A program made the position numbers and the translations under genes. Of a stretch of 64,000 nucleotides of DNA, positions 1 through 64,000 are shown piece after piece. The notes beneath the pieces are model-generated. The model searched no databases and had not been told where the DNA came from. It saw only the letters and a list, made by a program, of their open reading frames with translations. The stretch lies in contig CAWIHR010000010.1 in NCBI GenBank assembly GCA_963835945.1, positions 5,857-69,856 of the forward strand. Reading direction: 5' to 3'. This DNA is from an uncultured Chloroflexia bacterium (GTDB lineage: Bacteria; Chloroflexota; Limnocylindria; Limnocylindrales; CSP1-4). Numbering within the stretch: the first letter of the stretch is position 1; every line of letters begins with the position of its first letter.

Positions 1-355
1 GATCCGGCGTCTGGAAATGGTCATCTGCCACGATCTTGCCGTCGGCGAGACGATAGTAGGTCAGGCCCTGGCCTTCGATCGTCTTCCCACTGGCGAAGGT
101 GTACGCCCAAGTGAAGCGTGCGACCACGGCATCCCCTTCGGCCACGAGGTCCTGAATGTCGAAGCGCATGTCCGAGATGACGGACCTCATCGCCGGCAAC
201 AGCGCCTTGAAGCCTGCGCGGTCCATGCCCCCCATCAGGGGGTTGCGGTAGTTCGAGGCCAACAGCTCGTCGATCAGCCCGACGTTGCCACCAGCCAAGA
301 CCTCCGTGATGAACCGACGGACGACGGCCTTGTTCTGCTCCGTTGACGAGGTCAC
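1..355 (-). CDS. SnoaL-like ester/polyketide cyclase (NTF2 fold), partial; C-terminus runs off the window
   Basis: Absent from the ORF track because it has no stop inside the window. My translation from GTG (complement of 353-355) reads VTSSTEQNKAVVRRFITEVLAGGNVGLIDELLASNYRNPLMGG...RFDIQDLVAEGDAVVARFTWAYTFASGKTIEGQGLTYYRLADGKIVADDHF. This is the usual NKAxVRRFxxEV...GN N-terminus and AEGDxVxxR strand of the family. Confidence 0.6.
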   Translation of the reverse strand, partial: MTSSTEQNKAVVRRFITEVLAGGNVGLIDELLASNYRNPLMGGMDRAGFKALLPAMRSVISDMRFDIQDLVAEGDAVVARFTWAYTFASGKTIEGQGLTYYRLADGKIVADDHFQTPD

Positions 356-649
356 AGTGACCCCTTTCTGGGCGCTTCTGCGCCCTGACCGAAGGGATCG
401 GTCTCGCCACTGGCCCTGCGCGACGGTCGAGGCGACCGCATGGGGACGCCGCGCTGGTGGGAACCCGAGGGCTCCGTGCCTCCCTGCCGTTAGGCGAGTA
501 TGCGCCTCGGCGTCTTTCCTGTCCCAGACGGGGCCCTTCGACTGGCACGCGCATGCTGACCGACAGTGCGGCCATGGCTCGTCGCCGCCATCCTGCTGGC
601 CTACGCGACCCGCGAGGCGCTGTTGACGCAGCTGGTGTCGCGATTCACT

Positions 650-1172
650 GATCGCTCGATCCTTCCGCACGGCCTTGGCGAGGATCTCGTCGGCGCTCTT
701 GACCCATAGAAACGGCGTGGCCCCGGCGTTCCAGTTGGTGGTGAACGTGTCGATCTTGGCCACCAGCTCCTTGACCGAGCCGAAGGAGCCGCGCCGGATG
801 GCCTGACGGGTGAGGACGCTGAACCACGTCTCGACTTGGTTCATCCACGACGCCGAGGTGGGCGTGAAGTGGAAGGTGACCCGCGGATGACGGGCCAGCC
901 AGGCCCGCACGGCGGGCGTCTTATGCGTCGAGACGTTGTCGAGGATGACGTGCAGCTCCGGATCGGAGTAGGCCCGCTCGACCCGGCGCAGGAAGGCCAG
1001 GAAGTCGGCCCCCGTGTGGCGCGCCCGCGCCTGCTGGGTGACCTCCCCGGTCGCCACGTTGAGCGCGGCGAAGAGGCTCGTGGTCCCGTTGCGCACGTAG
1101 TCATGGGTATGGCGCGCGACGGAGCCCGAGCGCAGCGGGAGCATGGGCTGGGTGCGATCGAGAGCCTCAGAT
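650..1172 (-). pseudogene. IS630-family transposase, DDE catalytic part, out of frame with OrfA
   Basis: My translation in another frame reads ...EALDRTQPMLPLRSGSVARHTHDYVRNGTTSLFAALNVATGEV...ELHVILDNVSTHKTPAVRAWLARHPRVTFHFTPTSASWMNQVETWFSVLTRQAIRRGSF...FLWVKSADEILAKA. Two extra bases within CCTCAGATCTCAGG (1165-1178) separate it from OrfA. This frame has no stop codon before the window edge, so the 3' end is set by where homology fades. Confidence 0.75.
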
Positions 1173-1173
1173 C

Positions 1174-1716
1174 TCAGGTCTTCTCGTCGAGCGAGAGGAC
1201 GATCGCCCGCGCTGGCGGGGCGAGATAGAGGCCCACCACGTCGCGCACCTTGGCCTCGAGCGCCGGATCGGTGCTGAACTTGAAGGTCTCGACCCGGTGG
1301 GGCTTCAAGGCCGCCTCGCCCCAGACGCGCTGCACGGTGGTGGTCGACATGCCGACGCGGCGGGCGATGCGCCGCGCGCTCCAGTGGGTCGTCCCGTCGG
1401 GTGGCGGCTCCAGGGTCAACGCGATCACCCGATCGCGATCCGCCCGCGAGTAAGTCGGCCGACGGCCGGGCCGGGGCGCGTCGCGCAACCCCGCGAGCCG
1501 GTCGATCTCGAAGCGGCGCCGCCACAGCAGGACCGTCATGAGATGGACGCCGAGTTCGGCGGCGATCCGCTTGTTGGCGACCCCGTCGGCCGCTCGGACC
1601 ACGATCCGGGCCCGCTGCGCGAGCCGCTGCTGGGTCGTTCGGCCGCGGACCAGTCGGTCGAGGGCCGCTCGTTCGGACGCACTGACATCCAACTGGGGCG
1701 CGGGTGGATGGGCCAT
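1174..1716 (-). CDS. IS630-family transposase, N-terminal HTH part (OrfA)
   Basis: 180-aa track ORF with two HTH-like segments (NKRIAAELGVHLMTVLLWRRRF and WSARRIARRVGMSTTTVQRVW). It ends ...IVLSLDEKT, the conserved IS630 junction just before the DDE domain. Confidence 0.8.
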   Translation of the reverse strand: MAHPPAPQLDVSASERAALDRLVRGRTTQQRLAQRARIVVRAADGVANKRIAAELGVHLMTVLLWRRRFEIDRLAGLRDAPRPGRRPTYSRADRDRVIALTLEPPPDGTTHWSARRIARRVGMSTTTVQRVWGEAALKPHRVETFKFSTDPALEAKVRDVVGLYLAPPARAIVLSLDEKT

Positions 1717-1863
1717 GTCGCGCAGCGTAGCTGCGATCCAGACAATGGTCTAGTCACTTCCGTGTTGAGACACCAGTGAAGGGCGCTGGCGCGCCCCTCA
1801 AACCGTCGAGGGAGACGGACTGGGCAGGCTAACCTCGTGTGCTGATCAAGCCGGAGGTCTGCC

Positions 1864-3447
1864 ATGCCCAGCGCGTCGAGGGTACTCCAGGACCATACCG
1901 TCCTCCAGTGCCGGTCGCTCGATCGGCTCTATCTCAACGCGTACATCCCGCAGCTCCAGCGGCCCGAGTCCGTCAAGCGGTTCCTCGAGCGCGAGCGGAC
2001 GCCGATCGCCTCGCCGGCCCTGTTCCAGGCACGGTCCGACGCGTTCGTGCAGGAGCTTCACGCGTACGCGGAGGGCCATGGCGCGCCCTGGATCGTGTTC
2101 GAGCGCGGCGAGCGCAAGGAGGACCACATGAAGCCGCTCTTCGCGGTGGCCGAGGCGCGCCTCCTGCCGGGGCTCGTCGCGGTCGGGGTCGCCCAGGAGC
2201 GGACGACTGGCTGGAAAGGGACGAAGCGACCACTCGACCGGGGCGGCTTCACGTTCGGCTTCTCGCGGGTCAGCCTGTTCGTCAACGCGTACTACTGCTA
2301 CATCTGGGACGCCGAGTGGGGTCCGAGCTTCATCAAGCTCTCTGGCTACGCGCCGTGGGGCGGCCGCGTGTACCTCAACGGCCACGAGTGGGCGAAGCGC
2401 CAGCTCGCCCGCCGCGGCGTCGGGTACGTGAGCCTCGACAACGGCTTCCGGGCGGTGGACGACCCCGACTTGCTCAACGAGGTCACCGCCTCGCTCGGGG
2501 CCGACAAGATCCGGCGCTACTTCGCGCGCTGGATGCACGAGCTGCCGCAGCCCCTGACCGCCGAGGACCGCGACGCCGGCTACGGCTACGCGCTCTCGAT
2601 GCTGCAGGTCGAGGTATCCGACACGCGGGTGTTCGACCGCCCGATCCGGGGCCGCCAGTGGTTCGAGGCGACGATCGGCGAGCAGCTCACCCTGGGCCGG
2701 CCCGAGACGGTCGCCCTCCTGTTCGGCCGCCGGTCGAACCGCCGCACGCCGGGCCGCTTCGAGACCCGTGTGGTGAGCGCCTACACGACCCCCACGATCA
2801 CGTTCCGCTACAAGCACTCGACGGTCAAGCAGTACCTCAAGGAGGGCCTCGCTCTGCGGACCGAGACGACCATCAACGATGCCTACGACTTCGGCGTCGG
2901 GCGTCGGATCGACCACTTGCCGGAGCTCCGGGCACGGGGCGACGCGATCAACGCCCGGCTCCTCGAGCACGAGGCCAACGCCGAGACCGCGAGGCTCGAC
3001 GGTCCTGAGCTCACTGACCTCGTCCGGCCGGCGTTGGTCGAGGGTCGACAAGTGGCCGCCCTCCGACTCGGGGATCAGCGGGTCATGGCGCTCCTGGCGG
3101 CGGTGGTGATGTTCAGCCACCTCCCCGCGGGCTTTGCGAACGCCCAACTCCGGCGACATGTCGCCGTGCTCCTGAGCACCCCGCTCGAGGAGTATACGAG
3201 CGCCCGCATGACCTATGACCTCGGTCGGCTTGTCGGCCATGGCCTGATCGAGCGCATCGCCAAGAGCCACCGCTACCGGCTCACGCCGGACGGCCTGCGC
3301 CGATGCGCCTTCCTCACCAAGCTCGCCGACCGCGTCCTCGATCCCGGCCTGGCACGTTGTGGGCGACCCGAGCCACCGGGCTCCCACTGGGCGGCGTTCG
3401 ATCGAACGCTCGGCGTGCTCCTGCGGCGCGCCCACCTCGCGACCTGA
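1864..3447 (+). CDS. Large conserved hypothetical protein (527 aa) with C-terminal winged-helix-like segment
   Basis: Long ORF with protein-like composition throughout. The C-terminus MTYDLGRLVGHGLIERIAKSHRYRLTPDGLR looks like a MarR/wHTH recognition wing. The motifs LDRLYLNAYIPQLQ and KQYLKEGLALRTETTINDAYDFGVGRR recall an uncharacterised family seen in actinobacterial genomes (from memory). The antisense 529-aa ORF is treated as a shadow. Confidence 0.7.
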   Translation: MPSASRVLQDHTVLQCRSLDRLYLNAYIPQLQRPESVKRFLERERTPIASPALFQARSDAFVQELHAYAEGHGAPWIVFERGERKEDHMKPLFAVAEARLLPGLVAVGVAQERTTGWKGTKRPLDRGGFTFGFSRVSLFVNAYYCYIWDAEWGPSFIKLSGYAPWGGRVYLNGHEWAKRQLARRGVGYVSLDNGFRAVDDPDLLNEVTASLGADKIRRYFARWMHELPQPLTAEDRDAGYGYALSMLQVEVSDTRVFDRPIRGRQWFEATIGEQLTLGRPETVALLFGRRSNRRTPGRFETRVVSAYTTPTITFRYKHSTVKQYLKEGLALRTETTINDAYDFGVGRRIDHLPELRARGDAINARLLEHEANAETARLDGPELTDLVRPALVEGRQVAALRLGDQRVMALLAAVVMFSHLPAGFANAQLRRHVAVLLSTPLEEYTSARMTYDLGRLVGHGLIERIAKSHRYRLTPDGLRRCAFLTKLADRVLDPGLARCGRPEPPGSHWAAFDRTLGVLLRRAHLAT

Positions 3448-3573
3448 TCTCGAACTTCGCTCAGATGGTCAGATCACGGTTCAGCAAGCAGGGCTAGGGG
3501 CAGCGCGCTTTGATAGACGGCGCATAGTGCACGGGCGCTCGGCTGCATCCCCGAGCGCACCAAGGAGCCCGGA

Positions 3574-4632
3574 ATGGACCTCCGCCATTTCTTCGAAGGC
3601 ATGATGGGCCGCGAGTTGGCCGCCTCAGCGTTCCTCGCAACGCTCCTCGAACACGACCGGGCCTTTCGGCGAGAGTTCCTCGCGCTGGGCCTGAAGGGGG
3701 CCGATCCGCCATTCGCCAGTGCGCCGCCAGAACAGGTGCGTGTCGAAGATGGACGCACCGGATACGGGCCGATGGACATCACCCTCGAGTGGCCGTCCAC
3801 GTTCGTGTTGATCGAGAACAAGCTCTCCTCAGGAACGAAGATGGACGGCCAGCTTCTCCGCTACTACCAAAGTGTGGTCCATCACTGGCCGGAGAAGCGC
3901 ATCGCCGCTCTCTACCTCGCGCCGACGACAGCCATAGGTGGGAGCGAGGTCGCACTCGTGGCGGGCAGTCCCGAGTTCCGCGGCCGGCAGGGCCAACCCG
4001 GTCGCTTATCCGACGCCACAGGCACAGTTGCCTGGGAAGAGGTCGCGGGATTGCCCCATGACCCGCCTCAGCCCGACGACTGGTTTGCGCGGTCGGGCCT
4101 GGACGCCATCCGACGGGAGATCAAGGACATTGGCGAGCCGCTCCCGCCCGATGCCCAGCGAGAGCTGGTTCGGGACATTGTGCAAGCCGCCATGCAACGG
4201 CTCCAGTCAAAGGTGCCCGCCGTCCAGCTGACCCAATGGCACAGCCTCGGCCAAGAGGCAATCTGCACGGCGAAGGCACCGGTGACCCTGTTCGTGACGG
4301 CCATATTCGACGTCGTGCAGGGTCCGAGCTACGGCCTCCATGATGTCGTGGGGGACAGCGGCGTCCGGTTGCGAGTCGACACTTCGCTCAGCCTGCCTCC
4401 CTGGGTGGCGACGTCGTCGGCCCTCGGCCGTGCCTGGCAGGAGCTCAAGCGAGCCGGCTCGATGGATGTCCCCGGAGTTGGTCGCCACATTCTTCGGGGC
4501 GACACGTCCTTCGTCTGCAGCGAGCCGTGGACCGACACCCCGGCGGAGCTCGTGGACTACCTCGTGGAGCGGGGGTGGCGCGTCACAGAGTTCTTGCGTC
4601 CGTACTACGCGATGTCGACGGCCGGCGGCTGA
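3574..4632 (+). CDS. PD-(D/E)xK nuclease-superfamily protein (352 aa), variable C-terminal domain
   Basis: The N-terminal 100 aa carry the restriction-endonuclease-like core: FLATLLEHD...VRVEDGRTGYGPMDITLEWPSTFVLIENKLSSGTKMDGQLLRYY (D...E-x-K followed by QLxRY). The rest shows no motif I recognise. Confidence 0.65.
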   Translation: MDLRHFFEGMMGRELAASAFLATLLEHDRAFRREFLALGLKGADPPFASAPPEQVRVEDGRTGYGPMDITLEWPSTFVLIENKLSSGTKMDGQLLRYYQSVVHHWPEKRIAALYLAPTTAIGGSEVALVAGSPEFRGRQGQPGRLSDATGTVAWEEVAGLPHDPPQPDDWFARSGLDAIRREIKDIGEPLPPDAQRELVRDIVQAAMQRLQSKVPAVQLTQWHSLGQEAICTAKAPVTLFVTAIFDVVQGPSYGLHDVVGDSGVRLRVDTSLSLPPWVATSSALGRAWQELKRAGSMDVPGVGRHILRGDTSFVCSEPWTDTPAELVDYLVERGWRVTEFLRPYYAMSTAGG

Positions 4633-5284
4633 ACCGGCCCGACCGGGCGTCTGCGTATCTACGCCTCGCGGACGCCGTCCCGACCGACCATGACCTCCGG
4701 GCCACGCTGGCTGGCCGTATCGCCCGCCAGTCGTACCACGTCTCCGCCCTGCCGGCATCCACTGCTCGCCGGTGGACTTACAGAGCGGCGGATACGACGT
4801 CGACGAGCTGACGCAGGCCAGGGCCTTCCGGGTCTATCGTGACCAGCAGGAGCTGCTCGACTCGCTCGACGAGCTCGGGTCCCGCTGCAGAGCTGAGAGC
4901 GGCGAGGCTACGCGCGGGGGGCACAATCGGCCGCTGCGTGCCGGGTCGCAGGGACACCGGGGCTATGCGGGCCACCGATCTCGGAGCCCCGACTCCGTCC
5001 CGTCCGTTTCTGCCTCCTCTGACGAGCACACGCTCCCGATAGGGGGACGGCGACCGCCTCGGCGCGACCGACACCGCTAGGCCTTGCAGGACCTTCGCCC
5101 ATGATCCATCGAGAAAGTGGGGCGAGCCATCCACGGGTCTGTCCGTTTCTGCCCCTTGGGCGAGCCTATCACCCTCGGGTCGCGCCGGTCGCGACCCGCC
5201 ATCGGCCGACGCCTGTGCGGGAAAGCAACATCAAGAGGCCGAGGGGTCCCTCGGCGTCGCTTGTTCGTGCAGGACCGCCTCGGT

Positions 5285-5956
5285 CTACTGGTCTCCCGGC
5301 AGCCGGTGGCGGGCCACAAAGCCCGGGGCCTCGGACCGACGCTGCAGGTTGAGCTTCGAGAGGATGCTGCTGACGTAGTTCTTGATCGTCTTGTCCGAGA
5401 GGAACAGCGCGGCCGCGATCTCCTTGTTGGTCTGCCCCTCGGCCAGGTAGAGGAGGATCTTGCGCTCCTGCTTGGTCAGCTCGGCCAACTCATCCCGGTA
5501 GGTCCCGCTGGCGACTCTGCGGATGCGCTCGAGCACCTGCTCGGTGACGGCCGGGTCGAGGAGTGACTCGCCACGCGCCACTGCCTCGAGGGCCGCCACG
5601 AGGTCGCGCCCCCGGCTCTGCTTGAGGAGATAGCCGCTGGCGCCTGCCGCGATGGCGGCGAACACGGCGTCCTCGTCGGGATAGCTCGTCAGCATCAGGA
5701 CCTTGATCTGTGGGTGCTCCGCCCGGATCTCGCGGGCGGCCTCGATCCCCGAGCCATCCGGCAGACGCACGTCCATCACGACGAGGTCGGGCTGATACCG
5801 CCCGGCCATCTCGATCGCTTCCGCCACGTTCCCGGCCTGGGCCACCACCTGGAACCGGGGGTGCCGCTCGAGGAGGGAGACGAGGCCCTGCCGCACCAGC
5901 TCGTGGTCGTCGACGAGCAGGACTCGGAACGGCGTGGCACCAGGCGACGAGCGCAT
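5285..5956 (-). CDS. NarL/FixJ (LuxR-type) response regulator
   Basis: REC domain (RVLLVDDHELVRQGL...PDLVVMDVRLPDGSG...KVLMLTSY) plus LuxR HTH (LTKQERKILLYLAEGQTNKEIAAALFLSDKTIKNYVSSILSKL). Start placed at ATG 5956, preceded by GAGGTG. No adjacent histidine kinase. Confidence 0.9.
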   Translation of the reverse strand: MRSSPGATPFRVLLVDDHELVRQGLVSLLERHPRFQVVAQAGNVAEAIEMAGRYQPDLVVMDVRLPDGSGIEAAREIRAEHPQIKVLMLTSYPDEDAVFAAIAAGASGYLLKQSRGRDLVAALEAVARGESLLDPAVTEQVLERIRRVASGTYRDELAELTKQERKILLYLAEGQTNKEIAAALFLSDKTIKNYVSSILSKLNLQRRSEAPGFVARHRLPGDQ

Positions 5957-6336
5957 GCGCACCTCGGACGGAAACGGGGGACGGTCGTTCGACCGGCGTG
6001 CGCAGTCGATCATCGCAGGGATAGCCGCATCCTGCAGCGGGAGAGGTCAGCTGGCAGCGCGCTGGGACGACTCGACCCCGGCGCCGAACCGGGGTCGAGA
6101 TCGGTGGCCGCCGGCCGGAGGAGGAACTGGAGCGCCGACGGCCGCACCGGTGAGGAGACGATGCAATGCGTGAGACGAGCTATGGGCCGTCGCTGTGACG
6201 CGATCGCATCGCGTTTCAGGGGTGGCACGCGCGTGCCGCATCATGGTCCGATCGCGTGGGGGTGACCATCGGCGAACGCGCGCTGCACGCGAGCCAATCC
6301 GCACCACGTCCGGCGCTGACCTAGACTTGGCGACCC

Positions 6337-7032
6337 GTGAGCGGACGCGAGACCGAGCGCATCGACACCTACCTCGAGGTCGGCGAGAAGCGCACGTTCG
6401 CCGGCGCGATCGACTGGCCCGGCTGGTGTCGCCCCGGTCGCGACGAGACGTCCGCCCTGCACGCGCTGTTCGAGTACGCGCCGCGCTACGCGGCGGTCCT
6501 GGCAACGACCGGGCTCGGGTTCAACGCTCCCGCCGAGCCTGTGGATCTTCGCATCGTTGAGCGTCTCCAGGGAGATGCGACGACGGACTTCGGGGCGCCG
6601 GGTACGGCGCCATCTGGCGACGAGCGGCCGCTCAACGACGCTGACTTCACCCGGCTACGCACCCTGCTCGGAGCCTGTTGGTCGGCCTTCGATCGGGCCG
6701 TGGAGCTAGCGGAGGGAGTCGACCTGCGGAAGGGGCCTCGAGGGGGCGGGCGTGAGCTCGCCGGCATCGCCGAGCACGTGATGGACGCCGAGGCCGGGTA
6801 TCTCGCGCGACTGGCGTGGAGCGCGCCTGCTAGAGACCCGGGCGACCCACGCCATTTCCGCGCCCTCGAGCGTGCGGCTGTGCTTGACGCCTTCGCGGCA
6901 GCCGCGAGTGGGTCGGTGCCCCGGCAGGGCCCGCGCGGCGGCACACGCTGGTCGGCCCGCTACTTCGTCCGGCGCGTCGCCTGGCACGCCTTGGACCACG
7001 CCTGGGAGGTCGAAGACCGCTCGACCTTGTGA
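6337..7032 (+). CDS. Conserved hypothetical protein, DinB-like C-terminal half
   Basis: 231-aa ORF starting at GTG. The C-terminal part HVMDAEAGYLARL...YFVRRVAWHALDHAWEVEDR resembles the His-rich helical bundle of DinB-family proteins. The family call is weak. Confidence 0.55.
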   Translation: MSGRETERIDTYLEVGEKRTFAGAIDWPGWCRPGRDETSALHALFEYAPRYAAVLATTGLGFNAPAEPVDLRIVERLQGDATTDFGAPGTAPSGDERPLNDADFTRLRTLLGACWSAFDRAVELAEGVDLRKGPRGGGRELAGIAEHVMDAEAGYLARLAWSAPARDPGDPRHFRALERAAVLDAFAAAASGSVPRQGPRGGTRWSARYFVRRVAWHALDHAWEVEDRSTL

Positions 7033-7121
7033 CGCCCCGTTCGCGGACGACTGGCGGCTGGCTGCAGTAGGCCCATTTCGCGCGGGGAACACGATCTGAG
7101 GAAAGGGCCAAGGGAGCAGCC

Positions 7122-7385
7122 GTGTCGCTTGAGGAGGACAAGGCGCTCTCGCGGCGCCTCTTACGAAGAAGTCTTCGGGCACGGGAACCTCGCGGCCGCC
7201 GACGAGATCCTCGCGGCCGACTGCATCAGCCACGGTCCGGGGGTGCCACCGGTGGTCGGCACCGAGGGCATCAAGCGCCAGGCCGTGCTCCTGCGCAGCG
7301 CGATGCCCGATCTAGAGTCCACCCTCCAAGACCAGCTCGCCGAGGGCGACCGCGTGGCCAGCCGCTGGACCGGCAGCGGCACTCA
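7122..7385 (+). pseudogene. SnoaL-like ester cyclase, frameshifted and 3'-truncated
   Basis: MSLEEDKALSRR (frame of 7122) continues as YEEVFGHGNLAAADEILAADCISHGPGVPPVVGTEGIKRQAVLLRSAMPDLESTLQDQLAEGDRVASRWTGSGTH in the frame of 7129, with one extra base near 7158-7162. The family sequence stops abruptly at about 7385, where the transposase stub begins. It is a paralogue of the gene at 1-355. Confidence 0.6.
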
Positions 7386-7822
7386 TGGAGGAGCATCCCC
7401 GCGGCGGGCATAAGTTCCCGCCGGCTCCGGTGCCAGGGCGGACGACGGGTCCGCGGGCTGGCGATGCCGGCCGCCCGCAGGATGCGCCGCACGCTCACCC
7501 GGCTACGCTTGATCCCCTCGCGCTCGGCCAGCAGCTCGGCGAGGTGGCTGTCGTTGACGCCGGCGTAGCGACCGGCGGCGAGCTCGAGGATGCGCGCGCG
7601 CCGGTCCTCCGCTAGACGTCGCGGCGAGGCCCGCCCGCGGTTGCCGTGCACGAGCCCCGCGGGGCCCTCCGCTCGTAGGCGGCACGCAAGCGCCAGAGCT
7701 GCCGCTCCGAGCGGCCCATCAGCGCTGGCCGCCTCGGCGACCGTCAGCTCTCCACTGGCCACCTTGGTCAGGACCATCGCCCGGCGTTGCTCCTCGAGGG
7801 TCATCGTGATCGTCTCCTTCAT
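7385..7822 (-). pseudogene. ISNCY-family transposase, N-terminal stub (about 145 aa)
   Basis: MTLEEQRRAMVLTKVASGELTVAEAA...AEGPAGLVHGNRGRASPRRLAEDRRARILELAAGRYAGVNDSHLAELLAEREGIKRSRVSVRRILRAAGIASPRTRRPPWHRSRRE...GMLL matches the N-terminus of ISNCY transposases as I remember them. The catalytic domain is missing; the remainder of ORF 7271-7822 is unrelated read-through. Confidence 0.7.
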
Positions 7823-8065
7823 CGGTGGAGACTGACAAAGTCACTGAGCAATTGGCACTGCCGGATTCACGGAGCAACGACAAACTTGGCCGCCTCCCCT
7901 TGACGGGGACGGGAAAATCGACCCCATCGAGGGGAGGCTCTGACACGCGGCAGCGTCCCACGGTCGCCGAAACCGTGCCGCGTCGAGCCACTGGCGAGAC
8001 CGGCCCGTCGCGTGTCCGGACGCGCCTGCGCCCCGCTGTGGGCGTGTGCGGAAGGGGGGAGCGCC

Positions 8066-9441
8066 ATGAGCCATCCGACGATCGACGCCCTGCGAGGTCG
8101 GGTCACGGGTCGCGTGATCACGCCAGCGGACGACGGCTACGAGGAGGCCCGCCGGGTCTACAACGCGATGATCGACCGGCATCCCCGGGTCGATCGTGCA
8201 GTGCGCGACGGCGCGCGACGTGGCCGCAGCCGTCGACTTCGCGCGAGAGAGCGGGCTGCGCCCTCGCCGTGCGCGGGGGCGGCCACAGCGTGCCGGGCTT
8301 CGGCACCCTCGACGATGGCGTGGTGGCCGACCTGTCCGGCATGCGGGCCGTGACGGTCGACCCGGCCAAGCGCACGGCCCGTGCGCAGGGCGGGGCCACC
8401 TGGGGCGACTTCAACGCCGCGACGCACGAGTACGGCCTGGCGACGACCGGCGGGATCATCTCGACGACCGGGGTCGGCCGGCCTGACGCTGGGCGGGGGG
8501 ATCGGCTACCTCGCCCGCGGCTGCGGCCTCTCCTGCGACAACCTGGTCTCGGCGGAGGTCGTGACCGCCGACGGTCGCACGCTGACGGCCAGCGAGACCG
8601 AGCACCCCGACCTCTTCTGGGCCATCCGGGGCGGCGGCGGCAACTTCGGCGTGGCGACGGCCCTGGAGTTCCGCCTCCACCCGCTCAGGGACATCTACGG
8701 CGGGCCCGATGTTCTTCGAGCTGAAGGACGCGGCCGCCGTGCTGCGCTTCTTCCGCGAGTTCATCGCCGACGCGCCGCGGGCGTTCGGCGGGTTCCCGGC
8801 CTGGCAGATCGCACCGCCCCTGCCCTTCATCCCCGAGGCGCGCCACGGTGAGACGTTCCTCGCCTTCGTGGCCTGCTGGGCGGGCCCCCTCGAGCAGGGC
8901 GCGGCGATCCTCAGGCCACTGCACGATGTCGCGCCGGTGGTGGCCGAGCACGTCGGGCCGATGCCGTACCCGGCGCTCAACAGCGCGTTCGACGGGCTCG
9001 TGCCGGCCGGCCTGCAGCACTACTGGAAGGCGAACTTCGTGCGGGAGCTGACCGACGCGGCGATCGAGCAGCACCTCGAGTACGGCCCGCGGGTGCCGAC
9101 GGTGAACTCGACGGTGCACATCTACCCGATCAACGGCGCCTGCCACGAGGTGGCCAGCGAGGCGACCGCCTTCGCCTACCGCGAGGCCAACTTCGCGCCG
9201 GTGATCGCGGGGATGTGGCCGGACCCCTCGCAGAACGCCGCCAATATCGCCTGGGTGCGCGACTACTACGCGGCCACGGCGCCCCTGTCGGAGGAGGGCG
9301 GCTACATCAACTTCATGGCCGGCGATGACCAGGACCGCGTCAGGGCGAACTACCGGGGCAACTACGCCCGCCTGGTCGCAGGTGAAGCGGACCTACGACC
9401 CCGACAACCTCTTCCGCGTCAACCAGAACATCAAGCCGTGA
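8066..9441 (+). pseudogene. FAD-binding (PCMH/BBE-type) oxidoreductase with at least 5 frameshifts
   Basis: A contiguous family sequence can be read only by hopping frames: [41 protein letters not shown] / [22 protein letters not shown] / [14 protein letters not shown]...GIISTTGVG / [32 protein letters not shown]...[20 protein letters not shown]...GGP / MFFELKD...NYRGNYARLV / VKRTYDPDNLFRVNQNIKP*. The single-base shifts lie near 8190, 8262, 8479, 8707 and 9380. Confidence 0.85.
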
Positions 9442-9538
9442 CCGCGTGAACCCGCAGCGCCGAGGTCGCCTTCGTGTGGTACAGGGGGGACGTCATCGAG
9501 CGCCCGGCTCCCAACAAATCGATCAGGGGAGGACGCTA

Positions 9539-9835
9539 ATGTACGGAACGATCGCGCCGGCTCCGCATCCGCAAGGACGCGGAGCCCAGCCTCCTCGAAG
9601 TGCTGAACGCATGGAGGACCGTCCGGTGGCGGGGTCCGTCGCCAGCTACGTGTACCGGTTGGACAACGACCCGCAGGATCTGATGCTGGCCGTGTTCTTC
9701 ACCGACCGCGACGCCTACGTGCGGAATGCCGACGATCCCGCCCAGGACGTGGAGTACCGAAGGCTGCGCGAGCTCTTGGAGCGCGACCGGGAATGGCACC
9801 ACGGGGAGGTCATCTGGAGTTTGACCAGGTCGTGA
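9539..9835 (+). CDS. Small ABM-like (antibiotic biosynthesis monooxygenase fold) protein, possibly with an internal out-of-frame patch
   Basis: MYGTIA...VAGSVASYVYRLDNDPQDLMLAVFFTDRDAYVRNADDPAQDVEYRRLRELLERDREWHHGEVIW resembles small ABM-type proteins. Codons about 7-27 read better in another frame (RLRIRKDAEPSLLEVLNAW). The upstream extension to 9446 looks non-coding. Confidence 0.5.
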   Translation: MYGTIAPAPHPQGRGAQPPRSAERMEDRPVAGSVASYVYRLDNDPQDLMLAVFFTDRDAYVRNADDPAQDVEYRRLRELLERDREWHHGEVIWSLTRS

Positions 9836-10704
9836 GCCATCGGCTGGCGGCGGTTGCCGGTGATGGGGCGGTTCGCCCTCACTTCAGACTGAGGCGGTGC
9901 TGATCCAACCCGCAACGAACCGCACTGGACCGCCATAGGCTCGCCGCGTCTGGGCGTGTGACATGTACGCCCCGTACTCGGAGCGACGGGACCTCTGCCG
10001 TGTGATGTCCGTGTTCCCCAAGTTGTCCACACCCGACAGCGACGCTGTGGATATCTGATCACTCCGCTCGGAAATCATGGACGCCTCGCAAGACTAGGCA
10101 AGCAACGGCGACCGGGGTCATCTCCACGTGGGCGCGGGTGACGAGCCGGAAAGACCTCTCGACGGCCTCGGGGCCCTCAGGGGCGCCCGACGTGCCCGCG
10201 CGACTTGAGATGCCGAGTGATTGTGACCGACAACCGCAAATCTGACATCGGGCGCGGCCGTCTCTCACCCAGCGGCCGGGCTCGTGTGTCACGGATGAGC
10301 GCGAGGGCCCGACCGGCTATCCGTCTCCCTAGCCCCGCTCCGCGTGGCGACGGCGATCCCGGGAAACCCCGACTGGCGTGTGCCGGTCAGCGCGAGCGCC
10401 GGCGACGGGGGCGCTCTACTCGGTCGGCACGAACCCGACGGAGACGAGTTGCCCGAGCGGATCCGAATGACCGCCCGTGAAGGGCAAGGGAGCGATGGAG
10501 ACCTACCTGGCCGTGTCGAGAGGCGCCGACGTTTGAGCGGGGCTGTGGTGTCCGTTCTCCGAAGGGACGACCCCTTTGGCGGTCTAGGCGGGAAGGCCCG
10601 CCAGCACAGCGCCGAGCTGCCGCATCATCCCTCCCCTATGCTGCGTCCCGCTCGGGGATCTCGGTCCCTTTCGGTGGCCACCACGGCGAGGAGGACGATC
10701 ACGC

Positions 10705-11265
10705 GTGTCGACGCTTGGCCAAGTCGCGGACATCGTGCACTGGTACCCCGGCTTCCTGCCGGGTGTCGCGGTGTCACTCGTGGTGGCCATCGTCGCCAGC
10801 GGCCCGGCGGCGCGGGCACTGGGAAGCGGGCGAATACTTGCCGGCGCGCTCGTGTTCAGCCTCGGGATCGTCCTCTCGGCCACGCTGACGCCCAGCCCGT
10901 CCGGCCTTGCGCGCGACCTCGCCGGCCTGAGACCCCCAGAACACTACCGCCCGACGTGCGACCTCAGCCGGATCGGCCCAGCGCCCATCGGCGAGTACGT
11001 CACGCTCAACGACATCAGTCTCAACGTGCTGCTGCTCGTCCCGTTGGGCCTCACCATCGGACTGCTCCGGCCGTCGCGACAGAAGACGGCGATCCTTCTG
11101 CTGGCGCTGGCGCTGCCCTTCATCGTCGAAGGCACGCAGCTGGTGGTGGTGTCCCTCGATCGAGCGTGCCAAGCCGGGGACGTCTTCGACAACCTGCTGG
11201 GGCTCGTGCTCGGCCTCGCAGTTGGGACGTCGGCAGGCTGGCTCCTGAGACATCGGGACGCCTGA
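10705..11265 (+). CDS. VanZ-like family membrane protein
   Basis: 186 aa, several TM segments, with the VanZ-like pattern ISLNVLLLVPLGLTIG...LPFIVEGTQLVV...DVFDNLLGLVLGLAVG. GAGGAGG lies 10 nt upstream of the GTG. Confidence 0.7.
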   Translation: MSTLGQVADIVHWYPGFLPGVAVSLVVAIVASGPAARALGSGRILAGALVFSLGIVLSATLTPSPSGLARDLAGLRPPEHYRPTCDLSRIGPAPIGEYVTLNDISLNVLLLVPLGLTIGLLRPSRQKTAILLLALALPFIVEGTQLVVVSLDRACQAGDVFDNLLGLVLGLAVGTSAGWLLRHRDA

Positions 11266-11334
11266 CCGCACCGGACCGACAGCTCGTCACCGCCCGGGAC
11301 CTGCTCGAGGCAGGGCGAGCCGCGGACAATGCCC

Positions 11335-12162
11335 TTAGCGCGCCGTAACTCGATGCGCCAGGTCTCCCGCGCTGGATTGGGGCGCCGGGATCACCAGCCG
11401 TTCGCCCACGTAGATCGTGTTCAGGTCGGTGATGCCGTTGGCCGCGGCCAGCGCCTGCACGCTGACGCCGTAGCGCCGGGCAATCACGGTGAGGTTCTCG
11501 CCGGCGAGGACCACATGGACCGTAGACGAGGCGGCCGGCGACGCCGAGAGGGATGCTGATGGCGTCACGGAAGGGCCGGGTGGCGAGGCTGGTGCGCTGG
11601 CCAGCGCCGTGGCCGGCGTCGGAACGGCAGAGACGACTACGACGGACGCCCCGGTTCCGTACTGGCGGGCGAGCAGTGCGGCGGAGAGGAACGCGAGCCC
11701 GTACCCGATGGTGCCCGCGACGAGGAGCAGCACAAAGAGCGCCGAGAGGCGGCGCACAGCAGACACGAGGCGCCGAGGTCGCCGGGTGCCGGGCGCTGGC
11801 GTCGACTCAACCCGCCGGATGCCGAGCACCGGTCCCGGAGCCGCCACCGGCACCTCGGGAGGGCGTGTCTCCGGGCCAGAGGCGGAACGCGCGGCAGCCA
11901 CGACCGCCGTGGAAGCGGGCTCGACCGCGGCAGGCACGACCGCCGTGGGTGCTGGTCCGCCGCCCACGGTCGGAGTGCCCATCTCGGCGCTGGCGAGCCA
12001 GTAGACAGGCTCCTCGCCGGTCTCCCCGGACGCCGCGCCGGGCGCTTCGGCCGGGGCGTCGAGCACGTCGAGCCGTTCGGTCCCCCCGGACGCCGCACTG
12101 CCCGGTCCCGCGGGGCTGCCGGAGGGCAGGACGTCCGGACTGTCGAGATCCGAGCCGGCCAT
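11335..12162 (-). CDS. LysM domain-containing membrane-anchored protein
   Basis: The C-terminal LysM motif is VHVVLAGENLTVIARRYGVSVQALAAANGITDLNTIYVGERLVIP. There is a central TM helix (LSALFVLLLVAGTIGYGLAFLSAALLA) and a Pro/Ala-rich N-terminus. Confidence 0.8.
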   Translation of the reverse strand: MAGSDLDSPDVLPSGSPAGPGSAASGGTERLDVLDAPAEAPGAASGETGEEPVYWLASAEMGTPTVGGGPAPTAVVPAAVEPASTAVVAAARSASGPETRPPEVPVAAPGPVLGIRRVESTPAPGTRRPRRLVSAVRRLSALFVLLLVAGTIGYGLAFLSAALLARQYGTGASVVVVSAVPTPATALASAPASPPGPSVTPSASLSASPAASSTVHVVLAGENLTVIARRYGVSVQALAAANGITDLNTIYVGERLVIPAPQSSAGDLAHRVTAR

Positions 12163-12568
12163 GTGGCGAGGATATCAATGCCCCAAGAATGGACGCTGGA
12201 CGGGTGTTAGATCGCTCAGTGGGCCCGCCTACCGGCGCAGCCCCGACGACGCTCCCTCCCGACCGCGCCGCTGGAGTCGACGGCTCGGCGGCTTCGATGA
12301 CGAGAGTGATGCAATGCGGCGCCGGCGTGCCGCCGAAGGCCGACGTGCGGACGTAGATGTTGGTGACGGCCTTCTTCAGATAGTAGAGCTCGGGTGGCTC
12401 CGCGCACGAGCGGTGGACTCGTCGCGTTCGAAAGACACCACACGCAAGAGCCACACGATGGGCGGATCGTGGCCATTTCGCGACTCGGGTCTTCCCCCAG
12501 GCGTGGCCGACAAGGCAGTCGGCCCGGGCCCCCTGAACCCCAATGAAAGGGCCTCGCAGGAGTTCCGT

Positions 12569-13849
12569 CTAGTGCACGACGCCGAACGTCCCGAGCGTCC
12601 CCCAGAGCCCGAGCGCGAGCAGGCCAGCAGCGACCCCCCAGCAGAGCGCGGAACGCACCCGTCCGTTGGCGAGCTCGCCCAGGATCGTCCGATCGCCGGC
12701 CATGCGGACGAGGCAGGTGAGGGGGATCGCGAGGACCACGACGTTCAAGATCATTGCGTCGATGACCACCGTGACCAGGTCACGGGCGAGGAGCGCCACG
12801 AGCGCGGCGGGTACCACCTCGAGCAGGTACAGCGCGTAGAAGCCGGGTGCCCGACGCAGTGAGACGTTCAGGCTGTGCGGCCAGCGGAATAGCTCCGCCC
12901 AGGCCCAGGCCGACGACAGAGAGATCACGACGGCCGCGAGCAGGCCGGCCCCCACCATGCCGACCGCGATGAGGACCGCGGGTGCGCCGCTCGCCAGGCG
13001 GGCGAGTCCGACCGGCAGGGTGCCCATGTGCGCCCCGATCCCGGTGGCCGGACCAGCCATGGCCGCCGCCGCGGCGACGACGACGGCGCCCATCAGCAGC
13101 TCGCTGGCGATGGCCCCCACGAAGGTCTCGGTGCGCGCGGCGCCGAGGTCCTCCACCCGCAGTCCCTTGTCGACCGTGGCGGCCTGCTGGTAGAAGAGCA
13201 TCCAGGGCATGATCACCGCGCCCACGGTCGCCACGACGAGATCGAGGTACGCGCGGTTCCCCACTGGTTGCGCCACCGACAGGCCGCCCAGGACCGCTGC
13301 GGGGTCCGGGTGCACCGTGAACGCCAGCACCACGAAGGTGAAGAGAGCGAACGAGAGGACGAGGGCCACCCGCTCGTAGCGGCGGTAGCTGGAAGTCAGC
13401 ACCATGAGCGTATGGAAGACGAGCGCGAAGGCCACGGCCACCCACGCCGGCACGCCCAGGATCGAGGCGCCCAGCACAATGCCAGCGAACTCCGCCACGT
13501 AGGCCAGCAGGTTGATTGCGGCCATCGAGACCACCGCGACGGCTGCCCAGCCGACGCCATAGTGCTCGCGCAGGAGCTCGGCATGCCCCAGCCCAGTGAC
13601 CACACCGAGGCGCGCGGTCATCTCCTGCACGAGATAGAGGACCGGGATGAGGAGCACGAGCGGCAGCAAGAGCGCGTAGCCGAAGTCGGTACCGGCCTTC
13701 GCGGCGGTCAGGACGCTCGGCGCATCCACGTCAGCGAGCATGACGATCCAGGCGGGACCGAGCACGCGCAGCAGCCGGCGCAGGTCCAGGCGCTGCATGC
13801 CGACCGCACTCCACCGGACAGCACGGCGCGCCAGGGACGCGCCGGTCAT
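12569..13849 (-). CDS. mntH: NRAMP-family divalent metal (Mn/Fe) transporter
   Basis: 426 aa and polytopic. LGPAWIVMLADVDAPSVLTAAKAGTDFGYALLLPLVLLIPVLYLVQEMTARLGVVTG is the NRAMP signature region. The start may instead be the internal Met at 13798. Confidence 0.9.
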   Translation of the reverse strand: MTGASLARRAVRWSAVGMQRLDLRRLLRVLGPAWIVMLADVDAPSVLTAAKAGTDFGYALLLPLVLLIPVLYLVQEMTARLGVVTGLGHAELLREHYGVGWAAVAVVSMAAINLLAYVAEFAGIVLGASILGVPAWVAVAFALVFHTLMVLTSSYRRYERVALVLSFALFTFVVLAFTVHPDPAAVLGGLSVAQPVGNRAYLDLVVATVGAVIMPWMLFYQQAATVDKGLRVEDLGAARTETFVGAIASELLMGAVVVAAAAAMAGPATGIGAHMGTLPVGLARLASGAPAVLIAVGMVGAGLLAAVVISLSSAWAWAELFRWPHSLNVSLRRAPGFYALYLLEVVPAALVALLARDLVTVVIDAMILNVVVLAIPLTCLVRMAGDRTILGELANGRVRSALCWGVAAGLLALGLWGTLGTFGVVH

Positions 13850-13931
13850 CGCCGGATCACGTGGGCGGAGTGCACATCAGCAGTGAACTGCCTTGCGTCG
13901 GGCACCGCGCAGAGCCGATGGTCCCCTCGTT

Positions 13932-13965
13932 GGGTAATATCCGATCTGTCGACTCGGAATTACCC
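13932..13965. promoter_or_regulatory. AT-rich inverted repeat upstream of the NRAMP gene (candidate metalloregulator operator)
   Basis: GGGTAATATCCGA-(9 nt)-TCGGAATTACCC lies 85-115 bp upstream of the mntH-like start. It is near-perfect (one unpaired A) and stands out in composition from the GC-rich surroundings. Confidence 0.3.
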
Positions 13966-14202
13966 ACTACTCGCCCTCCCTGCTGGACCCGGCTGCGAGG
14001 AGAGGTGATTCCTCGCAGTCGTCCAGGCAGCCTGGGTGCTGGGCGTCAGCACTCGCTGGGGTCGATGGGTCGCGTCCCTCAGTGGCTGCCTCCGTGACGG
14101 CCCGACTTCATCATGCTGACCGTCCCATTGATCAGTTCACGTGATTAGATATTGAAGTGCTTGGACTTGCTCTGATCAAGCACAGGGGATACCGTCAAGT
14201 GC

Positions 14203-14355
14203 ATGGATTCGCTCGTGTTTATGGCCCTTGCTCTCGTGGTCTTCGTGCTCCTCGCGATCGAGATGGGGTCTGACTCGCGCCCGGTAGATGACGCCCGCCA
14301 TTGGTGGCCCGCCACGCACGACGACGACGCCGCGTATCCGCAGCACCACGCCTGA
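14203..14355 (+). CDS. Possible small membrane protein (50 aa)
   Basis: Below the track's size cut-off. ATG is preceded by AGGGGA, and the product is MDSLVFMALALVVFVLLAIEMGSDSRPVDDARHWWPATHDDDAAYPQHHA (one TM helix plus a polar tail). It sits just downstream of an AT-rich promoter-like island. Confidence 0.3.
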   Translation: MDSLVFMALALVVFVLLAIEMGSDSRPVDDARHWWPATHDDDAAYPQHHA

Positions 14356-14669
14356 TCCGAAGACATCAACTGCCATTCGCTTGGGCTCTGTTATTCGCCC
14401 AGAGCCCAAGCGAACCTGGCTCCTCGACACACGGCCCGCCGTTCTCAGCGTCGCTTTCTTGGCGTCACTGTGGGCTCCGGGGTCCGTGGCGTGCCGCACA
14501 GGCTGGGTCACAGGGGCGACGCTCATGCGCTCCGCTCCCCTGCCTGAGCGAGCGCCTTCGCACGAAGTGGACTGTGGTGGGTGGGTCAGACATGGCGGTG
14601 CAGAGCCACTCGCACCTCCGACCTTTACGAGCGTGGCGTTCCGGCCACGGGCGCTCCGTGTCCACGGGC

Positions 14670-15033
14670 CTACGGCAGCGGCAGCGTCTCGGTGCCGGCC
14701 CCGAACCCCGTCACATCGACGACGGTCGGTTCGTCGGGCTCCCAATCCCCCACGGCGCCGACGAGATCGAGCTGCCGCTCGACGTGGTCCCACACCGTCT
14801 GGGGGTCCGTGCCGGGCTCGAAGGGTGTCGCACCGTCCCAGGCACAGGCGCCGGACGCCTCCAGCACGACCGTGCGCAGCAGGTAGCCGCCCGCGAGGTT
14901 TCCGAGGAGGAGGACGCTGGCCGTCCGGCCGTCGGGGCCATGCCACGTGGCCAGGTACACCGGAAAGACCGACGGCGGCAGGGCGAGCCCGACGCGAAGG
15001 TTGGGCTGCGTGGCCGCGTTGCGGAGTCCGCCC
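14670..15033 (-). CDS. Hypothetical protein (about 121 aa)
   Basis: Only the 3' part of track ORF 14670-15737 looks protein-like: MGGLRNAATQPNLRVGLALPPSVFPVYLATWHGPDGRTASVLLLGNLAGGYLLRTVVLEASGACAWDGATPFEPGTDPQTVWDHVERQLDLVGAVGDWEPDEPTVVDVTGF. No family recognised. Confidence 0.3.
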
Positions 15034-15040
15034 ATCTCCT

Positions 15041-15300
15041 TCACACGCCGACCAACCCCGCCCGCGCGAGGGCCTCGGCCGCGCGGGCCCCCAGGGCGTC
15101 GGGGGTCTGCTGGGCGTAGCGGCGCGTGACGTCGGTCGAGCTGTGCCCGAGGTAGCGGGAGACTTCCTTGAGGGGCATGCCGTGGTTGACGAGCAGCGTG
15201 GCTGTGGCGTGGCGGATGCGGTGGGAGCCGACGGTGGGCAGCGTGCCGCCTCCGGCGTGGTGGCGCCGGCGCAGCATGAGGGAGAGGGAGTTGACCGTAA
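15041..15300 (-). pseudogene. Tyrosine recombinase / phage-type integrase, C-terminal stub
   Basis: The end of track ORF 15041-15535 reads ...LPTVGSHRIRHATATLLVNHGMPLKEVSRYLGHSSTDVTRRYAQQTPDALGARAAEALARAGLVGV*. This is the H-x-x-R ... LGHSS...T..Y catalytic box II region. Nothing upstream resembles the rest of an integrase. Confidence 0.65.
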
Positions 15301-15558
15301 TCACAACCCGGCCGACACCACAGCCCGTGCCGCCTTGGCGAGTGTTCGCGAATGTCACCAATACCAGCGCCGGGCCCTGCCGCCTCGGACGTTGCCGAGG
15401 TTGCTGTGCTCTGGGAGCGCGCCACGCGAGTGGTTGCCCGTCTAGTCCGGCGCGTCGTCGGCTCAGGCTGCGCATGGGAGCGACCTCTCTCGCCGCGAAC
15501 CGCGCGACCAAAGCATGGCTGTCGAGGTCCGCCAAGTGTTGCTGGTACCGTAGGCGGC

Positions 15559-16428
15559 ATGCGAGCCGCCTTCAGCATCGACCCCGGCCAGGGCCTCGGC
15601 GAGCGCGACGAACTCGACCTCGTTCGTCTCGCAGCCGCGCTCGGATACGCGGCTGCGTGGACGCCGTCGGGTGCCGATGCGGCCGCCTTCGAGCGTTGCC
15701 TGCGCTGGCACGAGGCGAGCGGTCTCCCGGTCGGCATTTCGGCCGTCCCGGCCTCCGGGCAGCCGCCGGCCTTCTACGCGGAGCACGCCCGGCGCGCCTG
15801 GGAGGGGACTGGGGGACGGTTCACCCTCGTCGCCGGGAGCGTCCGCATGGCGCACCCGGCCAGTGGCATGCGCCAGTACCTGGCTGACCTCCGGAGCCTC
15901 CTGCCGCCCGGGCTCCCGCTCTTCCTGGCCGCGCTCGGCCCGCTGATGCTGGGCGTCGGCGGCGTGCTGGCCGACGGCGTGGCACTCAACTGGTGCACGG
16001 CCGCGCAGGTCGCCTGGTCGCGTACCCGCGTCGCGAGCGTCGCGATGGCCGCCGGCCGGCCGGTCCCGTCCCTCGTCGAGTACATCCGGACGGCGGTGGA
16101 TCCCGACCCGGGCGTCGCCCGCGCCACCCTCGGCGCAGCCGTGCGTCCATACGCCCTCGGGATTGGCGGCTACCGGGCGCACTTCGAGCGCATGGGCTTC
16201 GCGGGCGAACTACAGCGCGTCGAGGCGCAGGCAGCCGACTGGGATCCGGCCTTCCTCTCGGCCGTGGGGGCGTGGGGTGTTCCCGGCAAGGTGCGTAGCC
16301 AGGTCGAGTGCCTGGCGGACGGCCTCGACCTGCCCATCGTGCGCGTGCTCGTGGCGCACCGCGGCGACGCCGCGTCCGCGCGGGCCGTCCTCGAGGAGTG
16401 CGCCCCGGCTCGGTCAAGCGAGACCTGA
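15559..16428 (+). CDS. LLM-class (luciferase-like) flavin/F420-dependent oxidoreductase
   Basis: 289 aa from ATG 15559. MRAAFSIDPGQGLG...LVRLAAALGYAAAWTPSG...LFLAALGPLMLGVGGVLADGVALNWCT...FERMGFAGE...GVPGKVRSQVECLADGLDLPIVRVL follows the usual TIM-barrel LLM layout. Confidence 0.8.
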   Translation: MRAAFSIDPGQGLGERDELDLVRLAAALGYAAAWTPSGADAAAFERCLRWHEASGLPVGISAVPASGQPPAFYAEHARRAWEGTGGRFTLVAGSVRMAHPASGMRQYLADLRSLLPPGLPLFLAALGPLMLGVGGVLADGVALNWCTAAQVAWSRTRVASVAMAAGRPVPSLVEYIRTAVDPDPGVARATLGAAVRPYALGIGGYRAHFERMGFAGELQRVEAQAADWDPAFLSAVGAWGVPGKVRSQVECLADGLDLPIVRVLVAHRGDAASARAVLEECAPARSSET

Positions 16429-16561
16429 AGGGGCGAGCAGACAGCTCGGGGCGCCTAGTCGATCCAACAGAGCTGTCGCTCGCGCAGGGGCGGGTGGCAC
16501 CGGTGACGCTCGCGCCTTGGCTGTGCCGCAACGAACGGTCTCGACCCTCGCACGACTCGAT

Positions 16562-16662
16562 GGGGGCACCCAGATCACCGACGACGGGGTACCGCTCTAC
16601 TACTTCATGGACCACAGCAGGCCCAGCGACACCGTCGGCCAGGGCAAGGACGGCGTCTTCGC
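16562..16662 (+). pseudogene. Stub of a Yx(FWY)xxD-repeat lipoprotein (COG4315-like), one repeat only
   Basis: GGTQITDDGVPLYYFMDHSRPSDTVGQGKDGVF matches the repeat G.Q.TY.G.PLYYF..D..PGDT.GQG..G.W. There is no start, signal peptide or second repeat around it. Confidence 0.4.
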
Positions 16663-16818
16663 TTGCTCGGCCGGCGGTAGCCCGAATGAGCTGCAAGCGC
16701 GGGTACGTCCGATCGCGAGCGAGACGCACGAGTCTGTGGTGAACTTCAGCGTCCGCACCAGCCAGTGCGGTGCTGCCCGGGAGATGGGCGGCTTCGGGGT
16801 CGGACACGGGGGATCGAG

Positions 16819-17316
16819 ATGCCATCACAGCCTGCTCCACAGATCCGCAAGCGGGTGCGCAAGCTCCTCATCGCGCAGGTAAGCCATGAGCTCGGGGCGC
16901 ACCAGGCGTACATGGGCATCGCGCTCTACTTCGAGCGCCGCAGCCTGAAGGTCTGGGCGAAGTTCTTCCACGACCAGGCCGTAGAAGAGGCGGGTCACGC
17001 GGCCAAGATCATGACCTTCCTGATCGACAACGAGGTGCGCTTCGATCTCCCCGCGCTGACGGGTGCGCCGACGAGCTACAAGTCGGCCCGCGAGGCGGTA
17101 GAGGCGGCTCTCGCGAGCGAGATCCGTGTCACCGGCCAGTTCAACGCGCTGGCCGACGCGGCGCGCGCCGCGGAGGATCACCGCAGCCTGCAGTTCCTGC
17201 AGTGGTTCATCGAGGAGCAGGTCGAAGAGGAGCGCACCATGCGCGCGCTGCTTGACCTGCTGGCCAGCAACATGGACCCCTTCCAGGCCCAGGCGTTCCT
17301 CGAGGACATCGGGTAG
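16819..17316 (+). CDS. Ferritin (non-haem, Ftn/BfrB-like)
   Basis: 165 aa. AQVSHELGAHQAYMGIALYF...FFHDQAVEEAGHAAKIMTFL...ASEIRVTGQFNAL...FLQWFIEEQVEEE carries the ferroxidase-centre Glu/His pattern. GGGGGA lies upstream of the ATG. Confidence 0.9.
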   Translation: MPSQPAPQIRKRVRKLLIAQVSHELGAHQAYMGIALYFERRSLKVWAKFFHDQAVEEAGHAAKIMTFLIDNEVRFDLPALTGAPTSYKSAREAVEAALASEIRVTGQFNALADAARAAEDHRSLQFLQWFIEEQVEEERTMRALLDLLASNMDPFQAQAFLEDIG

Positions 17317-17524
17317 GGAGAGCGATCCCCGGCACGATCTCGCCATGGTGTGGGCCGCTGCACGCAGAACGGGCGTGGCGTCTCCGTCGTCGGCCGCAGT
17401 CTGCCGGGTGCGCCTTCAACGAGCTGCTAGTCGGCCAGGGCGGTAAGACCGGCTCACGGTGGATCGACGCTCCAGGCCGACTGACCGGGAGAGGCGGTCG
17501 AGAGAGCCGGCCCGCGGTGGTCTC

Positions 17525-18767
17525 TCAGACCGCCAATAGGGGCAAGGTCACCAGGACGATCGCGCCGCCGCTGGCCGCGTTATCGGCCGCGATCGTCCCG
17601 CCGTGGGCGGAGACAACGTCGCGGGCAATAGCCAGGCCGAGTCCCGAACCGGCGGAACCGGGCCCCTTGACGAAGCGATCGAAGACGCGGGGCAGCAGCT
17701 CCGCCGGGAAGCCGGTCCCGGTGTCGCACACCGCGATGCTGAGCACGCCCCCCGCCGCCGCGACGGCCACGGTGATCCGCCCCCCCCGACGGCGTGTGGT
17801 CGAGAGCGTTCGAGATCAGGTTGCCCAGCACGGCCCGGATGCGAGCCGCGTCGATCGAGACCGATGGCAGGGCTGGCGGCAGCTCGGCGGCGAGTGAGAC
17901 CCCCGCGCCGTCGGCCCGCGCCCGGAACGCCGACAGTGTCTCGTTGACGAGCAGCGCCGGGTCGACGGGCTCCCGGTCGAGCGGCAGGCTGCCCGTCTCG
18001 GCGAGCCCGAGCGTGCGGACGTCCTCAACGAGCCGTTCGAGCGTCGCCGCCTGGGCGAGCGCCGGCTCGACATGCTCCGGGTCGGGCGGGTACACGCCGT
18101 CGCGGAGTGCCTCGAGCTGCCCCCGGATCACCGCGATCGGCGTGCGCAACTCATGGGCCAAATCGGCCATGAAGGCGCGGCGCCGGACCTCGGTCCCCTC
18201 CAGGCGCGCCGCCATGGCGTTAAATGCCCGGGCCGCGGTCCGCAGCTCCTCCTGTCGCGGTTCGACAAGCCGTACTGCGTAGTCGCCGTCCTCCACCCGC
18301 TCAACTGCGTCCACGAGCGCCACGAGCTGCCGGCCCATGGCACGCAGGGCGCGTGCCATGCCGGCGAGGAACACAGCGCTCAAGGCGAATGCGGCGATCG
18401 CGCCCGCCAGCGCGCCAGCCGGCGCAGAGACGACCCCGAGGGCGATGGCCGCGATCCACAGGCCGATGGCAGCCGCCACGGTCGCCACAGCGACGAGCAG
18501 AAGGAGGAGACAGCCCGCTCGCCACACGAACGCGTGGCGACCCCGCCCGCCTCGACGCGGGCGCGGCGGCCACGGCTCGTCGACTGGCCACCAGGGCGGG
18601 CGAGGGCCAGGGCGACCCGGGCGGCGCCAGTGGTGGTCGGTGTGGCGACTCCCAGAGTCATGGGCACCGCCCGCGCTCGTCGCGCTGGGTGCCGACCCAA
18701 GCGCCGGCCCCGTGGCTCCGTCGGGCCCGGTTGCGGCGCTCACGCGTGCCCGTCCCACAGGCATCAA
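17525..18767 (-). pseudogene. Sensor histidine kinase (HAMP-HisKA-HATPase), split by a +1 shift in a G8/C8 run
   Basis: The H-box is FMADLAHELRTPIAVIRGQLEAL and the N-box is VLGNLISNALDHTPSGG. The frame then breaks at the 8-C run 17780-17787 and resumes in track ORF 17525-17770 (ITVAVAAAGGVLSIAVCDTGTGFPAELLPRVFDRFVKGPGSAGSGLGLAIARDVVSAHGGTI). Its start overlaps the regulator stop (ATGA). Confidence 0.85.
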
Positions 18768-19456
18768 TCTGCGTCAGCGACGCGGTAGCCGACCCCGAAG
18801 ACGGTCTGCAGGCGGCGCGGATCACGCGGATCGTCCTCAATCTTGCGGCGGATGTTCTTGACATGCGCGTCGATGGCCCGCTCGTACGACTCGAACGCGA
18901 CGCCGTGGACGGCGTCGAGCAGCTGGGCGCGGGTGAAGACCCGGCCGGGTTCACGGGCCAACGTTGTCAGAATCTCGAACTCGGTGGGCGTGAGCTCCAC
19001 CCGGTGGCCGGCGACGGTTGTGCGCCGCCGAGGCAGGTCGAGCTCGAGGTCACCAACGCGGATGGCCTCGGCTGGCGTGGCGGCCGACTCCGTGCGTCGC
19101 AGGACCGCCCGCACGCGCGCGACAAGCTCCTTCGGGCTGAACGGCTTGGTCACGTAGTCGTCGGCGCCGAGCTCCAACCCGACGAGGCGATCGGACTCGT
19201 CGGCGCGCGCCGTCAGCATGATGATGGGCACCGCCGAGATGCGACGTAGCGACCGCGCAACGTCGAGACCGTCGACCCCCGGGATTCCGAGATCGAGCAC
19301 GATGAGATCCAGCCGGTGGCTTGCGACCAGGGCGCCGACGGCCGTGCCGTCCCCTGACACAAGCACCTCAAACCCGGCGTGCTCTAAGTAGTCGCACACG
19401 AGGCGGCGGATGTCCGCGTCGTCGTCGATCACGAGGATGCGTTTCATCACCGTCAT
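18764..19456 (-). CDS. OmpR/PhoB-family response regulator
   Basis: REC domain (KRILVIDDDADIRRLV...LDLIVLDLGIPGVDG...PIIMLTARADESDRLVGLELGADDYVTKPF) plus winged helix (LTPTEFEILTTLAREPGRVFTRAQLLD...RAIDAHVKNIRRKIE...LQTVFGVGYRV). Confidence 0.9.
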   Translation of the reverse strand: MTVMKRILVIDDDADIRRLVCDYLEHAGFEVLVSGDGTAVGALVASHRLDLIVLDLGIPGVDGLDVARSLRRISAVPIIMLTARADESDRLVGLELGADDYVTKPFSPKELVARVRAVLRRTESAATPAEAIRVGDLELDLPRRRTTVAGHRVELTPTEFEILTTLAREPGRVFTRAQLLDAVHGVAFESYERAIDAHVKNIRRKIEDDPRDPRRLQTVFGVGYRVADAD

Positions 19457-19600
19457 GGTAGGGATCGGGTGAGCGGCCACGCGGCTCGTGCGCCGCCCCA
19501 GACCCGACGAGGGTGACGCCGGGCAGCCCGAGAAGGCATCATCAAGGGTGCCTCCTCCCTGCTCCGGCGTCGCCAGCGCGCTCCCGTCAGGCCAGCCCAA

Positions 19601-19897
19601 TTAGGCCGTCGGGGGCTCGGTTGTTTGGGCCGTCTGGTGGGCGCGGGTATGCCAGGTGTCGAGCATCCCCTCGATCTTTGGCGGTAGCCGGAACGCGCCG
19701 GGCCCCTCGGCGTCTGATGCTCCGCCCCCGAAGCGCGCGTGATGGCCGTACCCTCGACCTGCGCCACCTGATGCAGGCCCCCATGCGGACTCCACCATTG
19801 CCCGGCGGTGCATGGCCCCCTTGGTGAGGATCAATGCTGCCGGGACGAGCAGCAGGAGCCCCCAGTTGGGGCTTCCGCCGCCGCATTTCTCGTTCAT
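19601..19897 (-). CDS. Small hypothetical membrane/secreted protein, first gene of the two-component operon
   Basis: GGAGGG lies 5 nt upstream of the ATG. The product is MNEKCGGGSPNWGLLLLVPAALILTKGAMHRRAMV...GHHARFGGGASDAEGPGAFRLPPKIEGMLDTWHTRAH. It has one hydrophobic helix, a His/Gly-rich tail and no recognised family. Confidence 0.45.
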   Translation of the reverse strand: MNEKCGGGSPNWGLLLLVPAALILTKGAMHRRAMVESAWGPASGGAGRGYGHHARFGGGASDAEGPGAFRLPPKIEGMLDTWHTRAHQTAQTTEPPTA

Positions 19898-20258
19898 GCT
19901 GCCCTCCGACGCTGCGGTCTGTTGGCTCTTCGCGAGACGTTCGCCCGCGATGACCACCATGCTCACGGCGAGTTGTGAAGCGGGCGTGAACGAGCTCCGG
20001 AGAACCTCGGGACAGATAACCCCCTGTCACTCACGCGTCATGCCCCCGGGAGGTTGCCATGGTGGGATTGCTCCGACGTGCTCTTGGACCTCCGACGCCT
20101 CGAGGGACAATAGGGCGGTGAGGGCGGATCAGCACGCACTGATCGTCAGGTCACGCTCGTATCGCTCGCCCTCGAGCTGCAGCTTCCCGAATGCGACGAG
20201 CCGCGGGATTAGCGCGAGCAAGTCGAACGGGGACTTGACCCCGGGCACCGCGGTACGG

Positions 20259-22004
20259 TCAGCTCGGAGGCGCCTCGGAGGCCTGTAGGGCAGTTGCTGC
20301 CGCGGTCGCCTGGCGCGTCCTGCGCAGCGGGATCTCTTCCAGGAAGAAGGCCGCCAAGAGGGCGACGAGGGTCAGCCCCGCGCTCAACACGAAGACTTCA
20401 CTGATCCCCTCCGCGATCCCCCCGTTGCGGATCGCCTCCAGGCGTGCAGCGATGGCAGCACCCGGCGCGCCATACGGTGCAAGCGCCTGGCCGATCTGCG
20501 CGTTCGTCGCGTTCATCAGCGCCAGGGCGCTCTTCGTGAGCGAGCCCATCTGGCTCTGCACTGCGGCAGGGAGCGACTGAAGGCCCGCCTGCAGCTGGGC
20601 GACGAAGCGGTTGGTCATCACCGAACCCAGAAGCGCCGCCCCAACGGCGCCCCCGATCGAACGGAAGAAGGCGAGCGACGCGGTCACCACACCCAGACGC
20701 TCAACCGGAAACGCGTTCTGCACGATGATGGTGTAGATGGCCATGCTTGAGCCCAGCCCGAGGCCGAGTACCACCATGTCGCGCACGAGCTCGTTGTTCC
20801 CCGTATGGACGGTCATGGTGCTCAGCATGTACATGCCCAGGGCGATGACGGCGGTGCCCACGATGGCCAGGATCTTGTAGCGGCCCGTGCGGCTCAGGAA
20901 CTGGCCACTCAGGATGCTGACGACGATGAGCCCCACCATCATCGGCTCCAAGATCACGCCGGAGTCGGTGGCCGACCGGCCCAGCACGTCCTGGACAAAG
21001 AGCGGGATGTAGAGGATCGCGCCGTACATACCGGCCATGGTGAGGAAGGTGATCACCGCGGACGCGGTGAAGTTCCGGTTGCCAAAAAGGTCCAGGGGAA
21101 GTGTGGGCTCCACGGAATGCCGCTCCACCAGGACGAATGCCACGAGCAGCACGAAGGCGACGGCCAGCAGGCCCAGAACCTGGGGGCTGTCCCAGCCGAA
21201 CGTCGAAGTCCCGTCCGGCTGCGTGCTCCCCAACGAGAGCGCAACGAGCAGGGGCACCACCCCTCCGATCAGCGCGGCCGACCCCCACCAGTCGATGACG
21301 GGGCGCCGCTGCAGCGCGGTGTGGCTCGGAAAGACCAGGAACACCGCCACCAGGGCGAGCAGGCCGAAGGGGACATTCACGTAGAACACCCAGCGCCAGC
21401 TCAGGTTGTCGGTGATGTAGCCACCCAGGGTCGGGCCCACGATCACCGCGACGCCGAAGACCGACGCGAGGAGCCCCTGGTACTTGCCGCGCTCGGCGGG
21501 CGGGAAGATGTCGCCGACGATGGCTTGGGCGATCGGGATCATCGCTCCGGCTCCCAGGCCCTGAAGGGTGCGGAACGCGATCAGCTCGTCCATCGAACGG
21601 GACTGCCCAGAGAGGATCGAGCCTGCCAGGAAGATGGCGATCCCCAGCATGTACAGCCATTTACGCCCGTAGATGTCGGAGACCTTGCCGAAGATCGGCA
21701 CCATCGCGGTTGAGGCGACCAGGTAGCCCGTGATGACCCAGCTGTAGTGCTCCAGACCATTGAGGGCTCCCACGATTTTCGGCAGGGCGGTGCCCACGAT
21801 CGTCTGATCGAGCGAGCCCAAGAACATGCCCAGCATGACCGCCCCGAGCGTGATGAACTGCCGGCGACGGTCGATGCGAACCGCGACCTCGTCGTCGGTG
21901 ATCCCGGACGAGACGAGTTGGGACGGCGCTGCAGACAGCGGGGCCTCGGCGGGGCTGGCACTGGCCTGCGGCACCGGCAGCTCAGCGTGCGCGTCCAAGC
22001 TCAC
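20259..22004 (-). CDS. MFS transporter, DHA2 (EmrB/QacA-like, 14-TMS) family
   Basis: 581 aa. LGAVMLGMFLGSLDQTIVGTALPKIVGALNGLEHYSWVITGYLVASTAMVPIFGKVSDIYGRK is the DHA2 N-terminal signature. GTG start with GGGAAAGGG upstream. Confidence 0.9.
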   Translation of the reverse strand: MSLDAHAELPVPQASASPAEAPLSAAPSQLVSSGITDDEVAVRIDRRRQFITLGAVMLGMFLGSLDQTIVGTALPKIVGALNGLEHYSWVITGYLVASTAMVPIFGKVSDIYGRKWLYMLGIAIFLAGSILSGQSRSMDELIAFRTLQGLGAGAMIPIAQAIVGDIFPPAERGKYQGLLASVFGVAVIVGPTLGGYITDNLSWRWVFYVNVPFGLLALVAVFLVFPSHTALQRRPVIDWWGSAALIGGVVPLLVALSLGSTQPDGTSTFGWDSPQVLGLLAVAFVLLVAFVLVERHSVEPTLPLDLFGNRNFTASAVITFLTMAGMYGAILYIPLFVQDVLGRSATDSGVILEPMMVGLIVVSILSGQFLSRTGRYKILAIVGTAVIALGMYMLSTMTVHTGNNELVRDMVVLGLGLGSSMAIYTIIVQNAFPVERLGVVTASLAFFRSIGGAVGAALLGSVMTNRFVAQLQAGLQSLPAAVQSQMGSLTKSALALMNATNAQIGQALAPYGAPGAAIAARLEAIRNGGIAEGISEVFVLSAGLTLVALLAAFFLEEIPLRRTRQATAAATALQASEAPPS

Positions 22005-22458
22005 GTTCCCTTTCCCCGGCGCGATCGATCACCCGAGTGAGCAGGAGGTCGAACTCGAAGAGCTCTTCGGACGACAGCAACGAGAGGACCTGCCGTAGGG
22101 CGTCGCTGCGCAGGCCGTCGACCTCGGCGACCAGCGCAGCTCCGGCCGCGGTGAGCCGGCAGTCGACCACACGGCGATCGTCCTCCCGGTGCTCGCGAAC
22201 GACCAGACCGTGATGTTCCAGGCGCTCGACCACTCCGGTCACGGTGGCCATGCCCACACCCAGCCAGCCAGCGAGATGACCCATGGGGGTCGGCCCAGCG
22301 CGGCGCAGCTTGAAGAGCAGCCGTAGCTGGCCGAACGTCAGGTCGGTCTGCGCGACCCAGGGCGGTACCTCAGGACGATGGAGATGGATCAGATCGGCAA
22401 GGTGCCGCAGCACCGTGTCGACGCCGTCTCCGGCATCCGCTGGCATCCTTTCGCCCAC
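21982..22458 (-). CDS. MarR-family transcriptional regulator
   Basis: TFGQLRLLFKLRRAGPTPMGHLAGWLGVGMATVTGVVERLEHHGLVVREHREDDRRVVDCRLTAAG is a wHTH. It overlaps the MFS start by 23 nt, so the two form a likely operon. The exact start is uncertain. Confidence 0.85.
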   Translation of the reverse strand: MGERMPADAGDGVDTVLRHLADLIHLHRPEVPPWVAQTDLTFGQLRLLFKLRRAGPTPMGHLAGWLGVGMATVTGVVERLEHHGLVVREHREDDRRVVDCRLTAAGAALVAEVDGLRSDALRQVLSLLSSEELFEFDLLLTRVIDRAGERERELGRAR

Positions 22459-22650
22459 GGGCAGATAGTTAGTGCACTAGCGAACCATGCGGCTAGGGCT
22501 ATATGGCCCAACCTGTTCCGGCGAACTGTTGCAGCATCCGGCGCGCAGGGCTGGGGATGCAGTCGGGCGCGGAGACCCGAACTGACTGCGGCGGGCCCGC
22601 ACGATGGCAACGTCGTGCTCTCCTGTGGCGTCTCGCAAGGCACCCGAGAC

Positions 22651-23700
22651 CTACGCCGGGCGGCCATTCGACGGCGTCCGCAGGACATGCCAGGCCGCCA
22701 AGGTCACGAACGGGTTGCTCGTGCGTCGTCCCGTCGGCCCCCAGTCGGCGAAGGTGCCCCGACTCGTGACCCGCTCACGGGTCACTGCCGTGTAGTCCTC
22801 GCGCGGGAAACCGCCATCGGGCAGGCACTTCGCGATCAGCAGGGCCCGCGCATCGGCCATCCGGGGATCGCCTGCGTGCCCGGACTCGGTGAGGACCTGG
22901 AGGGCGAAGAGCAGGTCGTAGAACTGGATGGGACAGTGAATGCGGTCCACGGGACCGCCCCAGGACGGCCGTATCAGGGCGCCGTCGCGACGACGCCACA
23001 GCAGCCGCCGGCTGAGCAGCAGCTCGGCCGCCCGGTCGGCCGCCGCGAGCGCCCCTGCGTGCCCGTGGCGCATCCCGAAGACCCAGAGGGCCCGCAGTGG
23101 GATGGCCGTCTCCTGAAACGAGGAGTTGCGGGCGGCGGGACGCTTGTCGCAGTTCCAGCCGCCGTCGGGCCACTGCCAGACGATGAGCCGCTCCACGAGG
23201 GTGAGGGTCCGCTCGTCTTCGAGCCCGAGCCGGAGCGAGGACCACACGGCATTGCCTTCCTGCGAAGCGCAGCGGCGCACGCGCTCTGGCTGTTCGGGAT
23301 AGGAGACCGTGCCGGGCGGGCGCAGGTGCGCCCGGGAGAACAGCCACTCGTAGACCTGGTCCCGCAGCGGCAGCAGGGTCGGGTCGCCGGCGGGGTAGTC
23401 CAGCAGAGCCAGGCTCACGAGCGTCCAGTGGGGCCCCTGCCACTTGGCGTAGGGGTGCAGGTGGATCGTGCCGTTCGGTTCGCGGTGCGACAGGAGTGCC
23501 CGGGACCTCGGAGAGTCGGCGATCGCGGCGCGCAGGGTGTGAGCTTCCTCCGACTCTGGGTCGAGCGCGCCGGCAAGGACCCGGGCCCGATAGGCGAGCG
23601 TCGGATCGGACGACTCGGTCAACCGCGCCACCAGATCCGACGTCGCCGCTGAGACGCCGCCCACGGCGCTGCCGTTTGCGGAAGCCAGCCAGGTCATCAC
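22651..23700 (-). CDS. Hypothetical protein with a prenyltransferase / squalene-cyclase-like (alpha-alpha toroid) flavour
   Basis: 349 aa. The repeated aromatic/Gly motifs (WQWPDGGWNCD, LPDGGFP) are of the kind seen in terpenoid-cyclase/prenyltransferase repeats. The family call is tentative. Confidence 0.55.
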   Translation of the reverse strand: MMTWLASANGSAVGGVSAATSDLVARLTESSDPTLAYRARVLAGALDPESEEAHTLRAAIADSPRSRALLSHREPNGTIHLHPYAKWQGPHWTLVSLALLDYPAGDPTLLPLRDQVYEWLFSRAHLRPPGTVSYPEQPERVRRCASQEGNAVWSSLRLGLEDERTLTLVERLIVWQWPDGGWNCDKRPAARNSSFQETAIPLRALWVFGMRHGHAGALAAADRAAELLLSRRLLWRRRDGALIRPSWGGPVDRIHCPIQFYDLLFALQVLTESGHAGDPRMADARALLIAKCLPDGGFPREDYTAVTRERVTSRGTFADWGPTGRRTSNPFVTLAAWHVLRTPSNGRPA

Positions 23701-23971
23701 TGGTGGAGTCTACCGATCGGCTCTTGCTCCGAGAACCGCCCTTTCATGGGACCGAGCGTCGCCACACGACGGGCGAGATCGTGATGTCACCCTCGTCAGT
23801 TCCCGTGAGTCATATCGCGAGTGCACTACGCAAGCTCCGATGCGTCCGCGCAGCGATCGGTCGTCGGCGGTGAGGCTGTCGCCCATCGCTCCCCTCTTTC
23901 AGCCGGCCGTCGAATGTGTGCGGAGACGTACTTGGCGGTGACCTCGGCTAAGGTTCCACTGGCCGAGCGTC

Positions 23972-24964
23972 CTAGCTGACCGGCTGTCCGGCGAGCGCGG
24001 CCGCGATCACGGTCTGCGCGGCGTCGATGGGGATGGAGAAGGAAACGCCTTGCGCGTCGGAGCTTGTGGCGCTGTTGACGCCGATGACCCGCCCGCCGGC
24101 ATCCAGCAAGGGCCCACCGCTGTTGCCCGGGTTGATGGGAGCATCGGTCTGGATGAGGCCCGTCACCCTGCTGCCCTGCACGTCGATCGAGCGGTCGAGG
24201 CCGGAGATCACGCCGGTCGTGACCGAGTCGGGATACTCCCCGAGCGGCGTGCCGATGGCCACCACGGGCTGGCCAACGTTCAGGGACCGCGACGACCCGA
24301 GGGCTGCGGTGGGCAGGCCCGACGCGTCGACCTTCACTACTGCGAGGTCCATCGTGCTCGACACGCCATACACGCGCCCGGACAGCTGTCGTCCGCTGGC
24401 CAGCTGGATGCTGAGGGCGTCGGCTCCCGCGACCACGTGCGCGTTCGTCAAGATCAAGCCGCTGGCGCCGAAGATGATGCCGGAGCCCACGTTCGTCTGC
24501 TGGAACGACTGCGAGCCGAAGAAGCCGTACCCGCTCTGGGTGGTGGTGGCGGTGATCGTCACCACGCTGGGGATGGCCCGGGCTGCGATGGTGACGACGG
24601 GCAGGGCAGACCCGGCGCTCGTCAGCTGGGTCGTATCCGCTGGCGGCGTGGCGAGGAAGCCTGCCTGCGTTGTTGCGGCCGATGTGCTGGCGGCGGGAGC
24701 TTGCACGACTGCCGCGGCACTCGGGGAAGGGCTGCTGGGCCCGCCCGAGGGCTCCGCGACCCGCAAGACGACGTACGACCCGGTAGCCGTAAGCAGGGCA
24801 CTCAGCAGCGCGGCCAGCAGCGCCGTGCGGAAGGTCGAGGGACGGCCCGGTGGTCGCCCGGACGGGCCGCGCTCCCACCGCTCCCATCCGGTGATGGCAC
24901 CTGAGGTCGGCCGCGTGTCGATCGGCTCAGTCGGTCTGGTGTTGGGGCGCTGATACGAGTCCAT
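23972..24964 (-). CDS. S1C (HtrA/DegP-like) trypsin-type serine protease, membrane-anchored, no PDZ seen
   Basis: Catalytic triad context: TNAHVV (His), DLAVVKV (Asp), TDAPINPGNSGGPLLD (Ser). It has an N-terminal TM helix. Start placed at ATG 24964 with GGGAAGGAAG upstream; the track ORF extends to 25021. Confidence 0.85.
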   Translation of the reverse strand: MDSYQRPNTRPTEPIDTRPTSGAITGWERWERGPSGRPPGRPSTFRTALLAALLSALLTATGSYVVLRVAEPSGGPSSPSPSAAAVVQAPAASTSAATTQAGFLATPPADTTQLTSAGSALPVVTIAARAIPSVVTITATTTQSGYGFFGSQSFQQTNVGSGIIFGASGLILTNAHVVAGADALSIQLASGRQLSGRVYGVSSTMDLAVVKVDASGLPTAALGSSRSLNVGQPVVAIGTPLGEYPDSVTTGVISGLDRSIDVQGSRVTGLIQTDAPINPGNSGGPLLDAGGRVIGVNSATSSDAQGVSFSIPIDAAQTVIAAALAGQPVS

Positions 24965-25088
24965 GCTTCCTTCCCTGCGGAGTGTTCGCGTGCCAACGTC
25001 ATCTGGTTGCCTGAATGTCACTCCGACGCCTTAAAACAGCCTGAAGAATTGGCTGGACACCCGACGTCAGGGGCGGGCACCCGTCCGT

Positions 25089-25200
25089 CCCCTTGTTGGT
25101 CTTGCCCTCGGCGATGCACTGGAGGATCTGCTGCTCCTGGGGAGTGAGCACGGCAAACGTTGGAGTGGTAAAGGCCGTCGGCGGACGGATGTGACGTGGG
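25089..25200 (-). pseudogene. Remnant of a LuxR-type HTH
   Basis: My translation gives ...TPTFAVLTPQEQQILQCIAEGKTNKG, then diverges. This is the first half of the LuxR/GerE HTH, with no start codon and no second helix. Confidence 0.3.
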
Positions 25201-25374
25201 CGTGGGTATCCCTGTCGGTCCCCGAGGACACCCGGCGGTCATCGGTGGCGGACAGTTGGCCCGACCATGGCGGCGCGATGGTCTGACGTCGCGCGAGGTG
25301 ATGCGAACCAACACTGTAGCCCGATGATGGGCCTGCCGGGATCGCCATCCCGCGGTCGCGTCTCAGCGACCGGC

Positions 25375-26160
25375 TCAGGAGCGACTCTCCGAGTGAACGG
25401 CCGGACGCACGACCCAGCGGCAGCCCAGCAGCTCGACCGTCCGGCCGGCCGGCACGGGCACGGCGAGGCGGATGACGGCCGACACGCTGCCAGTGCGCCG
25501 GGGACGTAGCCGCACGAGCTGCGCGCCGATGGTGGCATCGCGGCCGCCACCGCCCGCGAGGGATGGGCGGAAGCGCAGACCCGTCGTGCGCAGAAAGCGC
25601 TGGAGCGTCTGGTTGACGTCGTCGACGATTAGCTCCAGCACCTCGAGCCGCACTGGGCCTCCGAGCGGGTGCACCAGGGCCAGGCGCGCGTCCCGCTCAG
25701 CTGGCCTCCACTCGGCCGCGGTCGGGTCATGCTCGATGAGGAAGGGCGCTTCGGACGGGCCGAGGAGGCGGGGCGCCGCGACGCGCCAGCGGACGAGCGC
25801 CCCGTCGCCGCGTCTCCGCTGGCCGGCGATGGGCGCGCCCAGCTCAGAACCGGCGACGCGCAGCGCCTCCAGGTCGGGTTCGAGCGCGTCGCTCGCGATG
25901 GCCCACGTCGCGAGGCCGCCTCCGCGTGCGAGCATCTCTAGTGTCGGTGCACCGATCCACGATCGTGCGGCAAGGGCGCGATCAAAGACCCCGATGAGCT
26001 CGAGGTACGTGTCCCCGAGCCACACCAGCCGGTTGAAGGTACCCTCGGCCTCGTGCCGCCCTCCGCCGCTGGCGGCAAGGCCGAGCTCGCGTTCGAGCTG
26101 CGCTGCCGCGGCGTCGGGATCAGGTACGGCGATGACGAGATGGTCGATGCCGAGGAGCAT
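25375..26160 (-). CDS. Glyoxalase-like / VOC-superfamily protein
   Basis: From ATG 26160: MLLGIDHLVIAVPDPDAAAAQLERELGLAASGGGRHEAEGTFNRLVWLGDTYLELIGV..., the typical N-terminus of glyoxalase-like domain proteins. 261 aa. Confidence 0.6.
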   Translation of the reverse strand: MLLGIDHLVIAVPDPDAAAAQLERELGLAASGGGRHEAEGTFNRLVWLGDTYLELIGVFDRALAARSWIGAPTLEMLARGGGLATWAIASDALEPDLEALRVAGSELGAPIAGQRRRGDGALVRWRVAAPRLLGPSEAPFLIEHDPTAAEWRPAERDARLALVHPLGGPVRLEVLELIVDDVNQTLQRFLRTTGLRFRPSLAGGGGRDATIGAQLVRLRPRRTGSVSAVIRLAVPVPAGRTVELLGCRWVVRPAVHSESRS

Positions 26161-26570
26161 CCGGGCACTGTAGCGCCCGCCGGGGATGGAGCGGCTTGCC
26201 CTACACCCCGAGCAGTCCTCACCGTATTGCCGGACCGACCGAGGCAGGCTCGAACATGAGCGGCTGGCGGGCGCCAGCCCGAGCCTCACGCTCGGACTGC
26301 TGGTTGCACTACTTCCCGCTCGACGCGCTCAACGGCTGCGACGAAGGCGTCGGGTTGGCAGAGATCGAAGGGCGCCCTCGACCCTACAGACGAGACCCGC
26401 GCGACCCGGTCAGGTGGCGGCCTCGGAAGGGAGGGTGCGCTATCGTGCCGCCTGTCCGAGAGAGATCCGTAGCGTGGCGATGACGGGCTTGAGCCTGGAC
26501 GGGGACGCGTCGCTGGACTGCACCGGCGAGCGTCCAGCGCGGCTTCTGCTGCCAATAGCCGGTCGGTCGC

Positions 26571-27119
26571 TCATCGCCGGACTTCTCCCGGCGCGGCGAG
26601 GTCGTGCGCGATCTGGTCGGCCCATGCGTCGATCGCCAGCCAGTCGCGGAAGTCCCCCTTGGGGAGCGCGTCCTTCCCGGCCGGCATCAGGGCCATGAAT
26701 CGCTCCGCGAAGCCGACCGGCTTGGCGGCGGGATCCACGGCTCCGAAGAACACTTTCTCGCCCCGCGGGTGGATCGCTTCCCGCAGCTCGGGGAACTCCT
26801 TCGGGATGGTCGTCTCCAGGACGTCCCGGCCCTGCTTGTCAACGGTGTCCGTACCGAGCGGGCCGCTGCTGAACAGCCAGGTGGGCCGTTCCGCGAGTAG
26901 GGTCCGGTGGCGCTTCACGAACGTCGTCGCGTCCTTGAGCCAGTGGAACATGTATGCGGCGCCGCCGACGACGAACGCGTCGTACCGCGATGCGTCGCGG
27001 ACTTCCACGGCGGGCCGCACCTCCGCGTCGAAACCGTCGGCGCGGAGCCGCTCCGCGATCCGCTCGGCGATCCCCTGTGTCGAGCCATGGCGACTGGCGT
27101 AGGTGACCAGGATCGACAT
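26571..27119 (-). CDS. Flavodoxin-domain protein (HemG-like)
   Basis: Only the last 182 aa of track ORF 26571-28034 are used: MSILVTYASRHGSTQGIAERIAERLRADGFDAEV...YDAFVVGGAAYMFHW. AGAGGAG lies 8 nt upstream of the ATG. Confidence 0.75.
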   Translation of the reverse strand: MSILVTYASRHGSTQGIAERIAERLRADGFDAEVRPAVEVRDASRYDAFVVGGAAYMFHWLKDATTFVKRHRTLLAERPTWLFSSGPLGTDTVDKQGRDVLETTIPKEFPELREAIHPRGEKVFFGAVDPAAKPVGFAERFMALMPAGKDALPKGDFRDWLAIDAWADQIAHDLAAPGEVRR

Positions 27120-27326
27120 CGAGCGAGCTCCTCTGCCGTGCGGCGGGCCGTTGCGGCGAGGATGTCCGACGCCGAGCCCGGGCTCCAAGGGCCGGAAGGC
27201 CACCCTCGGCCCCGACGGATGGCCCGCCGTCCTTAGTGCCCGGGCGTGCGGGATCGGTCTCGGCGAGAATGCCCGGGGCGATGGCCACACCCGGATCATC
27301 GGCCCTGCTCCTGCCGAGGGTTCGGC

Positions 27327-28052
27327 GTGACCGACCTGACCATCGAGACGCCGACCACGCACCTGCCCGCCTACTTGGCACGGCCAACGGGCGAAGGGCC
27401 GTGGCCGGGTGTCCTCGTCATCCACGACGCCGGGGGCATGAGCAAGGACCTCCGGCGCCAGGCCGACTGGCTCGCCGCCGCAGGCTACCTCGCGGTCGCG
27501 CCAGATCTCTTCTCGCGGGGCAACCTGTATCGGTGCCTGTTCGCGACGATGGCCGACCTCCGCGCGGGCAAGGGACGCTCGTTCGGCGACGTCGAGGCAG
27601 CGCGCGCCTGGCTGGCAGCGCGGCCGGATTGCACCGGGAGGGTTGGCGTCATTGGCTTCTGCATGGGCGGCGGATTCGCTCTCGCCCTTGCCCCCAGGCA
27701 CGGGTTCGCCGCCGCGAGCGTCAACTACGGGACAGTCCCGGCCGAGCCACTGACGGCATTGCGCGACGCCTGCCCGATCGTCGCGAGCTATGGTGCGCAG
27801 GACCGCTCGCTCAACGGAGCCGCAGCGCGCCTCGACGGGATCCTGACGAGCCTCAAGATCGAGCACGACGTGAAGGAGTACCCGGACGCAGGGCACTCGT
27901 TCATGAACGACCACCGCGACGAGAAGACCCCGTGGCTGTTCGCGTTGATGGGCCGGTTCACGGGGGGCGTCGACTATGTCGAGCCGGCCGCCCTCGACGC
28001 CCGCGGCCGGATCGAGGCGTTCTTCGCGCACCACCTGCGGGACGGCGGCTGA
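27327..28052 (+). CDS. Dienelactone hydrolase family protein
   Basis: GTG start with GAGGG upstream. [38 protein letters not shown]...[13 protein letters not shown]...YPDAGHSF carries the nucleophile elbow and the terminal His. Confidence 0.85.
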
Positions 28053-28246
28053 GCCACCGACCCACGGGAGGCACCACGGCCACGCGCCGGGGGAACCGTC
28101 AGGACGCTCGATCGGGCCGGGGCTCCAGGACTACGACCGCCGTCTCCGACGGCCGCAGCGTCGCGTACAAGTCGGCAAGGCTCGGGGGCCCGCCGTCACG
28201 AGCGAACGCCCGCCGTCGAGCTCTGCCTCTTGCTGACGAGCGGCCG

Positions 28247-28642
28247 CTACTCGGTGGCCTTGCCATCGAAATGTTCAGGCGCGGCGTCGGCGTCTGCCTT
28301 CGTCCGGCGCACGACACCATCACGATGCTCGGGCGGGCCATAGAGCGTGTACAGCTTGAGCGGCGCGGAGCCGACGCTGCGCACGTTGTGGCGGGCGCCG
28401 GCAGGCACGATCATCGCGAAGTCGGCCGTCACGCGGTGCGTCGTGCCGTCGATGGTGATTTCGCCGTCGCCGGCCTCGACGCGGAAGAACTGGTCACGAT
28501 CCTCGTGCACCTCCGAGCCAATCTCCTCACCGGGCGCGAGGGTCATCAGCACGAGCTGGAGATGCTGACCGGTGTAGAGCACGCGGCGGAAGTCCGCGTT
28601 GCCCTCGGTGAGCCGCCCGATGTCGTCAACGAAGCCCTTCAT
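28247..28642 (-). CDS. Cupin-domain protein
   Basis: 131 aa. LMTLAPGEEIGSEVHEDRDQFFRVEAGDGEITIDG...IVPAGARHNVRSVG contains cupin motifs 1 and 2. Confidence 0.75.
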   Translation of the reverse strand: MKGFVDDIGRLTEGNADFRRVLYTGQHLQLVLMTLAPGEEIGSEVHEDRDQFFRVEAGDGEITIDGTTHRVTADFAMIVPAGARHNVRSVGSAPLKLYTLYGPPEHRDGVVRRTKADADAAPEHFDGKATE

Positions 28643-29385
28643 GGCTGTCCGCCGTCTCCTTCATCCGTGGACCCCCGGCGCGTCGTGCGGGAAGCGCCGG
28701 CGTGCCGTCGATTGTCACCAGTCGAGCCTACACGCGGCTCGCGGTCCGCCCCAGTGCCGGACCGCCCCTCCGCCGCCGAAGCTCGCTGGGAGTGCAGTAG
28801 AGATGCGCGTTGCGGAGCGGCCTGGCGCCTGCTCGTTACGCATCAGGTTCTGCGTTGGCGAGGCCGGGCAGGTGCGCGGCTAAGGGGTGGGGACTCCGGC
28901 CTGGCCTGACTGCAATCTTGCGATCTACTGGCGCCTCTGTCCGAGCCCTAGCCTGACGTCGGTGGCGGGCAGCAAGCGCCTGCCGAGTTGTAGTGCGGCA
29001 CCTTCTCGTCCACCTGACTACCACCCCAGGGCGAAGAGAGCCCGTGGACGGCGACCGGATCACGGCGGGCCCGGTGGCGCCAGCAGCCGGCGGGTCCGCT
29101 TTCGCACGATGGCCAAAGTGTCTCCGGACGCTGGCCCCCCTCAGGTGGCGGGCGAGGCCCACGTGACCGGCACGGGTGGTGTCGGCCCGCCGTGGCGGCT
29201 GCGCCAGGCAGTCCAGCCAGCCAGGAGCGGTCCACCGAGCCCGACCACGCTGACGACGGCCTCCGCCCACGGACCACGGGCTCCCTGCTGGGGGCTCCTG
29301 GCCGCCGCTCGCCCGGACGTACACTGCCCACCGAACGTGACGCCCGAACATCGAACGTCCGAGCTTAGGAAGGTGCCGCGCCGCG

Positions 29386-30240
29386 ATGCTCCTGCCCGAA
29401 GACGACCGCGTCATCGCCCCCGCGTCGGAGTACTACAACGCGGAACTCATCCGACGAGAGAACGAGACCGATGATCTTGCGTACTTCTGGGTGCGCCTCT
29501 GGGGGGACCCCGTCCCGTTCGAGCCCGGGCAGTACCTCACGCTCGGCGTGATCGCGGACGGCAGGCTCGTCCAGCGGCCGTACTCCGTGGCGTCGTCCCC
29601 GCGGGTCGCGGACGAGGGGTACGAGTTCTACGTGCGGCTCGTCCCGATCCTTCACTTCACCACGCTCCTGTGGCGGCTCCCGGTCGGCCACGGGATGCGG
29701 GTGATTGGCCCAAAGGGGCGCTTCATGCTAGAGCCCGACGACCGCCGGACGCAGATCTTCGTCTCGACCGGGACGGGGATCGCGCCGTTCATCTCGATAA
29801 TTCGCACGCAACTCCTAGACGGGAAGCTGCCGCGCACCGTCCTCGCGCACGGTGTCTCGCATGTGAAGGAGCTGGGCTTCCGGCGCGAGCTCGAGAGATA
29901 CGAGCGCGACGGACGGCCCATCACGTACGTCCCCACCATCTCGCGGCCGCAGGAGCCCGAGAACGCGGGCTGGGCCGGGAAGACAGGGCGGGTTGAGACG
30001 ATCCTCGACGATCTCTGCGACGACTGCAAAATCGAACCCGACCGGACCGTCGTGTACATCTGCGGGAACCCCGAGATGATCGTGAAGGCCGAGGCGATCC
30101 TCCTCGGCCACGGGCTGCCCGAGCCGCACATCAAGAAGGAGCTGTACTGGCCCAAGAGCAAGGAACCGAGGCTGCCGGTCGACGTCACCAACGGCGCGAA
30201 GGCCCGCGGCGGCGTGGCCGAACTCGCCTCGGAGGTCTGA
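29386..30240 (+). CDS. Ferredoxin-NADP+ reductase-type flavoprotein
   Basis: RPYSVASSP (FAD-binding RxYS motif), IFVSTGTGIAPFISI (NADP-binding GTGIAP) and VYICGNPEMI. Confidence 0.85.
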   Translation: MLLPEDDRVIAPASEYYNAELIRRENETDDLAYFWVRLWGDPVPFEPGQYLTLGVIADGRLVQRPYSVASSPRVADEGYEFYVRLVPILHFTTLLWRLPVGHGMRVIGPKGRFMLEPDDRRTQIFVSTGTGIAPFISIIRTQLLDGKLPRTVLAHGVSHVKELGFRRELERYERDGRPITYVPTISRPQEPENAGWAGKTGRVETILDDLCDDCKIEPDRTVVYICGNPEMIVKAEAILLGHGLPEPHIKKELYWPKSKEPRLPVDVTNGAKARGGVAELASEV

Positions 30241-30419
30241 CCGGGTCTACACGGCCGCATCGGCGGCAATACGCGCTGGAGCGAAGTGATCCCGATCTTC
30301 CCGATCACGCCCGCGTCACCCATGGCGAGTCGCAGGACCCGAGTACGGAGACCCCGCCCGCGTGGCGCTGCCTCTTGCCGTGAGGGGCTACGATCACGAC
30401 CCATGATGGAGGGGCTTGT

Positions 30420-30818
30420 ATGACTCGGGTCCTTGTCGTCCAGCGCGACCCGGCGGTCGCCGAGCAGATGGCCGCCAGTCTGCGCGGTGCTGGCTATGAG
30501 ACCGAGCTCTGCGGTGGACCGGAACGGGAGCCATGCCCGGTCATCGCCGACATGCCCTGCCCTCTCGTCGACCGCGCGGACGTCCTCGTCTACGACGCCT
30601 GGGTCGCCGGCGACGCCGTCGCTGGGCACGAGCTCGTCTCTGCGCTCCGAGAGGTCTACGCGGACCTCCCGCTCGTGCTCACGTCCGTCGATCAGTCGGT
30701 TGGCTGGGCGGAACGAGAAGGCCCGCAGCGCGTGTTCCCGCTGGGCACCCGACCGAGCGACGCCGAACTGATCGAGGCGATCGAGGTCGCCCTCGGCGAA
30801 CAGGGCATGGCCGTCTGA
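30420..30818 (+). CDS. Receiver (REC)-like single-domain protein with a Cys-rich insert
   Basis: MTRVLVVQRDPAVAEQMAASLRGAGYE...ADVLVYDAW...LPLVLTS follows the REC beta-alpha pattern. It lacks the acidic DD pair and carries CGGPEREPCPVIADMPCP. GGAGGGG lies upstream. Confidence 0.5.
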   Translation: MTRVLVVQRDPAVAEQMAASLRGAGYETELCGGPEREPCPVIADMPCPLVDRADVLVYDAWVAGDAVAGHELVSALREVYADLPLVLTSVDQSVGWAEREGPQRVFPLGTRPSDAELIEAIEVALGEQGMAV

Positions 30819-31455
30819 CGTCCCTCGCCGAGGCGGTCACGTCGCCTCGGTGCGGGCCAGGATGCCTCGAGGTTTTCGAGTGGCCGCCAGCCGCCCGCGG
30901 TACCCGTCCCAGGCGTGGCAATACCCCGCCCGGCGTTCGCCGGCAGGCCGGTCGGCGACATTTTCGCGACCGCGTTGTCGCCCAGCACGAGCCACGGGGG
31001 CCATAGGTCGTGCAGGGCTGGTCCTCGTCTGACCGATCCAGCTCGCGGTCTGCGGGGCGTCGGCGCGTCCGCAGGATCGCCTGTTCGTCTGGGGGACCCT
31101 GCCCCGCGCCCGGTGAGCAGTTCGCAGCGTAGCGACGCCGGGCGGCACGTGGGTCACCTCTGTGTCCGACCGTAACCCTAGTCGAGCTCGAATGTCCTCA
31201 GGACCGTCCCCACCAACGGCCGACGTGGCCCTTGCTCCGGGGTCGGCTGCGAACCCTTGAGGGCGAGACCACGCGCTATCCACCCCGGAGTCGAGCACGG
31301 GCTCCCAGCCTTGTCCGTCCCGCCATGCCAAGTCTGCGACCGCGGCTGGGCTGCCCCAGCGGCCTCCATGAGGTTCGCGCGCAGGGCGGCGGCCACCGCG
31401 TCCAGCGGGTCAGCAGCCCCTGCGTCGTCGGACACAGGGTCGCGCTCGAGCGTCG

Positions 31456-31893
31456 TCACCGCGGGAGGAGCACGGCCAGGGCGCCCACGAGGAGCCCGCT
31501 GGCCAGGCTGGCCAGGCCGATCTGCGTCGCCCTCGCACGGTCGCGCGCGCGGGCGACGTCGTCCGTCACCTGGTGGGTCTCGCCGAGGGATCCGAAGTTG
31601 AAGACGCCCGCTGAGCCGAAGCCGGCACAGAAGCGCAGGCGGGCCTGCAGGTAGCCCGACGCGGCGAGCGCCGCCGGGAGGGCCACCAGGAGCCGCGCCA
31701 GGGGCGGTGCACCGACGGCGAGGAGCCCACCCCCCAGGATGACTGTCGCCCCGAGTCCGACATGCCCCGCCCGACGCCGCCGGGCGATCTCGGCGGGCCC
31801 GATGTTGCACACGCCGGGCTGGTATGCGCTGCCTCCGTCGCCGAGGATGGTGATCCTCGGCACAGAGGACTCACCAAACGCTGCCTTCGTCAC
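31456..31893 (-). CDS. Hypothetical membrane protein (2-3 TM)
   Basis: GTG start with GAGGAG 6-7 nt upstream. Contains YQPGVCNIGPAEIARRRRAGHVGLGATVILGGGLLAV and two further hydrophobic segments. No family assigned. Confidence 0.55.
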   Translation of the reverse strand: MTKAAFGESSVPRITILGDGGSAYQPGVCNIGPAEIARRRRAGHVGLGATVILGGGLLAVGAPPLARLLVALPAALAASGYLQARLRFCAGFGSAGVFNFGSLGETHQVTDDVARARDRARATQIGLASLASGLLVGALAVLLPR

Positions 31894-32201
31894 GCCGTGC
31901 TCCTCGTGTCATGCCTTGTTGTGGTGCGTCGTCTCTGGCCCGCAGCACCGGGCGTCACGACCTCTGCACGGCGGGGACCGTCTGGCCCTGGCACCTGCTC
32001 ATTCGCAGCCGCTGCCGTCGCGGATGGCCCGGCGGGTGCGGTGGCGCGCAGGAGGGCCACGCTCTCTCCCCTCGACATGCTGGCGCTGTCGGGCGGCGGT
32101 CCGAAGACGGGGCGGCACCGCCGGGTAAGCACAGAGGCCGGCCCCGGGGCCGGCCTCTGTGCACTGGTGTGGCCGGGCCGGCGGCCCGGCAGGGTCTCTG
32201 C

Positions 32202-32732
32202 CTAGGCGGGCAGGAGGACCGAGGTGATGACGTGGATGACGCCGTTGGTGGCCGGGATGTTGAAGAGCTTGTCGGCGATGTCGATGCGCGCGGTGGTGCC
32301 GGCGGTGGTGAAGAGGGTGCCGTTGTGGATGGCCCAGAGGGGCTGCCCCAGGAGGGTCTTCAGCGCGTTGATCTGGCCCCAGGCGGCGGGCAGGACGTCC
32401 TTGGCGTACTGGTCACCGGCCACCACGTGGTAGAGGAGGATCTTCGTGAGCGTGGCCTGCGGCAGCGCCGTGCAGACGTTGCTCTTGGTGAGGCCGAGCT
32501 TGGCGAAGGCGGCGTCGGTGGGGGCGAAGACGGTCAGCTGCTGGCCGCTCGTGAGGGCCTTGCCCACGGCCGGGTCAGCGCAGCCGACGGCGGCGAGGAG
32601 CGTCGTGAAGTTGCCGTTCGCCGTGGCGATCTGGACGATCGACTGGGTCGGCTGGGCCGCCGCCGCGAAGGTGGAGGGGACGATGGCGAGGACGAGCACG
32701 ACCCCGCCGAGCAGGGATGCGATGCGCTTCAC
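32202..32732 (-). CDS. Secreted fasciclin (FAS1) domain protein
   Basis: GTG start with AAGGAG upstream and a signal peptide (VKRIASLLGGVVLVLAIVPSTFAAAAQ). FAS1 motifs: IATANGNFTTLLAAV...LTVFAPTDAAFAKL...LLYHVV...NGVIHVITSVLLP. Confidence 0.85.
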   Translation of the reverse strand: MKRIASLLGGVVLVLAIVPSTFAAAAQPTQSIVQIATANGNFTTLLAAVGCADPAVGKALTSGQQLTVFAPTDAAFAKLGLTKSNVCTALPQATLTKILLYHVVAGDQYAKDVLPAAWGQINALKTLLGQPLWAIHNGTLFTTAGTTARIDIADKLFNIPATNGVIHVITSVLLPA

Positions 32733-32915
32733 CGGTGCTGATCTCCTTCGAGAACTGTGCTGGTCGACGTCTGCCTGGCCGTGCTGACTGATCCAGGGCG
32801 TCGTCATCTCTCTCTTCGGAGACGGTGGCGGCTTGGATGGGAAGGGATGGTCGGTGGCGGATAGGGAACCCCAACCCAGCTACCACTTGGGTCGGGCTAC
32901 CCGGCGCAGGCTGGC

Positions 32916-32938
32916 GCCCGGCAGTCGTCCTGCCGGGC
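32916..32938 (-). terminator. Perfect 9-bp GC hairpin between the heliorhodopsin and fasciclin genes
   Basis: The minus-strand RNA would read GCCCGGCAG-GACGA-CUGCCGGGC, about 125 nt after the heliorhodopsin stop. There is no U-tract, so it would be an I-shaped terminator if functional. Confidence 0.35.
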
Positions 32939-33059
32939 CTGCACTGCGTGGCACTCTCATTAGCCCCGGGCCTCAACTTGGCCAGCTGGTTGACGATCGG
33001 TCCTTGTCGCCCTCCACTGATTGGGCCGGGCCTCGCCTGGATAGCGGCGGCCCTCAGCC

Positions 33060-33863
33060 TTACGGTCGCAGGGTGCCGAAGAAGACCTGCCAAGCCAGCA
33101 GCGACTTGGCCAGCAGGCTGAAGAGCATGTAGGCCCGCTCGCCGTAGAGGTAGTCGCTCCAGCGCCCTACCTTCCGGTACTGCAGCACCATGTTGACCGC
33201 GAAGACGTTGAAGGCGACGAAGAGCGAGACGAAGATTCCGATCACGAAGCCCGGGATGGGTGCCGAGCCAGGCTGCGTGGCCGAGACGAGGAGCGTCACG
33301 AAGATGACCACCCACGGCACGGCGCCGGCGATGCAGCCGAAGACATAGTGGAGCCACTGGGGCCGCTCGCGGCCCTCGTTGGCGATCTCCATGCTCCAGC
33401 CGAAGAGGATCATGGCCGCGTTCACGCCGAAGATCGCGATCAGCGTGCCCACCTCCTGGACACCCGCCAGCGCCGCGATGACGACGATCATCACGCTTGA
33501 GCTGAACGAGTACTCGATCCAGCGGATCGGGTTCTGGCCGCGCGCGAGGTGAGCCTCGTACCAGCGTCGCGCCGGGAACGCCATGGCGAAATGGGCCACG
33601 GCGCTCATGAGGAAGAAGAGAGCCACAGCCGGGCCGATGGGCAGGTCCCAGATGTGGCGCTGGGCGGTGACGAGATGGCGGGTCGTCTGGTCGAAGCGCA
33701 GGTAGGTGCTCACCACCGGCGACGTGACTACCGGGTTCTTCGCGAACGAGAGGGCCAGGATCGCCACACACTGGAGGAAGTGGAGGACCGCCAAGACGGC
33801 GTTCCAACGAAATAGGCCGCTGGATCGGCCGGCCGGGATGGTGGTGGCAGCGTGGGCGGACAT
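33060..33863 (-). CDS. Heliorhodopsin (267 aa)
   Basis: Collinear by eye with the prototype heliorhodopsin 48C12 (from memory). Segments are LAVLHFLQCVAILAL, MSAVAHFAM, NPIRWIEYSFSSSVMIVVIA (counter-ion Glu), IFGVNAAMILFGW, FGCIAGAVPWVVI, PGFVIGIFVSLFVAFN and YGERAYMLFSLLAKSLLAWQVFFGTL (Schiff-base Lys). GGAGG lies 5 nt upstream of ATG 33863. Confidence 0.9.
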   Translation of the reverse strand: MSAHAATTIPAGRSSGLFRWNAVLAVLHFLQCVAILALSFAKNPVVTSPVVSTYLRFDQTTRHLVTAQRHIWDLPIGPAVALFFLMSAVAHFAMAFPARRWYEAHLARGQNPIRWIEYSFSSSVMIVVIAALAGVQEVGTLIAIFGVNAAMILFGWSMEIANEGRERPQWLHYVFGCIAGAVPWVVIFVTLLVSATQPGSAPIPGFVIGIFVSLFVAFNVFAVNMVLQYRKVGRWSDYLYGERAYMLFSLLAKSLLAWQVFFGTLRP

Positions 33864-33919
33864 GCGACCTCCGATGAATGCGGATGAACTCGGGTGCTCG
33901 CCGAGCATACGCGGGGGAG

Positions 33920-34182
33920 GATCTCCCAGGCGGCAGCACCGGCAGGGCGACCGCGGCCGACACCAGCGCGAGGGCCAGCTGATCGATCGTGCGGGCTGCC
34001 AGGTCCTGCGCCGGGCTCAGGACAGGGAAGAACTTCAGGGCGCCGAACCACCGGAAGACGACGCCCAGAGCGATCCGCAGCGACGGCTCGGGGGAGGCAG
34101 GCAAGGCGATTGTGATGCGGCGATCGAGCCGGTCAAAGCGGACGCGCCAGGCGTCGCAAGGGATGGTGGGGGAGGCAAGCAT
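33920..34182 (-). pseudogene. Truncated DoxX-like small membrane protein ORF abutting the heliorhodopsin start
   Basis: ATG 34182 has GGAGG 6 nt upstream. The product begins MLASPT...SLRIALGVVFRWFGALKFFPVLSPAQDLAARTIDQLALALVSAAVALPVL (the first two TM helices of the DoxX-like pattern). The frame then runs on without a stop through the whole heliorhodopsin gene, as part of track ORF 32575-34314. Confidence 0.4.
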
Positions 34183-34350
34183 GCCTGCCTCCGGTCGATC
34201 GAGCCTGGACGCGTCTGGCCCCAAGACAACGCATCCTTCACCTTCCTGTTCGCGAGAGAGGCCGAAGGGGATGCGACATTCGACAAGTCGTCGCGACCGC
34301 GCATCGCGTGCCATCGCCGTTTCCGGCCCCGGGCGGGCATACTCCCCCCA

Positions 34351-35781
34351 ATGCGAGTCCTCGTCGTCGGCGCCAGCGGGTACATCGGCGGGCGCCTAGT
34401 ACCCCTGCTCCAGGCGCGCGGCCACGACCTGGTCCTCATGAGCCGCGACGCGGGGCCCTTGGCGGCGCGCTTCCCGGGCGCCCGCGTCGTGGCCGCCGAC
34501 CTGCTGGACGCGGCCACCCTCAAGCCGGCGCTCGAGGGGATCGAGGTCGCCTACTACTTGGCCCATTCGCTGGGAGGCGGTGAGCGGGGGTTCGCCGATC
34601 GCGATCGCCAGGCCGCCCGCAACTTCGCAGAGGCGGCTGCCCGCGCCTGTGTCGGCCGAATCGTCTACCTGGGCGGGCTGGGCGACGACGCGGCCGACCT
34701 CTCGCATCACCTGTCCAGTCGCCACGAGGTGGGCGCGGAGCTTGCCCGCCACGGCGTCCGGGTCGCCGAGTTTCGGGCCGCGGTCGTGATCGGCTCCGGG
34801 AGCGCCTCGTTCGAGATCCTGCGAAACCTCACGGAGCGACTGCCGGTGATGATCACGCCGCGCTGGGTCTCCACGCGCTGCCAGCCGATCGGGATCCGCG
34901 ACGTCTTGGCCTACCTGGTCGCGGCACTGGATCACCCCGAGGTGAGCGGGGTGGTCGAGATCGGCGGACCGGACGTACTCTCGTATGGCCAGATGATGCT
35001 GCGGTACGCGCACCTGCGCGGACTGCGGCGCCTGATGATCCCGGTGCCGGTACTCACGCCCCAGCTCAGCTCCTACTGGGTCAACCTGGTCTCACCGGTC
35101 CCGGCGAACATCGCCCGGCCCCTGATCGAAGGTCTGCGCAACGAGGTTGTCGTTCGCGACCCCGAACCGGCGCAGGCATTCGCGGTCACTCCTGCGACCT
35201 ACGACGAGGCGCTGGCTCTGGCGATCGCTCGATCCGGCGTTGGCGAGGAGGAGTCCACCTGGTTCGACGCACTGCGCACGCCCAACCGAGAGACGCTCGC
35301 CTCGATGGGGTCGCGGGAGGGGATGATCATCGACCGCCGGGTGCGCCGGGTGGCAGCCTCGCCTGAGCAGACATTTGCCGCCGTCGAGCGGGTCGGTGGT
35401 GCCACGGGCTGGCCCTATGCCAACCTCCTTTGGCGCGTTCGCGGACTCGGCGACCGCCTCGTCGGGGGCGTCGGCATGCGCCTGGGGCGTCGCGATCCGA
35501 ACCGGCTCCGGGTCGGCGATGCGCTCGACTTCTGGCGCGTGGAGGAGATCCGACGGCCTGCGCTGCTCCGCCTGCGAGCCGAGATGAAGGTTCCCGGGAA
35601 GGCGTGGCTCCAGTACGAAATCGTGCCCGTCGGCGCCGGCAGCCGGCTGATCCAGACGGCCTTCTTCGAACCAAAGGGAGTGCCCGGCCTCGCCTACTGG
35701 TACATGCTCTACCCGGCCCACGCCGTGATCTTCCGGGGCATGGTCAAGGTGCTCGCCGAACGAACTGCCGCTGGACCGTAG
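34351..35781 (+). CDS. NAD(P)-binding (atypical SDR/NmrA-like) protein fused to a DUF2867-like C-terminal domain
   Basis: MRVLVVGASGYIGGRLVPLLQARGHDLV (Rossmann GxxGxxG). The C-terminal half (GWPYANLLWRVRGLGDRLVGGVGMRLGRRDP...GDALDFWRVEEI...LLRLRAEMKVPGKAWLQYEI) is typical of DUF2867 as I recall it. It is divergent from the DoxX-like stub. Confidence 0.8.
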   Translation: MRVLVVGASGYIGGRLVPLLQARGHDLVLMSRDAGPLAARFPGARVVAADLLDAATLKPALEGIEVAYYLAHSLGGGERGFADRDRQAARNFAEAAARACVGRIVYLGGLGDDAADLSHHLSSRHEVGAELARHGVRVAEFRAAVVIGSGSASFEILRNLTERLPVMITPRWVSTRCQPIGIRDVLAYLVAALDHPEVSGVVEIGGPDVLSYGQMMLRYAHLRGLRRLMIPVPVLTPQLSSYWVNLVSPVPANIARPLIEGLRNEVVVRDPEPAQAFAVTPATYDEALALAIARSGVGEEESTWFDALRTPNRETLASMGSREGMIIDRRVRRVAASPEQTFAAVERVGGATGWPYANLLWRVRGLGDRLVGGVGMRLGRRDPNRLRVGDALDFWRVEEIRRPALLRLRAEMKVPGKAWLQYEIVPVGAGSRLIQTAFFEPKGVPGLAYWYMLYPAHAVIFRGMVKVLAERTAAGP

Positions 35782-35901
35782 CCCGGGGGTCCGTGACGGC
35801 GAGCCCATGCGATCCCGGAGACGAACCCAGGCCGCAACCGGAAGTTGCTCACTCGGCACGATGACTCGAACGACCCGTTGGGCGGGTGGACTCCCTCGCC
35901 G

Positions 35902-36456
35902 TCAGGCCGCGAGCGCGGCCATCGGGCGGACCCGGTCGGCAAGTTCGCCCATCAGTCCCGCGATCTCGGCGCGAACACGCGGGTCGGCCAAGGTGAGCTC
36001 CTCGTCGAACGCCTCCGCCGCGAAGGGGACCGCGACCACGTGATCGAGCACGTCCGAGCGCGTGCGGCGCAGGGTCCGCACAACCGACTCGATGCCGCCC
36101 TGCGCCCCGCTTCCGCCGGGGGACGCCCCCATGACCAGGACCGGCTTCCCGGCCAGGAGTCGGACCGGACCGCGCGACGCCCAGTCCAGCGCGTTCTTGA
36201 GGACGCCGCTCGTGCCGTCGTTGTACTCGGGCGTGGCGATGAGCAGGGCGTCCGCCGCGGCAACCTCCCGCCGCAACTCCTCGACAATGGCCGGATAGCC
36301 GGCTGCCTCGAGGTCTCCGTCGTAGAAGGGGAGCGCGCCGAGCGCGTCGAAGACTTGCGTCTCCACGTCGGTCGGGGCTAAGTCCAGAGCGGCCCGCAGG
36401 AGCGCCCGGTTGTAGGAGGCCCGGCGGAGGCTCCCCGCGAGGCCCAGGATCTTCAT
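35902..36456 (-). CDS. NADPH-dependent FMN reductase
   Basis: MKILGLAGSLRRASYNRALLRAA...ADALLIATPEYNDGTSGVLKNALDWASR is the canonical NADPH-FMN reductase motif. Confidence 0.85.
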   Translation of the reverse strand: MKILGLAGSLRRASYNRALLRAALDLAPTDVETQVFDALGALPFYDGDLEAAGYPAIVEELRREVAAADALLIATPEYNDGTSGVLKNALDWASRGPVRLLAGKPVLVMGASPGGSGAQGGIESVVRTLRRTRSDVLDHVVAVPFAAEAFDEELTLADPRVRAEIAGLMGELADRVRPMAALAA

Positions 36457-36768
36457 CTCGTGTCCACCATCTCGTTGAGTTCTCCACTCGCTCGCAACCA
36501 GCAAGCTGCAGCGGCACGTGCACTGGCGCGAGGGCACTTCCACCTCACGCAAGCCGGCGCGTGACATATCGTTCATCTAACGGTTCGCACGAGGAACCAG
36601 ATCGGATCGCCTGCCACTGGGACATAGCGGACCACCTGAGCGCACCCGGCAGCGGGAGGGCGCAGACCGCGTCATCCAATCCTGCGCGTGTGCAGAAGGC
36701 GTGAGCGACCAGCGAACGTGGGGCGCCCACTGGAGGCCAGGGTTGGAGAGCACGCAAGACGGCCCGCG

Positions 36769-37815
36769 TCAGCGCTCCGGGGCTGGATCGGGCACACCGG
36801 ACAGCTCGACCACGCTGTCCCAGACGCGTCGCCGATCGGCGGCCGAGAGGCGGGTCGCAGGGATCCGGTCAAAGGGCCGCGGCCGCCGATCGAGAAAGAG
36901 CTTCCCGCTAACCGTGCCGACAGCCCCGTCGGTGGCCAGCCAGACGATCGTGTCGGCGCCCTCCGCAGGCGTGCGCAGGAGCGGATGCATCCGTCGATAG
37001 AAACCGGGCAGCGACGCTGCGAGCCCCGGAGTGTCGGCCCAGCCGGGGTGCATCGCGTTGAAGGTCGGGCCCTTGCCGGCCACCCGCCGGGCCCACTCGC
37101 GGACCAGCGCCACCTGGGCGCGCTTCGCTCGGGCATAGGCGCGCGCTCCCGAGAACGGCTCGCCGCTCCACTGCAGGTCATCCAGGTGCAGCCTCTGGGT
37201 GTACATGCCCCCCGAGGTCACGGCGATCACGCGCGACCCTTGGGTTTGCCGGAGTAGCGGCAGCAACCCTGTGATCAGAACGAAGGGCCCGACGACGAGG
37301 ATCGCCAGCGTGGCCTCGATCCCGTCGGGCCCCACGATGCGTTCCGGGTAGATCGCCCCGGCGTTGTCCACCACCACGTCGAGTCGCGGCTCGGTCTCGA
37401 GGATTCGGGCCACCGCGGTCCGCACGGAGGCGAGAGATCCCAGGTCGGCGACGACGATCGGGAAGCGGTCCCCGCCGTGCGCTGCAGCGAGCGCATCGCG
37501 CACCGCGGCGAGGCGCTCCTCGCTCCGGCCGACGAGCAGCACCCTGGCGCCCAGCGCCGCCAGGGCTTCGGTCGCCGCCTTCCCCAGGCCCGATGTCGGG
37601 CCCGTGACCAGCACGGTCTTGCCCGCGAGCGTGTCGGCCGGCGGGGGAGCCCAGCCGAAGAGCCGGCGACGCAGCGCGATCCCCGTGTGGGGGAAGCTGC
37701 CGATGATCGATACTTCGAGCACGTCGTCTGCGAGGGTCTTAGGATCCACGGGCACTCCTCCGGATCGCGCCGGCGACCGCACGGACGTGACGGTCACGTG
37801 TTCATCGCCCATCAT
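36769..37815 (-). CDS. Short-chain dehydrogenase/reductase (DHRS12-like), divergent from the SRPBCC gene
   Basis: KTVLVTGPTSGLGKA (TGxxxGxG), VVVDNAG, YARAKRAQV (YxxxK). The ATG at 37815 is only 27 bp from the divergent SRPBCC start, so the true start may lie further in. Confidence 0.8.
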   Translation of the reverse strand: MMGDEHVTVTSVRSPARSGGVPVDPKTLADDVLEVSIIGSFPHTGIALRRRLFGWAPPPADTLAGKTVLVTGPTSGLGKAATEALAALGARVLLVGRSEERLAAVRDALAAAHGGDRFPIVVADLGSLASVRTAVARILETEPRLDVVVDNAGAIYPERIVGPDGIEATLAILVVGPFVLITGLLPLLRQTQGSRVIAVTSGGMYTQRLHLDDLQWSGEPFSGARAYARAKRAQVALVREWARRVAGKGPTFNAMHPGWADTPGLAASLPGFYRRMHPLLRTPAEGADTIVWLATDGAVGTVSGKLFLDRRPRPFDRIPATRLSAADRRRVWDSVVELSGVPDPAPER

Positions 37816-37842
37816 GATGACAACTCACGCGGAGGGCCACCG

Positions 37843-38286
37843 ATGACCAGGCTGCACGAACAGGTTGAGACGCCGCTTGCTCCCGGGGCGGCCTTCGCGT
37901 TCGTGGCCGACTTCGCGAACTCGAGCATCTGGGATCCCGGCACGGCGACCTCTGAGCGACTCGACCCGGGCCCGATCGGCGTGGGCACCCGATACCGGCT
38001 GGGGGTCCGGCTCAGCGGACGCGTCGTCCCGATGGAGTACCGGATATCGGTGTTCGAGCCGACCACCCGCGTCGTGCTCGTGGGCACGGGCTCCGGCGTG
38101 TCGGCAGTCGACGAGATCCGCTTCGAGCCCGCCGGAACGGGCACGCGGGTCGACTACACGGCCGACATCCGCCTGGGCGGCTGGATGCGGCTCGTTCAGC
38201 CGTTCCTCGGACGTGCCTTCGAGAAGCTCGCACGGAACGCCGCCGAGGGGATGCAGCGCGAGTTGGACCGGCAAGCTCGCGGATAG
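37843..38286 (+). CDS. SRPBCC (polyketide cyclase/dehydrase-like) family protein
   Basis: 147 aa, with GGAGGG 6 nt upstream. The sequence VETPLAPGAAFAFVADFANSSIWDPGTATSERL...YRLGVRLSGRVVPMEYRISVFEP...VDYTADIRLGGWMRLVQPFL has the usual SRPBCC layout. Confidence 0.7.
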   Translation: MTRLHEQVETPLAPGAAFAFVADFANSSIWDPGTATSERLDPGPIGVGTRYRLGVRLSGRVVPMEYRISVFEPTTRVVLVGTGSGVSAVDEIRFEPAGTGTRVDYTADIRLGGWMRLVQPFLGRAFEKLARNAAEGMQRELDRQARG

Positions 38287-38334
38287 GACGGTGCGCGCAG
38301 CAGCGGTTCGAAGCGACCAGCGGGGGTGCCATCC

Positions 38335-39606
38335 ATGAGAGTCGCGGTGGTCGGAGCAGGGGTCAGCGGCCTGACCGCCGCCTTTTACCTGAACCGGGAG
38401 CATCAGGTCCGCCTGTTCGAGCGCGACTCGGACGTCGGCGGGCACGTCAAGACCGTCCCCGTCGAGACGCCCACCGGGCGCATCCCTGTCGACACCGGGT
38501 TCATCGTGTACAACGAGACGACGTACCCGGTCTTCGTGCATCTCCTCAACGAGCTCGGAGTGGAGACGCAGCCCACCGAGATGTCGCTGAGCTCGACGTG
38601 CCACTCGTGCGATCTCGAGTTCAGCTTCAGGGGTGCCGGCGGCGTCTTCGCCCAACGCTCCGCACTGCTGCGGCCGTCGCACTGGCTGATGCTCGCCGAC
38701 GTCCTGCGCTTCTATCGCGACGCTCGTCGCAGGCTCGAGGGCGGCGCCCCCACGGACGCGACGCTAGGCGAGTATCTCGACGACCGGCGCTTCGGCCGGG
38801 ACTTCCGCCGCCACTTCCTCATCCCCCTGACGGCGGCCGTATGGTCCACCGGCCCGGACAAGATCCTCGACTATCCGGTCGACTACCTGCTGCACTTCCT
38901 CGACAACCACGGCCTGATCGGCTATGGGAAGACCCTGCAGTGGCGCGTGATCCGCGGCGGGTCGATGGTGTACGTCGATCGGATCGTGGCGTCGCTGCCC
39001 TCTGATGCCGTGCGCGCCGGGAGTCCGGTCACCGCCGTCACGCGGGACGCGCAGGGCGTCACCATCCAGACCGAGAACGGGTACACCGAGCGCTTCGACG
39101 CGGTCGTCCTGGCGACCCACGCCGACAACGCGCTGGCGCTGCTCCGGGACGCGGACGAGGCCGAGCGAGCCGCCCTCGGGTCGATTGCCTACTCGCGCAA
39201 CCAGGTCGTGCTGCACACCGACCGGGCCGTGCTGCCGAAGCTCCGGCGGGCCTGGGCCTCGTGGAACGTGGACCAGCCGGACTGCCGGAAGCCGGGCGAG
39301 GCGCTCACCATGACCTACTACATGAACCGCCTGCAGTCGCTCGGCGGTCCCGTTGCGTACTGCGTCTCCCTGAACTCGGGCAACCGGGTGCGGCCCGAGA
39401 AGGTCATTGTCGAGCGCGAGATGAGCCATCCCCGCTACACCTTCCGGACGCTCGCCGGCCAGCACGCGATCGGTGCGCTGCAGGGTCGCCGGAACACCTA
39501 CTATGCCGGGGCGCATCTCGGGTACGGCTTCCACGAGGACGGCTGCCGCTCGGGCTTCGAGGCGGCCGCCCGCATCCGTGCCGACGCGCGAGAGCGGGTT
39601 ACATGA
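38335..39606 (+). CDS. FAD/NAD-binding amine-oxidase-type oxidoreductase (COG2907-like; UfaD-like candidate)
   Basis: [37 protein letters not shown] is the dinucleotide-binding fold. The C-terminus is [14 protein letters not shown]. Its stop overlaps the next start (ATGA). Confidence 0.85.
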
Positions 39607-40343
39607 GGTCGCACCTGCTCGAAGGGAAGGTGCGACATCGGCGCGCCAGGCCCTTCGTCTACGAGCTCGAGCACGCCGTCTACTACTTCGCCCTCGATCT
39701 CGACGAGCTTGACGTCGTGCCCAGCGCGCTCCATCTTGTCAGCCGCAACCGGGCCAACGTGGTCACGTTCCGAGACGGCGACCACCTCGATCCGCCGGCC
39801 ACGGACGTCCGCGCCGCCGTCATGGGCCACCTGCGCGACGAGGGCTTCGATCCCCAGGGCTGGCACATCACCCTCGTCACGAACCTGCGTGTCTTCGGCT
39901 ACGTCTTCAATCCGGCGAGCTTCTACCTGTGCCGTGACGGCACGGGGACACTCCAGGTGGTCCTGATCGACGTGCACAACACGTTCGGCGAGCGGCACCT
40001 CTACGCGCTGCGCCGGCCGGAGGACCGGTCTGACTTCGTCGCCTCCACGGACAAGGCGTTCTACGTCTCGCCGTTCATTGACATGGAGGGCCGCTACACG
40101 GTCCGCGTCCGGGACGAACCCGCGCGCCTCCGCATCACCATCAACGAGGAGCAGGACGACGCGCTCCTCCTCCACGCGAGCCTCGACGTCAGGCGCCGGC
40201 CACTGACCGATCGCTCGGTCGCGCGCATGCTCGTTCGTCACCCCTTCATGACCCAGCGAACGATCGGCTTTATCCACTGGCATGCCCTACGCCTGTGGCT
40301 CCGGGGTGCGAAGTTTCACCGCCATGGAGCCCCGGCGCGATGA
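39603..40343 (+). CDS. DUF1365-family protein (UfaO-like candidate)
   Basis: [36 protein letters not shown]...[17 protein letters not shown]...VHNTFGERH matches the DUF1365 signature as I remember it. ATGA overlaps occur at both ends. Confidence 0.8.
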
Positions 40344-41581
40344 CCTCCCGGACCCTCTCCCCTCGCCTGCCCGCGCTGACCGACTCACTCCTCGCTGCGA
40401 CAGCCTGGCGCGTCGGCGTCGCCGCTGCCCGGCGCGTGCAGGTCGGATCGCTGACGATCATCCTGCCCGACGGCACACGCCACATGTTCGGCGACAGGGC
40501 GTCGGAGCTCCGGGGCGAGATCCACGTCCACGACCGCCAGGCGCTCGTGCGGATGCTGCTCGGCGGCGAGACCGGTGGTGGCGAAGCCTACATGGACGGG
40601 CTCTGGTCAAGCCCAGACCTGGCCGGGCTCCTGCGCTGGGCGGCCCTGAACCGTGAGGCGCTGGCCCTCTCGGCCGGCTGGTGGCGCGCTCCCGCCCAGC
40701 TCAGCCGCACGCTCGGCCATCGGCGCCGGCGCAACACGCGCACGGGGAGCCGGCGCAACATTGCCGCCCACTACGACCTGGGGAACGACTTCTACCGGCT
40801 CTTCCTGGACGAGACGATGACCTACTCGTGCGCCGTGTTCGCGACGCCCGACCAGTCGCTGGCGGACGCCCAGCGCAACAAGTACCGCAGCATGGCCGAG
40901 GGGGCCGGGCTCACACGGGGCCAGCACGTCCTCGAGATCGGCTCGGGCTGGGGCGGCTTCGCCCTGTATGCGGCCGGCGAGCTCGGCTGCCGCGTGACGT
41001 CCATCACGATCTCGAAGGAACAGTACGCCCTGGCCCGTGAGCGGGTCACGGCCGCCGGCCTCGACGACCTCGTGGACATCCAGCTGCGCGATTACCGGGA
41101 GATTCGCGGGACGTACGACGCGATCGTCTCGATCGAGATGCTGGAGGCGGTCGGAGCGGAGTACTACGCGACGTTCTTCGAGGTCTGCGACGCGGCGCTC
41201 ATTCCCGGCGGACGGATGAGCCTGCAGTCGATCACGTTCCCTGATGCTGCCTACGAGGCGCAACGTCGGGGCGCCAACTGGGTCCAGACCTACATCTTCC
41301 CGGGAGGGCTCTGCCCGTCGCTCGCCGTCATCGAGCGGGCGACCCGAGACACGCGGCTCCTCATCCGCAGCGTGGACGACATTGCCGCGAACTACGTGCG
41401 GACGCTGCGGGAGTGGCGCACGCAGTTCATGAGCCGGCTGGACGAGGTCCGAGCCATGGGCTTCGACGATCGGTTCGTGCGCATGTGGGAGTTCTACCTG
41501 GCCCTGAGCGAAGCCGGCTTCGCGACGGGGATTAGCCAGGACCTGCAGATCGTGCTCGAGAAACGGCGCGGCATCGGCTAA
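40340..41581 (+). CDS. Cyclopropane-fatty-acyl-phospholipid-synthase-like SAM-dependent methyltransferase
   Basis: NIAAHYDLGNDFYRLFLDETMTYSCAVF...AQRNKY...HVLEIGSGWGGFALYAA...IVSIEMLEAVG...IFPGG is the full CFA-synthase/mycolic-acid-methyltransferase pattern. Confidence 0.9.
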   Translation: MTSRTLSPRLPALTDSLLAATAWRVGVAAARRVQVGSLTIILPDGTRHMFGDRASELRGEIHVHDRQALVRMLLGGETGGGEAYMDGLWSSPDLAGLLRWAALNREALALSAGWWRAPAQLSRTLGHRRRRNTRTGSRRNIAAHYDLGNDFYRLFLDETMTYSCAVFATPDQSLADAQRNKYRSMAEGAGLTRGQHVLEIGSGWGGFALYAAGELGCRVTSITISKEQYALARERVTAAGLDDLVDIQLRDYREIRGTYDAIVSIEMLEAVGAEYYATFFEVCDAALIPGGRMSLQSITFPDAAYEAQRRGANWVQTYIFPGGLCPSLAVIERATRDTRLLIRSVDDIAANYVRTLREWRTQFMSRLDEVRAMGFDDRFVRMWEFYLALSEAGFATGISQDLQIVLEKRRGIG

Positions 41582-41900
41582 AAGCACGACCGTCCGTCGC
41601 TTCCCCATCCTCCTCGGCCGGCTCGCGCGTCGTGCTCCGGCTGTTCGGTGCCCGGCCCGGCAGTGCCGACGTCGATGGCGACCGGCATCCGGGCCCTGCT
41701 CGCGGCCGAGATGGCAGCAGCCGGCGCATCGGCGGCGCAGGTCGCGGCGACCCTGCGCGCCCGTCTGGGGGATATCGACTTCTGCGCGGCGCTCGACACT
41801 CGCCTACCTCCGGAAGGGCGGAGGCGTGCGCAGTCGCCTCGCACCGTCCCCGGAGGGTCCAACACGCAGTCATCGTCCCCCGGACCACGCCCGCAGCCGG

Positions 41901-42383
41901 TTACACCGTCTGGACGGGTGCCTCCGCTGCCGCCTCGGCCTCTAAGGATGGGAGGATCGCGTGCTCCTCCTGCTCGAGGTGGGAGCCAATGAGCGCGTGC
42001 AACCCGTAGAGGTGGGCCCGCAGGTCGACCAGCTGGCGGTGGCTGGGCTCCCGTCGCACGGCCAGCCAGTCCGCCTCGAGGCGCTCCACGGCCTGGCGGA
42101 TCTGCCCGTGCTGGAGTCGCAGGACCCGAGTGGCCAACGGCGTGGCGGCCAGGCGGTCGATCTCGGGGAAGCAGAAGTTGTCCTCCCAGTCGAGATGCGG
42201 GAGGAGGGTCTTCTCGATGGTGTCGAGCAGGCTGCGCAGGGCGTTGGCGAGATCCTGGGCCGCGAGGTTGCCAGCCATCTCGGCGGTGGTCTCGATGCGC
42301 GCCACGACGTGCTCGATCTCGCGGTGCTCGCGGTCCAGGATGCGGCGCTCGATCGCCACCCCATGACCCGCCGCAATGGGCAT
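41901..42383 (-). CDS. Hemerythrin (HHE cation-binding) domain protein
   Basis: Only the last 160 aa of track ORF 41901-43316 are used. Contains ILDREHREIEHVVARIE, LLPHLDWEDNFCFPEID and LIGSHLEQEEHAILP (His/Glu ligand pattern). GGGGAGG lies upstream of ATG 42383. Confidence 0.7.
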   Translation of the reverse strand: MPIAAGHGVAIERRILDREHREIEHVVARIETTAEMAGNLAAQDLANALRSLLDTIEKTLLPHLDWEDNFCFPEIDRLAATPLATRVLRLQHGQIRQAVERLEADWLAVRREPSHRQLVDLRAHLYGLHALIGSHLEQEEHAILPSLEAEAAAEAPVQTV

Positions 42384-42680
42384 GCTCGCCTCCCCGGGAC
42401 GCTGCCGCTCGTTCGGGTGTGAGTCTCCCCGGCCACAGGTCCCCCGTGCCAGTGCCCTCCGGCATCCTTTCGACCTTCCGATGGACGGGCCGCAGAACTG
42501 GCCGGACCCAACTTCAAACACGAGGGCACGCGGCCGGTCTGACGGCGACCACGCAATGGTCCCCAGCCAGCCATCAGGCATGGAGTCGGGTGCGACCGTC
42601 GAGTGTCCGCGGATCCGTGCAGGGCTTGGGAGGCCCGACCCCGCGCAGGAGGCACCGAGCGCGAGGTGTGAGCCGCGTCT

Positions 42681-42720
42681 GACAGGCACAGTACACACGT
42701 GACAGGCACAGTACACACGG
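42681..42720. repeat. Tandem 20-bp direct repeat (2 copies) in a divergent intergenic region
   Basis: GACAGGCACAGTACACACGT GACAGGCACAGTACACACGG, with 19 of 20 positions identical. It lies between the hemerythrin start (42383, minus) and the PPOX start (42936, plus). Confidence 0.9.
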
Positions 42721-42935
42721 GCGACCGGCGAGGCGGCGATCGAGTCACTTGGCAGATGCCCTTCACTAAGGAGCATGCCCGCGGAGGCGGTGCGAGTCCC
42801 CGTCGACCACGCGCCCCACCGGGTCCAGCACGCTTGACTGCGGCTATTGTTCTTGCGCGGGCACCGCTGGTCGGCTAGCGTGGCTAGACCGACCATCTGG
42901 CCCGGCTCCACCCTTGCGACAGCCTCAGGAGCACC

Positions 42936-43352
42936 ATGAGCGTCTTCAGCGACCTCGAACTCGAGTACCTCGCTGGCCAGCGCCTGGGACGTCTGGCCAC
43001 CGTCGGGTCTGACGGCGCACCTCACGTCGTGCCGGTCTCCTTCGCCTACAACGGCGAGACCGACACGATCGACATCGGCGGCCATGCACCGGCAGTCACG
43101 AAGAAGTGGCGCGACATCGGCCGAGAGCCGCGGGTCGCCTTCGTCGTCGACGACGTGCTGCCGCCATGGCGGCCGCGCATGGTCGAGATCCGGGGACGGG
43201 CCAGCCTGCTCTTGGCGGGCGGGGTGTGGCTCGGCCCGGGGTTCGCTGACGAGTTCATCCGTATCACTCCGATCCGCATCGTGAGCTTCGGTCTCGACGG
43301 CACCCGCACGTCCCACGCGCGGAACGTGGGTTCCGCCGCGGATGACGCGTGA
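42936..43352 (+). CDS. PPOX-class (pyridoxamine 5'-phosphate oxidase-like) probable F420-dependent oxidoreductase
   Basis: LEYLAGQRLGRLATVGSDGAPHVVPVSFAYNGETDTIDIGGH...RVAFVVDD. AGGAG lies 5 nt upstream. Confidence 0.8.
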   Translation: MSVFSDLELEYLAGQRLGRLATVGSDGAPHVVPVSFAYNGETDTIDIGGHAPAVTKKWRDIGREPRVAFVVDDVLPPWRPRMVEIRGRASLLLAGGVWLGPGFADEFIRITPIRIVSFGLDGTRTSHARNVGSAADDA

Positions 43353-43810
43353 CGCTCGAGATACCGCCGGCGGGGACGCGCGGGGCTCGGATGCCCGGTG
43401 GGCCGCTCGTCCGAACCTTCGGGGGAGTGTATGCCGCGCTCTACCGTCTCCTAGGTGGCCGCCTCGTCGGCACGCGGATGCTCCTGCTCAGTACGGTGGG
43501 CGCCCGTTCGGGTCGGCCGCGCACGGCCCCGGTCGCGAGCTTCCCCGACGGCGCGGGCCGTTGGCTCGTGGCCGGCTCGGCCGGCGGCGCGGCCCGTCAT
43601 CCGGCCTGGTTCATCAACCTGGCCCACCACCCCGACCAGGTCTGGGTCGAGGTCGGCCCCCAAAGATTTCTGGTCACGCCCGAGCTCCTGCGCGGGGAGG
43701 AGCGCGCGGTCGCCTGGCGCCAGATCACCGCCCGCTCGCCTGGTTTCGCAGGCTACGCGCGCAGGACCGATCGCGAGATCCCGGTCGTGCGGCTCACCCG
43801 CGCGGAGTAG
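43349..43810 (+). CDS. Deazaflavin(F420H2)-dependent nitroreductase family (Ddn-like) protein
   Basis: MLLLSTVGARSGRPRTAPVASFPDGAGRWLVAGSAGGAARHPAWFINLAHHPDQVWVEVG is the family signature. The GTGA overlap with the PPOX gene suggests coupling. The start could instead be the Met at 43391. Confidence 0.8.
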   Translation: MTLEIPPAGTRGARMPGGPLVRTFGGVYAALYRLLGGRLVGTRMLLLSTVGARSGRPRTAPVASFPDGAGRWLVAGSAGGAARHPAWFINLAHHPDQVWVEVGPQRFLVTPELLRGEERAVAWRQITARSPGFAGYARRTDREIPVVRLTRAE

Positions 43811-43882
43811 CCCAGGGCGTCCGGCCCCACCAAGAGCGGACCATCGTGATGGGGCGGCGGCCGGCGACCGCACGGGGGTAGC

Positions 43883-45952
43883 ATGTCGGCCACGATGCTC
43901 CGGGCCACACGTCGCCAGTCCTTGCTTCTCGGGTTCGTCTGGGCGGTGCTGCTGCTGTTAGCGGCCGCCCCGGCGGCGGCGCAATCGGTGCCAAAGCTGC
44001 AGGGTCAGATCACCGACGAGACCGGGTCCCTAGGGAGCGGCACGGCGCAGGTCCAGTCGGCGCTCGGCAGCCTGGCGTCCCAGCACAACGTCCAGCTCGA
44101 CGTCGTGTTCGTCGCGACCAGCGGCAGCGAGGCAGCGCCGCAGCTCGCCCAGGACACGTACACGCAGAACAGCCTGGGCGGCAACGCCATGGTGCTGCTG
44201 GTAGCTGTCAACGACCGCCAGTACGGCTACTACCAAGACGGCGCCCTTGGCTCGCTCACAGCCGGGGACGTCGACTCGCTCCTCAGCAGTCAGCTCGCGC
44301 CGCGCTTCGCAGCCGGCGACTATGCCGCCGGCGTCGTCGCCTTCGCGAACGGGCTTGGGCAGGCACTCGCCGGCGGGGGCCAGGGTGGGACCGTCCCGGT
44401 TGCCACGCCCGTGTCGGGCCAGGCGCCGGGCCCCGCCCCGGCGAGCTCGAACAACGGCGTCCTGGCGCTGCTGGTCGGGCTGATTGTCGTGTTGCTCGGC
44501 GCCGCGGTGATCGTCACGTGGTTCCGGCGCTGGCGGGTCGCACACCTGGCGACCGAGGAGCGTGATCGACACACCGGGCAGCTCGCGCGCCAGGCAAACC
44601 AGCTGCTAATCCAGGCGGACGACGCGGTGCGCGACGCGGGCCAGGACCTCGGGTTCGCCGAGGCAGAGTTCAGCGCCGAGGAAGTGGAGCCGTTTCGCAC
44701 GGCCCTGTCACAGGCACAGACAGAACTGAAGGCCGCGTTCGTGGTGCGCCAGAAACTCGACGACGCGACCCCGGAGGACCCGCCCACGCGCGAGGCGATG
44801 CTCACTGACATCGTCACGCGTGCGCAGCGGGTGAGCAGCCTGATCGGCGAGCAGCAGCAACGGTTCCAGGAGCTACGCGATTTGGAGCGACGCGCGCCCG
44901 AGATTCTGGCTGGCTTGCCGGCCCAGGCCGCGGCACTCCAGGCCAGACTGCCAGCTGCCGAGACCACGATGCAGGGTCTGCAGGCCTACGCGGGGTCGAG
45001 CTGGGCTCCGGTGAAAGGGAACCTCGAAGAAACGCGGAAGCAAATCGACTTCGCCACTGCTGCCGCGGCGCACGGCTCAGCGGCGCTCACGGCCACGCCC
45101 CCGGATCCGCACACAGCCCGCGATGCTGCAGCCGCCGGGCAGGCCGCCCTGGCCGGAGGCGCCACGCTGCTTGACGCGATCGACCACCTGTCAGCTTCCA
45201 TCAGCGATGCCCGTGCGCACGTCGATCCGGAGATCAGCGCGGCCGAGACCGACATTGCAGCAGCACGCCAGGCGCTGCAGCACCGCGCTGGCGACCCCTC
45301 TCTCGAGTCCCGGCTCGCGGACGCCGACGCCCAGCTGGCCGCGGCGAAGGCAGCCATCGCCGCATCGGCGCCAGACCCCCTCGCTGCCCTGAAGAGTGCA
45401 CAGGCCGCCCATGCCGGGGCCGACCAGGTGCTCGCCAGTGAGCGTGCGGCCGAGGACCAGCTGGCGCGCCAGAAGACGGCGCTGCAGACGGCGCTCGTCT
45501 CCGCACAGGCGAGCGTGACCCACGCCAACGACTACATCGAGAGCCGGCGCAACGGTGTGGGACGGGAGGCCCGCACGCGTCTGGCCGAGGCGCAGCGTCA
45601 CCTCGAGCAGGCCCAGGCGGCGGCGGATGCCGGGTCGGCGCTGCCGGAGGCGCAGCAGGCGCAGCAATTGGCCGACGAAGCGTACCGGATCGCCAGCTCA
45701 GAGTTCGATGATTGGGACGGTCGCGGGGGACCGGGTGGCCAGCGCGGCATGAACCCGACCGGCGCGCTCATGGGCGGGCTCATCCTAGGTGGCCTGCTCG
45801 GCGGCGGCCTTCGGGGAGGCGGTTGGGGGGGCTCGCCCTGGGGCGGTCGGGGCGGCCTCGGCGGCTTGGGTGGCGGGGGAGGGTTCGGCGGCTTCGGCGG
45901 GGGCGGGGGCTTCGGCGGTGGCCGAGGCTTCGGTGGCGGTGGGAGATGGTGA
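43883..45952 (+). CDS. TPM-domain membrane protein with long coiled-coil region and Gly-rich tail
   Basis: Signal/TM helix, then a TPM-like domain (ITDETGSLGSGTAQVQSALGSLASQHNVQLDVVFV...AMVLLVAVNDRQYGYYQDG). A TM helix (VLALLVGLIVVLLGAAVIV) follows, then about 400 aa of Ala/Gln/Glu-rich helix and a GGFGG-type tail. Confidence 0.75.
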   Translation: MSATMLRATRRQSLLLGFVWAVLLLLAAAPAAAQSVPKLQGQITDETGSLGSGTAQVQSALGSLASQHNVQLDVVFVATSGSEAAPQLAQDTYTQNSLGGNAMVLLVAVNDRQYGYYQDGALGSLTAGDVDSLLSSQLAPRFAAGDYAAGVVAFANGLGQALAGGGQGGTVPVATPVSGQAPGPAPASSNNGVLALLVGLIVVLLGAAVIVTWFRRWRVAHLATEERDRHTGQLARQANQLLIQADDAVRDAGQDLGFAEAEFSAEEVEPFRTALSQAQTELKAAFVVRQKLDDATPEDPPTREAMLTDIVTRAQRVSSLIGEQQQRFQELRDLERRAPEILAGLPAQAAALQARLPAAETTMQGLQAYAGSSWAPVKGNLEETRKQIDFATAAAAHGSAALTATPPDPHTARDAAAAGQAALAGGATLLDAIDHLSASISDARAHVDPEISAAETDIAAARQALQHRAGDPSLESRLADADAQLAAAKAAIAASAPDPLAALKSAQAAHAGADQVLASERAAEDQLARQKTALQTALVSAQASVTHANDYIESRRNGVGREARTRLAEAQRHLEQAQAAADAGSALPEAQQAQQLADEAYRIASSEFDDWDGRGGPGGQRGMNPTGALMGGLILGGLLGGGLRGGGWGGSPWGGRGGLGGLGGGGGFGGFGGGGGFGGGRGFGGGGRW

Positions 45953-46020
45953 GCTGGGTTGTGCTGACGCGCCGTCGCGCTGAGATGCGTTCACGCGGAC
46001 GATAGGAAGGAGAACCACGC

Positions 46021-46731
46021 ATGGCACAGACATCGATCCTTGGCCGCATCGGCCAGCTCGTCCGGGCGAACGTGAACGGGCTCATCGACAGCGCCGAGGA
46101 CCCGGAGAAGATGCTCGACCAGCTAATCCGGGACTTCACGAACAACATGGCCGAGGCCGAGGATGCGGTCGCCCAGACCGTCGGGAACCTGCGCCTCATG
46201 GAGGACGACGCGACTGAGGCCAAGGCCGCAGTTACGGAGTGGGGCAGCAAGGCAGCTGCGGCGTCGCACAAGGCCGACGAGCTCCGGGCGGCCGGCAACG
46301 CGGCCGAGGCGGATCGGTTCGACAAGCTCGCCAAGGTCGCGCTGCGACGCCAGCTCGGATTCGAGGACCAGGTCAAGACGTTCGAGACGCAGATCGCCCA
46401 GCAGACTGAGCTCGTCGACAAGCTCAAGGATGGCCTCACGAAGCTTCGTGCGAAGCGCGAGGAGCTCGTGCAGAAGCGCGACGAGCTGGTCGGGCGGGCG
46501 AAGATGGCCCAGGCGCAGGTGCAGGTCCAGCAGACGCTGCGCGACGCCTCGGTCATGGACCCCACGAGCGAGCTCAACCGGTTCGAGGAGCGGATCAGGC
46601 GCCAGGAGGCCATGGCCCGCGGGCAAGCCGAAGTGGCCGCTTCATCAGTGGAGGAGCAGTTCGCCTCGCTCGACAGCGACTCGGACGAACTGGAAGTTGA
46701 CGCGAGGCTGAAGGCGCTCAAGGGCAGCTGA
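46021..46731 (+). CDS. pspA: PspA/IM30 (phage shock protein A / Vipp1) family protein
   Basis: MAQTSILGRIGQLVRANVNGLIDSAEDPEKMLDQLIRDFTNNMAEAEDAVAQ is the canonical PspA N-terminus. The protein is coiled coil throughout. GGAAGGAG lies upstream. Confidence 0.9.
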   Translation: MAQTSILGRIGQLVRANVNGLIDSAEDPEKMLDQLIRDFTNNMAEAEDAVAQTVGNLRLMEDDATEAKAAVTEWGSKAAAASHKADELRAAGNAAEADRFDKLAKVALRRQLGFEDQVKTFETQIAQQTELVDKLKDGLTKLRAKREELVQKRDELVGRAKMAQAQVQVQQTLRDASVMDPTSELNRFEERIRRQEAMARGQAEVAASSVEEQFASLDSDSDELEVDARLKALKGS

Positions 46732-46951
46732 GAGCTGCGTCTTACTGGTTGCTGACACTCCCAGCGTAGAGAGGGCTCTCGCACCGTTCTCAGCCCAGGT
46801 CGCGCCTCACCCGCATCCAGGGTCCGGTGTCACGGACGTATCTGGACGAGGGCACGCCAACGGCCGAAGTCACGTTCGTTCGAGTCCGCCCGCGAGTCAA
46901 CCACGGTGGGCACTCCGACTCGACCGCACCGCGAGGGACTATCCTCCGCTC

Positions 46952-47326
46952 GTGAGCATCACGAAGGTCCAGCTGTTCTCCGTCCCCGTCACCGACCAAG
47001 ATCGGGCCCGCGACTTCTACGTCAGCGTCCTGGGCATGGAGCTCGTGCGCGAGATGCAGATGAGTCCCAGGATGCGGTGGGTCCAGGTCCGTCCGGTCGG
47101 GGCGGCGACGTCGATCACCCTCGTCACGTGGTTCGAGTCGATGCCCCCGGGGTCGCTCACGGGGCTCGTCCTCGAGACTGACGACCTCGACGGCGATGCA
47201 GCCCGCCTGCGCGAGCGAGGGGTGGTCATGGACGACGCCATCGCGTCCGCGCCGTGGGGCCGGTCGATTGGGTTCGCCGATACCGACGGCAACCGACTCA
47301 TCCTCCAGTCGACGACCGCCCGCTGA
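46952..47326 (+). CDS. VOC/glyoxalase-family protein
   Basis: 124 aa. VQLFSVPVTDQDRARDFYVSVLGMELV...GFADTDGNRLIL. Confidence 0.8.
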   Translation: MSITKVQLFSVPVTDQDRARDFYVSVLGMELVREMQMSPRMRWVQVRPVGAATSITLVTWFESMPPGSLTGLVLETDDLDGDAARLRERGVVMDDAIASAPWGRSIGFADTDGNRLILQSTTAR

Positions 47327-48014
47327 CTGCGCTGGCGCCGTCATCTCCCCGGCCGGGTTGACGGCCGGTCAGCTGACGACGACAGAGGAAGCTGTGGCGC
47401 TCGCGCTGTCGGAGTGAGCGACGGTTAGGTCCATCACTATTCCGTAACGACGCCCTGACCCGTCCGGCCCTCCAGCCCCACCATCGTTCGATGGTGGGGG
47501 CACCGCTCTCATGGTCGCCACAGAGGAGGGAGGGTGCCCACCGTGGGTATTCAGCCTGTCTCTTCACGGCCGGGCCCCGCTCGACGCGCATGGCGCGGAA
47601 CTCACCGCCTACCCGGTTCGGAGGGGCACGACCAACTTTCGGCTCGATCAGCCTCCCCGACGGACCTCGTGAAGGAGTTTGTCGAGGTGCAGGTCTCCGA
47701 GTTCCGCCACGCCTGACGCGAGCAAGCCGGCGTCCGCCCGGCGGGCATACTCGCCGTGGGGGCCAGTATCGGCTGTGTCCGTGGCTGGCAGTTCACGCTC
47801 CGCGACTGCCCAGCGCGCTGCGTATGCCCTCGATGATGAGGTGCAGCCCGCACTCAAAGGTGCCCTCTCCGTTGGGTTATCTGATGTCGTCGATTGCGGC
47901 AAACTGTTAAGGCAAGCTTTACAGCGGTAAGGACTTAACGCTGATAAGGCCACCCCGCGCGCGGGCGCGCCCCAGTCCCAAGACCGGACCAAGCCGCTAG
48001 AGAACGCGGAAACC

Positions 48015-49267
48015 ATGAGCATGACCACCGCGATCACCAATGCGCGGGTCTTCGATGGGAAGCAGGTCATCGGTGCGAGCGCCGTCGTGATCGACGGCGG
48101 GGTAGTCCGTGCGGTCGGGGAATCGGTGCCGGTCGGTGCCACGGTCGTCGACGCCGGCGGCGGGACCCTCCTGCCCGGCTTGATCGACTCCCACTGCCAC
48201 ACGAGCATCGCCAGCCTCCGGCTTGCGCTCCGTTTCGGCGTGACGACCGAACTCGACATGATGGGCTACTGGCCGGCCGAGCATCGGCACCTGGTGGCGG
48301 AGAGCGATGATCTCGCCGACGTACGCGCGGCAGGGATGTGCGTCACGGCGCCCGGCGGGCACCCGACCGAGTACGGGCCGCCCGAGGACGACGACGACCA
48401 CCCCGAGATCCCGGAGGGCATGACGCTCGAGGAGGCAATGGCCGCGTTCGCCTTCCCCTTCTGCTCCACCGCCGAGGAGACGATCACCCTAGTCGCACAA
48501 CAGATCGCCCTGGGCTCGGACTACATCAAGATCATGATCGAGGACGGCACGGTCGTTGGCCATCCGGGACTCCCGGTGATCAGCGACGAGGTCCTCGAGG
48601 CGGCCGTGGCGGAGGCCCACCGCCACGGCAAGCTGACCGTCGCCCACGTGACGACCATCGAGGGCGCGCGGCGCGCCGTGCGGGCCGGCGTGGACGGCCT
48701 CGGCCACCTGTTCCTCGACGGCCCGCACACCCCCGGGATCGTGGCCGAGATCGTGGCCGCCGGCACGTTCGTCATCCCCACCCTGACGGTCGTGTCCTCG
48801 GCCGTCGGCCACAGCGGGGCGGCGTTCGCCTCGGACGAGCGGGTCAGCAGCAGGCTGTCCACGGCCTGGCTCGAGTCGCTGCGTGGATGCGCGAACGTCT
48901 ACCCACAGGGCCGCCTGGAGGACGCACTGGGCACGGTCGCCGCGTTGCAGGCGGCAGGTGTGGACATCCCCTCGCCGGGACGGACGTCACCCAGCCGTCG
49001 CCTGAGTTCGGCGGCCTGGCCCACGGGGCGAGCGTCCACCACGAGCTCCAGCTGCTCGTCGCCGCGGGTCTAGCGCCCGTGGAGGCGCTGCGAGCGGCGA
49101 CGTCGGTGCCAGCACGCCGGTTCAACCTCTCCGACCGGGGCCGGATCGTCGCGGGCGCACGGGCGGACCTGCTGCTCGTCGACGGCGACCCGACGGCGAC
49201 CATCTCGGACACGCTGTCCATCCGGGCCGTGTGGCGCTGCGGCGTCCTCCAGGCAGCCCTGGTCTGA
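48015..49267 (+). pseudogene. Amidohydrolase-family (metal-dependent hydrolase) gene with one frameshift
   Basis: ITNARVFDG...VVIDGGVVRAVG...DAGGGTLLPGLIDSHCH...KIMIEDG...HGKLTVAHV. The frame breaks at the C-run 48968-48971 and resumes in track ORF 48338-49267 (LAGTDVTQPSPEFGGLAHGASVHHELQLLVAAGLAPVEALRAATSVPARRF...DLLLVDGDP). Confidence 0.8.
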
Positions 49268-49386
49268 GCCGGCTCGGTCCCCGTCGAACGGCAGAGGGCG
49301 CCGATCGGCCCGGTGCTCGCGACGCGCCGGCTTCGGCCAGATCTCCGGCGTCGCCCCTGGCTCGCCACCATAAGGAGTGATGTGCG

Positions 49387-49545
49387 ATGGCTGGGCCCGA
49401 CGTCGCGGTTCCTGCGCCCTCCTCACCCAGAACGATCCGTTGGACGCTGCTGGGTGTCATGCTCTCGATGCTGCTGGGCATGCTCGGCACCACGACCGTT
49501 GGCACCGCGATGCCGACGATCGTGCGTGACCTTGGCGGTTTCGAC
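49387..49545 (+). pseudogene. N-terminal 53 codons of a DHA2-type MFS transporter, cut by IS30
   Basis: AAGGAG plus ATG, then ...WTLLGVMLSMLLGMLGTTTVGTAMPTIVRDLGGFD matches the N-terminal signature of the intact MFS at 20259-22004. Family sequence ends at 49545, and no continuation follows the IS. Confidence 0.7.
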
Positions 49546-50603
49546 GCTCGGGTTCCACCGATCGACGCAACACCTTGATGGGTGCAGTGTCGATCGGGAG
49601 GTGGCCCATGGCGCAGTGGGGCAGGCCGGCGTTGACGGCCGAGCAGAAGCGAGACATGTGGTCCCGCTGGAAAGCAGGTCAATCGCTCAGTGAGATCGGG
49701 CGGGCGCTCGGGAGGGAACGGAGCGCCATCCACCGCATGGTCGCGACCACCGGCGGGTACGTGCCGGTGGACCAGCGTCGCTCGCCGCGGGTGCTCTCGT
49801 CCGCCGAGCGGGAGGAGATCTCGCGCGGTCTGGCCGAGGGCGTCTCGCTGCGCATGATCGCCCGCCGCGCCGGCCGGGCCGCCTCGACGATCAGCCGCGA
49901 GGTCGCCCGCCACGGTGGCCGGCACCGCTATCGCGCGACACAGGCCGACAAGCGGGCCTGGCGGCGGGCCTGCCGACCAAAGCCCTGCAAGCTCGCGACG
50001 TCAGCGGAGCTGCGGGAGTTGGTAGCGGGCAAGCTCGCGCTCGACTGGTCGCCCCAGCAGATCTCGGGCTGGCTTGCCCGCACGTATCCGGGGGAGCAGG
50101 CTCGGCAGGTGTCGAGCGAGACGATCTATCGGAGCCTGTTCATCCAGGCCCGGGGCGTGCTGCACAAGGAGCTCATGGTCCACCTGCGCACCCGGCGCAG
50201 CATCCGTCGCTCTCGTCTCGCGACCACCAAGGGCCAGGGCCGTGGCGGGATCGTCGACGCGGTCTCCATCCGGGAGCGGCCGGCCGAGGCGAAGGACCGG
50301 GCGGTGCCGGGCCACTGGGAGGGTGACCTCCTCGCCGGCTCCGCCAACAGCCACATCGCCACGCTCGTGGAGCGCCAGACCCGCTACCTCCTCCTCGTCA
50401 AGGTACCGGGCAAGGGCTCCACGGGGGTGGTCGACGCCCTCGCCGCCCAAGTCCAGACGCTGCCCCGTCAGCTGTGGGCGAGCCTGACCTGGGATCGCGG
50501 GGTGGAGCTCGCCGACCACCGGCGCTTCAGCATCGCCACCGACGTCGCGGTCTACTTCTGTGACCCCAGGAGTCCCTGGCAACGGGGCACCAACGAGAAC
50601 ACT

Positions 50604-51958
50604 GTGAGTCTGTGACTGACGTGGGCCGGATGGGCTCAGCCAGGCTGGAGCCGACAGTGCGAGGTGACTCTCGAGAACACTGGCCACCTCAGGGTGTGCC
50701 CTTCGTTGGACCTGTTCCTCGTGCTGCCGGCACCGACCTGGCCACTCGTCGTTGGCTTGATCAGGAGCTTGTCCGCCTTAGGGGCGTGACCCTTCACAGT
50801 GCTGCCGTGACAGGTGACGTTCATCCAGACCGGTGCCGACGACGATTGCCGACCGAACTGGAGGACAACCGCAATGGTCATGTTGGCAGACCACTACGAC
50901 TATGTCATCGGAGGCGACCCGGACCGCGACAGCGTGGACTTGGCCGTGATCGACACCCGCACCGGCGGGATCCAAGCGCAGATCGCGGCTCCAGCCGACG
51001 GCCCTGGCTACCAGCGGCTGCTCGACTGGGGACGCGCCCAGGCACCGGGCCGACGGGTCTGGGCTCTCGAAGGCACCGCCAGCTTCGCCGCGGGGTTCGT
51101 CGCATGCTTGGCCCACGCCGGCGAGGACGTCGTCGAAGTGGGGGGCATCAAGCGCGCCCGGGGTGCCAAGAACGACCGGATCGACGCGGTGCGCGCCGGC
51201 CGCCACGCCTTGTCGTCGGAGCAGCTAGCCAGCCCGCGGGCGCGCGGGTTGCGGGAGGCGCTCCGCTTGGTCCTCACCACCCGCCACGCCGTCCTTGTCA
51301 GTCGCACCACGGCCATCAACGAGCTCAAGAGCGTCATCGTGACGGCCCCCGAACACCTCCGTGCGGGCTTACGCGGCGTCGCCCTGGCCAGTCAACTTGA
51401 CCGCGTCGAGGCGCTCACCAGCGGCCCGTCGGCGAGCGTCGAGCATCGACTGACGGTCGTCACCCTGCGCTCGATCGCGAGCCGCATCCGCTTCCTCACC
51501 GCCCAGATCCACGAACTCGACCCCGAGCTGGTGACCCTGGTCAAGGCCCATCCCGCCGGACCCGCGCTACTCACCGAGCCGGGCGTCGGCCCGGTCGTCG
51601 CCGCGCAGTTACTCGTGAGCTGGTCACATCGAGGACGCGTGCGCAACGAGGCCGCCTTCGCCGCTCTGGCCGGCACCGCGCCGCTCGAAGCCAGCAGTGG
51701 CGAGCGAAGGCGCCACCGACTCAATCGAGGCGGCGACCGCGACCTCAACCGGGCGCTCCACACCGTGGCCATCACCCGCCTCCGCTGCCACCCGGAGACC
51801 ATCCACTACGCAGCGCAACGAAGGGCCCAGGGCAAGACACACCGCGAGATACGCCGGTCCATCAAACGCGCCCTCGCCCGCCGCCTTTACCGACGGATCC
51901 AGGCCGCCACCGAACCCATGGCGCTGCCCACCGCGTATTGACAAACATAGGAGCGTCC
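50604..51958 (+). mobile_element. IS110-family element nested inside the IS30 transposase gene
   Basis: Boundaries are defined to the base by the interrupted IS30 codons (ACT at 50601-50603, AAC at 51959-51961). The 1355-bp length is normal for IS110. Confidence 0.8.
50874..51941 (+). CDS. IS110-family transposase (DEDD-type)
   Basis: YVIGGDPDRDSVDLAVID...VWALEGTASFAAGF...NDRIDAVRAG...LTEPGVGPVVAAQLLV...FAALAGTAPLEASSGERRRHRLNRGGDRDLNRALHTVAITRLR. GGAGGA lies 8 nt upstream of the ATG. Confidence 0.9.
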   Translation: MVMLADHYDYVIGGDPDRDSVDLAVIDTRTGGIQAQIAAPADGPGYQRLLDWGRAQAPGRRVWALEGTASFAAGFVACLAHAGEDVVEVGGIKRARGAKNDRIDAVRAGRHALSSEQLASPRARGLREALRLVLTTRHAVLVSRTTAINELKSVIVTAPEHLRAGLRGVALASQLDRVEALTSGPSASVEHRLTVVTLRSIASRIRFLTAQIHELDPELVTLVKAHPAGPALLTEPGVGPVVAAQLLVSWSHRGRVRNEAAFAALAGTAPLEASSGERRRHRLNRGGDRDLNRALHTVAITRLRCHPETIHYAAQRRAQGKTHREIRRSIKRALARRLYRRIQAATEPMALPTAY

Positions 51959-52239
51959 AACGGGCTGCTGCGCCAGTACTTCCCCAAGTGGACCGACCTC
52001 TCCGGCTACAGCCAGGCCGATCTCGATGCCGTGGCCACGCGACTCAACACCAGGCCCCGCAAGACGCTCGGATACCAGACCCCGGCCGCTATGCTGGCGG
52101 CGATCGTTGCGCCGACCCCCTGAACCCGCCCCTCCTTTCATTGCCAGCCCTGAGAAGCGACCCGGCGTTGGATCGGCGTTGCCGCCCGCGCATACTGTAG
52201 AGTCGTCCGATTGGTCGTCAGCAAGAGGTGGCGTTCGCG

Positions 52240-52956
52240 ATGTTCTGCACACAGTGTGGCGGCAGCTTGGCTGACGATGCCAAGTTCTGTGTCAGTTGCG
52301 GCGCCCCCGTCGGACCGCGGGTGGCACCTGTTTCCGGCGCCTCGGCTCAGCCTCCTGCCGTAGCTCTTGCACCGGCTGCTAGGGCCGCTGAACAGAACGC
52401 TTCCGGCCAGACGTTCGTGCTGAACCAGAAGCTGATTTCGATGACCGGCGATCTATGGATCGATGATTCGAACGGGAATCACGCGTTCGAGGTGGACGGC
52501 AAGCTCCTGGCACTCCGGCGCTCGCTGCTTCTCAAGGACACCTCGGGGCAGGAGCTCTACGAGATCAACAAGTCGCTTGCGCACGTCCATCCGACCTTCG
52601 AGGTCAAACAGGGCGACACGGTCGTCGCGACGATCCAGAAAGCCCTGATGTCGATGTTTGGCGAGCACTTCACGATCACCGCGGCAGACGGCGGGCAGAT
52701 GAAGGTCACTGGCAACTGGATAAATCGCGAATTCCGCATCCAGAAGGACGGCACAGACGTGATCATCGCCTCGCGCCAGTTCTTCAGCATCCACGACGCC
52801 TACGGCATCCAGGTCGCGCCGGCCTTCGATGCCCCCCTCGCCCTGGCGATCGTCGTTGCCCTGGAGCAGATCGAGAAGGAAGAGGGACACGAGTCGTCGC
52901 CGCTCGACGGCTTGCTGGGAGGAGGTCTGGGCGGGATCCTCGGGGGCCTGGGCTGA
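52240..52956 (+). CDS. Zinc-ribbon + LURP-one-related (tubby C-terminal-like) domain protein
   Basis: MFCTQCGGSLADDAKFCVSCGAP is a zinc ribbon. It is followed by FVLNQKLISMTGDLWIDDSNGNHAFEVDGKLLALRRSLLLKDTSGQELYEINK...FTITAADGGQMKVTGNWINREFRIQKDG..., typical of LURP-one/DUF567 proteins, and then a Gly/Leu-rich tail. Confidence 0.6.
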   Translation: MFCTQCGGSLADDAKFCVSCGAPVGPRVAPVSGASAQPPAVALAPAARAAEQNASGQTFVLNQKLISMTGDLWIDDSNGNHAFEVDGKLLALRRSLLLKDTSGQELYEINKSLAHVHPTFEVKQGDTVVATIQKALMSMFGEHFTITAADGGQMKVTGNWINREFRIQKDGTDVIIASRQFFSIHDAYGIQVAPAFDAPLALAIVVALEQIEKEEGHESSPLDGLLGGGLGGILGGLG

Positions 52957-53302
52957 CAAGTCGGTACGCGACGTTGACGTTGCCACCGACGCTCGAGCCG
53001 TAGGGGTTTGGGCAGGGTCACCTTGGCGTCCCAGGCAGAGTCTGGTTTGCCCAGCCACCGAATATGTGCCGTCGAGAGGCGTGCTCCCCGCGCATGCATA
53101 CAGAAACCACGAGGGCCAAAGTCGAGCCCGTGCTCCTACGGCGACTCGATGAGCGGGCGACGTTTCGAGCCGAGCTGGTCGTCTGTGATCAGCCCGCCCG
53201 TGTGCAGGTCCTCGAGCTTGCCGGAGCCGGTACGCGACGTCGATTGGGATGGCTCGGGGATCTTCTCCCTCGAACGACCCCGAGTCGTACAGTGGCGTCG
53301 AG

Positions 53303-53807
53303 ATGCCCTCAACCCCGCCCGTCGTGGTCGCGCTCATCGTCGCCGCGGGCATCTGGTACCTCATCGAGACCCGACAGGCACTGCTGCAGCGGCCGGAGGC
53401 GAGGTCGGCCGACCGCAAGAGCGCGTGGGTGGTGCGCGCCTCTGCCGTGATCGCGGCCGCCGTCGCCATCGCTGCACAACGCACGGTTCCATCGGCGAGG
53501 ATGCCGTTCGGATCCCTCGCCCTCTGGATCGGCCTCGCCTTCTTGGCGTGCGGCACGGGCCTGCGGCTCTGGAGTTTCCGATCGCTGGGTCGCTACTTCA
53601 CCTTCACTGTGCAGACGAGCCAAGATCAGCCGGTCATTTCCGCCGGTCCCTACCGAGTGATCCGCCATCCCGGCTACACGGGAAGCCTGCTGGCCGTCAT
53701 CGGCGTCGGGTTCTTCCTCCGCAACTGGCTGTCCCTCGTCATCCTGACCGGCGTGATCTTCTGCGGACTCGTCTACCGCATCAGGGTGGAAGAGCGTGCC
53801 CTCTCGC
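53303..53807 (+). pseudogene. Isoprenylcysteine carboxyl methyltransferase (ICMT)-family membrane methyltransferase, 3'-truncated
   Basis: LRLWSFRSLGRYFTFTVQTSQDQPVISAGPYRVIRHPGYTGSLLAVIGVGFFLRNW...YRIRVEERAL is the ICMT/PEMT signature. The family sequence stops at about 53807, where the duplicated fragment begins. Confidence 0.7.
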
Positions 53808-53972
53808 GAGGCCACCCGGCCACACTGGCGTTCCGAGGAGCGGCTGTGGGCGGCGTCGGCCTTCTATGCGGGGCACCTGCGCCGGTTCGCGGTCCGGCCT
53901 GCCGTGGACTCCCGTGGGGTGACCGAAGACGAGGCGCTGTGGAAGCTGGCGGAGGCGCTCCGCACGCGCTGA
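53808..53972 (+). pseudogene. 3' fragment, paralogous to the small gene at 63234-63461
   Basis: EATRPHWRSEERLWAASAFYAGHLRRFAVRPAVDSRGVTEDEALWKLAEALRTR* aligns with residues 22-75 of the 63461 gene. There is no start codon, and the frame differs from that of the ICMT stub. Confidence 0.6.
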
Positions 53973-54282
53973 CGGGGGACGTGTGTCCGTCAAAACCGAG
54001 CTGTCCAGGGATGGTGCGGGGACGATCGCCGGTTCTCTTCTGCAACGCGCGCCGCCGGTTCCTCAAGGGCTCTTCAAGTCCAGTTGCCTGCATTGAGGGC
54101 CGCCGAGCGGAAGCGACCCGGCGGGCCCTCTGTTCTCAGGGGCCCTTCAGCCAAGTCCGCGATACTTATCCGAAGCGTAGTCCACCGGTTGGGGGCGTCC
54201 CCACCTGGCCGAGCACGGACTGGAGTTCGCTCTGCGGAACACGGACCTGGCAAACGAGGCGCCGCGCGAGGAGGAAGCGCCA

Positions 54283-55098
54283 GTGCGCCGCTGGTATCGA
54301 TCACCGGGCCGGCGTGTCCGGAGTCTTGGCCTGTTCGGCGCGGGCGTGCTTGCGGCTTTCGTCGCGCTCGTCGTCTACGGGGTGGCGTTTCCCGGTCCGC
54401 CTCCTGTCACCCGCACTGACGTTAGCCAGAGCATCACCGAGGCGCTCGCATCGCAGACACCCGCGCCCGCGGTGTCTGAGCAGGTGTTTGCCGACATCGA
54501 GCCGTCCCTCGTTCTGATCCAAACCACCTATGCACCTCCCGCGACCGCCACCAACGGCGCGACCAACGGCCTAGGCAGCGGCGTCATCGTGGATGACAGC
54601 GGCGACATCCTCACCAGTCTTCACGTGGTGGCCGGTGCCGCGACCATCGAAGTGACATTCAGCGACGGCACTCAGTCGGCCGGCGAGATTGCGTCGACGC
54701 AGCCGGACGAGGACATCGCGGTCGTCCGCGCGTCCCGACTCCCGGCCACCATCACGCCGGCCACTCTCGGCAACCCCGGGTCGGTCCGCATCGGCAGCCA
54801 GGCGTTCGCCGTTGGGAGCCCCTTCGGGCTCTACGCCTCCATCAGCGCAGGAATCGTGTCAGGACTGGACCGCACTTTCCAGCTGCCTCACGGCGGACCG
54901 ATCTTGCACCAACTGATCCAAGTCGACGCGGCGGTGAACCCCGGGAACTCCGGCGGCCCGCTGCTCAATCGCGACGGCCAGGTCATCGGGATTGTCACGG
55001 CCCTCATCAACCCGACCGGACAGGACGTGTTCATCGGGATCGGACTGGCGGTGCCCATCAACGTGGCCGGCGGCGCCGCCGGTCTGCCCCAGTACTGA
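54283..55098 (+). CDS. S1C (HtrA-like) trypsin-type serine protease, membrane-anchored
   Basis: GAGGAGG plus GTG, then a TM helix. The triad context is TSLHVV, DIAVVRA and VDAAVNPGNSGGPLLN. No PDZ domain. Confidence 0.85.
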   Translation: MRRWYRSPGRRVRSLGLFGAGVLAAFVALVVYGVAFPGPPPVTRTDVSQSITEALASQTPAPAVSEQVFADIEPSLVLIQTTYAPPATATNGATNGLGSGVIVDDSGDILTSLHVVAGAATIEVTFSDGTQSAGEIASTQPDEDIAVVRASRLPATITPATLGNPGSVRIGSQAFAVGSPFGLYASISAGIVSGLDRTFQLPHGGPILHQLIQVDAAVNPGNSGGPLLNRDGQVIGIVTALINPTGQDVFIGIGLAVPINVAGGAAGLPQY

Positions 55099-55152
55099 GC
55101 CGGCAGCACCCGGGGCGTACCAGGCCCGAGCAACCTACAGGAGGAGAAGCCC

Positions 55153-56157
55153 GTGGAACCCGGCACACCGCCGCCGCGGCCGATTGAGCAGGTCCTGTAC
55201 GAGGTCAAGAAGGTGATCGTCGGCCAGGACCACCTGCTCGAGCGGCTCGCCGTGGCCCTGCTCGCCCGTGGACACCTTCTCGTGGAGGGCGTGCCAGGCC
55301 TAGCCAAGACGATGGCTATCAAGACGCTCGCGGCCTCGATCGGCGGCGACTTCAAGCGCATCCAGTTCACGCCCGACCTGGTGCCAGCTGATCTCGTCGG
55401 CACGCGCATCTACAACCAAAAGACCGGAGAGTTCAGCACCTCGCTCGGACCGGTCTTCACGAACCTGCTCCTCGCCGACGAGATCAACCGCGCGCCGGCC
55501 AAAGTGCAGAGCGCGCTACTCGAGGTCATGCAGGAACACCAAGTCACCATCGGGCGCGAGACGTTCAAGGTGCCCGACCCGTTCCTCGTCCTAGCCACCC
55601 AAAACCCGATCGAGACCGAGGGGACCTATGCGCTGCCGGAGGCGCAGATCGACCGGTTCATGTTGAAGGTTATGGTCGGGTATCCCAGCACCACCGAGGA
55701 GTTCGTGATCGTCGAGCGCATCACTGGCCAGCTCGAAGCGGTCGAGCAGGTGTTGTCGCCCGACCGGCTGATCGAGCTCCAGAGAGAAGCCGACCGGGTC
55801 TACGTGGATCCGTCCCTCATCGACTACGCCGTCCGCCTGGTGGCAGCCACGCGCGCCCCGCGGACGTACGGCGTGCCCGAGCTGGAGCGCTACCTGACGT
55901 TCGGGGCGAGCCCGCGCGCCTCGATCAACCTGATCCTCACGGCCCGAGCCCTCGCGTACATCCGCGGCCGGATGTACGCCATTCCCCAGGATGTGCAGGA
56001 CATGGCTCAGGACGTGATGCGCCATCGGCTCGTGCTGTCCTTCGAGGCGCTCTCGAACAACGTGAGCAGCGACACCGTGCTCACTGCCATCCTGCGACAC
56101 ATCCCGCCTCCGACAGTCGTCACCAGGGAGCCCGCCCACGAACACGTCGACGCCTGA
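55153..56157 (+). CDS. moxR: MoxR-family AAA+ ATPase
   Basis: GHLLVEGVPGLAKTMAIKTLA (Walker A), LLADEINRAPAKVQSALLEVMQE (Walker B), VLATQNPIETEGTYALPEAQIDRF. AGGAGG lies upstream of the GTG. Confidence 0.95.
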   Translation: MEPGTPPPRPIEQVLYEVKKVIVGQDHLLERLAVALLARGHLLVEGVPGLAKTMAIKTLAASIGGDFKRIQFTPDLVPADLVGTRIYNQKTGEFSTSLGPVFTNLLLADEINRAPAKVQSALLEVMQEHQVTIGRETFKVPDPFLVLATQNPIETEGTYALPEAQIDRFMLKVMVGYPSTTEEFVIVERITGQLEAVEQVLSPDRLIELQREADRVYVDPSLIDYAVRLVAATRAPRTYGVPELERYLTFGASPRASINLILTARALAYIRGRMYAIPQDVQDMAQDVMRHRLVLSFEALSNNVSSDTVLTAILRHIPPPTVVTREPAHEHVDA

Positions 56158-57031
56158 GCGCGTCCTGCAGCGACTCGACTGGCACGTCATTCGGCGCCTA
56201 GACGGCCTGCTGCAGGGCGACTATCGCAGCCTGTTCTACGGCACTGGGGTGGACTTCGCAGACCTCCGGGAGTACCAGGCCGGCGACGACGTGCGGTACA
56301 TCGACTGGAACGTGACCGCGCGGCTCGACACGCCGTATGTGCGCCAGTACACCGAGGACCGGGAAATCACGGCCTGGTTCCTCCTCGACCTCAGCCCATC
56401 GGTCGACTTCGGGACCGTCGACGCGGACCGCGAGAAGCGGACCGTGCTGGTGGACTTCGTGACCACACTGGCCCGCCTGCTGACGCGTCGGGGCAATCGC
56501 GTTGGCGCGCTCCTGTACGGTGACCACGTGGACCAGGCGATCCCGCCGCGCGGCGGCCGACTGCAGGTCCTGCAGATCGTCAACGCCCTGCTGCAGCGTC
56601 CGCGCCTGGCGGGCGCGCCGTTTACCGATTTGGGCTCGCTGCTCGACACCGGGCGCCGGGTGATCAAACGCCGCTCGCTCATCTTCATCATCTCGGACTT
56701 CATCAGCGTCCCCGGCTGGGAGCGGTCGCTCGACAGCCTCAACCGGCGACACGAGGTCGTGGCCGTACGCCTCGTCGACCCGCGGGAGATCGAGCTGCCC
56801 GACGTCGGCCCAGTCATCCTGCAGGACTCCGAGACGGGCGAGCAGGTCTTCGTGGACACGGGCGACCGCGCCTTCCGCCAGCGTTTCGAGGCGGCCGCCC
56901 GTGCCCGGGAGGCCGCCGTCGGCGACGCGTTCAGGCGCGCGGGTGTGGACGCGATGTCGCTCTCGACCGACGAGGACCTCGTCGCCGCGATTGTGCGCAT
57001 GGCGACCCTGCGCCGCCGGCGTCGGAGGTAG
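56156..57031 (+). CDS. DUF58-family protein (MoxR partner); start codon unresolved
   Basis: GVDFADLREYQAGDDVRYIDWNVTARLDTPYVRQYTEDRE is the DUF58 signature. Family-like sequence (PERVLQRLDWHVIRRLDGLLQGDYRSLFYGTG) extends upstream to about 56150. The first ATG/GTG/TTG in frame is only at 56249. Confidence 0.85.
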   Translation, partial: ERVLQRLDWHVIRRLDGLLQGDYRSLFYGTGVDFADLREYQAGDDVRYIDWNVTARLDTPYVRQYTEDREITAWFLLDLSPSVDFGTVDADREKRTVLVDFVTTLARLLTRRGNRVGALLYGDHVDQAIPPRGGRLQVLQIVNALLQRPRLAGAPFTDLGSLLDTGRRVIKRRSLIFIISDFISVPGWERSLDSLNRRHEVVAVRLVDPREIELPDVGPVILQDSETGEQVFVDTGDRAFRQRFEAAARAREAAVGDAFRRAGVDAMSLSTDEDLVAAIVRMATLRRRRRR

Positions 57032-57033
57032 CG

Positions 57034-58041
57034 GTGTCCTTCCTCTGGCCCCAGGCGCTAGCCCTGCTTGTGCTCCTCCCGATCGGCATCCTGACCTACC
57101 AGCTCATCGGCCGCAGGCAGCGGCGAAAGGCCGCCGCCCTGACGCGACAGATCGGGAGTCCGACCGGACAAGCGAGCGGCGCCGTCCTCGGCCGGGTTCC
57201 GGGGGTGCTAGTCCTGGCCGGGATGAGCGTCATGGTGATCGCCCTTGCGCGTCCCCAAGGCACCATTGACGTGCCGCGCGAGGAAGGCACTGTCATCCTC
57301 GCCTTTGACGTGTCGGGCAGCATGGCCGCCACGGACCTCACACCCAGCCGCATCGCCGCCGCCCGGGCCGCAGCCACGGACTTCGTGAGGCGCCAGCCGG
57401 CGAGCGTGGTGATCGGCGTGGTGGCCTTCAGCGACGCGGGCTTGCTGGCACAGCAGCCGACCAACAATTCGGCGACGGTGATCGCGGCACTCGACCGACT
57501 GAGACCCCAAGGCGGGACGTCCCTTGGGCAGGGCATCCTCGTATCGCTGGACGCCATCGCCGCGGAGGCGGCGGGGCCGACGATCAACTACTACAGCAAC
57601 GCGTCTCCTGTTCCGTCGCCGTCGCCCACCCCGGTGCCAGCGGGCACGCATGCCCCGGCGGTGATCGTCCTACTCACTGATGGCGAAAACAACGAAACCC
57701 TTGACCCGCTGGTCGCGGCACAGACCGCGGCCGACCGGGGCGTGCGCATCTTCACCGTGGGTATCGGCACCGCGGCGGGAACGACCCTAGATCTCGGCGG
57801 TTTCCGCGTACACACCCAGCTCGACGCGGCCACGCTGCAGCAAATCGCCCAGACCACCGGGGGCGCCTACTACAGCGCCAGCAACGCGCAAGACCTCCGC
57901 TCGATCTACGACCACCTGGACACGCAGCTGGTGATCCGGCCGCAGCAGATCGAGCTCACGGCGGTGCTCGCCGGCGTCAGCGTCCTCCTCCTCGCAGCGG
58001 GTGCCCTCTCCTCCCTAGTCTGGCTGGGGCGTGCGCCGTGA
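57034..58041 (+). CDS. VWA-domain membrane protein (BatA-like)
   Basis: N-terminal TM helix and a MIDAS motif (ILAFDVSGSM...GGTSLG...VIVLLTDGENN), then a C-terminal TM helix. GGAGG lies upstream of the GTG. Confidence 0.85.
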   Translation: MSFLWPQALALLVLLPIGILTYQLIGRRQRRKAAALTRQIGSPTGQASGAVLGRVPGVLVLAGMSVMVIALARPQGTIDVPREEGTVILAFDVSGSMAATDLTPSRIAAARAAATDFVRRQPASVVIGVVAFSDAGLLAQQPTNNSATVIAALDRLRPQGGTSLGQGILVSLDAIAAEAAGPTINYYSNASPVPSPSPTPVPAGTHAPAVIVLLTDGENNETLDPLVAAQTAADRGVRIFTVGIGTAAGTTLDLGGFRVHTQLDAATLQQIAQTTGGAYYSASNAQDLRSIYDHLDTQLVIRPQQIELTAVLAGVSVLLLAAGALSSLVWLGRAP

Positions 58042-58082
58042 TCGGTCGGTCGCGGCGCACCGGGACGGCGGGGAGGCGATAA

Positions 58083-59168
58083 ATGCAGTTCCTGTGGCCG
58101 CAGCTGCTGCTCTCGCTCGGGGTTGTGCCGATCCTCGTCGCCGCGTACGCGTGGAGCCTCCGACGGCGCCGGCCCGCGGGCGTCCGCTACTCGAGTCTCG
58201 CGCTGGTGAGGGAGGCACAGCCGGGATCGGGACGACTGCGACGCCACCTGCCGTTCGCCCTGTTTTCCATTGCGATCGCAGCGCTCGTCCTCGCGCTAGC
58301 CCGTCCGATCACCGTCGCGAGCGTGCCGGCCAACGAGACGACGATCGTCCTCGCCATCGACGTCTCGGGCAGTATGTGCTCAAACGACGTCACGCCGGAT
58401 CGACTCGAGGCCGCGAAGTCTGCGGCGGCATCGTTCATCGAGCACCAGAGCGCCACGACGCAGATCGGCATCGTTGCGTTCAGCACGTTCGCGCAGATCG
58501 TGCAGGCGCCGACGAACGACCGGCAGGCCCTCCTCGGGGCCGTCGAGAGCCTAACCACCGGGCGGCGCACGGCGATCGGTGACGGCATCCTCGCGGCCAT
58601 CGACGCCATCTCTGAGGTCGATCCGTCAGTGCCGGCCAGCACCGGTTACGGGCGGCCCGGGGTGGAGCCGCCCGCGGTGCCGAAGGGCGACTACGCCGCG
58701 GACATCATTGTTGTGCTGACCGACGGCGGCAACAACACAGGCCCGGGGCCAGTCGACGCCGCTCAGCAGGCTGCCACCCGCGGAATCCGCGTCTACACCA
58801 TCGGCTATGGCACGCCGCAGGGCGGCGCGCTCGACCCGGCGTGCGTGTTCCAGTTCTCGGGAGGCGAGCCGGCGGGCGCACCGTTTGGGGGCGCGTTCGG
58901 AGGCGGCTTCGGTGGCGGCTTCGGCAGTGGCGGGGGCTTCCGCCGCGGGATCGACGATCAGCCGCTGATGCAGACCGCTAGCCTCACCGGGGGCCGCTAC
59001 TACCCAGCCGTGAGCGCCGGCCAGCTCGAGCAGGTCTTCCAGTCCTTGCCTACGACACTGATCACCAGGCACGCCGTCGCGGAACTGAGCGTCGGGTTCG
59101 TGGCTCTGGGGGCGGTGCTGGCAGCGGCGAGCCTCCTGCTGTCGAGGGTGTGGCGGCCGCTGCCGTGA
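58083..59168 (+). CDS. VWA-domain membrane protein (BatB-like)
   Basis: MQFLWPQLLL..., a MIDAS motif (VLAIDVSGSM...RRTAIG...IIVVLTDGGNN), a Gly-rich insert (GGAFGGGFGGGFGSGGGF) and a C-terminal TM helix. Confidence 0.85.
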   Translation: MQFLWPQLLLSLGVVPILVAAYAWSLRRRRPAGVRYSSLALVREAQPGSGRLRRHLPFALFSIAIAALVLALARPITVASVPANETTIVLAIDVSGSMCSNDVTPDRLEAAKSAAASFIEHQSATTQIGIVAFSTFAQIVQAPTNDRQALLGAVESLTTGRRTAIGDGILAAIDAISEVDPSVPASTGYGRPGVEPPAVPKGDYAADIIVVLTDGGNNTGPGPVDAAQQAATRGIRVYTIGYGTPQGGALDPACVFQFSGGEPAGAPFGGAFGGGFGGGFGSGGGFRRGIDDQPLMQTASLTGGRYYPAVSAGQLEQVFQSLPTTLITRHAVAELSVGFVALGAVLAAASLLLSRVWRPLP

Positions 59169-59445
59169 CAAAGGCGACCGCCGATCCTGGCGGGCGAGCC
59201 TCGGCCTACCGCTTGACGGCTGAACTCTCCGCATATGCCGCGTAGCCTGGCAGCTCAGCCCGCAGCGCGCCGTCCTCGAGCAGCGTGCGCAGCACGACGA
59301 CGCCGCAGACCGCGATCGCGGGCAGCAGGGCTCAGTACGACCCGAGGATGAACGGCGCTGCCAGATCGGCGAGGAGCGTGCCGCAGGCGCCGGGGTGGCG
59401 GACCGCGCAAAGCCCCTGGGTTGCGATAACGCTCACGGGTCTTCT

Positions 59446-59590
59446 TCACACGCCCACCAGGCCGGCCCGCGCCAAGGCAGGCCGGGCGGACCACAAAAGC
59501 ATCGAGGGTCTGCTGGGCACAGCGCCGCGCGACGTCGGCCGAGCTGTGCCCGAGGTAGCGGGAGGCCTCGGCGGATGGAAGATCACACCC
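59446..59590 (-). pseudogene. Second, shorter and frameshifted tyrosine-integrase C-terminal stub
   Basis: My translation gives EASRYLGHSSADVARRCAQQTLDA, then after a frame change ...ALARAGLVGV*. This parallels EVSRYLGHSSTDVTRRYAQQTPDA...ALARAGLVGV* at 15041-15180. The orientation is the same. Confidence 0.5.
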
Positions 59591-59877
59591 CGGTAGATGC
59601 CGAGGCCTCCACCGAGCTTCGTCGCGCCGTTGGCCGCGCCGATGCTATCTACGAAAGAGCGCAACGCAGGATCGGCGACCCCCGACGGGGCTCGCCCGCC
59701 GCCGCTGACGCAGTCGTCCCACACGCGCGTTGGGTCATCGCATCCGCGAACATGGTGGTCGCTGTCGCCGCCGACCACCTGCTCGGGTGGAAGCTGATCG
59801 CCGACGGCCACTCATTCCGGTCTACGCCCCGATGACCCTGCTCCGGACTGCCCTCGAGCGCAGGCCAGGCCTCCTCT

Positions 59878-60918
59878 TCACCCCTCCTCAGCGGTCCGTG
59901 TCCGGAAGACGACATGTGTGAACGGTATCCGGATCTCGCGGAACACCTCGATCGAAACGAGGAAGCCCAGGAACAGGAAGAGCACCCCGAGGAACTCCCC
60001 GACGAAGAAGCCGCTGGTGTTGCCGAACCGGTTGAGCCCGCTCGTGATCGCGGGGATGAGACCGCCGATCGCGATCAGCACCGTGGCCGGGACGCGACTG
60101 TTGATCCGGCCTGAGACGAGCGCGGACAGGGCGCCCGGGACCGACGCGGCAAAGTTGCCGACGATCGCGATGGGCGCGATCACGAGGTTGCGCGCCCAGG
60201 ACGCCGCACTCTGTCCTCGCCCGAGCGAATACCGGATGATCCGCCGTTTCGGCATGAAGACGTAGGTACTGTACAGGGCGCCGAGTATCAGCGAGAACGC
60301 GCCGGTGACATTGAAGAACGGCGTCAGCAGGCGCAGGTACCCAGGGAACAGGTCGCCGGTCGGGATGTGCGTGACCGGGTCGACGATCCAGCCCGGGGCA
60401 GGCAGCCGGACGGTCGCCATCATGATCGCCGAGATGAGCGTGCCGCCCCCGATCCCCAGCGCAGCCACGCTCGGCCAGCGTGCGTCGCCTCGATACGTCT
60501 CGACCACGATGATGCCGGCCAGCACAATCGCCACGGCGAAGTACAGGATCGGGGCGGCGCCGCTGCCCGCGTAGTGGTACTGCTGCTCGGTCAGCGCCGT
60601 GAACAGGCCCGCCAGGAAGAGGCTAATGGCGAACGCATACCCGAAGCGTGTCTTGCCCAGCAGGTACGCGGTCCCGAGGCCGAGCCATCCCGCCACCCAG
60701 ACCGCCCCGATCAGGTACCACAGCCGGTAGAGAAGCTCGGACCAGCCGAAAGCGCCACCGATCCACTCGGTGCCCGCACTTAGCCCGTACCAGAGCATGC
60801 CGATCGCCCACACGGCCTGGTAGGGCCGGCGGCGTTCGCGCCACTGGTCCACGAGGAACAGGAAGAAGACCAGGCTCAGCGTGGACGACATGAACGGCAG
60901 GACGACATTCGGGTTCAC
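59878..60918 (-). CDS. Polytopic membrane protein of unknown family (about 10 TM)
   Basis: Only the 3' 346 codons of track ORF 59878-61464 are used. GTG 60918 has AGGAG 7 nt upstream. The sequence is hydrophobic throughout (e.g. WAIGMLWYGLSAGTEWIGGAFGW, LTPFFNVTGAFSLILGALYSTYVF). Confidence 0.6.
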   Translation of the reverse strand: MNPNVVLPFMSSTLSLVFFLFLVDQWRERRRPYQAVWAIGMLWYGLSAGTEWIGGAFGWSELLYRLWYLIGAVWVAGWLGLGTAYLLGKTRFGYAFAISLFLAGLFTALTEQQYHYAGSGAAPILYFAVAIVLAGIIVVETYRGDARWPSVAALGIGGGTLISAIMMATVRLPAPGWIVDPVTHIPTGDLFPGYLRLLTPFFNVTGAFSLILGALYSTYVFMPKRRIIRYSLGRGQSAASWARNLVIAPIAIVGNFAASVPGALSALVSGRINSRVPATVLIAIGGLIPAITSGLNRFGNTSGFFVGEFLGVLFLFLGFLVSIEVFREIRIPFTHVVFRTRTAEEG

Positions 60919-60928
60919 GGGTCGGCTC

Positions 60929-61600
60929 CTAGATGGCGGCTTGGTACGACTGGACGAGCGTGATGAGGAGAGCATCGAGCGCCGTCGAAGCGCGCTCGTA
61001 TAGCTCCCCGAGCCGGTCGGGGCCGAGTGATCGGCGACGACCGAGGGACCTGAGCTCGCCGAGGAGCGGCTGGCGGGCGCCGGCAAAAAAGGCGACCGCA
61101 TCGGCCAGACCCACGCCCGAGCGCGCAAGCCGCCTGCCCAGAGCCTCGACGAGCAGGGATGCCTCGGCGAGGGCGGCGCTCGATGGCCCGGGTTGCGAGG
61201 CGTCGAGGAAGCGAAGCAGCGCATCCACGAGCGACCGGCCCTCGACACGGAAGGTCTCGCGTTCCGACTGCGGCACCACAAGGCGCGCATCGGGGAAAGG
61301 ACTCCCTCGGACCGACCCTGTGAGCCTGCCTTGGGCATACCGCTTGCGGTATGCGGCGACGACTCGCTGCGGCGTCGCCCCGAGAGCGGTGAGCGAGGCG
61401 CGGGGGTTCGAGCGGTCGCGGACGAGGTGCTCGAGGGACCTCTTGCTGAAGCGGCGGTGCCCACCCGGCGTTAAGAAGCATGGGACGCGCCCTGTGTCAG
61501 CCCACCGGCGCAGCGTGTCAGGGTCGACGCCCACGAGCCGGCTCGCCGGGCCTAGGGACAGCCACAATTCGTGCTGCGAAGCGGTGCGCGGGGACGCCAT
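60929..61600 (-). CDS. MerR/excisionase-type (BldC-like) HTH protein with an uncharacterised C-terminal domain
   Basis: LSLGPASRLVGVDPDTLRRWADTGRVPCFLTPGGHRRFSKRSLEHL is the MerR-superfamily/excisionase HTH. A 150-aa helical C-terminal part has no B12 or metal motif that I recognise. The gene ends 10 nt before the membrane protein gene. Confidence 0.7.
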   Translation of the reverse strand: MASPRTASQHELWLSLGPASRLVGVDPDTLRRWADTGRVPCFLTPGGHRRFSKRSLEHLVRDRSNPRASLTALGATPQRVVAAYRKRYAQGRLTGSVRGSPFPDARLVVPQSERETFRVEGRSLVDALLRFLDASQPGPSSAALAEASLLVEALGRRLARSGVGLADAVAFFAGARQPLLGELRSLGRRRSLGPDRLGELYERASTALDALLITLVQSYQAAI

Positions 61601-61732
61601 GCGCCGTTCTCCCTCCTGCCGGTCCCCAAAATCTTGGTAAATCTGGTGAATTCCGGGCCGCGCAGCGCGCGCATGGTACGAGCCGACCGCCGACCCGTCA
61701 AGCTCAGCTCATGTACTGGTCCGGTACCTCCG

Positions 61733-61860
61733 TTACACATCGACCCCGAGCGCGGTCAGGTACTCGGCTGGGGTGAGGTAGCCGAGCGCCTGGTGGGTCG
61801 GACGATGTTGCACGCTGCGCCGCGCTGACCCGTCCGGAGTTACCAGTACGCCATGCCGTC
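61733..61860 (-). pseudogene. C-terminal stub of an rve (DDE integrase-core) transposase, IS3-like
   Basis: My translation gives ...ARRSVQHRPTHQALGYLTPAEYLTALGVDV*, the conserved RPHxxLGYxTPxE tail. An in-frame stop lies about 40 codons upstream. Confidence 0.5.
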
Positions 61861-62002
61861 ACACTCCAACGGCGGGTCGTCCTTCGAAGATCGCGACACC
61901 ATCGTTTGCTCGTGTTCGTGACGCTTGGCTCTGGTTGCGCACGGGGTCGTCCGGCGAGCATGGCCACGCTGGTCCCGCGTCCGGTTCTCCTGAGAGGGTG
62001 CC

Positions 62003-62536
62003 GTGAAGGCCGTCGTGGTCTACGAATCCCACTGGGGGAACACCGCCGCCATCGCCCGCGCGATCGCCGAGGGCGTCGGTTCTGGCGCGCAGGCGCTCTC
62101 GACGCAGGAGGCGTCGTCGACGGCCCTGGCCGACGCCGACCTGCTGGTAGCAGGCGCCCCCGTGCTCGGCTTCGGGCTTCCTTCGGACACGTTCCTGGCG
62201 AGCATCGCGGCCAACCCGGGCGACTCGCCGCCGGCCGACTTCAGTAGCCTCTCGCTGCGCTCTTGGCTCGCGCGACTGCCCACCGGGTCCGGGCGCTCGG
62301 CTGCCTTTGAGACGCGCATCTGGTGGTCGCCTGGTGGTGCCACCGGAGCGATCGAGGACGAACTCAAGCGCGCCGGCTACCGTCCGCTGGACAAGCCCCA
62401 CCGGTTCGTGGTCAAGGGCAAGTACGGCCCGCTCCGCGATGGCGAGCTCGAACGGGCGCGGCAGTGGGGGGCGGCGCTGGCTCAGGCAATTGGGGATCGA
62501 CGCGGGCCTCGCCGGGACATACCATCAGCCATCTGA
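62003..62536 (+). CDS. Flavodoxin-family protein
   Basis: MKAVVVYESHWGNTAAIARAIAEGVG...ADLLVAGAPV. GTG start with GAGAGGGTG upstream. Confidence 0.7.
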   Translation: MKAVVVYESHWGNTAAIARAIAEGVGSGAQALSTQEASSTALADADLLVAGAPVLGFGLPSDTFLASIAANPGDSPPADFSSLSLRSWLARLPTGSGRSAAFETRIWWSPGGATGAIEDELKRAGYRPLDKPHRFVVKGKYGPLRDGELERARQWGAALAQAIGDRRGPRRDIPSAI

Positions 62537-62624
62537 TCGGTAGGGACCCGCCGCCTGAGTCCTGCGGCGAGCGACGGTTGCTGGGCGCGAGGGGAGATGC
62601 GCGCCCGGGGAGGAGTGGATCACC

Positions 62625-62816
62625 ATGGCTGCCAAGAAGGCCCCGCGTTCGGAGAGCCCGGCGAAGCTCGCCCGTCGGACGAAGCGCCTCGAGCGGCGCA
62701 TCAAGGCCGTCACCCGGAAAGAGGTGCGCCAGACCCGTCGGCTCGACCGCATCCGAGCACGCCGGGCGACCTTGGACGGCCGGCTGGCCACCCTCCGCGC
62801 CACACTCACGCCGTGA
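62625..62816 (+). CDS. Small basic coiled-coil protein (63 aa)
   Basis: GGAGGAG lies 8-10 nt upstream of the ATG. The product is MAAKKAPRSESPAKLARRTKRLERRIKAVTRKEVRQTRRLDRIRARRATLDGRLATLRATL. No family assigned. Confidence 0.45.
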   Translation: MAAKKAPRSESPAKLARRTKRLERRIKAVTRKEVRQTRRLDRIRARRATLDGRLATLRATLTP

Positions 62817-63121
62817 CCACTGAGGCACCCACCCCCAATTCCGCCGCGCCACGGGCCTCGCACCGGCGGCGCGAACTGCGCACGGCCGACGGCCGCCTCT
62901 TCCGTCCCGGTGACGAGGTGCTCTATCACGCCTCGCTGGAGCCCGACCACCCGCTCGTGGCAGCGCGGGTCGAGACCATCGTGCAGGTCTCGCGCGGCCC
63001 TGCGGTGCTGGTCCTCAATCTGGAACATCCGGAGGGCACGCACTTTCCCGATGCCTCCTGCGTGCACCTCGACCAGGGGCCGCTGGCGGGCTGTCAGTGG
63101 TGCGCCGAACGGGACGGATAG
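62813..63121 (+). CDS. Hypothetical protein (102 aa) with a C-terminal Cys cluster
   Basis: GTG overlaps the previous stop (GTGA). Contains ...FRPGDEVLYHASLEPDHPLVAARVETIVQVSRGPAVLVLNLEHPEGTHFPDASCVHLDQGPLAGCQWCAERDG. Confidence 0.4.
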   Translation: MTTEAPTPNSAAPRASHRRRELRTADGRLFRPGDEVLYHASLEPDHPLVAARVETIVQVSRGPAVLVLNLEHPEGTHFPDASCVHLDQGPLAGCQWCAERDG

Positions 63122-63233
63122 GAAGTAACTGAGCCCGGTCTCATCCACAGCCCTCGGCACCCCCTTGGGGCTCCTGTGTGTCCCGTGAGACGGACGATGG
63201 GCAGCGCCGTCGAGATAGACACCCGTCTGCCGT

Positions 63234-63461
63234 CTACTGCGTGCGCAGCGCCTCCGCCAGCTCCCACAGCGCCTCGGCCTCGGTCATGCCCCGTGACACG
63301 ACGGCAGGGCGGTCCGCGAACCGGCGCAGCCGCCCCGCGTAGAACGCCGACGCCGCCCACAGCCGCTCCTCGGAACGCCAGTGCGGCCGGGTGGCCTCCC
63401 AGCCTGGCAGACGGTCGAGGGCTTGGTGGACGGCCTCCCATGCCGCCTCGACGTCGCTCAT
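63234..63461 (-). CDS. Small conserved hypothetical protein (75 aa)
   Basis: MSDVEAAWEAVHQALDRLPGWEATRPHWRSEERLWAASAFYAGRLRRFADRPAVVSRGMTEAEALWELAEALRTQ. A paralogous fragment lies at 53808-53972. The in-frame upstream extension in the track (to 63986) looks non-coding. Confidence 0.55.
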   Translation of the reverse strand: MSDVEAAWEAVHQALDRLPGWEATRPHWRSEERLWAASAFYAGRLRRFADRPAVVSRGMTEAEALWELAEALRTQ

Positions 63462-63469
63462 GGCGGGAC

Positions 63470-63489
63470 AGTATAGAACAGACGTTCTA
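63470..63489 (-). promoter_or_regulatory. Candidate -10 box (TATACT) overlapped by a GAAC-N4-GTTC palindrome (LexA/Cheo-box-like)
   Basis: The minus strand reads TAGAACGTCTGTTCTATACTgtcccgccATG. The perfect palindrome TAGAAC-N4-GTTCTA spans 63474-63489 and TATACT spans 63470-63475, ending 8 nt before the ATG. The transcript may be leaderless. Confidence 0.4.
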
Positions 63490-64000
63490 GTGGTTGGGGC
63501 CGCGTGAGCGACACCGGGCCGCCCGAATGTGGTGCCGGCGCGCACCGGCTGGGTCCCAGCACTGCACGAGTGACCAGCCGGCGGGCGCGGAGATGAGGCA
63601 TGCTTGCAGCAGCGCGGGAGGCGATGAGGTGCGACCCGAGGGCCCGGCCGCCGGGGTCGCATGGAGCCGGTGGCGGGACCGGCCCGTGAGCAGCACTGAG
63701 GTCTCCCCATGCCTGCGCTCGGACTCCTGCCCTGGCGACGCCCATGAGCGCGCCGAGCGACGCGGTCCTCGATCGAGCGAGCGCACGCGAGGACGATCTC
63801 TCCCTCTTCTTCTGGCTCTTCGGGCAGCTCGAGCGTTTCGCCTTGGAATCGCATGACTGCCCAGGCTGCGAGCGCCCGATCGATGGGTGGGAGGCGGTCG
63901 TGCAGGAGGTCCAGGTCGAGCTGCGCCGCGCGCACCCCGATGACCCGCTCCTTTCGACTTCCGCGCCGCTGCGGCGCCACTGGCACGCCGCCTGCTGGGT

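Follow-up and report, generated by a model that had tools for sequence, protein, structure and literature searches.

A canonical heliorhodopsin of the Limnocylindria and the candidate photo-oxidative-stress and lipid-remodelling genes around it

The physiological role of heliorhodopsins (HeRs) is still open, and for this reason the genes that surround them may matter. The locus described here lies in a stretch of 64,000 nucleotides, which is referred to as the window. It raises the question of whether its reading frame encodes a genuine HeR and, if so, what its neighbours suggest about the function of this protein.

Identity, fold and relatives of the heliorhodopsin

The gene and its ribosome-binding site are placed as follows:

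33060..33863 (-): heliorhodopsin (HeR) CDS, 267 aa; ATG 33863-33861, TAA 33062-33060
33868..33872 (-): GGAGG Shine-Dalgarno sequence, 4 nt 5´ of the HeR ATG

The first-pass annotation had described a 267-aa minus-strand ORF with a GGAGG Shine-Dalgarno sequence and had named it a HeR. Both points were confirmed: the GGAGG is found at 33872-33868, 4 nt before the ATG, and the Pfam model PF18761 matches the protein over its full length (profile positions 1-242 of 242) with an E value of 8.6e-93 and 310.6 bits (cutoff 26.7). With the NCBIfam equivalog NF038020 'heliorhodopsin HeR' the score is 312.2 bits (cutoff 100). The frame can also be read from the ATG at 33908, as a protein of 282 aa; this ATG lies inside a conserved -10-like element, and nearly all close homologues use the 267-aa start.

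All the motifs quoted by that annotation are present, namely VLHFLQ (residues 26-31), VAHFAM (89-94), RWIEYSFSSSVM (114-125) and SLLAKSLLAWQ (249-259). Collinearity with the prototype 48C12 is borne out by a residue-by-residue alignment (E ~1e-59), the PDB sequence matches being TaHeR (8.5e-60) and 48C12 (2.5e-59). The key residues of the window HeR are H28, Q31, S87, H91, R114, E117, E159, E242, S249, K253, S254 and W258. In the alignment with 48C12, H28 corresponds to H23, S87 to S76, H91 to H80, E117 to E107, S249 to S237 and K253 to K241. These positions include the annotated features: the conserved His pair (H28 in TM1 and H91 in TM2), the single counter-ion Glu (E117 in TM3) and the Schiff-base Lys (K253 in TM7). 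Furthermore, E159 and E242 are equivalent to E149 and E230 of 48C12, two residues of functional importance (PMC7049168). Together with R114 they form the conserved polar cluster on the cytoplasmic side, which is thus kept.

Among 79 diverse representative HeRs, the TM3 column of R114 is invariant (79/79), while Glu occupies the position of E117 in 63/79, and His those of H28 and H91 in 47/79 and 72/79, respectively. The Schiff-base Lys and the TM3 Arg, the criteria of Chazan et al., are both found in the window HeR. Its dN/dS against homologues 86-99% identical is ~0.1 (0.10-0.13).

The AlphaFold (AF2) model (pLDDT 88.5) predicts a helix at residues 11-41, a beta-hairpin at 47-75 (strands 47-58 and 63-75) and six more TM helices, that is, a 7-TM fold in which the first extracellular loop (ECL1) forms the long beta-hairpin specific to HeRs. 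In Foldseek comparisons, the model superposes on the HeR structures 6is6, 7u55, 6su3 and 6uh3 with TM-scores of 0.84-0.94 and rmsd of 1.7-2.7 A, versus TM-scores of at most 0.78, mostly 0.54-0.72, for type-1 rhodopsins. The predicted cytoplasmic segments contain 10 Lys and Arg residues, against one in the short external segments. This positive-inside pattern, combined with homology to HeRs of determined topology, is consistent with the inverted topology, with the N-terminus inside.

Residues 16-267 are collinear with 48C12 (6su3/6su4/6uh3) and with TaHeR from a Thermoplasmatales archaeon (6is6/7u55), at ~40-44% identity in structural alignments. The three proteins have in common the 7-TM fold, the ECL1 beta-hairpin, the Schiff-base Lys, the single counter-ion Glu, the His pair, the S76/S237-equivalent serines and the E149/E230-equivalent glutamates. 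The window HeR differs from the other two in its Chloroflexota origin, an N-terminus 10 residues longer and small loop indels. Judged by its sequence and predicted fold, the ORF is a genuine, intact and canonical HeR, encoded by a member of the Chloroflexota (Candidatus Limnocylindria type) from soil or peat.

This HeR is an ordinary member of a well-populated family. Of the 8000 candidates scored, 7251 are relatives at E <= 1e-20, and hundreds of proteins 85-99% identical come from peat, fen and soil metagenomes. A lookup of the exact protein sequence found no record, and therefore the genomic context was taken from a 99% identical protein (locus L001). The Limnocylindria HeR clade, which includes P0001 (99% identity), comprises proteins 85-99% identical with the same 267-aa length and start, and the NCBI name 'heliorhodopsin HeR' is already carried by several Candidatus Limnocylindrales relatives (e.g., P0018, P0028 and P0032). 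The upstream gene order of the window is found in the Limnocylindria loci L001-L003, whereas most relatives with 83-90% identity have different neighbours. The protein alone adds little, as HeRs are abundant and the clade is already annotated in public MAGs. The earlier statement that a well-preserved copy with an interpretable neighbourhood is valuable thus stands in part: the neighbourhood is real, albeit partly conserved, but the copy itself is not unusual.

Regulatory sequence and gene neighbourhood

The sequence flanking the HeR gene contains the following elements:

33904..33909 (-): -10-like hexamer TATGCT, ~41-46 nt 5´ of the HeR ATG, found by alignment of 51 non-identical upstream regions
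32917..32937 (-): GC-rich hairpin CCCGGCAG-GACGA-CTGCCGGG, in the 252-nt HeR-fasciclin spacer
33920..34181 (-): degenerate membrane-protein-like ORF remnant, in the 487-nt divergent intergenic region

The alignment of upstream regions indicates that the GGAGG is kept at the same position across the clade with at least 83% identity. The TATGCT hexamer is a putative promoter part; the upstream element of the relatives reads TGGACA-N16-TATTGT/TATCGT, and the -35 is poor in the window. The HeR gene keeps its own -10 element and Shine-Dalgarno sequence whatever gene stands upstream. Inverted repeats upstream of HeR are weak, with no palindromic operator conserved in the 51 aligned regions, and neither a sigma-LitS consensus nor a Pseudomonas LitR box was seen there by eye. 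On the 3´ side, the hairpin could be a terminator without a T tract; a consensus terminator scan placed sites only inside coding sequence and none in the HeR-fasciclin spacer. The ORF remnant is called as a 54-aa gene in L001-L003. It was rejected as a gene: Pfam gave no match, 167 loci contained no homologue, and the frame is broken differently in strains with 99%-identical HeR. It is probably non-functional.

The neighbouring genes are listed below:

32202..32807 (-): secreted fasciclin (FAS1) protein, 201 aa; Pfam PF02469, E 3.3e-19; 3´ of HeR, same strand
34351..35781 (+): NAD(P)-binding atypical SDR/NmrA-like-DUF2867 fusion (SDR-DUF2867), 476 aa; NAD_binding_10/NmrA/Epimerase plus DUF2867, E 1.8e-33
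35902..36456 (-): NADPH-dependent FMN reductase, 184 aa; Pfam FMN_red, E 1.2e-36
36769..37815 (-): classical SDR (adh_short, Pfam), up to 348 aa
37843..38286 (+): SRPBCC/Polyketide_cyc2 lipid-binding-fold protein, 147 aa; Pfam E 1.8e-17; opens the ufa-like operon
38335..39606 (+): FAD-dependent oxidoreductase of the amine-oxidase/phytoene-desaturase superfamily, UfaD-like, 423 aa; PF01593, E 1.8e-26
39603..40343 (+): DUF1365 protein, UfaO-like, 246 aa; PF07103, E 2.7e-74; start overlaps the UfaD-like stop by 4 nt
40340..41581 (+): CFA-synthase-family SAM methyltransferase, UfaM/Cfa-like, 413 aa; CMAS PF02353, E 3.2e-85; start overlaps the DUF1365 stop by 4 nt
41901-42383 (-): hemerythrin, redox-flavoured context gene
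42936-43352 (+): PNPOx-like protein, redox-flavoured context gene
43391-43810 (+): F420H2-dependent quinone reductase, redox-flavoured context gene

The N-terminus of the fasciclin resembles a signal peptide, and its PDB matches are 1w7d (1.2e-12) and AstaP (8c18, 3.2e-6). The SDR-DUF2867 gene is transcribed divergently from HeR. In L001, a 99%-identical locus, the adh_short SDR starts at the equivalent of 37614, giving a 281-aa version. The hemerythrin, PNPOx-like and quinone reductase genes (41901..43810) are syntenic in L001, and PNPOx is among the frequent HeR neighbours (10.1101/2021.02.16.431466). The NCBIfam models name the window neighbours with generic, sub-threshold matches only, and every NCBIfam CFA synthase model scores below cutoff on the UfaM/Cfa-like protein. 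A search of the whole window for MerR-B12 and ECF sigma factors was negative, the best match (E 0.007) being BldC-like and 28 kb off. The window HeR stands outside any operon with the ufa-like or SDR genes, 3-8 kb apart.

Regarding the chromophore, the claim that crtE/B/I/Y and blh genes are missing from the 64 kb agrees with our scans. No Pfam match to polyprenyl synthase, phytoene synthase, lycopene cyclase, Blh or carotenoid oxygenase was found in the ~70 ORFs spanning the window, a set covering all plausible genes but not an exhaustive six-frame one, a few short or low-scoring ORFs being left out. The gene at 38335-39606 was considered as CrtI and rejected; it scores 23.5 bits with NCBIfam crtI_fam (cutoff 238) and belongs to the DUF1365/CFA-synthase operon. 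Retinal must be supplied either by the environment or by genes that lie beyond the window.

Other HeR loci were collected by a genome scan with a 17-sequence alignment. Considering loci with a HeR at least 60% identical and at least three neighbour genes, 36% carry at least one of the recurring module genes at a distance of up to four genes, and 64% lack them all. A ufa-like gene occurs within four genes in 11% of the loci with a HeR at least 60% identical, versus 2% of the more distant loci; the chance expectation for a ufa-like single-copy cluster is, as a rough estimate, ~0.2%.

Several families recur in different arrangements. A fasciclin gene adjoins HeR in 8 loci besides the window, which represent four additional arrangements, and 4 remnants are also present. 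Of the families directly upstream of HeR, SDR-DUF2867 occurs most often (17 loci, 11 of them at position -1), and it forms tight operons in L012 (CFAS, SDR-DUF2867 and HeR, in this order, with gaps of at most 10 nt) and L024 (HeR followed by SDR-DUF2867). The FMN reductase is near HeR in 8 loci. An orthologue of the adh_short SDR (68-73% identical) abuts or overlaps the HeR 3´ end in L008, L009, L013, L153-155 and L157, and 8 related loci have SRPBCC in divergent orientation at position -1. Both features combine in L008, L009, L013 and L154-L157, where HeR is followed by the SDR orthologue and diverges from SRPBCC-AmOx-DUF1365-CFAS. In the Gaiellales (Actinomycetota), L032 carries all three ufa-like genes and SDR-DUF2867 near HeR, and L022 carries fasciclin, SDR-DUF2867 and MerR-B12.

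Regulators also appear in this context: within four genes of HeR, 14 loci encode a MerR-B12 protein and 6 an ECF sigma factor. Adjacency of a LitR/CarH-type MerR-B12 regulator and/or an ECF sigma factor is found in the sister loci L008, L009, L013-L015, L017, L022, L029, L038, L083, L118 and L122. Moreover, the genes found most often immediately beside HeR encode SDR and NAD-binding proteins. Some HeR-SDR adjacency is expected by chance, since SDRs are abundant families, and generic SDR adjacency was set aside as weak stand-alone evidence.

Proposed function and alternative explanations

We favour, with a probability of roughly 0.6, the interpretation that this canonical HeR has a slow photocycle and, once activated by light, regulates a partner belonging to a set of genes for photo-oxidative stress and lipid remodelling. 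By analogy with 48C12 and TaHeR, the protein would bind all-trans retinal and absorb green light, presumably between 519 and 562 nm as the characterised HeRs do. After isomerisation, the Schiff-base proton would stay inside the protein, leading to a long-lived O state and no ion pumping. As its context suggests, it may then act on a partner, as other HeRs do with glutamine synthetase, photolyase or an ABC transporter. The gene set would comprise the secreted fasciclin, SDR-DUF2867, the SDR, SRPBCC and the ufaD-ufaO-ufaM-like furan/methyl-fatty-acid operon. In sister lineages this set adjoins LitR/CarH-type B12 photoregulators and LitS-like ECF sigma factors, and therefore the HeR gene itself is probably light-induced there. 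The best candidates for direct partners are the NAD(P)-binding proteins that are co-operonic with HeR, SDR-DUF2867 or the adh_short SDR.

It could be argued that the HeR is a stand-alone photosensor, or that the gene for its partner lies elsewhere (e.g., glutamine synthetase, a photolyase, a two-component system or c-di-GMP enzymes). The nearby redox and lipid genes would then be coincidental or part of a co-regulated 'light island', and neither physically nor functionally coupled to HeR. The fast turnover of the neighbourhood among 83-90% identical HeRs fits this explanation, with adjacent slots taken by hybrid kinases, GGDEF/EAL proteins, ABC ATPases, DUF1232 proteins and integrative elements; 88%-identical HeRs stand beside mobile elements and a PAS-GGDEF-EAL gene. 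The conserved -10 element and Shine-Dalgarno sequence, independent of the upstream gene, point in the same direction. In addition, HeRs have been linked mainly to histidine kinases (Bulzu et al., PMC8612252), and many oxidative-stress and light neighbour families are common to DTE proton pumps and may mark 'light islands' (Chazan et al., 10.1101/2021.02.16.431466). However, the same families surround HeR in two phyla and in no fewer than five gene orders, among them the tight operons of L012, L024 and the L008 type, a pattern for which chance or inherited synteny alone is an unlikely explanation. We consider this explanation unlikely on balance, though it deserves serious weight.

A role of the neighbours in chromophore supply, with SDRs interconverting retinol and retinal and with fasciclin or SRPBCC/DUF2867 folds scavenging and delivering retinoids or carotenoids in a blh-less host, would agree with the lack of crt and blh genes among the scanned ORFs and with the frequency of SDR/NAD-binding genes next to HeR. 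It would also suit the rarity of blh in HeR genomes, which has led to the proposal that retinal is obtained by some other route, as yet unknown (10.1101/2021.02.16.431466). The FAS1 protein AstaP, matched by the window fasciclin at 3.2e-6, binds carotenoids; however, this binding is regarded as a green-algal neofunctionalisation and a cyanobacterial FAS1 homologue binds none (PMC10147662), so the idea of a carotenoid or retinoid carrier was down-weighted. The window fasciclin is nearer to generic beta-Ig-H3-type FAS1 domains (1w7d), and no window SDR reaches any NCBIfam retinol-dehydrogenase model, which makes chromophore supply very improbable. Slightly less probable still is an effector role, either as a light-gated proton transporter like the viral V2HeR3 or as a light-dependent enzyme whose substrates would be lipids or small anions bound in the cytoplasmic cavity. 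The lipid-modifying neighbours are compatible with such a role, but the window HeR keeps the residue set of 48C12 and TaHeR. To our knowledge, transport assays on prokaryotic HeRs such as these two detected no ion transport, and we know of no HeR with a demonstrated enzymatic activity. V2HeR3 is reported to transport protons (PMC9448325), the Schiff-base cavity has been proposed as an 'active site' (Kovalev et al., PMC7049168), and light-dependent fatty-acid modification was speculated by Chazan et al. (10.1101/2021.02.16.431466). Nevertheless, it has been proposed that the Schiff-base proton of 48C12 never leaves the internal cavity during the photocycle (PMC7049168), and the long photocycle of HeRs is regarded in the literature as suggestive of light sensing.

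The interpretation of the HeR as a regulatory partner can be extended, in a form that we regard as doubtful, to a more specific mechanism. The Limnocylindria/Gaiellales HeR might be the membrane photoreceptor arm of a LitR/LitS-induced photo-oxidative-stress module of monoderms, in which the O-state HeR would switch SDR-DUF2867 or SDR, and thereby the UfaD/UfaO/UfaM-like enzymes. Light would in this way directly gate the synthesis of methylated or furan fatty acids, which scavenge singlet oxygen, and the secreted fasciclin would belong to the module as an additional part outside the cytoplasm. Such a module, if real, would be the functional counterpart, built on a rhodopsin, of the singlet-oxygen response that sigmaE-ChrR controls in Proteobacteria.

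Earlier publications on HeRs have already dealt with oxidative stress, with regulators that depend on light, with SDR partners and with lipid remodelling (10.1101/2021.02.16.431466; PMC8612252; PMC11109279). A search of the literature library used here found no paper tying HeR to DUF1365, CFA-synthase, furan-fatty-acid or fasciclin genes, and no experiment on the window HeR or its clade. The significance of the locus may lie in the link, tighter in sister lineages, between HeR and a defined, tractable gene set, which in those lineages includes LitR/LitS-like regulators. The general idea of oxidative stress and lipid remodelling is thus narrowed to concrete partners (two soluble proteins) and read-outs (fatty-acid profiles).

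Comparison with known light, singlet-oxygen and heliorhodopsin-partner systems

HeRs bind and regulate co-encoded enzymes (PMC9529153, PMC9769723, PMC11109279), and an SDR family oxidoreductase is one of the ten published HeR neighbour groups (Kim et al. 2024, PMC11109279). In the pairs AbHeR-glutamine synthetase, TfHeR-photolyase and OcHeR-OmrDE ABC transporter, the HeR is encoded beside an enzyme thought to be regulated by direct binding. Unlike these loci, the window HeR has no adjacent glutamine synthetase, photolyase or ABC exporter, and SDR-DUF2867 is divergent and not co-operonic.

In Proteobacteria and green algae, homologues of the gene set form the core of the response to light and singlet oxygen, and the neighbours of the window HeR resemble the clusters for membrane protection that are induced by these two stimuli. 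In R. sphaeroides, the sigmaE-ChrR singlet-oxygen regulon includes cfaS/UfaM, RSP1091 UfaD, RSP1090 UfaO (DUF1365), the RSP1087 SDR, the photolyase phrA and the fasciclin RSP_1409 (PMC7074977, PMC7380195). The Pseudomonas LitR region phrB-SDR-FAD oxidoreductase-ufaM shows 25-33 fold light induction (PMC9758184), and the 1O2 regulon of Chlamydomonas comprises CFA1/2, fasciclin, DUF1365 and DUF2177 (PMC4067076).

In the window, the furan fatty acid UfaD-UfaO-UfaM family trio is encoded together at 38335-41581 (PF01593, PF07103, PF02353). Its order, FAD oxidoreductase, DUF1365 and CFA-synthase-like protein, is identical to that of R. palustris RPA2571-2570-2569 (ufaD-ufaO-ufaM; PMC7380195). Family membership and gene order make the three proteins candidate UfaD/UfaO/UfaM orthologues. 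The proteobacterial ufa systems belong to diderm hosts and have no rhodopsin, whereas the window has a HeR in or near the set and no regulator. Both the proteobacterial ufa clusters and the window have SDR and fasciclin companions, and in the sister loci MerR-B12/ECF regulators stand near HeR.

Identity of the heliorhodopsin

The 267-aa protein encoded on the minus strand at 33060-33863 (ATG at 33863, TAA at 33062-33060) is an ordinary canonical heliorhodopsin (HeR), and the first-pass annotation, which had read the same ORF and identity from the DNA, was judged correct in both observation and interpretation. The Pfam Heliorhodopsin model (PF18761) matches over the full length (E 8.6e-93; 310.6 bits, cutoff 26.7), and the NCBIfam equivalog model "heliorhodopsin HeR" gives 312 bits (cutoff 100). 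In the PDB, the best sequence match is TaHeR (6is6, 8.5e-60), collinear over residues 16-267; the collinearity with 48C12 stated in that annotation is borne out over the same residues (6su3, 2.5e-59).

The four motifs quoted in that annotation lie at residues 26-31, 89-94, 114-125 and 249-259. Counting along the PDB-sequence alignments, the conserved His pair corresponds to 48C12 H23 and H80 (H28 and H91 here), the counter-ion Glu to E107 (E117) and the Schiff-base Lys to K241 (K253), all as proposed. Further equivalences, with 48C12 second, are Q31=Q26, S87=S76, R114=R104, E159=E149, E242=E230, S249=S237, S254=S242 and W258=W246; the matched positions are residues discussed by Kovalev et al. 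(PMC7049168). Across 79 diverse HeR-family representatives the R114 and E242 positions are invariant, while the Schiff-base Lys is absent in 16 and the counter-ion Glu in 16. The present protein therefore belongs to the canonical majority, and a sizeable share of "heliorhodopsin" homologues lacks the usual retinal binding.

The AlphaFold2 model (pLDDT 88.5, pTM 0.84) has seven helices, and its residues 47-75 form the beta-hairpin that is specific to HeRs. By Foldseek, it reaches TM-scores of 0.84-0.94 (rmsd 1.7-2.7 A) against HeR crystal structures versus at most 0.78, mostly 0.54-0.72, against type-1 rhodopsins. Ten positive charges in the predicted cytoplasmic segments versus one in the short external ones are consistent with an N-in topology. 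Sequence and predicted model thus show the HeR fold and the features that binding of retinal requires.

The GGAGG Shine-Dalgarno sequence reported earlier is located at 33872-33868, 4 nt ahead of the ATG. A 282-aa reading from an ATG at 33908 is possible, but that codon falls within a conserved -10-like TATGCT (33909-33904), and the 267-aa start is used in nearly all close homologues. This TATGCT is the sole upstream element kept across HeR relatives, whose -35 element is degenerate in the window. The dN/dS of 0.10-0.13 against 86-99% identical homologues indicates purifying selection on the gene.

An exact-sequence lookup returned no record of the protein, but a 99% identical HeR, P0001, is on record. 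A word-indexed search found at least 7251 relatives at E <= 1e-20 among 8000 candidates scored, and an exhaustive search of representatives 3083 clusters at E <= 1e-3. The best 120 relatives, from JGI, ENA and NCBI metagenomes, are all 84-99% identical and mostly 267 aa long; several are already named "heliorhodopsin HeR [Candidatus Limnocylindrales bacterium]", after an order of Chloroflexota. Given these close relatives and P0001, the window HeR adds to a known, well-populated family.

The absence of carotenoid and retinal genes noted at first sight held in a Pfam scan, with no such family among the roughly 70 ORFs examined along the window. Published work likewise found blh to be rare near HeR and in HeR genomes (10.1101/2021.02.16.431466). 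The amine-oxidase-superfamily protein at 38335-39606 was considered as CrtI and ruled out (NCBIfam crtI_fam, 23.5 bits; cutoff 238).

Gene neighbourhood in the window

Features flanking the HeR gene
32202-32807 (-), downstream on the HeR strand: secreted fasciclin-domain protein (Pfam)
32917-32937: GC-rich hairpin in the 252-nt spacer between HeR and fasciclin genes
33920-34181 (-): membrane-protein-like ORF remnant, sole content of the 487-nt region between HeR and SDR-DUF2867
34351-35781, divergent from HeR: SDR-DUF2867, an NAD(P)-binding SDR/NmrA-like domain fused to DUF2867 (Pfam)
35902-36456 (-): FMN reductase
36769-37815 (-): adh_short SDR
37843-38286, divergent from adh_short SDR: SRPBCC protein, in an operon with the next three genes (ufa-like trio)
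38335-39606, same operon: FAD oxidoreductase
39603-40343, same operon: DUF1365 protein
40340-41581, same operon: CFA-synthase-family methylase

Both trio junctions are 4-nt ATGA overlaps (39603-39606 and 40340-40343), which points to translational coupling of a ufaD-ufaO-ufaM-like operon. Past the methylase gene lie hemerythrin, PNPOx-like and F420H2-quinone-reductase genes. A scan of the HeR/fasciclin spacer found no consensus terminator, and a whole-window search no MerR-B12 or ECF sigma-type regulator near HeR. The PDB matches of the fasciclin protein include 1w7d (1.2e-12), a fasciclin of R. sphaeroides, and AstaP (3.2e-6), a carotenoprotein of photo-oxidative stress. The remnant at 33920-34181 has probably decayed from a gene: gene calling gives it 54 aa in three other loci (L001-L003), where the frame is broken differently, and it has no Pfam match and no homologue among 167 HeR loci.

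Elsewhere in the window, an IS630-type transposase (HTH_32 + DDE_3; 1-1753, -) and a SnoaL domain occupy a single stop-to-stop frame, more SnoaL and HTH_32 fragments occur at 7033-7840, and IS30-like and IS110-family transposases adjoin at 49530-51941 (+). A 700-aa TPM-domain membrane protein (43850-46731, +), whose long coiled region is rich in Ala and Gln and whose C-terminal tail is rich in Gly, is directly followed by a PspA/IM30 gene, and a MoxR AAA ATPase, DUF58 and two VWA/BatA genes (55099-59168, +) form an aerotolerance-type Bat-like cluster. Three ORFs well supported by high GC3 have no Pfam match (22651-23709, -; 30384-30818, +; 31456-31908, -); the first, of 352 aa, contains WQWPDGGW, a motif that recalls the repeats of terpene cyclases and prenyltransferases. 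Another of the three, 145 aa long and adjoining the fasciclin gene, is predicted to be a membrane protein.

Neighbours of heliorhodopsin genes in other loci

In total, 167 HeR loci were compared (7 by exact protein, 80 from GTDB genomes, 80 from metagenomes); genes were called per locus, the four neighbours on each side of HeR were clustered, and the families of cluster representatives were confirmed by Pfam. The commonest neighbour family is NAD-binding/DUF2867 (17 loci, 11 directly upstream), followed by adh_short SDR (15), MerR-HTH + B12-binding regulators (14), hybrid kinases (12), SRPBCC (11, 8 directly upstream), FMN reductase, aldo-keto reductase and fasciclin (8 each, fasciclin with one more by HMM search and four remnants), CFA-synthase-like and FAD oxidoreductase (7 each), ECF sigma (6) and DUF1365 (5).

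Gene arrangement varies from lineage to lineage. L012 is a tight operon of CFA synthase, SDR-DUF2867 and HeR, in this order, with gaps of at most 10 nt, and in L024 SDR-DUF2867 follows HeR. In L008, L009, L013 and L154-L157, an SRPBCC-FAD oxidoreductase-DUF1365-CFA synthase series runs divergently from HeR, with an SDR orthologue directly after HeR. A Gaiellales locus (L032, Actinomycetota) unites the ufa-like trio, SDR-DUF2867 and HeR. ECF sigma and MerR-B12 genes are divergent from HeR in L118 and L122. If any HeR promoter is under LitR control, the clearest candidate is that of L022 (Gaiellales; Gaiellaceae MAG; 836-5006), where a LitR/CarH-like MerR-B12 gene and SDR-DUF2867, sharing a 4-nt overlap, diverge from fasciclin and HeR.

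Among loci with a HeR of 60% identity or more, 11% have a ufa-like gene no further than four genes from HeR, versus 2% of more distant loci, the expectation for a single-copy cluster being roughly 0.2%. The association of HeR with the module is far from universal: 64% of the loci at that identity with at least three neighbour genes carry none of its families nearby, and 88%-identical HeRs adjoin two different integrative elements and a PAS-GGDEF-EAL gene. These unrelated elements (phage-type integrase, RepSA and HTH_17; resolvase and integrase) lie directly upstream of one such HeR in L004-L007 (~1400-9900), and the junction holds an rve_3 fragment. The 5' flank of HeR appears to be a hot spot for insertions. 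In L093-L096, 87-aa fasciclin remnants lie divergently ~50-310 nt upstream of HeR (-), where L090, L091, L102 and L114 have an intact gene, as if fasciclin and HeR had been paired ancestrally and the pair were decaying in some strains.

Proposed role and resemblance to singlet-oxygen responses

By analogy with its homologues, HeR would absorb green light, keep its proton within an internal cavity and form a long-lived O state, pumping nothing. Gene context and three experimentally studied HeR-partner pairs (PMC9529153, PMC9769723, PMC11109279) suggest that it may regulate a co-encoded protein light-dependently. The best candidate partners are the SDR-DUF2867 and SDR proteins, both NAD(P)-binding, which would act inside a photoprotective lipid-remodelling set. 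HeR itself is probably light-induced in lineages with adjacent LitR/LitS-like genes. The neighbourhood is a concrete lead to function, unproven and conserved only in part.

Previous studies linked HeR to oxidative stress, photolyase, cobalamin-binding proteins and PNPOx, and to lipid remodelling through DegV/DUF2177/DUF1295 (Chazan et al., 10.1101/2021.02.16.431466), as well as to oxidative-stress mitigation and two-component systems (Bulzu et al., PMC8612252); Kim et al. (PMC11109279) described ten groups of neighbours, with SDR, MerR, photolyase and DUF2177 among them. A search of the available literature found no paper pairing heliorhodopsin with cyclopropane/furan fatty acid genes, DUF1365 or fasciclin. 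With the general links published and this pairing not found, the HeR-ufa-fasciclin-SDR-DUF2867 linkage refines known themes and is no new kind of system.

The trio has the order of R. palustris ufaD-ufaO-ufaM in the furan fatty acid pathway, where DUF1365 is the family of UfaO, and UfaD is a flavoprotein resembling phytoene desaturase (PMC7380195); from family and gene order alone, we infer orthology with UfaD/UfaO/UfaM. The HeR-linked module resembles the R. sphaeroides sigmaE-ChrR singlet-oxygen regulon in its UfaD/UfaO/UfaM-type, SDR and fasciclin genes, that regulon comprising cfaS/UfaM, RSP1091 (UfaD), RSP1090 (UfaO), the SDR RSP1087, photolyase and the fasciclin RSP_1409 (PMC7074977, PMC6852236). 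It shares SDR, FAD oxidoreductase and ufaM-type genes with the Pseudomonas LitR region phrB-SDR-FAD oxidoreductase-ufaM, which is light-induced 25-33 fold (PMC9758184). The MerR-B12 and ECF sigma genes near HeR in other loci recall Streptomyces, where LitR (MerR-B12) acts together with the ECF sigma factor LitS (PMC11519972). Finally, CFA-type, fasciclin and DUF1365 families are common to the module and to the SAK1-dependent 1O2 response of Chlamydomonas, which includes CFA1/2, a fasciclin, DUF1365 and DUF2177 (PMC4067076), the last also being a signature HeR neighbour (PMC11109279, 10.1101/2021.02.16.431466).

Follow-up and report, generated by a model that had tools for sequence, protein, structure and literature searches.

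Gene content of the locus

The window analysed here is a 64-kb stretch of a contig that spans 234 kb or more, and its lineage is Chloroflexota (Ca. Limnocylindria) rather than an assumed actinobacterial setting. It holds an operon that opens with an SRPBCC gene and continues with UfaD-like, DUF1365 and CMAS-family methylase genes, together with a divergent short-chain dehydrogenase/reductase (SDR) gene and a gene for heliorhodopsin (HeR) (Table 1). All of the genes and families named in an earlier note on this DNA (SDR, SRPBCC, FAD oxidoreductase, DUF1365 and CMAS) have Pfam matches, and the ATGA overlaps that it reported at 39603-39606 and 40340-40343 are visible directly in the sequence: the DUF1365 start codon overlaps the stop of the UfaD-like gene, and the methylase start overlaps the DUF1365 stop likewise. 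The convergent hemerythrin-domain gene marks the downstream end of the operon. Elsewhere, the flanks of the window hold unrelated redox genes (flavodoxin, cupin, glyoxalases and F420H2 quinone reductase), and between 49.6 and 51.9 kb there are IS30- and IS110-type genes.

Table 1. Features of the operon, its divergent control region and the neighbouring genes (positions in the window).
Feature	Coordinates	Strand	Basis
Fasciclin-domain protein (ORF to 32807)	32202..32732	-	Pfam Fasciclin 3.3e-19
Heliorhodopsin (HeR)	33060..33908	-	Pfam 1e-92; NCBIfam HeR 2.8e-93
NAD(P)H-binding (NmrA-like) protein with DUF2867 domain, divergent from HeR	34351..35781	+	Pfam DUF2867 3.5e-33, NAD_binding_10 7e-15
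NADPH-dependent FMN reductase (ORF to 36576), downstream of SDR on the same strand	35902..36456	-	Pfam FMN_red 2.3e-36
Classical SDR, retinol-dehydrogenase/LPOR-like group, divergent from the operon (ORF to 37815)	36769..37749	-	Pfam adh_short 1.3e-26; best NCBIfam PRK06197
Divergent control region, "class B"	37750..37842	.	Sequence read directly
SRPBCC (START/Bet v1-like lipid-binding fold), operon gene 1	37843..38286	+	Pfam Polyketide_cyc2 1.8e-17
UfaD-like FAD-dependent amine-oxidase-family desaturase (predicted)	38335..39606	+	Amino_oxidase 1.8e-26, NAD_binding_8 4.5e-13
UfaO-like DUF1365 protein	39603..40343	+	DUF1365 4.3e-75
CMAS-family SAM methyltransferase, block-associated subtype, candidate UfaM	40340..41581	+	CMAS 3.2e-85
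Hemerythrin-domain gene, convergent	41901..42383	-	Hemerythrin 8.6e-12 on C-terminal part of ORF 41901-43316; codon-usage gene call

The five-gene core of operon and SDR (hereafter the block) is kept in 63-80 of 80 Limnocylindria species-level loci, with SRPBCC conserved in 68 and the SDR in 63. The FAD protein is 36-43% identical over its full length to block-positional proteins of Brucella anthropi, Rhodococcus and Qingshengfaniella, and its best PDB match is LkcE (1.8e-38). Identity of the DUF1365 protein to its block counterparts in proteobacteria and actinobacteria is 31-39%, and a PDB search found no solved homologue. For the SDR, the best PDB matches are 3rd5 and protochlorophyllide oxidoreductases.

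HeR is apparently functional to judge from its sequence, as both the Schiff-base (retinal) lysine (SLLAKSLLAWQVF) and the counter-ion glutamate (RWIEYS) align with TaHeR (6is6). Its start lies 2.86 kb from the SDR stop, and it forms a separate transcription unit in the window, with a sigma-70-like site at 34136-34109(-) and two genes between it and the SDR, one of them on the other strand. These neighbours recur among relatives. NmrA-DUF2867 is a recurrent accessory of the block (12/80 block loci, 8 of them with the gene directly 3′ of the methylase gene) and adjoins HeR in L037 and L135, while FMN reductase homologues adjoin HeR in L127, L135, L149 and L150. Fasciclin recurs in 9/80 block loci and 6-7/80 HeR loci; in Qingshengfaniella a fasciclin gene (39% identity) adjoins sigma-E/ChrR and ufaD-ufaO.

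Relation to known furan-fatty-acid systems

Furan fatty acids (FuFA) shield membranes against singlet oxygen. Their synthesis in Rhodopseudomonas palustris requires ufaD-ufaO-ufaM (RPA2571-RPA2570-RPA2569), which are both necessary and sufficient (Lemke et al., 2020, PMC7380195). By family, UfaD (RSP1091) resembles FAD amine oxidases, UfaO (RSP1090) is a DUF1365 protein and UfaM a CFA-synthase-like SAM methylase (PMC7380195), in agreement with the mapping of the FAD enzyme, DUF1365 and the methylase that had been proposed for this locus. The window matches R. palustris in all three families and in their contiguous order, a comparison made by family and order (other alphaproteobacterial block proteins are 31-43% identical to those of the window); orthology to UfaM, UfaD and UfaO thus depends on the families, the order of the genes and the gene numbers given in the literature. 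The two differ in phylum (Chloroflexota versus Alphaproteobacteria); the SRPBCC gene at the head of the window operon and the divergent retinol-dehydrogenase-like SDR are further differences.

The FuFA genes are core members of the sigma-E/ChrR regulon (PMC6852236), in line with the regulatory tie given in the earlier note. In Rhodobacter (Cereibacter) sphaeroides a UfaD-like gene and DUF1365 are adjacent at the head of a photo-oxidative-stress operon (RSP1091-1087; sigma-E/ChrR, ECF11), like the pair in the window; RSP1087-1089 are dispensable for FuFA, and ufaM (RSP2144) is unlinked, whereas the window methylase sits in the operon. An ECF sigma factor 32-35% identical to proteobacterial sigma-E is present in some relatives of the window, and their GACCC-N16-CGTGCGAA promoter-like motif resembles TGATCC-N16-CGTA upstream of Qingshengfaniella ufaD. 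Unlike R. sphaeroides, the Limnocylindria loci have no ChrR, and the ECF sigma is partnered by a ZAS protein and/or a protein with a B12-binding domain. A third arrangement is known from Pseudomonas putida and P. mendocina (PplR/PmlR), in which a LitR-family regulator and photolyase lie beside SDR, FAD oxidoreductase and ufaM, and light raises expression of the phrB-SDR-FAD oxidoreductase-ufaM cluster 25-33-fold under LitR control (PMC9758184). Similarly, a full-length LitR gene lies beside the block in 11/80 Limnocylindria loci and photolyase in 7/80, but the Pseudomonas system uses class II LitR with a LOV protein, whereas those of Limnocylindria are class I-like in having B12-binding domains, and the window has neither LitR nor photolyase. 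On sequence grounds, the block itself is the Chloroflexota version of an already known kind of bacterial furan-fatty-acid operon.

The methylase lacks a hallmark of cyclopropane synthases

The window methylase shares the CMAS fold family with canonical Cfa enzymes (E. coli Cfa; 6bqc, 7qos, 5z9o; mycobacterial CmaA1/2), with an E value of 2.5e-55 to 7qos, and it retains the SAM-binding motifs and the residues E239, I268 and Y317 of E. coli Cfa. In the alignment, Gln takes the place of E. coli Cfa H266, the bicarbonate-ligand His that is present in all five aligned solved cyclopropane synthases, and Ala that of H240. Both replacements also occur in 70/70 relatives and in the block methylases of Rhodococcus and Brucella anthropi, which belong to two other phyla. 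The protein scores below the NCBIfam Cfa equivalog cut-offs (321 against 600, 260 against 400), and its gene, unlike that of canonical Cfa, is in every case coupled to the genes for DUF1365 and the FAD enzyme. Judged by these residues, it is not an ordinary cyclopropane synthase, its bicarbonate-ligand His being replaced by Gln. Assignment to an ordinary cyclopropane-synthase cluster was the outcome that the earlier note named as counting against a furan operon, and it is not what is found here, since the methylase lacks the cyclopropane-synthase hallmark.

The control region and candidate regulators

The 27-bp gap previously given between the SDR and SRPBCC genes assumes the most upstream ATG (37815) and is probably too short. 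The SDR probably starts at GTG 37749, leaving a gap of 93 bp, because the conserved N-terminus (V/M-D-P-...-L-x-D, as in L152, L014 and L160) and a ribosome-binding site, GGAGGAG, fit that start; the resulting 326-aa protein matches the length of its relatives. The control region contains a perfect inverted repeat, ACGTGAC-G-GTCACGT (about 37785-37799), whose exact core CGTGACNGTCACG (37786-37798) occurs once in the 64-kb window, and a palindrome, CATCATGATG (37810-37819), that resembles a -10 box. The sequence CCATCATGAT, some 28 nt ahead of the SRPBCC start, is kept in the window and in L014, L016, L017, L018, L043, L047 and L052. No ECF-type, LitR-site or TTGACA-repeat motif is recognisable in this region, the class A promoter motif is absent from it, and no motif shared by the HeR and block upstream regions was found in the window.

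Searches of the 64 kb with tblastn found no homologue of ECF sigma (five queries, two of them proteobacterial sigma-E), ChrR (two queries), ZAS anti-sigma, two B12-binding proteins, LitR or photolyase, so the stated absence of ECF sigma and ChrR from the window stands; the ECF/ZAS/B12-binding regulators and GACCC-type motif of relatives are likewise missing from it. Among the 80 block loci, ECF sigma is a neighbour in 11, and 11 full-length LitR and 6 B12-binding-only proteins form one 17-locus cluster.

Heliorhodopsin near the block

Co-localisation of HeR with the block, which had been suggested as a check, is above chance in Limnocylindria. Of the 80 block loci, 4 have HeR nearby, where at most 0.26-0.36 would be expected (P about 1e-4 to 5e-4). 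Of the 80 HeR loci, 9 have the block nearby (4 lineages once dereplicated at 95%), where 0.13 would be expected. This is a 10- to 70-fold enrichment in both directions under a test that assumes random gene placement on metagenome contigs that are not fully independent. The position of HeR 2.9 kb from the block in the window is probably not due to chance. The linkage is real yet sporadic. Of its closest HeR relatives (84-90% identity), the majority lack a neighbouring block, among them loci with 10 kb of flanking sequence such as L114 and L103; the relatives closest to the window by their blocks (L016, L018, L047 and L052) do not pair with HeR, and where the two do meet there are about eight different layouts. 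Known HeR partner operons include glutamine synthetase, photolyase and ABC transporter genes, and a survey distinguishes ten neighbour groups (Cho et al., 2024, PMC11109279). Shared with those operons is the placement of HeR beside SDR, MerR-family, photolyase, alpha/beta-hydrolase or DUF2177 genes, and DUF2177 and photolyase also belong to the extended proteobacterial ufa/ChrR neighbourhood. DUF1365 and cyclopropane/CFA genes are unmentioned in the text and supplementary operon tables of PMC11109279, and no pairing of heliorhodopsin with cyclopropane, DUF1365 or furan fatty acids was found in the literature searched; the link between HeR and a FuFA-type block appears to be undescribed.

Alternative explanations

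The earlier note raised the possibility that HeR replaces or feeds the transcriptional control of the block, acting as a light sensor in place of sigma-E/ChrR. The enrichment of HeR near the block and the lack of ECF sigma, ChrR and LitR in the window agree with this, as do the slow, sensor-like photocycles of HeRs and their ties to oxidative-stress genes (PMC8612252). No DNA-binding or kinase output is known for HeR, however, and regulators may lie elsewhere, given that the window covers only part of its contig. In L007, L037, L117, L123 and L151, the neighbourhood that HeR shares with the block also holds LitR, or ECF sigma and a B12-binding protein. HeR is thus no substitute for them there and looks like a member of a light-stress island and not a replacement regulator. 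Moreover, in one lineage, with the layout of L152-L155 and L164, HeR heads a HeR-SDR operon that runs away from SRPBCC-ufaDOM and shares the block's own divergent promoter region, which places it as an output instead of an input, and HeR is found with all three promoter classes. A regulatory switch is accordingly very unlikely, and HeR is probably a co-regulated partner of the block. It is also rather improbable that the adjacency is incidental, with the block lying in a variable, redox-gene-rich region near IS elements and HeR having no functional tie to it. The separate transcription unit of HeR, the IS30- and IS110-type genes, the unrelated redox genes of the flanks and the missing pairing in the closest relatives of the block, and in most of those of HeR, would fit such an account, but they stand against the enrichment from both directions and the recurrence of the intervening NmrA-DUF2867 and FMN reductase genes beside both HeR and the block.

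Two further readings concern function, and both are held to be unlikely, the first somewhat more so. HeR could work post-translationally, binding and tuning a neighbouring enzyme in the light, most plausibly the SDR, such that HeR and SDR would be the functional pair, with the SDR as the only tie to the fatty-acid genes. The SDR is the commonest HeR neighbour in the clade (17/81 loci, including a 34%-identical paralogue where the block is absent), it is separated from HeR by 1 nt in L152-L154 and overlaps it in L164, "SDR family oxidoreductase" is among the ten published HeR operon groups (PMC11109279), and there are precedents for HeR-enzyme binding (PMC9529153, PMC9769723); light-dependent tuning of a neighbour by HeR has been shown for glutamine synthetase, photolyase and an ABC transporter. 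Yet the two are not co-transcribed in the window, and the SDR stays with the block in its 63 loci irrespective of HeR; co-regulation remains compatible with such a pairing. The second reading is that the block modifies acyl chains toward an end product other than a furan fatty acid, such as a methyl-branched, conjugated, or cyclopropane or cyclopropene lipid. Only two systems have been characterised, both proteobacterial; no cofactor or mechanism has been described for UfaO, and no structure is available for any relative of DUF1365; actinobacteria for which no furan-fatty-acid report was found have this block too; and an Agrococcus FuFA producer was reported without a homologue (PMC9323897). 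Against this stand the presence of all three FuFA families, translationally coupled and in the R. palustris order, the missing His ligand of the methylase, and the light- and singlet-oxygen-type regulators that flank the blocks of relatives.

Proposed pathway and role

The explanation we favour, with reasonable if incomplete confidence, is that SRPBCC-ufaD-ufaO-methylase (37843-41581) and the divergent SDR are the Ca. Limnocylindria version of a widespread light- and singlet-oxygen-induced cluster for acyl-chain modification, the core of which makes furan fatty acids, and that HeR is a co-regulated member of a light-stress island and not a sensor replacing sigma-E/ChrR. Families, gene order, translational coupling, conservation and neighbourhood statistics are observed directly; the chemistry and product are inferred. 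The methylase would transfer a SAM methyl group onto a cis-monounsaturated phospholipid acyl chain to give a methyl-branched trans-olefin, not a cyclopropane; the UfaD-like FAD enzyme would convert this to a conjugated methyl-diene, and the UfaO-like DUF1365 protein would insert O2-derived oxygen and close the furan ring. SRPBCC may serve as an accessory lipid carrier, and the SDR as an accessory enzyme for carbonyl/alcohol redox on lipid or retinoid substrates. In this lineage, HeR, NmrA-DUF2867, FMN reductase, fasciclin, photolyase, LitR and ECF sigma with its B12-binding partner repeatedly come together around the block as a light-stress island. Within it HeR may influence a nearby enzyme, for example the SDR. 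The furan product would scavenge singlet oxygen and radicals in the membrane.

A candidate furan fatty acid operon

Judged from its sequence, the block (the SRPBCC, UfaD-like, UfaO-like and methylase operon with its divergent SDR gene) adds a Chloroflexota example to the known furan fatty acid (FuFA)-type clusters for acyl-chain modification, which are associated with light and singlet oxygen (1O2); its chemistry and product we infer. Open reading frame listing and Pfam/NCBIfam scans of the window recovered all five gene families named in the earlier note, and the two ATGA overlaps that it described as coupling three genes (UfaD-like/DUF1365 and DUF1365/methylase) are directly visible in the sequence. 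The DUF1365 protein had no match in the PDB. The SDR gap is a different matter: the 27 bp first reported presumed the most upstream ATG, and a start at GTG 37749 is preferred because it has a ribosome binding site (GGAGGAG) and the conserved N-terminus V/M-D-P. From this GTG the SDR has 326 aa, a length as in relatives, and the divergent control region measures 93 bp.

In R. sphaeroides, UfaD is RSP1091, an FAD desaturase-like protein, and UfaO is RSP1090, a DUF1365 protein that inserts oxygen derived from O2 (PMC7380195); RSP1087-1089 are dispensable (Lemke et al. 2020, PMC7380195). Both of these family assignments, which the earlier note had left for verification, therefore stand. The window protein encoded at 38335-39606 is an FAD protein of the amine-oxidase/phytoene-desaturase-like kind, as UfaD is, and the DUF1365 gene adjoins it, its start overlapping the UfaD-like stop. 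R. palustris ufaD-ufaO-ufaM and the three coupled genes of the window are alike in families and order, and RPA2569 (UfaM) is positioned like the window CMAS gene. Genes in the corresponding block positions on PLSDB plasmids were used as stand-ins for validated UfaM, UfaD and UfaO references: along their whole length, the three coupled proteins share 31-45% identity with their counterparts in plasmid-borne blocks of three bacteria. The plasmid blocks compared were those of Brucella anthropi (neighbours: sigma-E/ChrR and a photolyase), Rhodococcus erythropolis and Qingshengfaniella (neighbours: sigma-E/ChrR, an SDR and a fasciclin). For the UfaD-like protein, the full-length identity to its counterparts in these three blocks is 36-43%.

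The actinobacterial BfaA/BfaB-type system for tuberculostearic acid has an FAD_binding_4 reductase and is not known to include a DUF1365 protein. A reading of the block as such a system was rejected: its FAD enzyme is of the amine-oxidase type and is coupled to DUF1365.

Features of the window and of related loci (L-numbers) compared with it
Feature	Location	Strand	Support or remark
SDR	window ORF 36769-37815	-	Pfam adh_short 1.3e-26
SRPBCC/Polyketide_cyc2	window 37843-38286	+	Pfam 1.8e-17
UfaD-like amine-oxidase-type FAD protein	window 38335-39606	+	Amino_oxidase 1.8e-26, NAD_binding_8 4.5e-13
DUF1365 (UfaO-like)	window 39603-40343	+	Pfam 4.3e-75
CMAS-family SAM methyltransferase	window 40340-41581	+	Pfam CMAS 3.2e-85; H266Q + H240A
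Other methylases with H266Q + H240A	L167 7711-9000; L168 7792-9024; 70 Limnocylindria loci		
Heliorhodopsin (HeR)	window 33060-33908	-	Pfam 1e-92, NCBIfam 2.8e-93
NmrA-DUF2867 protein beside HeR	window 34351-35781; L037; L135		
NmrA-DUF2867 gene 3' of methylase	L071, L078, L079, L081-L085, ~12.0-13.5 kb		
Fasciclin	window 32202-32732		
Fasciclin, Rhodobacterales plasmid	L166 (Qingshengfaniella) 3800-4267		39% identical
Inverted repeat and palindrome	window 37785-37819		SDR/SRPBCC intergenic
Class A motif	L020, L026, L031, L036, L037, L042, L048, L051, L054, L056-L058, L063, L065, L069, L072, L074, L075		
TGATCC-N16-CGTA	L166 ~5665-5693		upstream of ufaD
ECF sigma/B12-binding pair	L037 12016-14023; L117 8349-9841; L123 ~3286-4047; L048, L050, L055, L066, L067		
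SDR + full LitR in one ORF	L002/L006 6026-8062	-	678 aa
Hybrid kinase/ABC ATPase beside HeR, examples	L113 3338-4927; L095 1645-2571		
IS30-like (HTH_38 + rve) and IS110-family transposase genes	window 49608-51941		side by side
Flanks with many small redox/stress genes	window 25375-30240 and 41901-47326		

A methylase unlike ordinary cyclopropane synthases

The earlier note would have given up its reading if the methylase had proved an ordinary cyclopropane synthase, and the evidence favours a non-Cfa enzyme. Its scores lie under both NCBIfam Cfa equivalog cut-offs (260 against 400 and 321 against 600). These scores were considered with the canonical bicarbonate-binding set of Cfa (E. coli C139, E239, H266, I268 and Y317), and at the position of the bicarbonate ligand H266, where all five solved cyclopropane synthases aligned with it have His, the window methylase has Gln. 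It also has Ala in place of the His that follows the catalytic Glu (E. coli H240). Among Limnocylindria block methylases, 70 of 70 have both substitutions, as do those of the Rhodococcus and Brucella blocks; residues E239, I268 and Y317 are retained. On these residues and scores, the window methylase is not an ordinary cyclopropane synthase. Its position and signature make it a candidate ortholog of UfaM (RSP2144/RPA2569).

Every methylase examined that lies directly 3' of a DUF1365 gene, in Chloroflexota, Actinomycetota and Alphaproteobacteria, carries H266Q and H240A. The pair may serve as a simple marker dividing the examined block-linked methylases from cyclopropane synthases.

Conservation and gene neighbours

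Scanning species-representative genomes with the window DUF1365 protein yielded 80 block-centred loci (57-77% identity), nearly all from Chloroflexia, Chloroflexota or Candidatus Limnocylindrales/Limnocylindria MAGs. With its G+C content of ~70%, the window thus most likely derives from Ca. Limnocylindria (Chloroflexota) and not from Actinobacteria. The five-gene core is conserved among them (SDR in 63, SRPBCC in 68, UfaD in 74, UfaO in 80 and the methylase in 77), and the missing genes are accounted for by truncated contigs. Neighbouring genes were called as open reading frames by codon usage and clustered by BLASTP, with identities checked against Pfam. A B12-binding protein lies near the block in 17 loci (11 with full-length MerR+B12 LitR/CarH proteins and six with the B12-binding domain only), an ECF sigma factor (32-35% identity with sigma-E of proteobacteria) in 11, an NmrA-like/DUF2867 protein in 12 (directly after the methylase in eight), a fasciclin in nine and a photolyase in seven.

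Most of the eight loci where the NmrA-like NAD(P)H-binding and DUF2867 gene follows the methylase continue with a convergent photolyase gene and a gene for an SRPBCC-NAD(P)-binding fusion protein. The NmrA-DUF2867 protein instead adjoins HeR in two other loci and in the window. The fasciclin gene recurs near HeR and the block in Limnocylindria, and on the Rhodobacterales plasmid a fasciclin gene stands between the SDR gene and chrR-rpoE, by ufaD-ufaO, which suggests that fasciclin may be part of the same stress neighbourhood across phyla. The flanks of the window hold genes for glyoxalase-like, flavodoxin_5, dienelactone hydrolase, cupin, FNR-type oxidoreductase, hemerythrin, PNPOx-like, F420H2-dependent quinone reductase, TPM-domain and PspA proteins, and the pair of transposase genes lies 8 kb downstream of the block.

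Regulators probably exchanged between lineages

FuFA genes are core targets of sigma-E/ChrR, in line with the earlier note (PMC6852236), and a homologous Pseudomonas cluster (phrB-SDR-FAD oxidoreductase-ufaM) is light-induced under LitR (PMC9758184). Because of this LitR induction and sigma-E/ChrR targeting, the block is, by analogy, one of the known clusters for light and 1O2 stress, a type in which lineages would have swapped regulators. The LitR, ECF sigma/B12-binding and photolyase genes that flank it in relatives are indirect evidence that it may be induced by light, O2 or singlet oxygen. The window copy has no regulator visible within 64 kb: tblastn over the whole window gave no match to five ECF sigma factors, two ChrR proteins, ZAS, B12-binding, LitR or photolyase queries, in agreement with the absence of ECF sigma and chrR genes noted earlier. 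The window has neither a nearby rpoE-chrR pair nor an ECF11-type promoter, and neither an adjacent MerR and B12-binding gene nor a TTGACA-repeat operator; LitR/CarH arrangements of this kind are found in 11 relatives.

Three promoter types were distinguished. Class A (~18 loci) is marked by GACCC-N16-CGTGCGAA with the inverted repeat GGGTCCCCGAGCCGGACCC after it; each locus has a single copy, ~72 nt ahead of SRPBCC. The 11-nt core of this motif is unspecific, with 330 matches in 70% G+C DNA (the window has ~70% G+C), and it is the longer pattern that is specific. The longer pattern is similar to TGATCC-N16-CGTA, which precedes ufaD, by sigma-E/ChrR, in Qingshengfaniella. Neither the window nor the HeR-centred loci contain the ECF-like class A motif. 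In loci adjacent to LitR, repeats of the TTGACAA type overlie a promoter resembling that of sigma-70; such repeats are absent from the SDR/SRPBCC intergenic region of the window. The window and seven relatives form the third type: CCATCATGAT is conserved ~28 nt ahead of the start, and there is a GC-rich inverted repeat of variable sequence. In the window this is a perfect 7-1-7 inverted repeat (ACGTGAC-G-GTCACGT), accompanied by the 10-nt palindrome CATCATGATG; the repeat sequence varies among relatives, and some GC-rich inverted repeat is always at that position. The ATG first taken as the SDR start lies within the CATCATGATG palindrome.

In several loci the ECF sigma factor (32-35% identity with sigma-E of proteobacteria) has as its partner a separate B12-binding_2 plus B12-binding protein of 227-237 aa that has no MerR domain, in some cases with a zf-HC2 anti-sigma gene between the two. 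The pair adjoins the block and/or stands divergent from HeR, and may provide a cobalamin-based light input to the ECF sigma factor in place of ChrR. In L002/L006 the SDR and full LitR form one ORF with no stop between them, either a real fusion or two genes with an in-frame spacer; the LitR start MYTIKQAA is internal.

Heliorhodopsin beside the block

The window HeR retains the Schiff-base Lys and the counter-ion Glu in alignment with TaHeR (6is6). The co-occurrence that the earlier note wished to see tested is above chance from both sides, yet sporadic. HeR lies <=10 kb from the block in four of the 80 block loci (L007, L014, L026 and L037), where at most 0.26-0.36 would be expected, granting one HeR per genome (P ~1e-4 to 5e-4). 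Conversely, nine of 80 HeR metagenome loci (HeRs 71-90% identical to that of the window) carry block genes against 0.13 expected, and these nine represent four lineages after 95% dereplication. The block is missing from the surroundings of most HeRs that are closest to that of the window (84-90% identity), and the flanks of several of these span 10 kb. Counted by lineage, HeR lies near the block more often than by chance, and the association is real but sporadic.

Arrangements of heliorhodopsin and block
Locus	Gene order
Window	HeR, then NmrA-DUF2867, FMN reductase, SDR, then block
L014/L160	HeR, then DUF4397, SDR, then block
L117	block, B12-binding protein and ECF sigma, then HeR
L037	block, ECF, ZAS, B12-binding protein, HeR, NmrA-DUF2867, all co-directional
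L007	fasciclin, HeR, LitR, then SDR-block
L026	HeR 4 kb downstream of block
L148, L151-L155, L164	methylase-UfaO-UfaD-SRPBCC divergent from HeR-SDR operon

In some relatives HeR and the SDR form an operon: in L152-L154 one nucleotide separates the HeR stop from the SDR start (TAA-c-GTG), in L164 the two genes overlap, and the control region shared with the block is 106 bp and AT-richer. In L151 the gene after the SDR encodes LitR. The linkage in the window is loose: HeR is not co-transcribed with the SDR, which lies 2.9 kb away beyond a gene on the other strand, and HeR and block are separate transcription units with two genes between and no common motif. A comparison of the regions upstream of HeR and block in the window gave no evidence of a shared operator: exact copies of the 13-nt palindrome and of CATCATGATG each occur only once. 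Across the clade the SDR is the commonest HeR neighbour (17 of 81 loci, including a 34%-identical paralogue without the block), and both the block SDR and the paralogue belong to an RDH/LPOR-like group. HeR also recurs beside a PAS-HisKA-HATPase-receiver hybrid kinase in nine loci and beside an ABC-transporter ATPase in 10, which fits published surveys of HeR neighbourhoods.

What the heliorhodopsin link may mean

The earlier note raised the possibility that light sensing through HeR replaces or feeds the control of the block. Replacement of sigma-E/ChrR control by HeR is not supported. A role as replacement regulator is disfavoured, because HeR stands beside LitR or ECF/B12 modules in L007, L037, L117, L123 and L151; it accompanies such modules and all three promoter classes. 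The HeR-SDR operon places HeR instead as an output of the control region of the block. The proximity of HeR to the block is best explained if HeR is part of a light-stress gene island that has been reassembled repeatedly, and within that island a direct HeR-SDR partnership is possible. A more specific proposal, which we consider rather unlikely, is that Chloroflexota HeR is a dedicated photo-oxidative membrane-protection component, co-expressed from the promoter region of the FuFA operon itself, that would bind and modulate the membrane-proximal RDH-like SDR or another block enzyme in a light-dependent manner. If true, light perception would be coupled directly to acyl-chain remodelling, and HeR would gain a physiological role in lipid protection.

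A survey of HeR operons lists neighbour groups including SDR, MerR, photolyase, alpha/beta-hydrolase and DUF2177 (Cho et al. 2024, PMC11109279); neither DUF1365 nor cyclopropane synthase appears in its text or in its supplementary tables. The literature searches returned no paper with both heliorhodopsin and cyclopropane, and none was found that pairs HeR with DUF1365 or furan fatty acids. DUF2177 and photolyase, both published HeR neighbour families, also occur as accessory genes around ufa/ChrR in proteobacteria. The HeR-block and HeR-SDR associations, which were not found in the literature searched, offer a testable lead on HeR function.

FuFA genes have been characterised so far in two alphaproteobacteria only, and a conserved, translationally coupled ufaD-ufaO-methylase operon in a Chloroflexota class from soil and freshwater without cultured members would extend the pathway to monoderm-type bacteria. 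These loci tie several of the neighbour groups published for HeR (SDR, MerR, photolyase, DUF2177) to one light-stress gene neighbourhood. The repeated placement of HeR by the block, whatever the architecture and at times in a HeR-SDR operon under the same promoter region, provides a concrete hypothesis on its physiological role.
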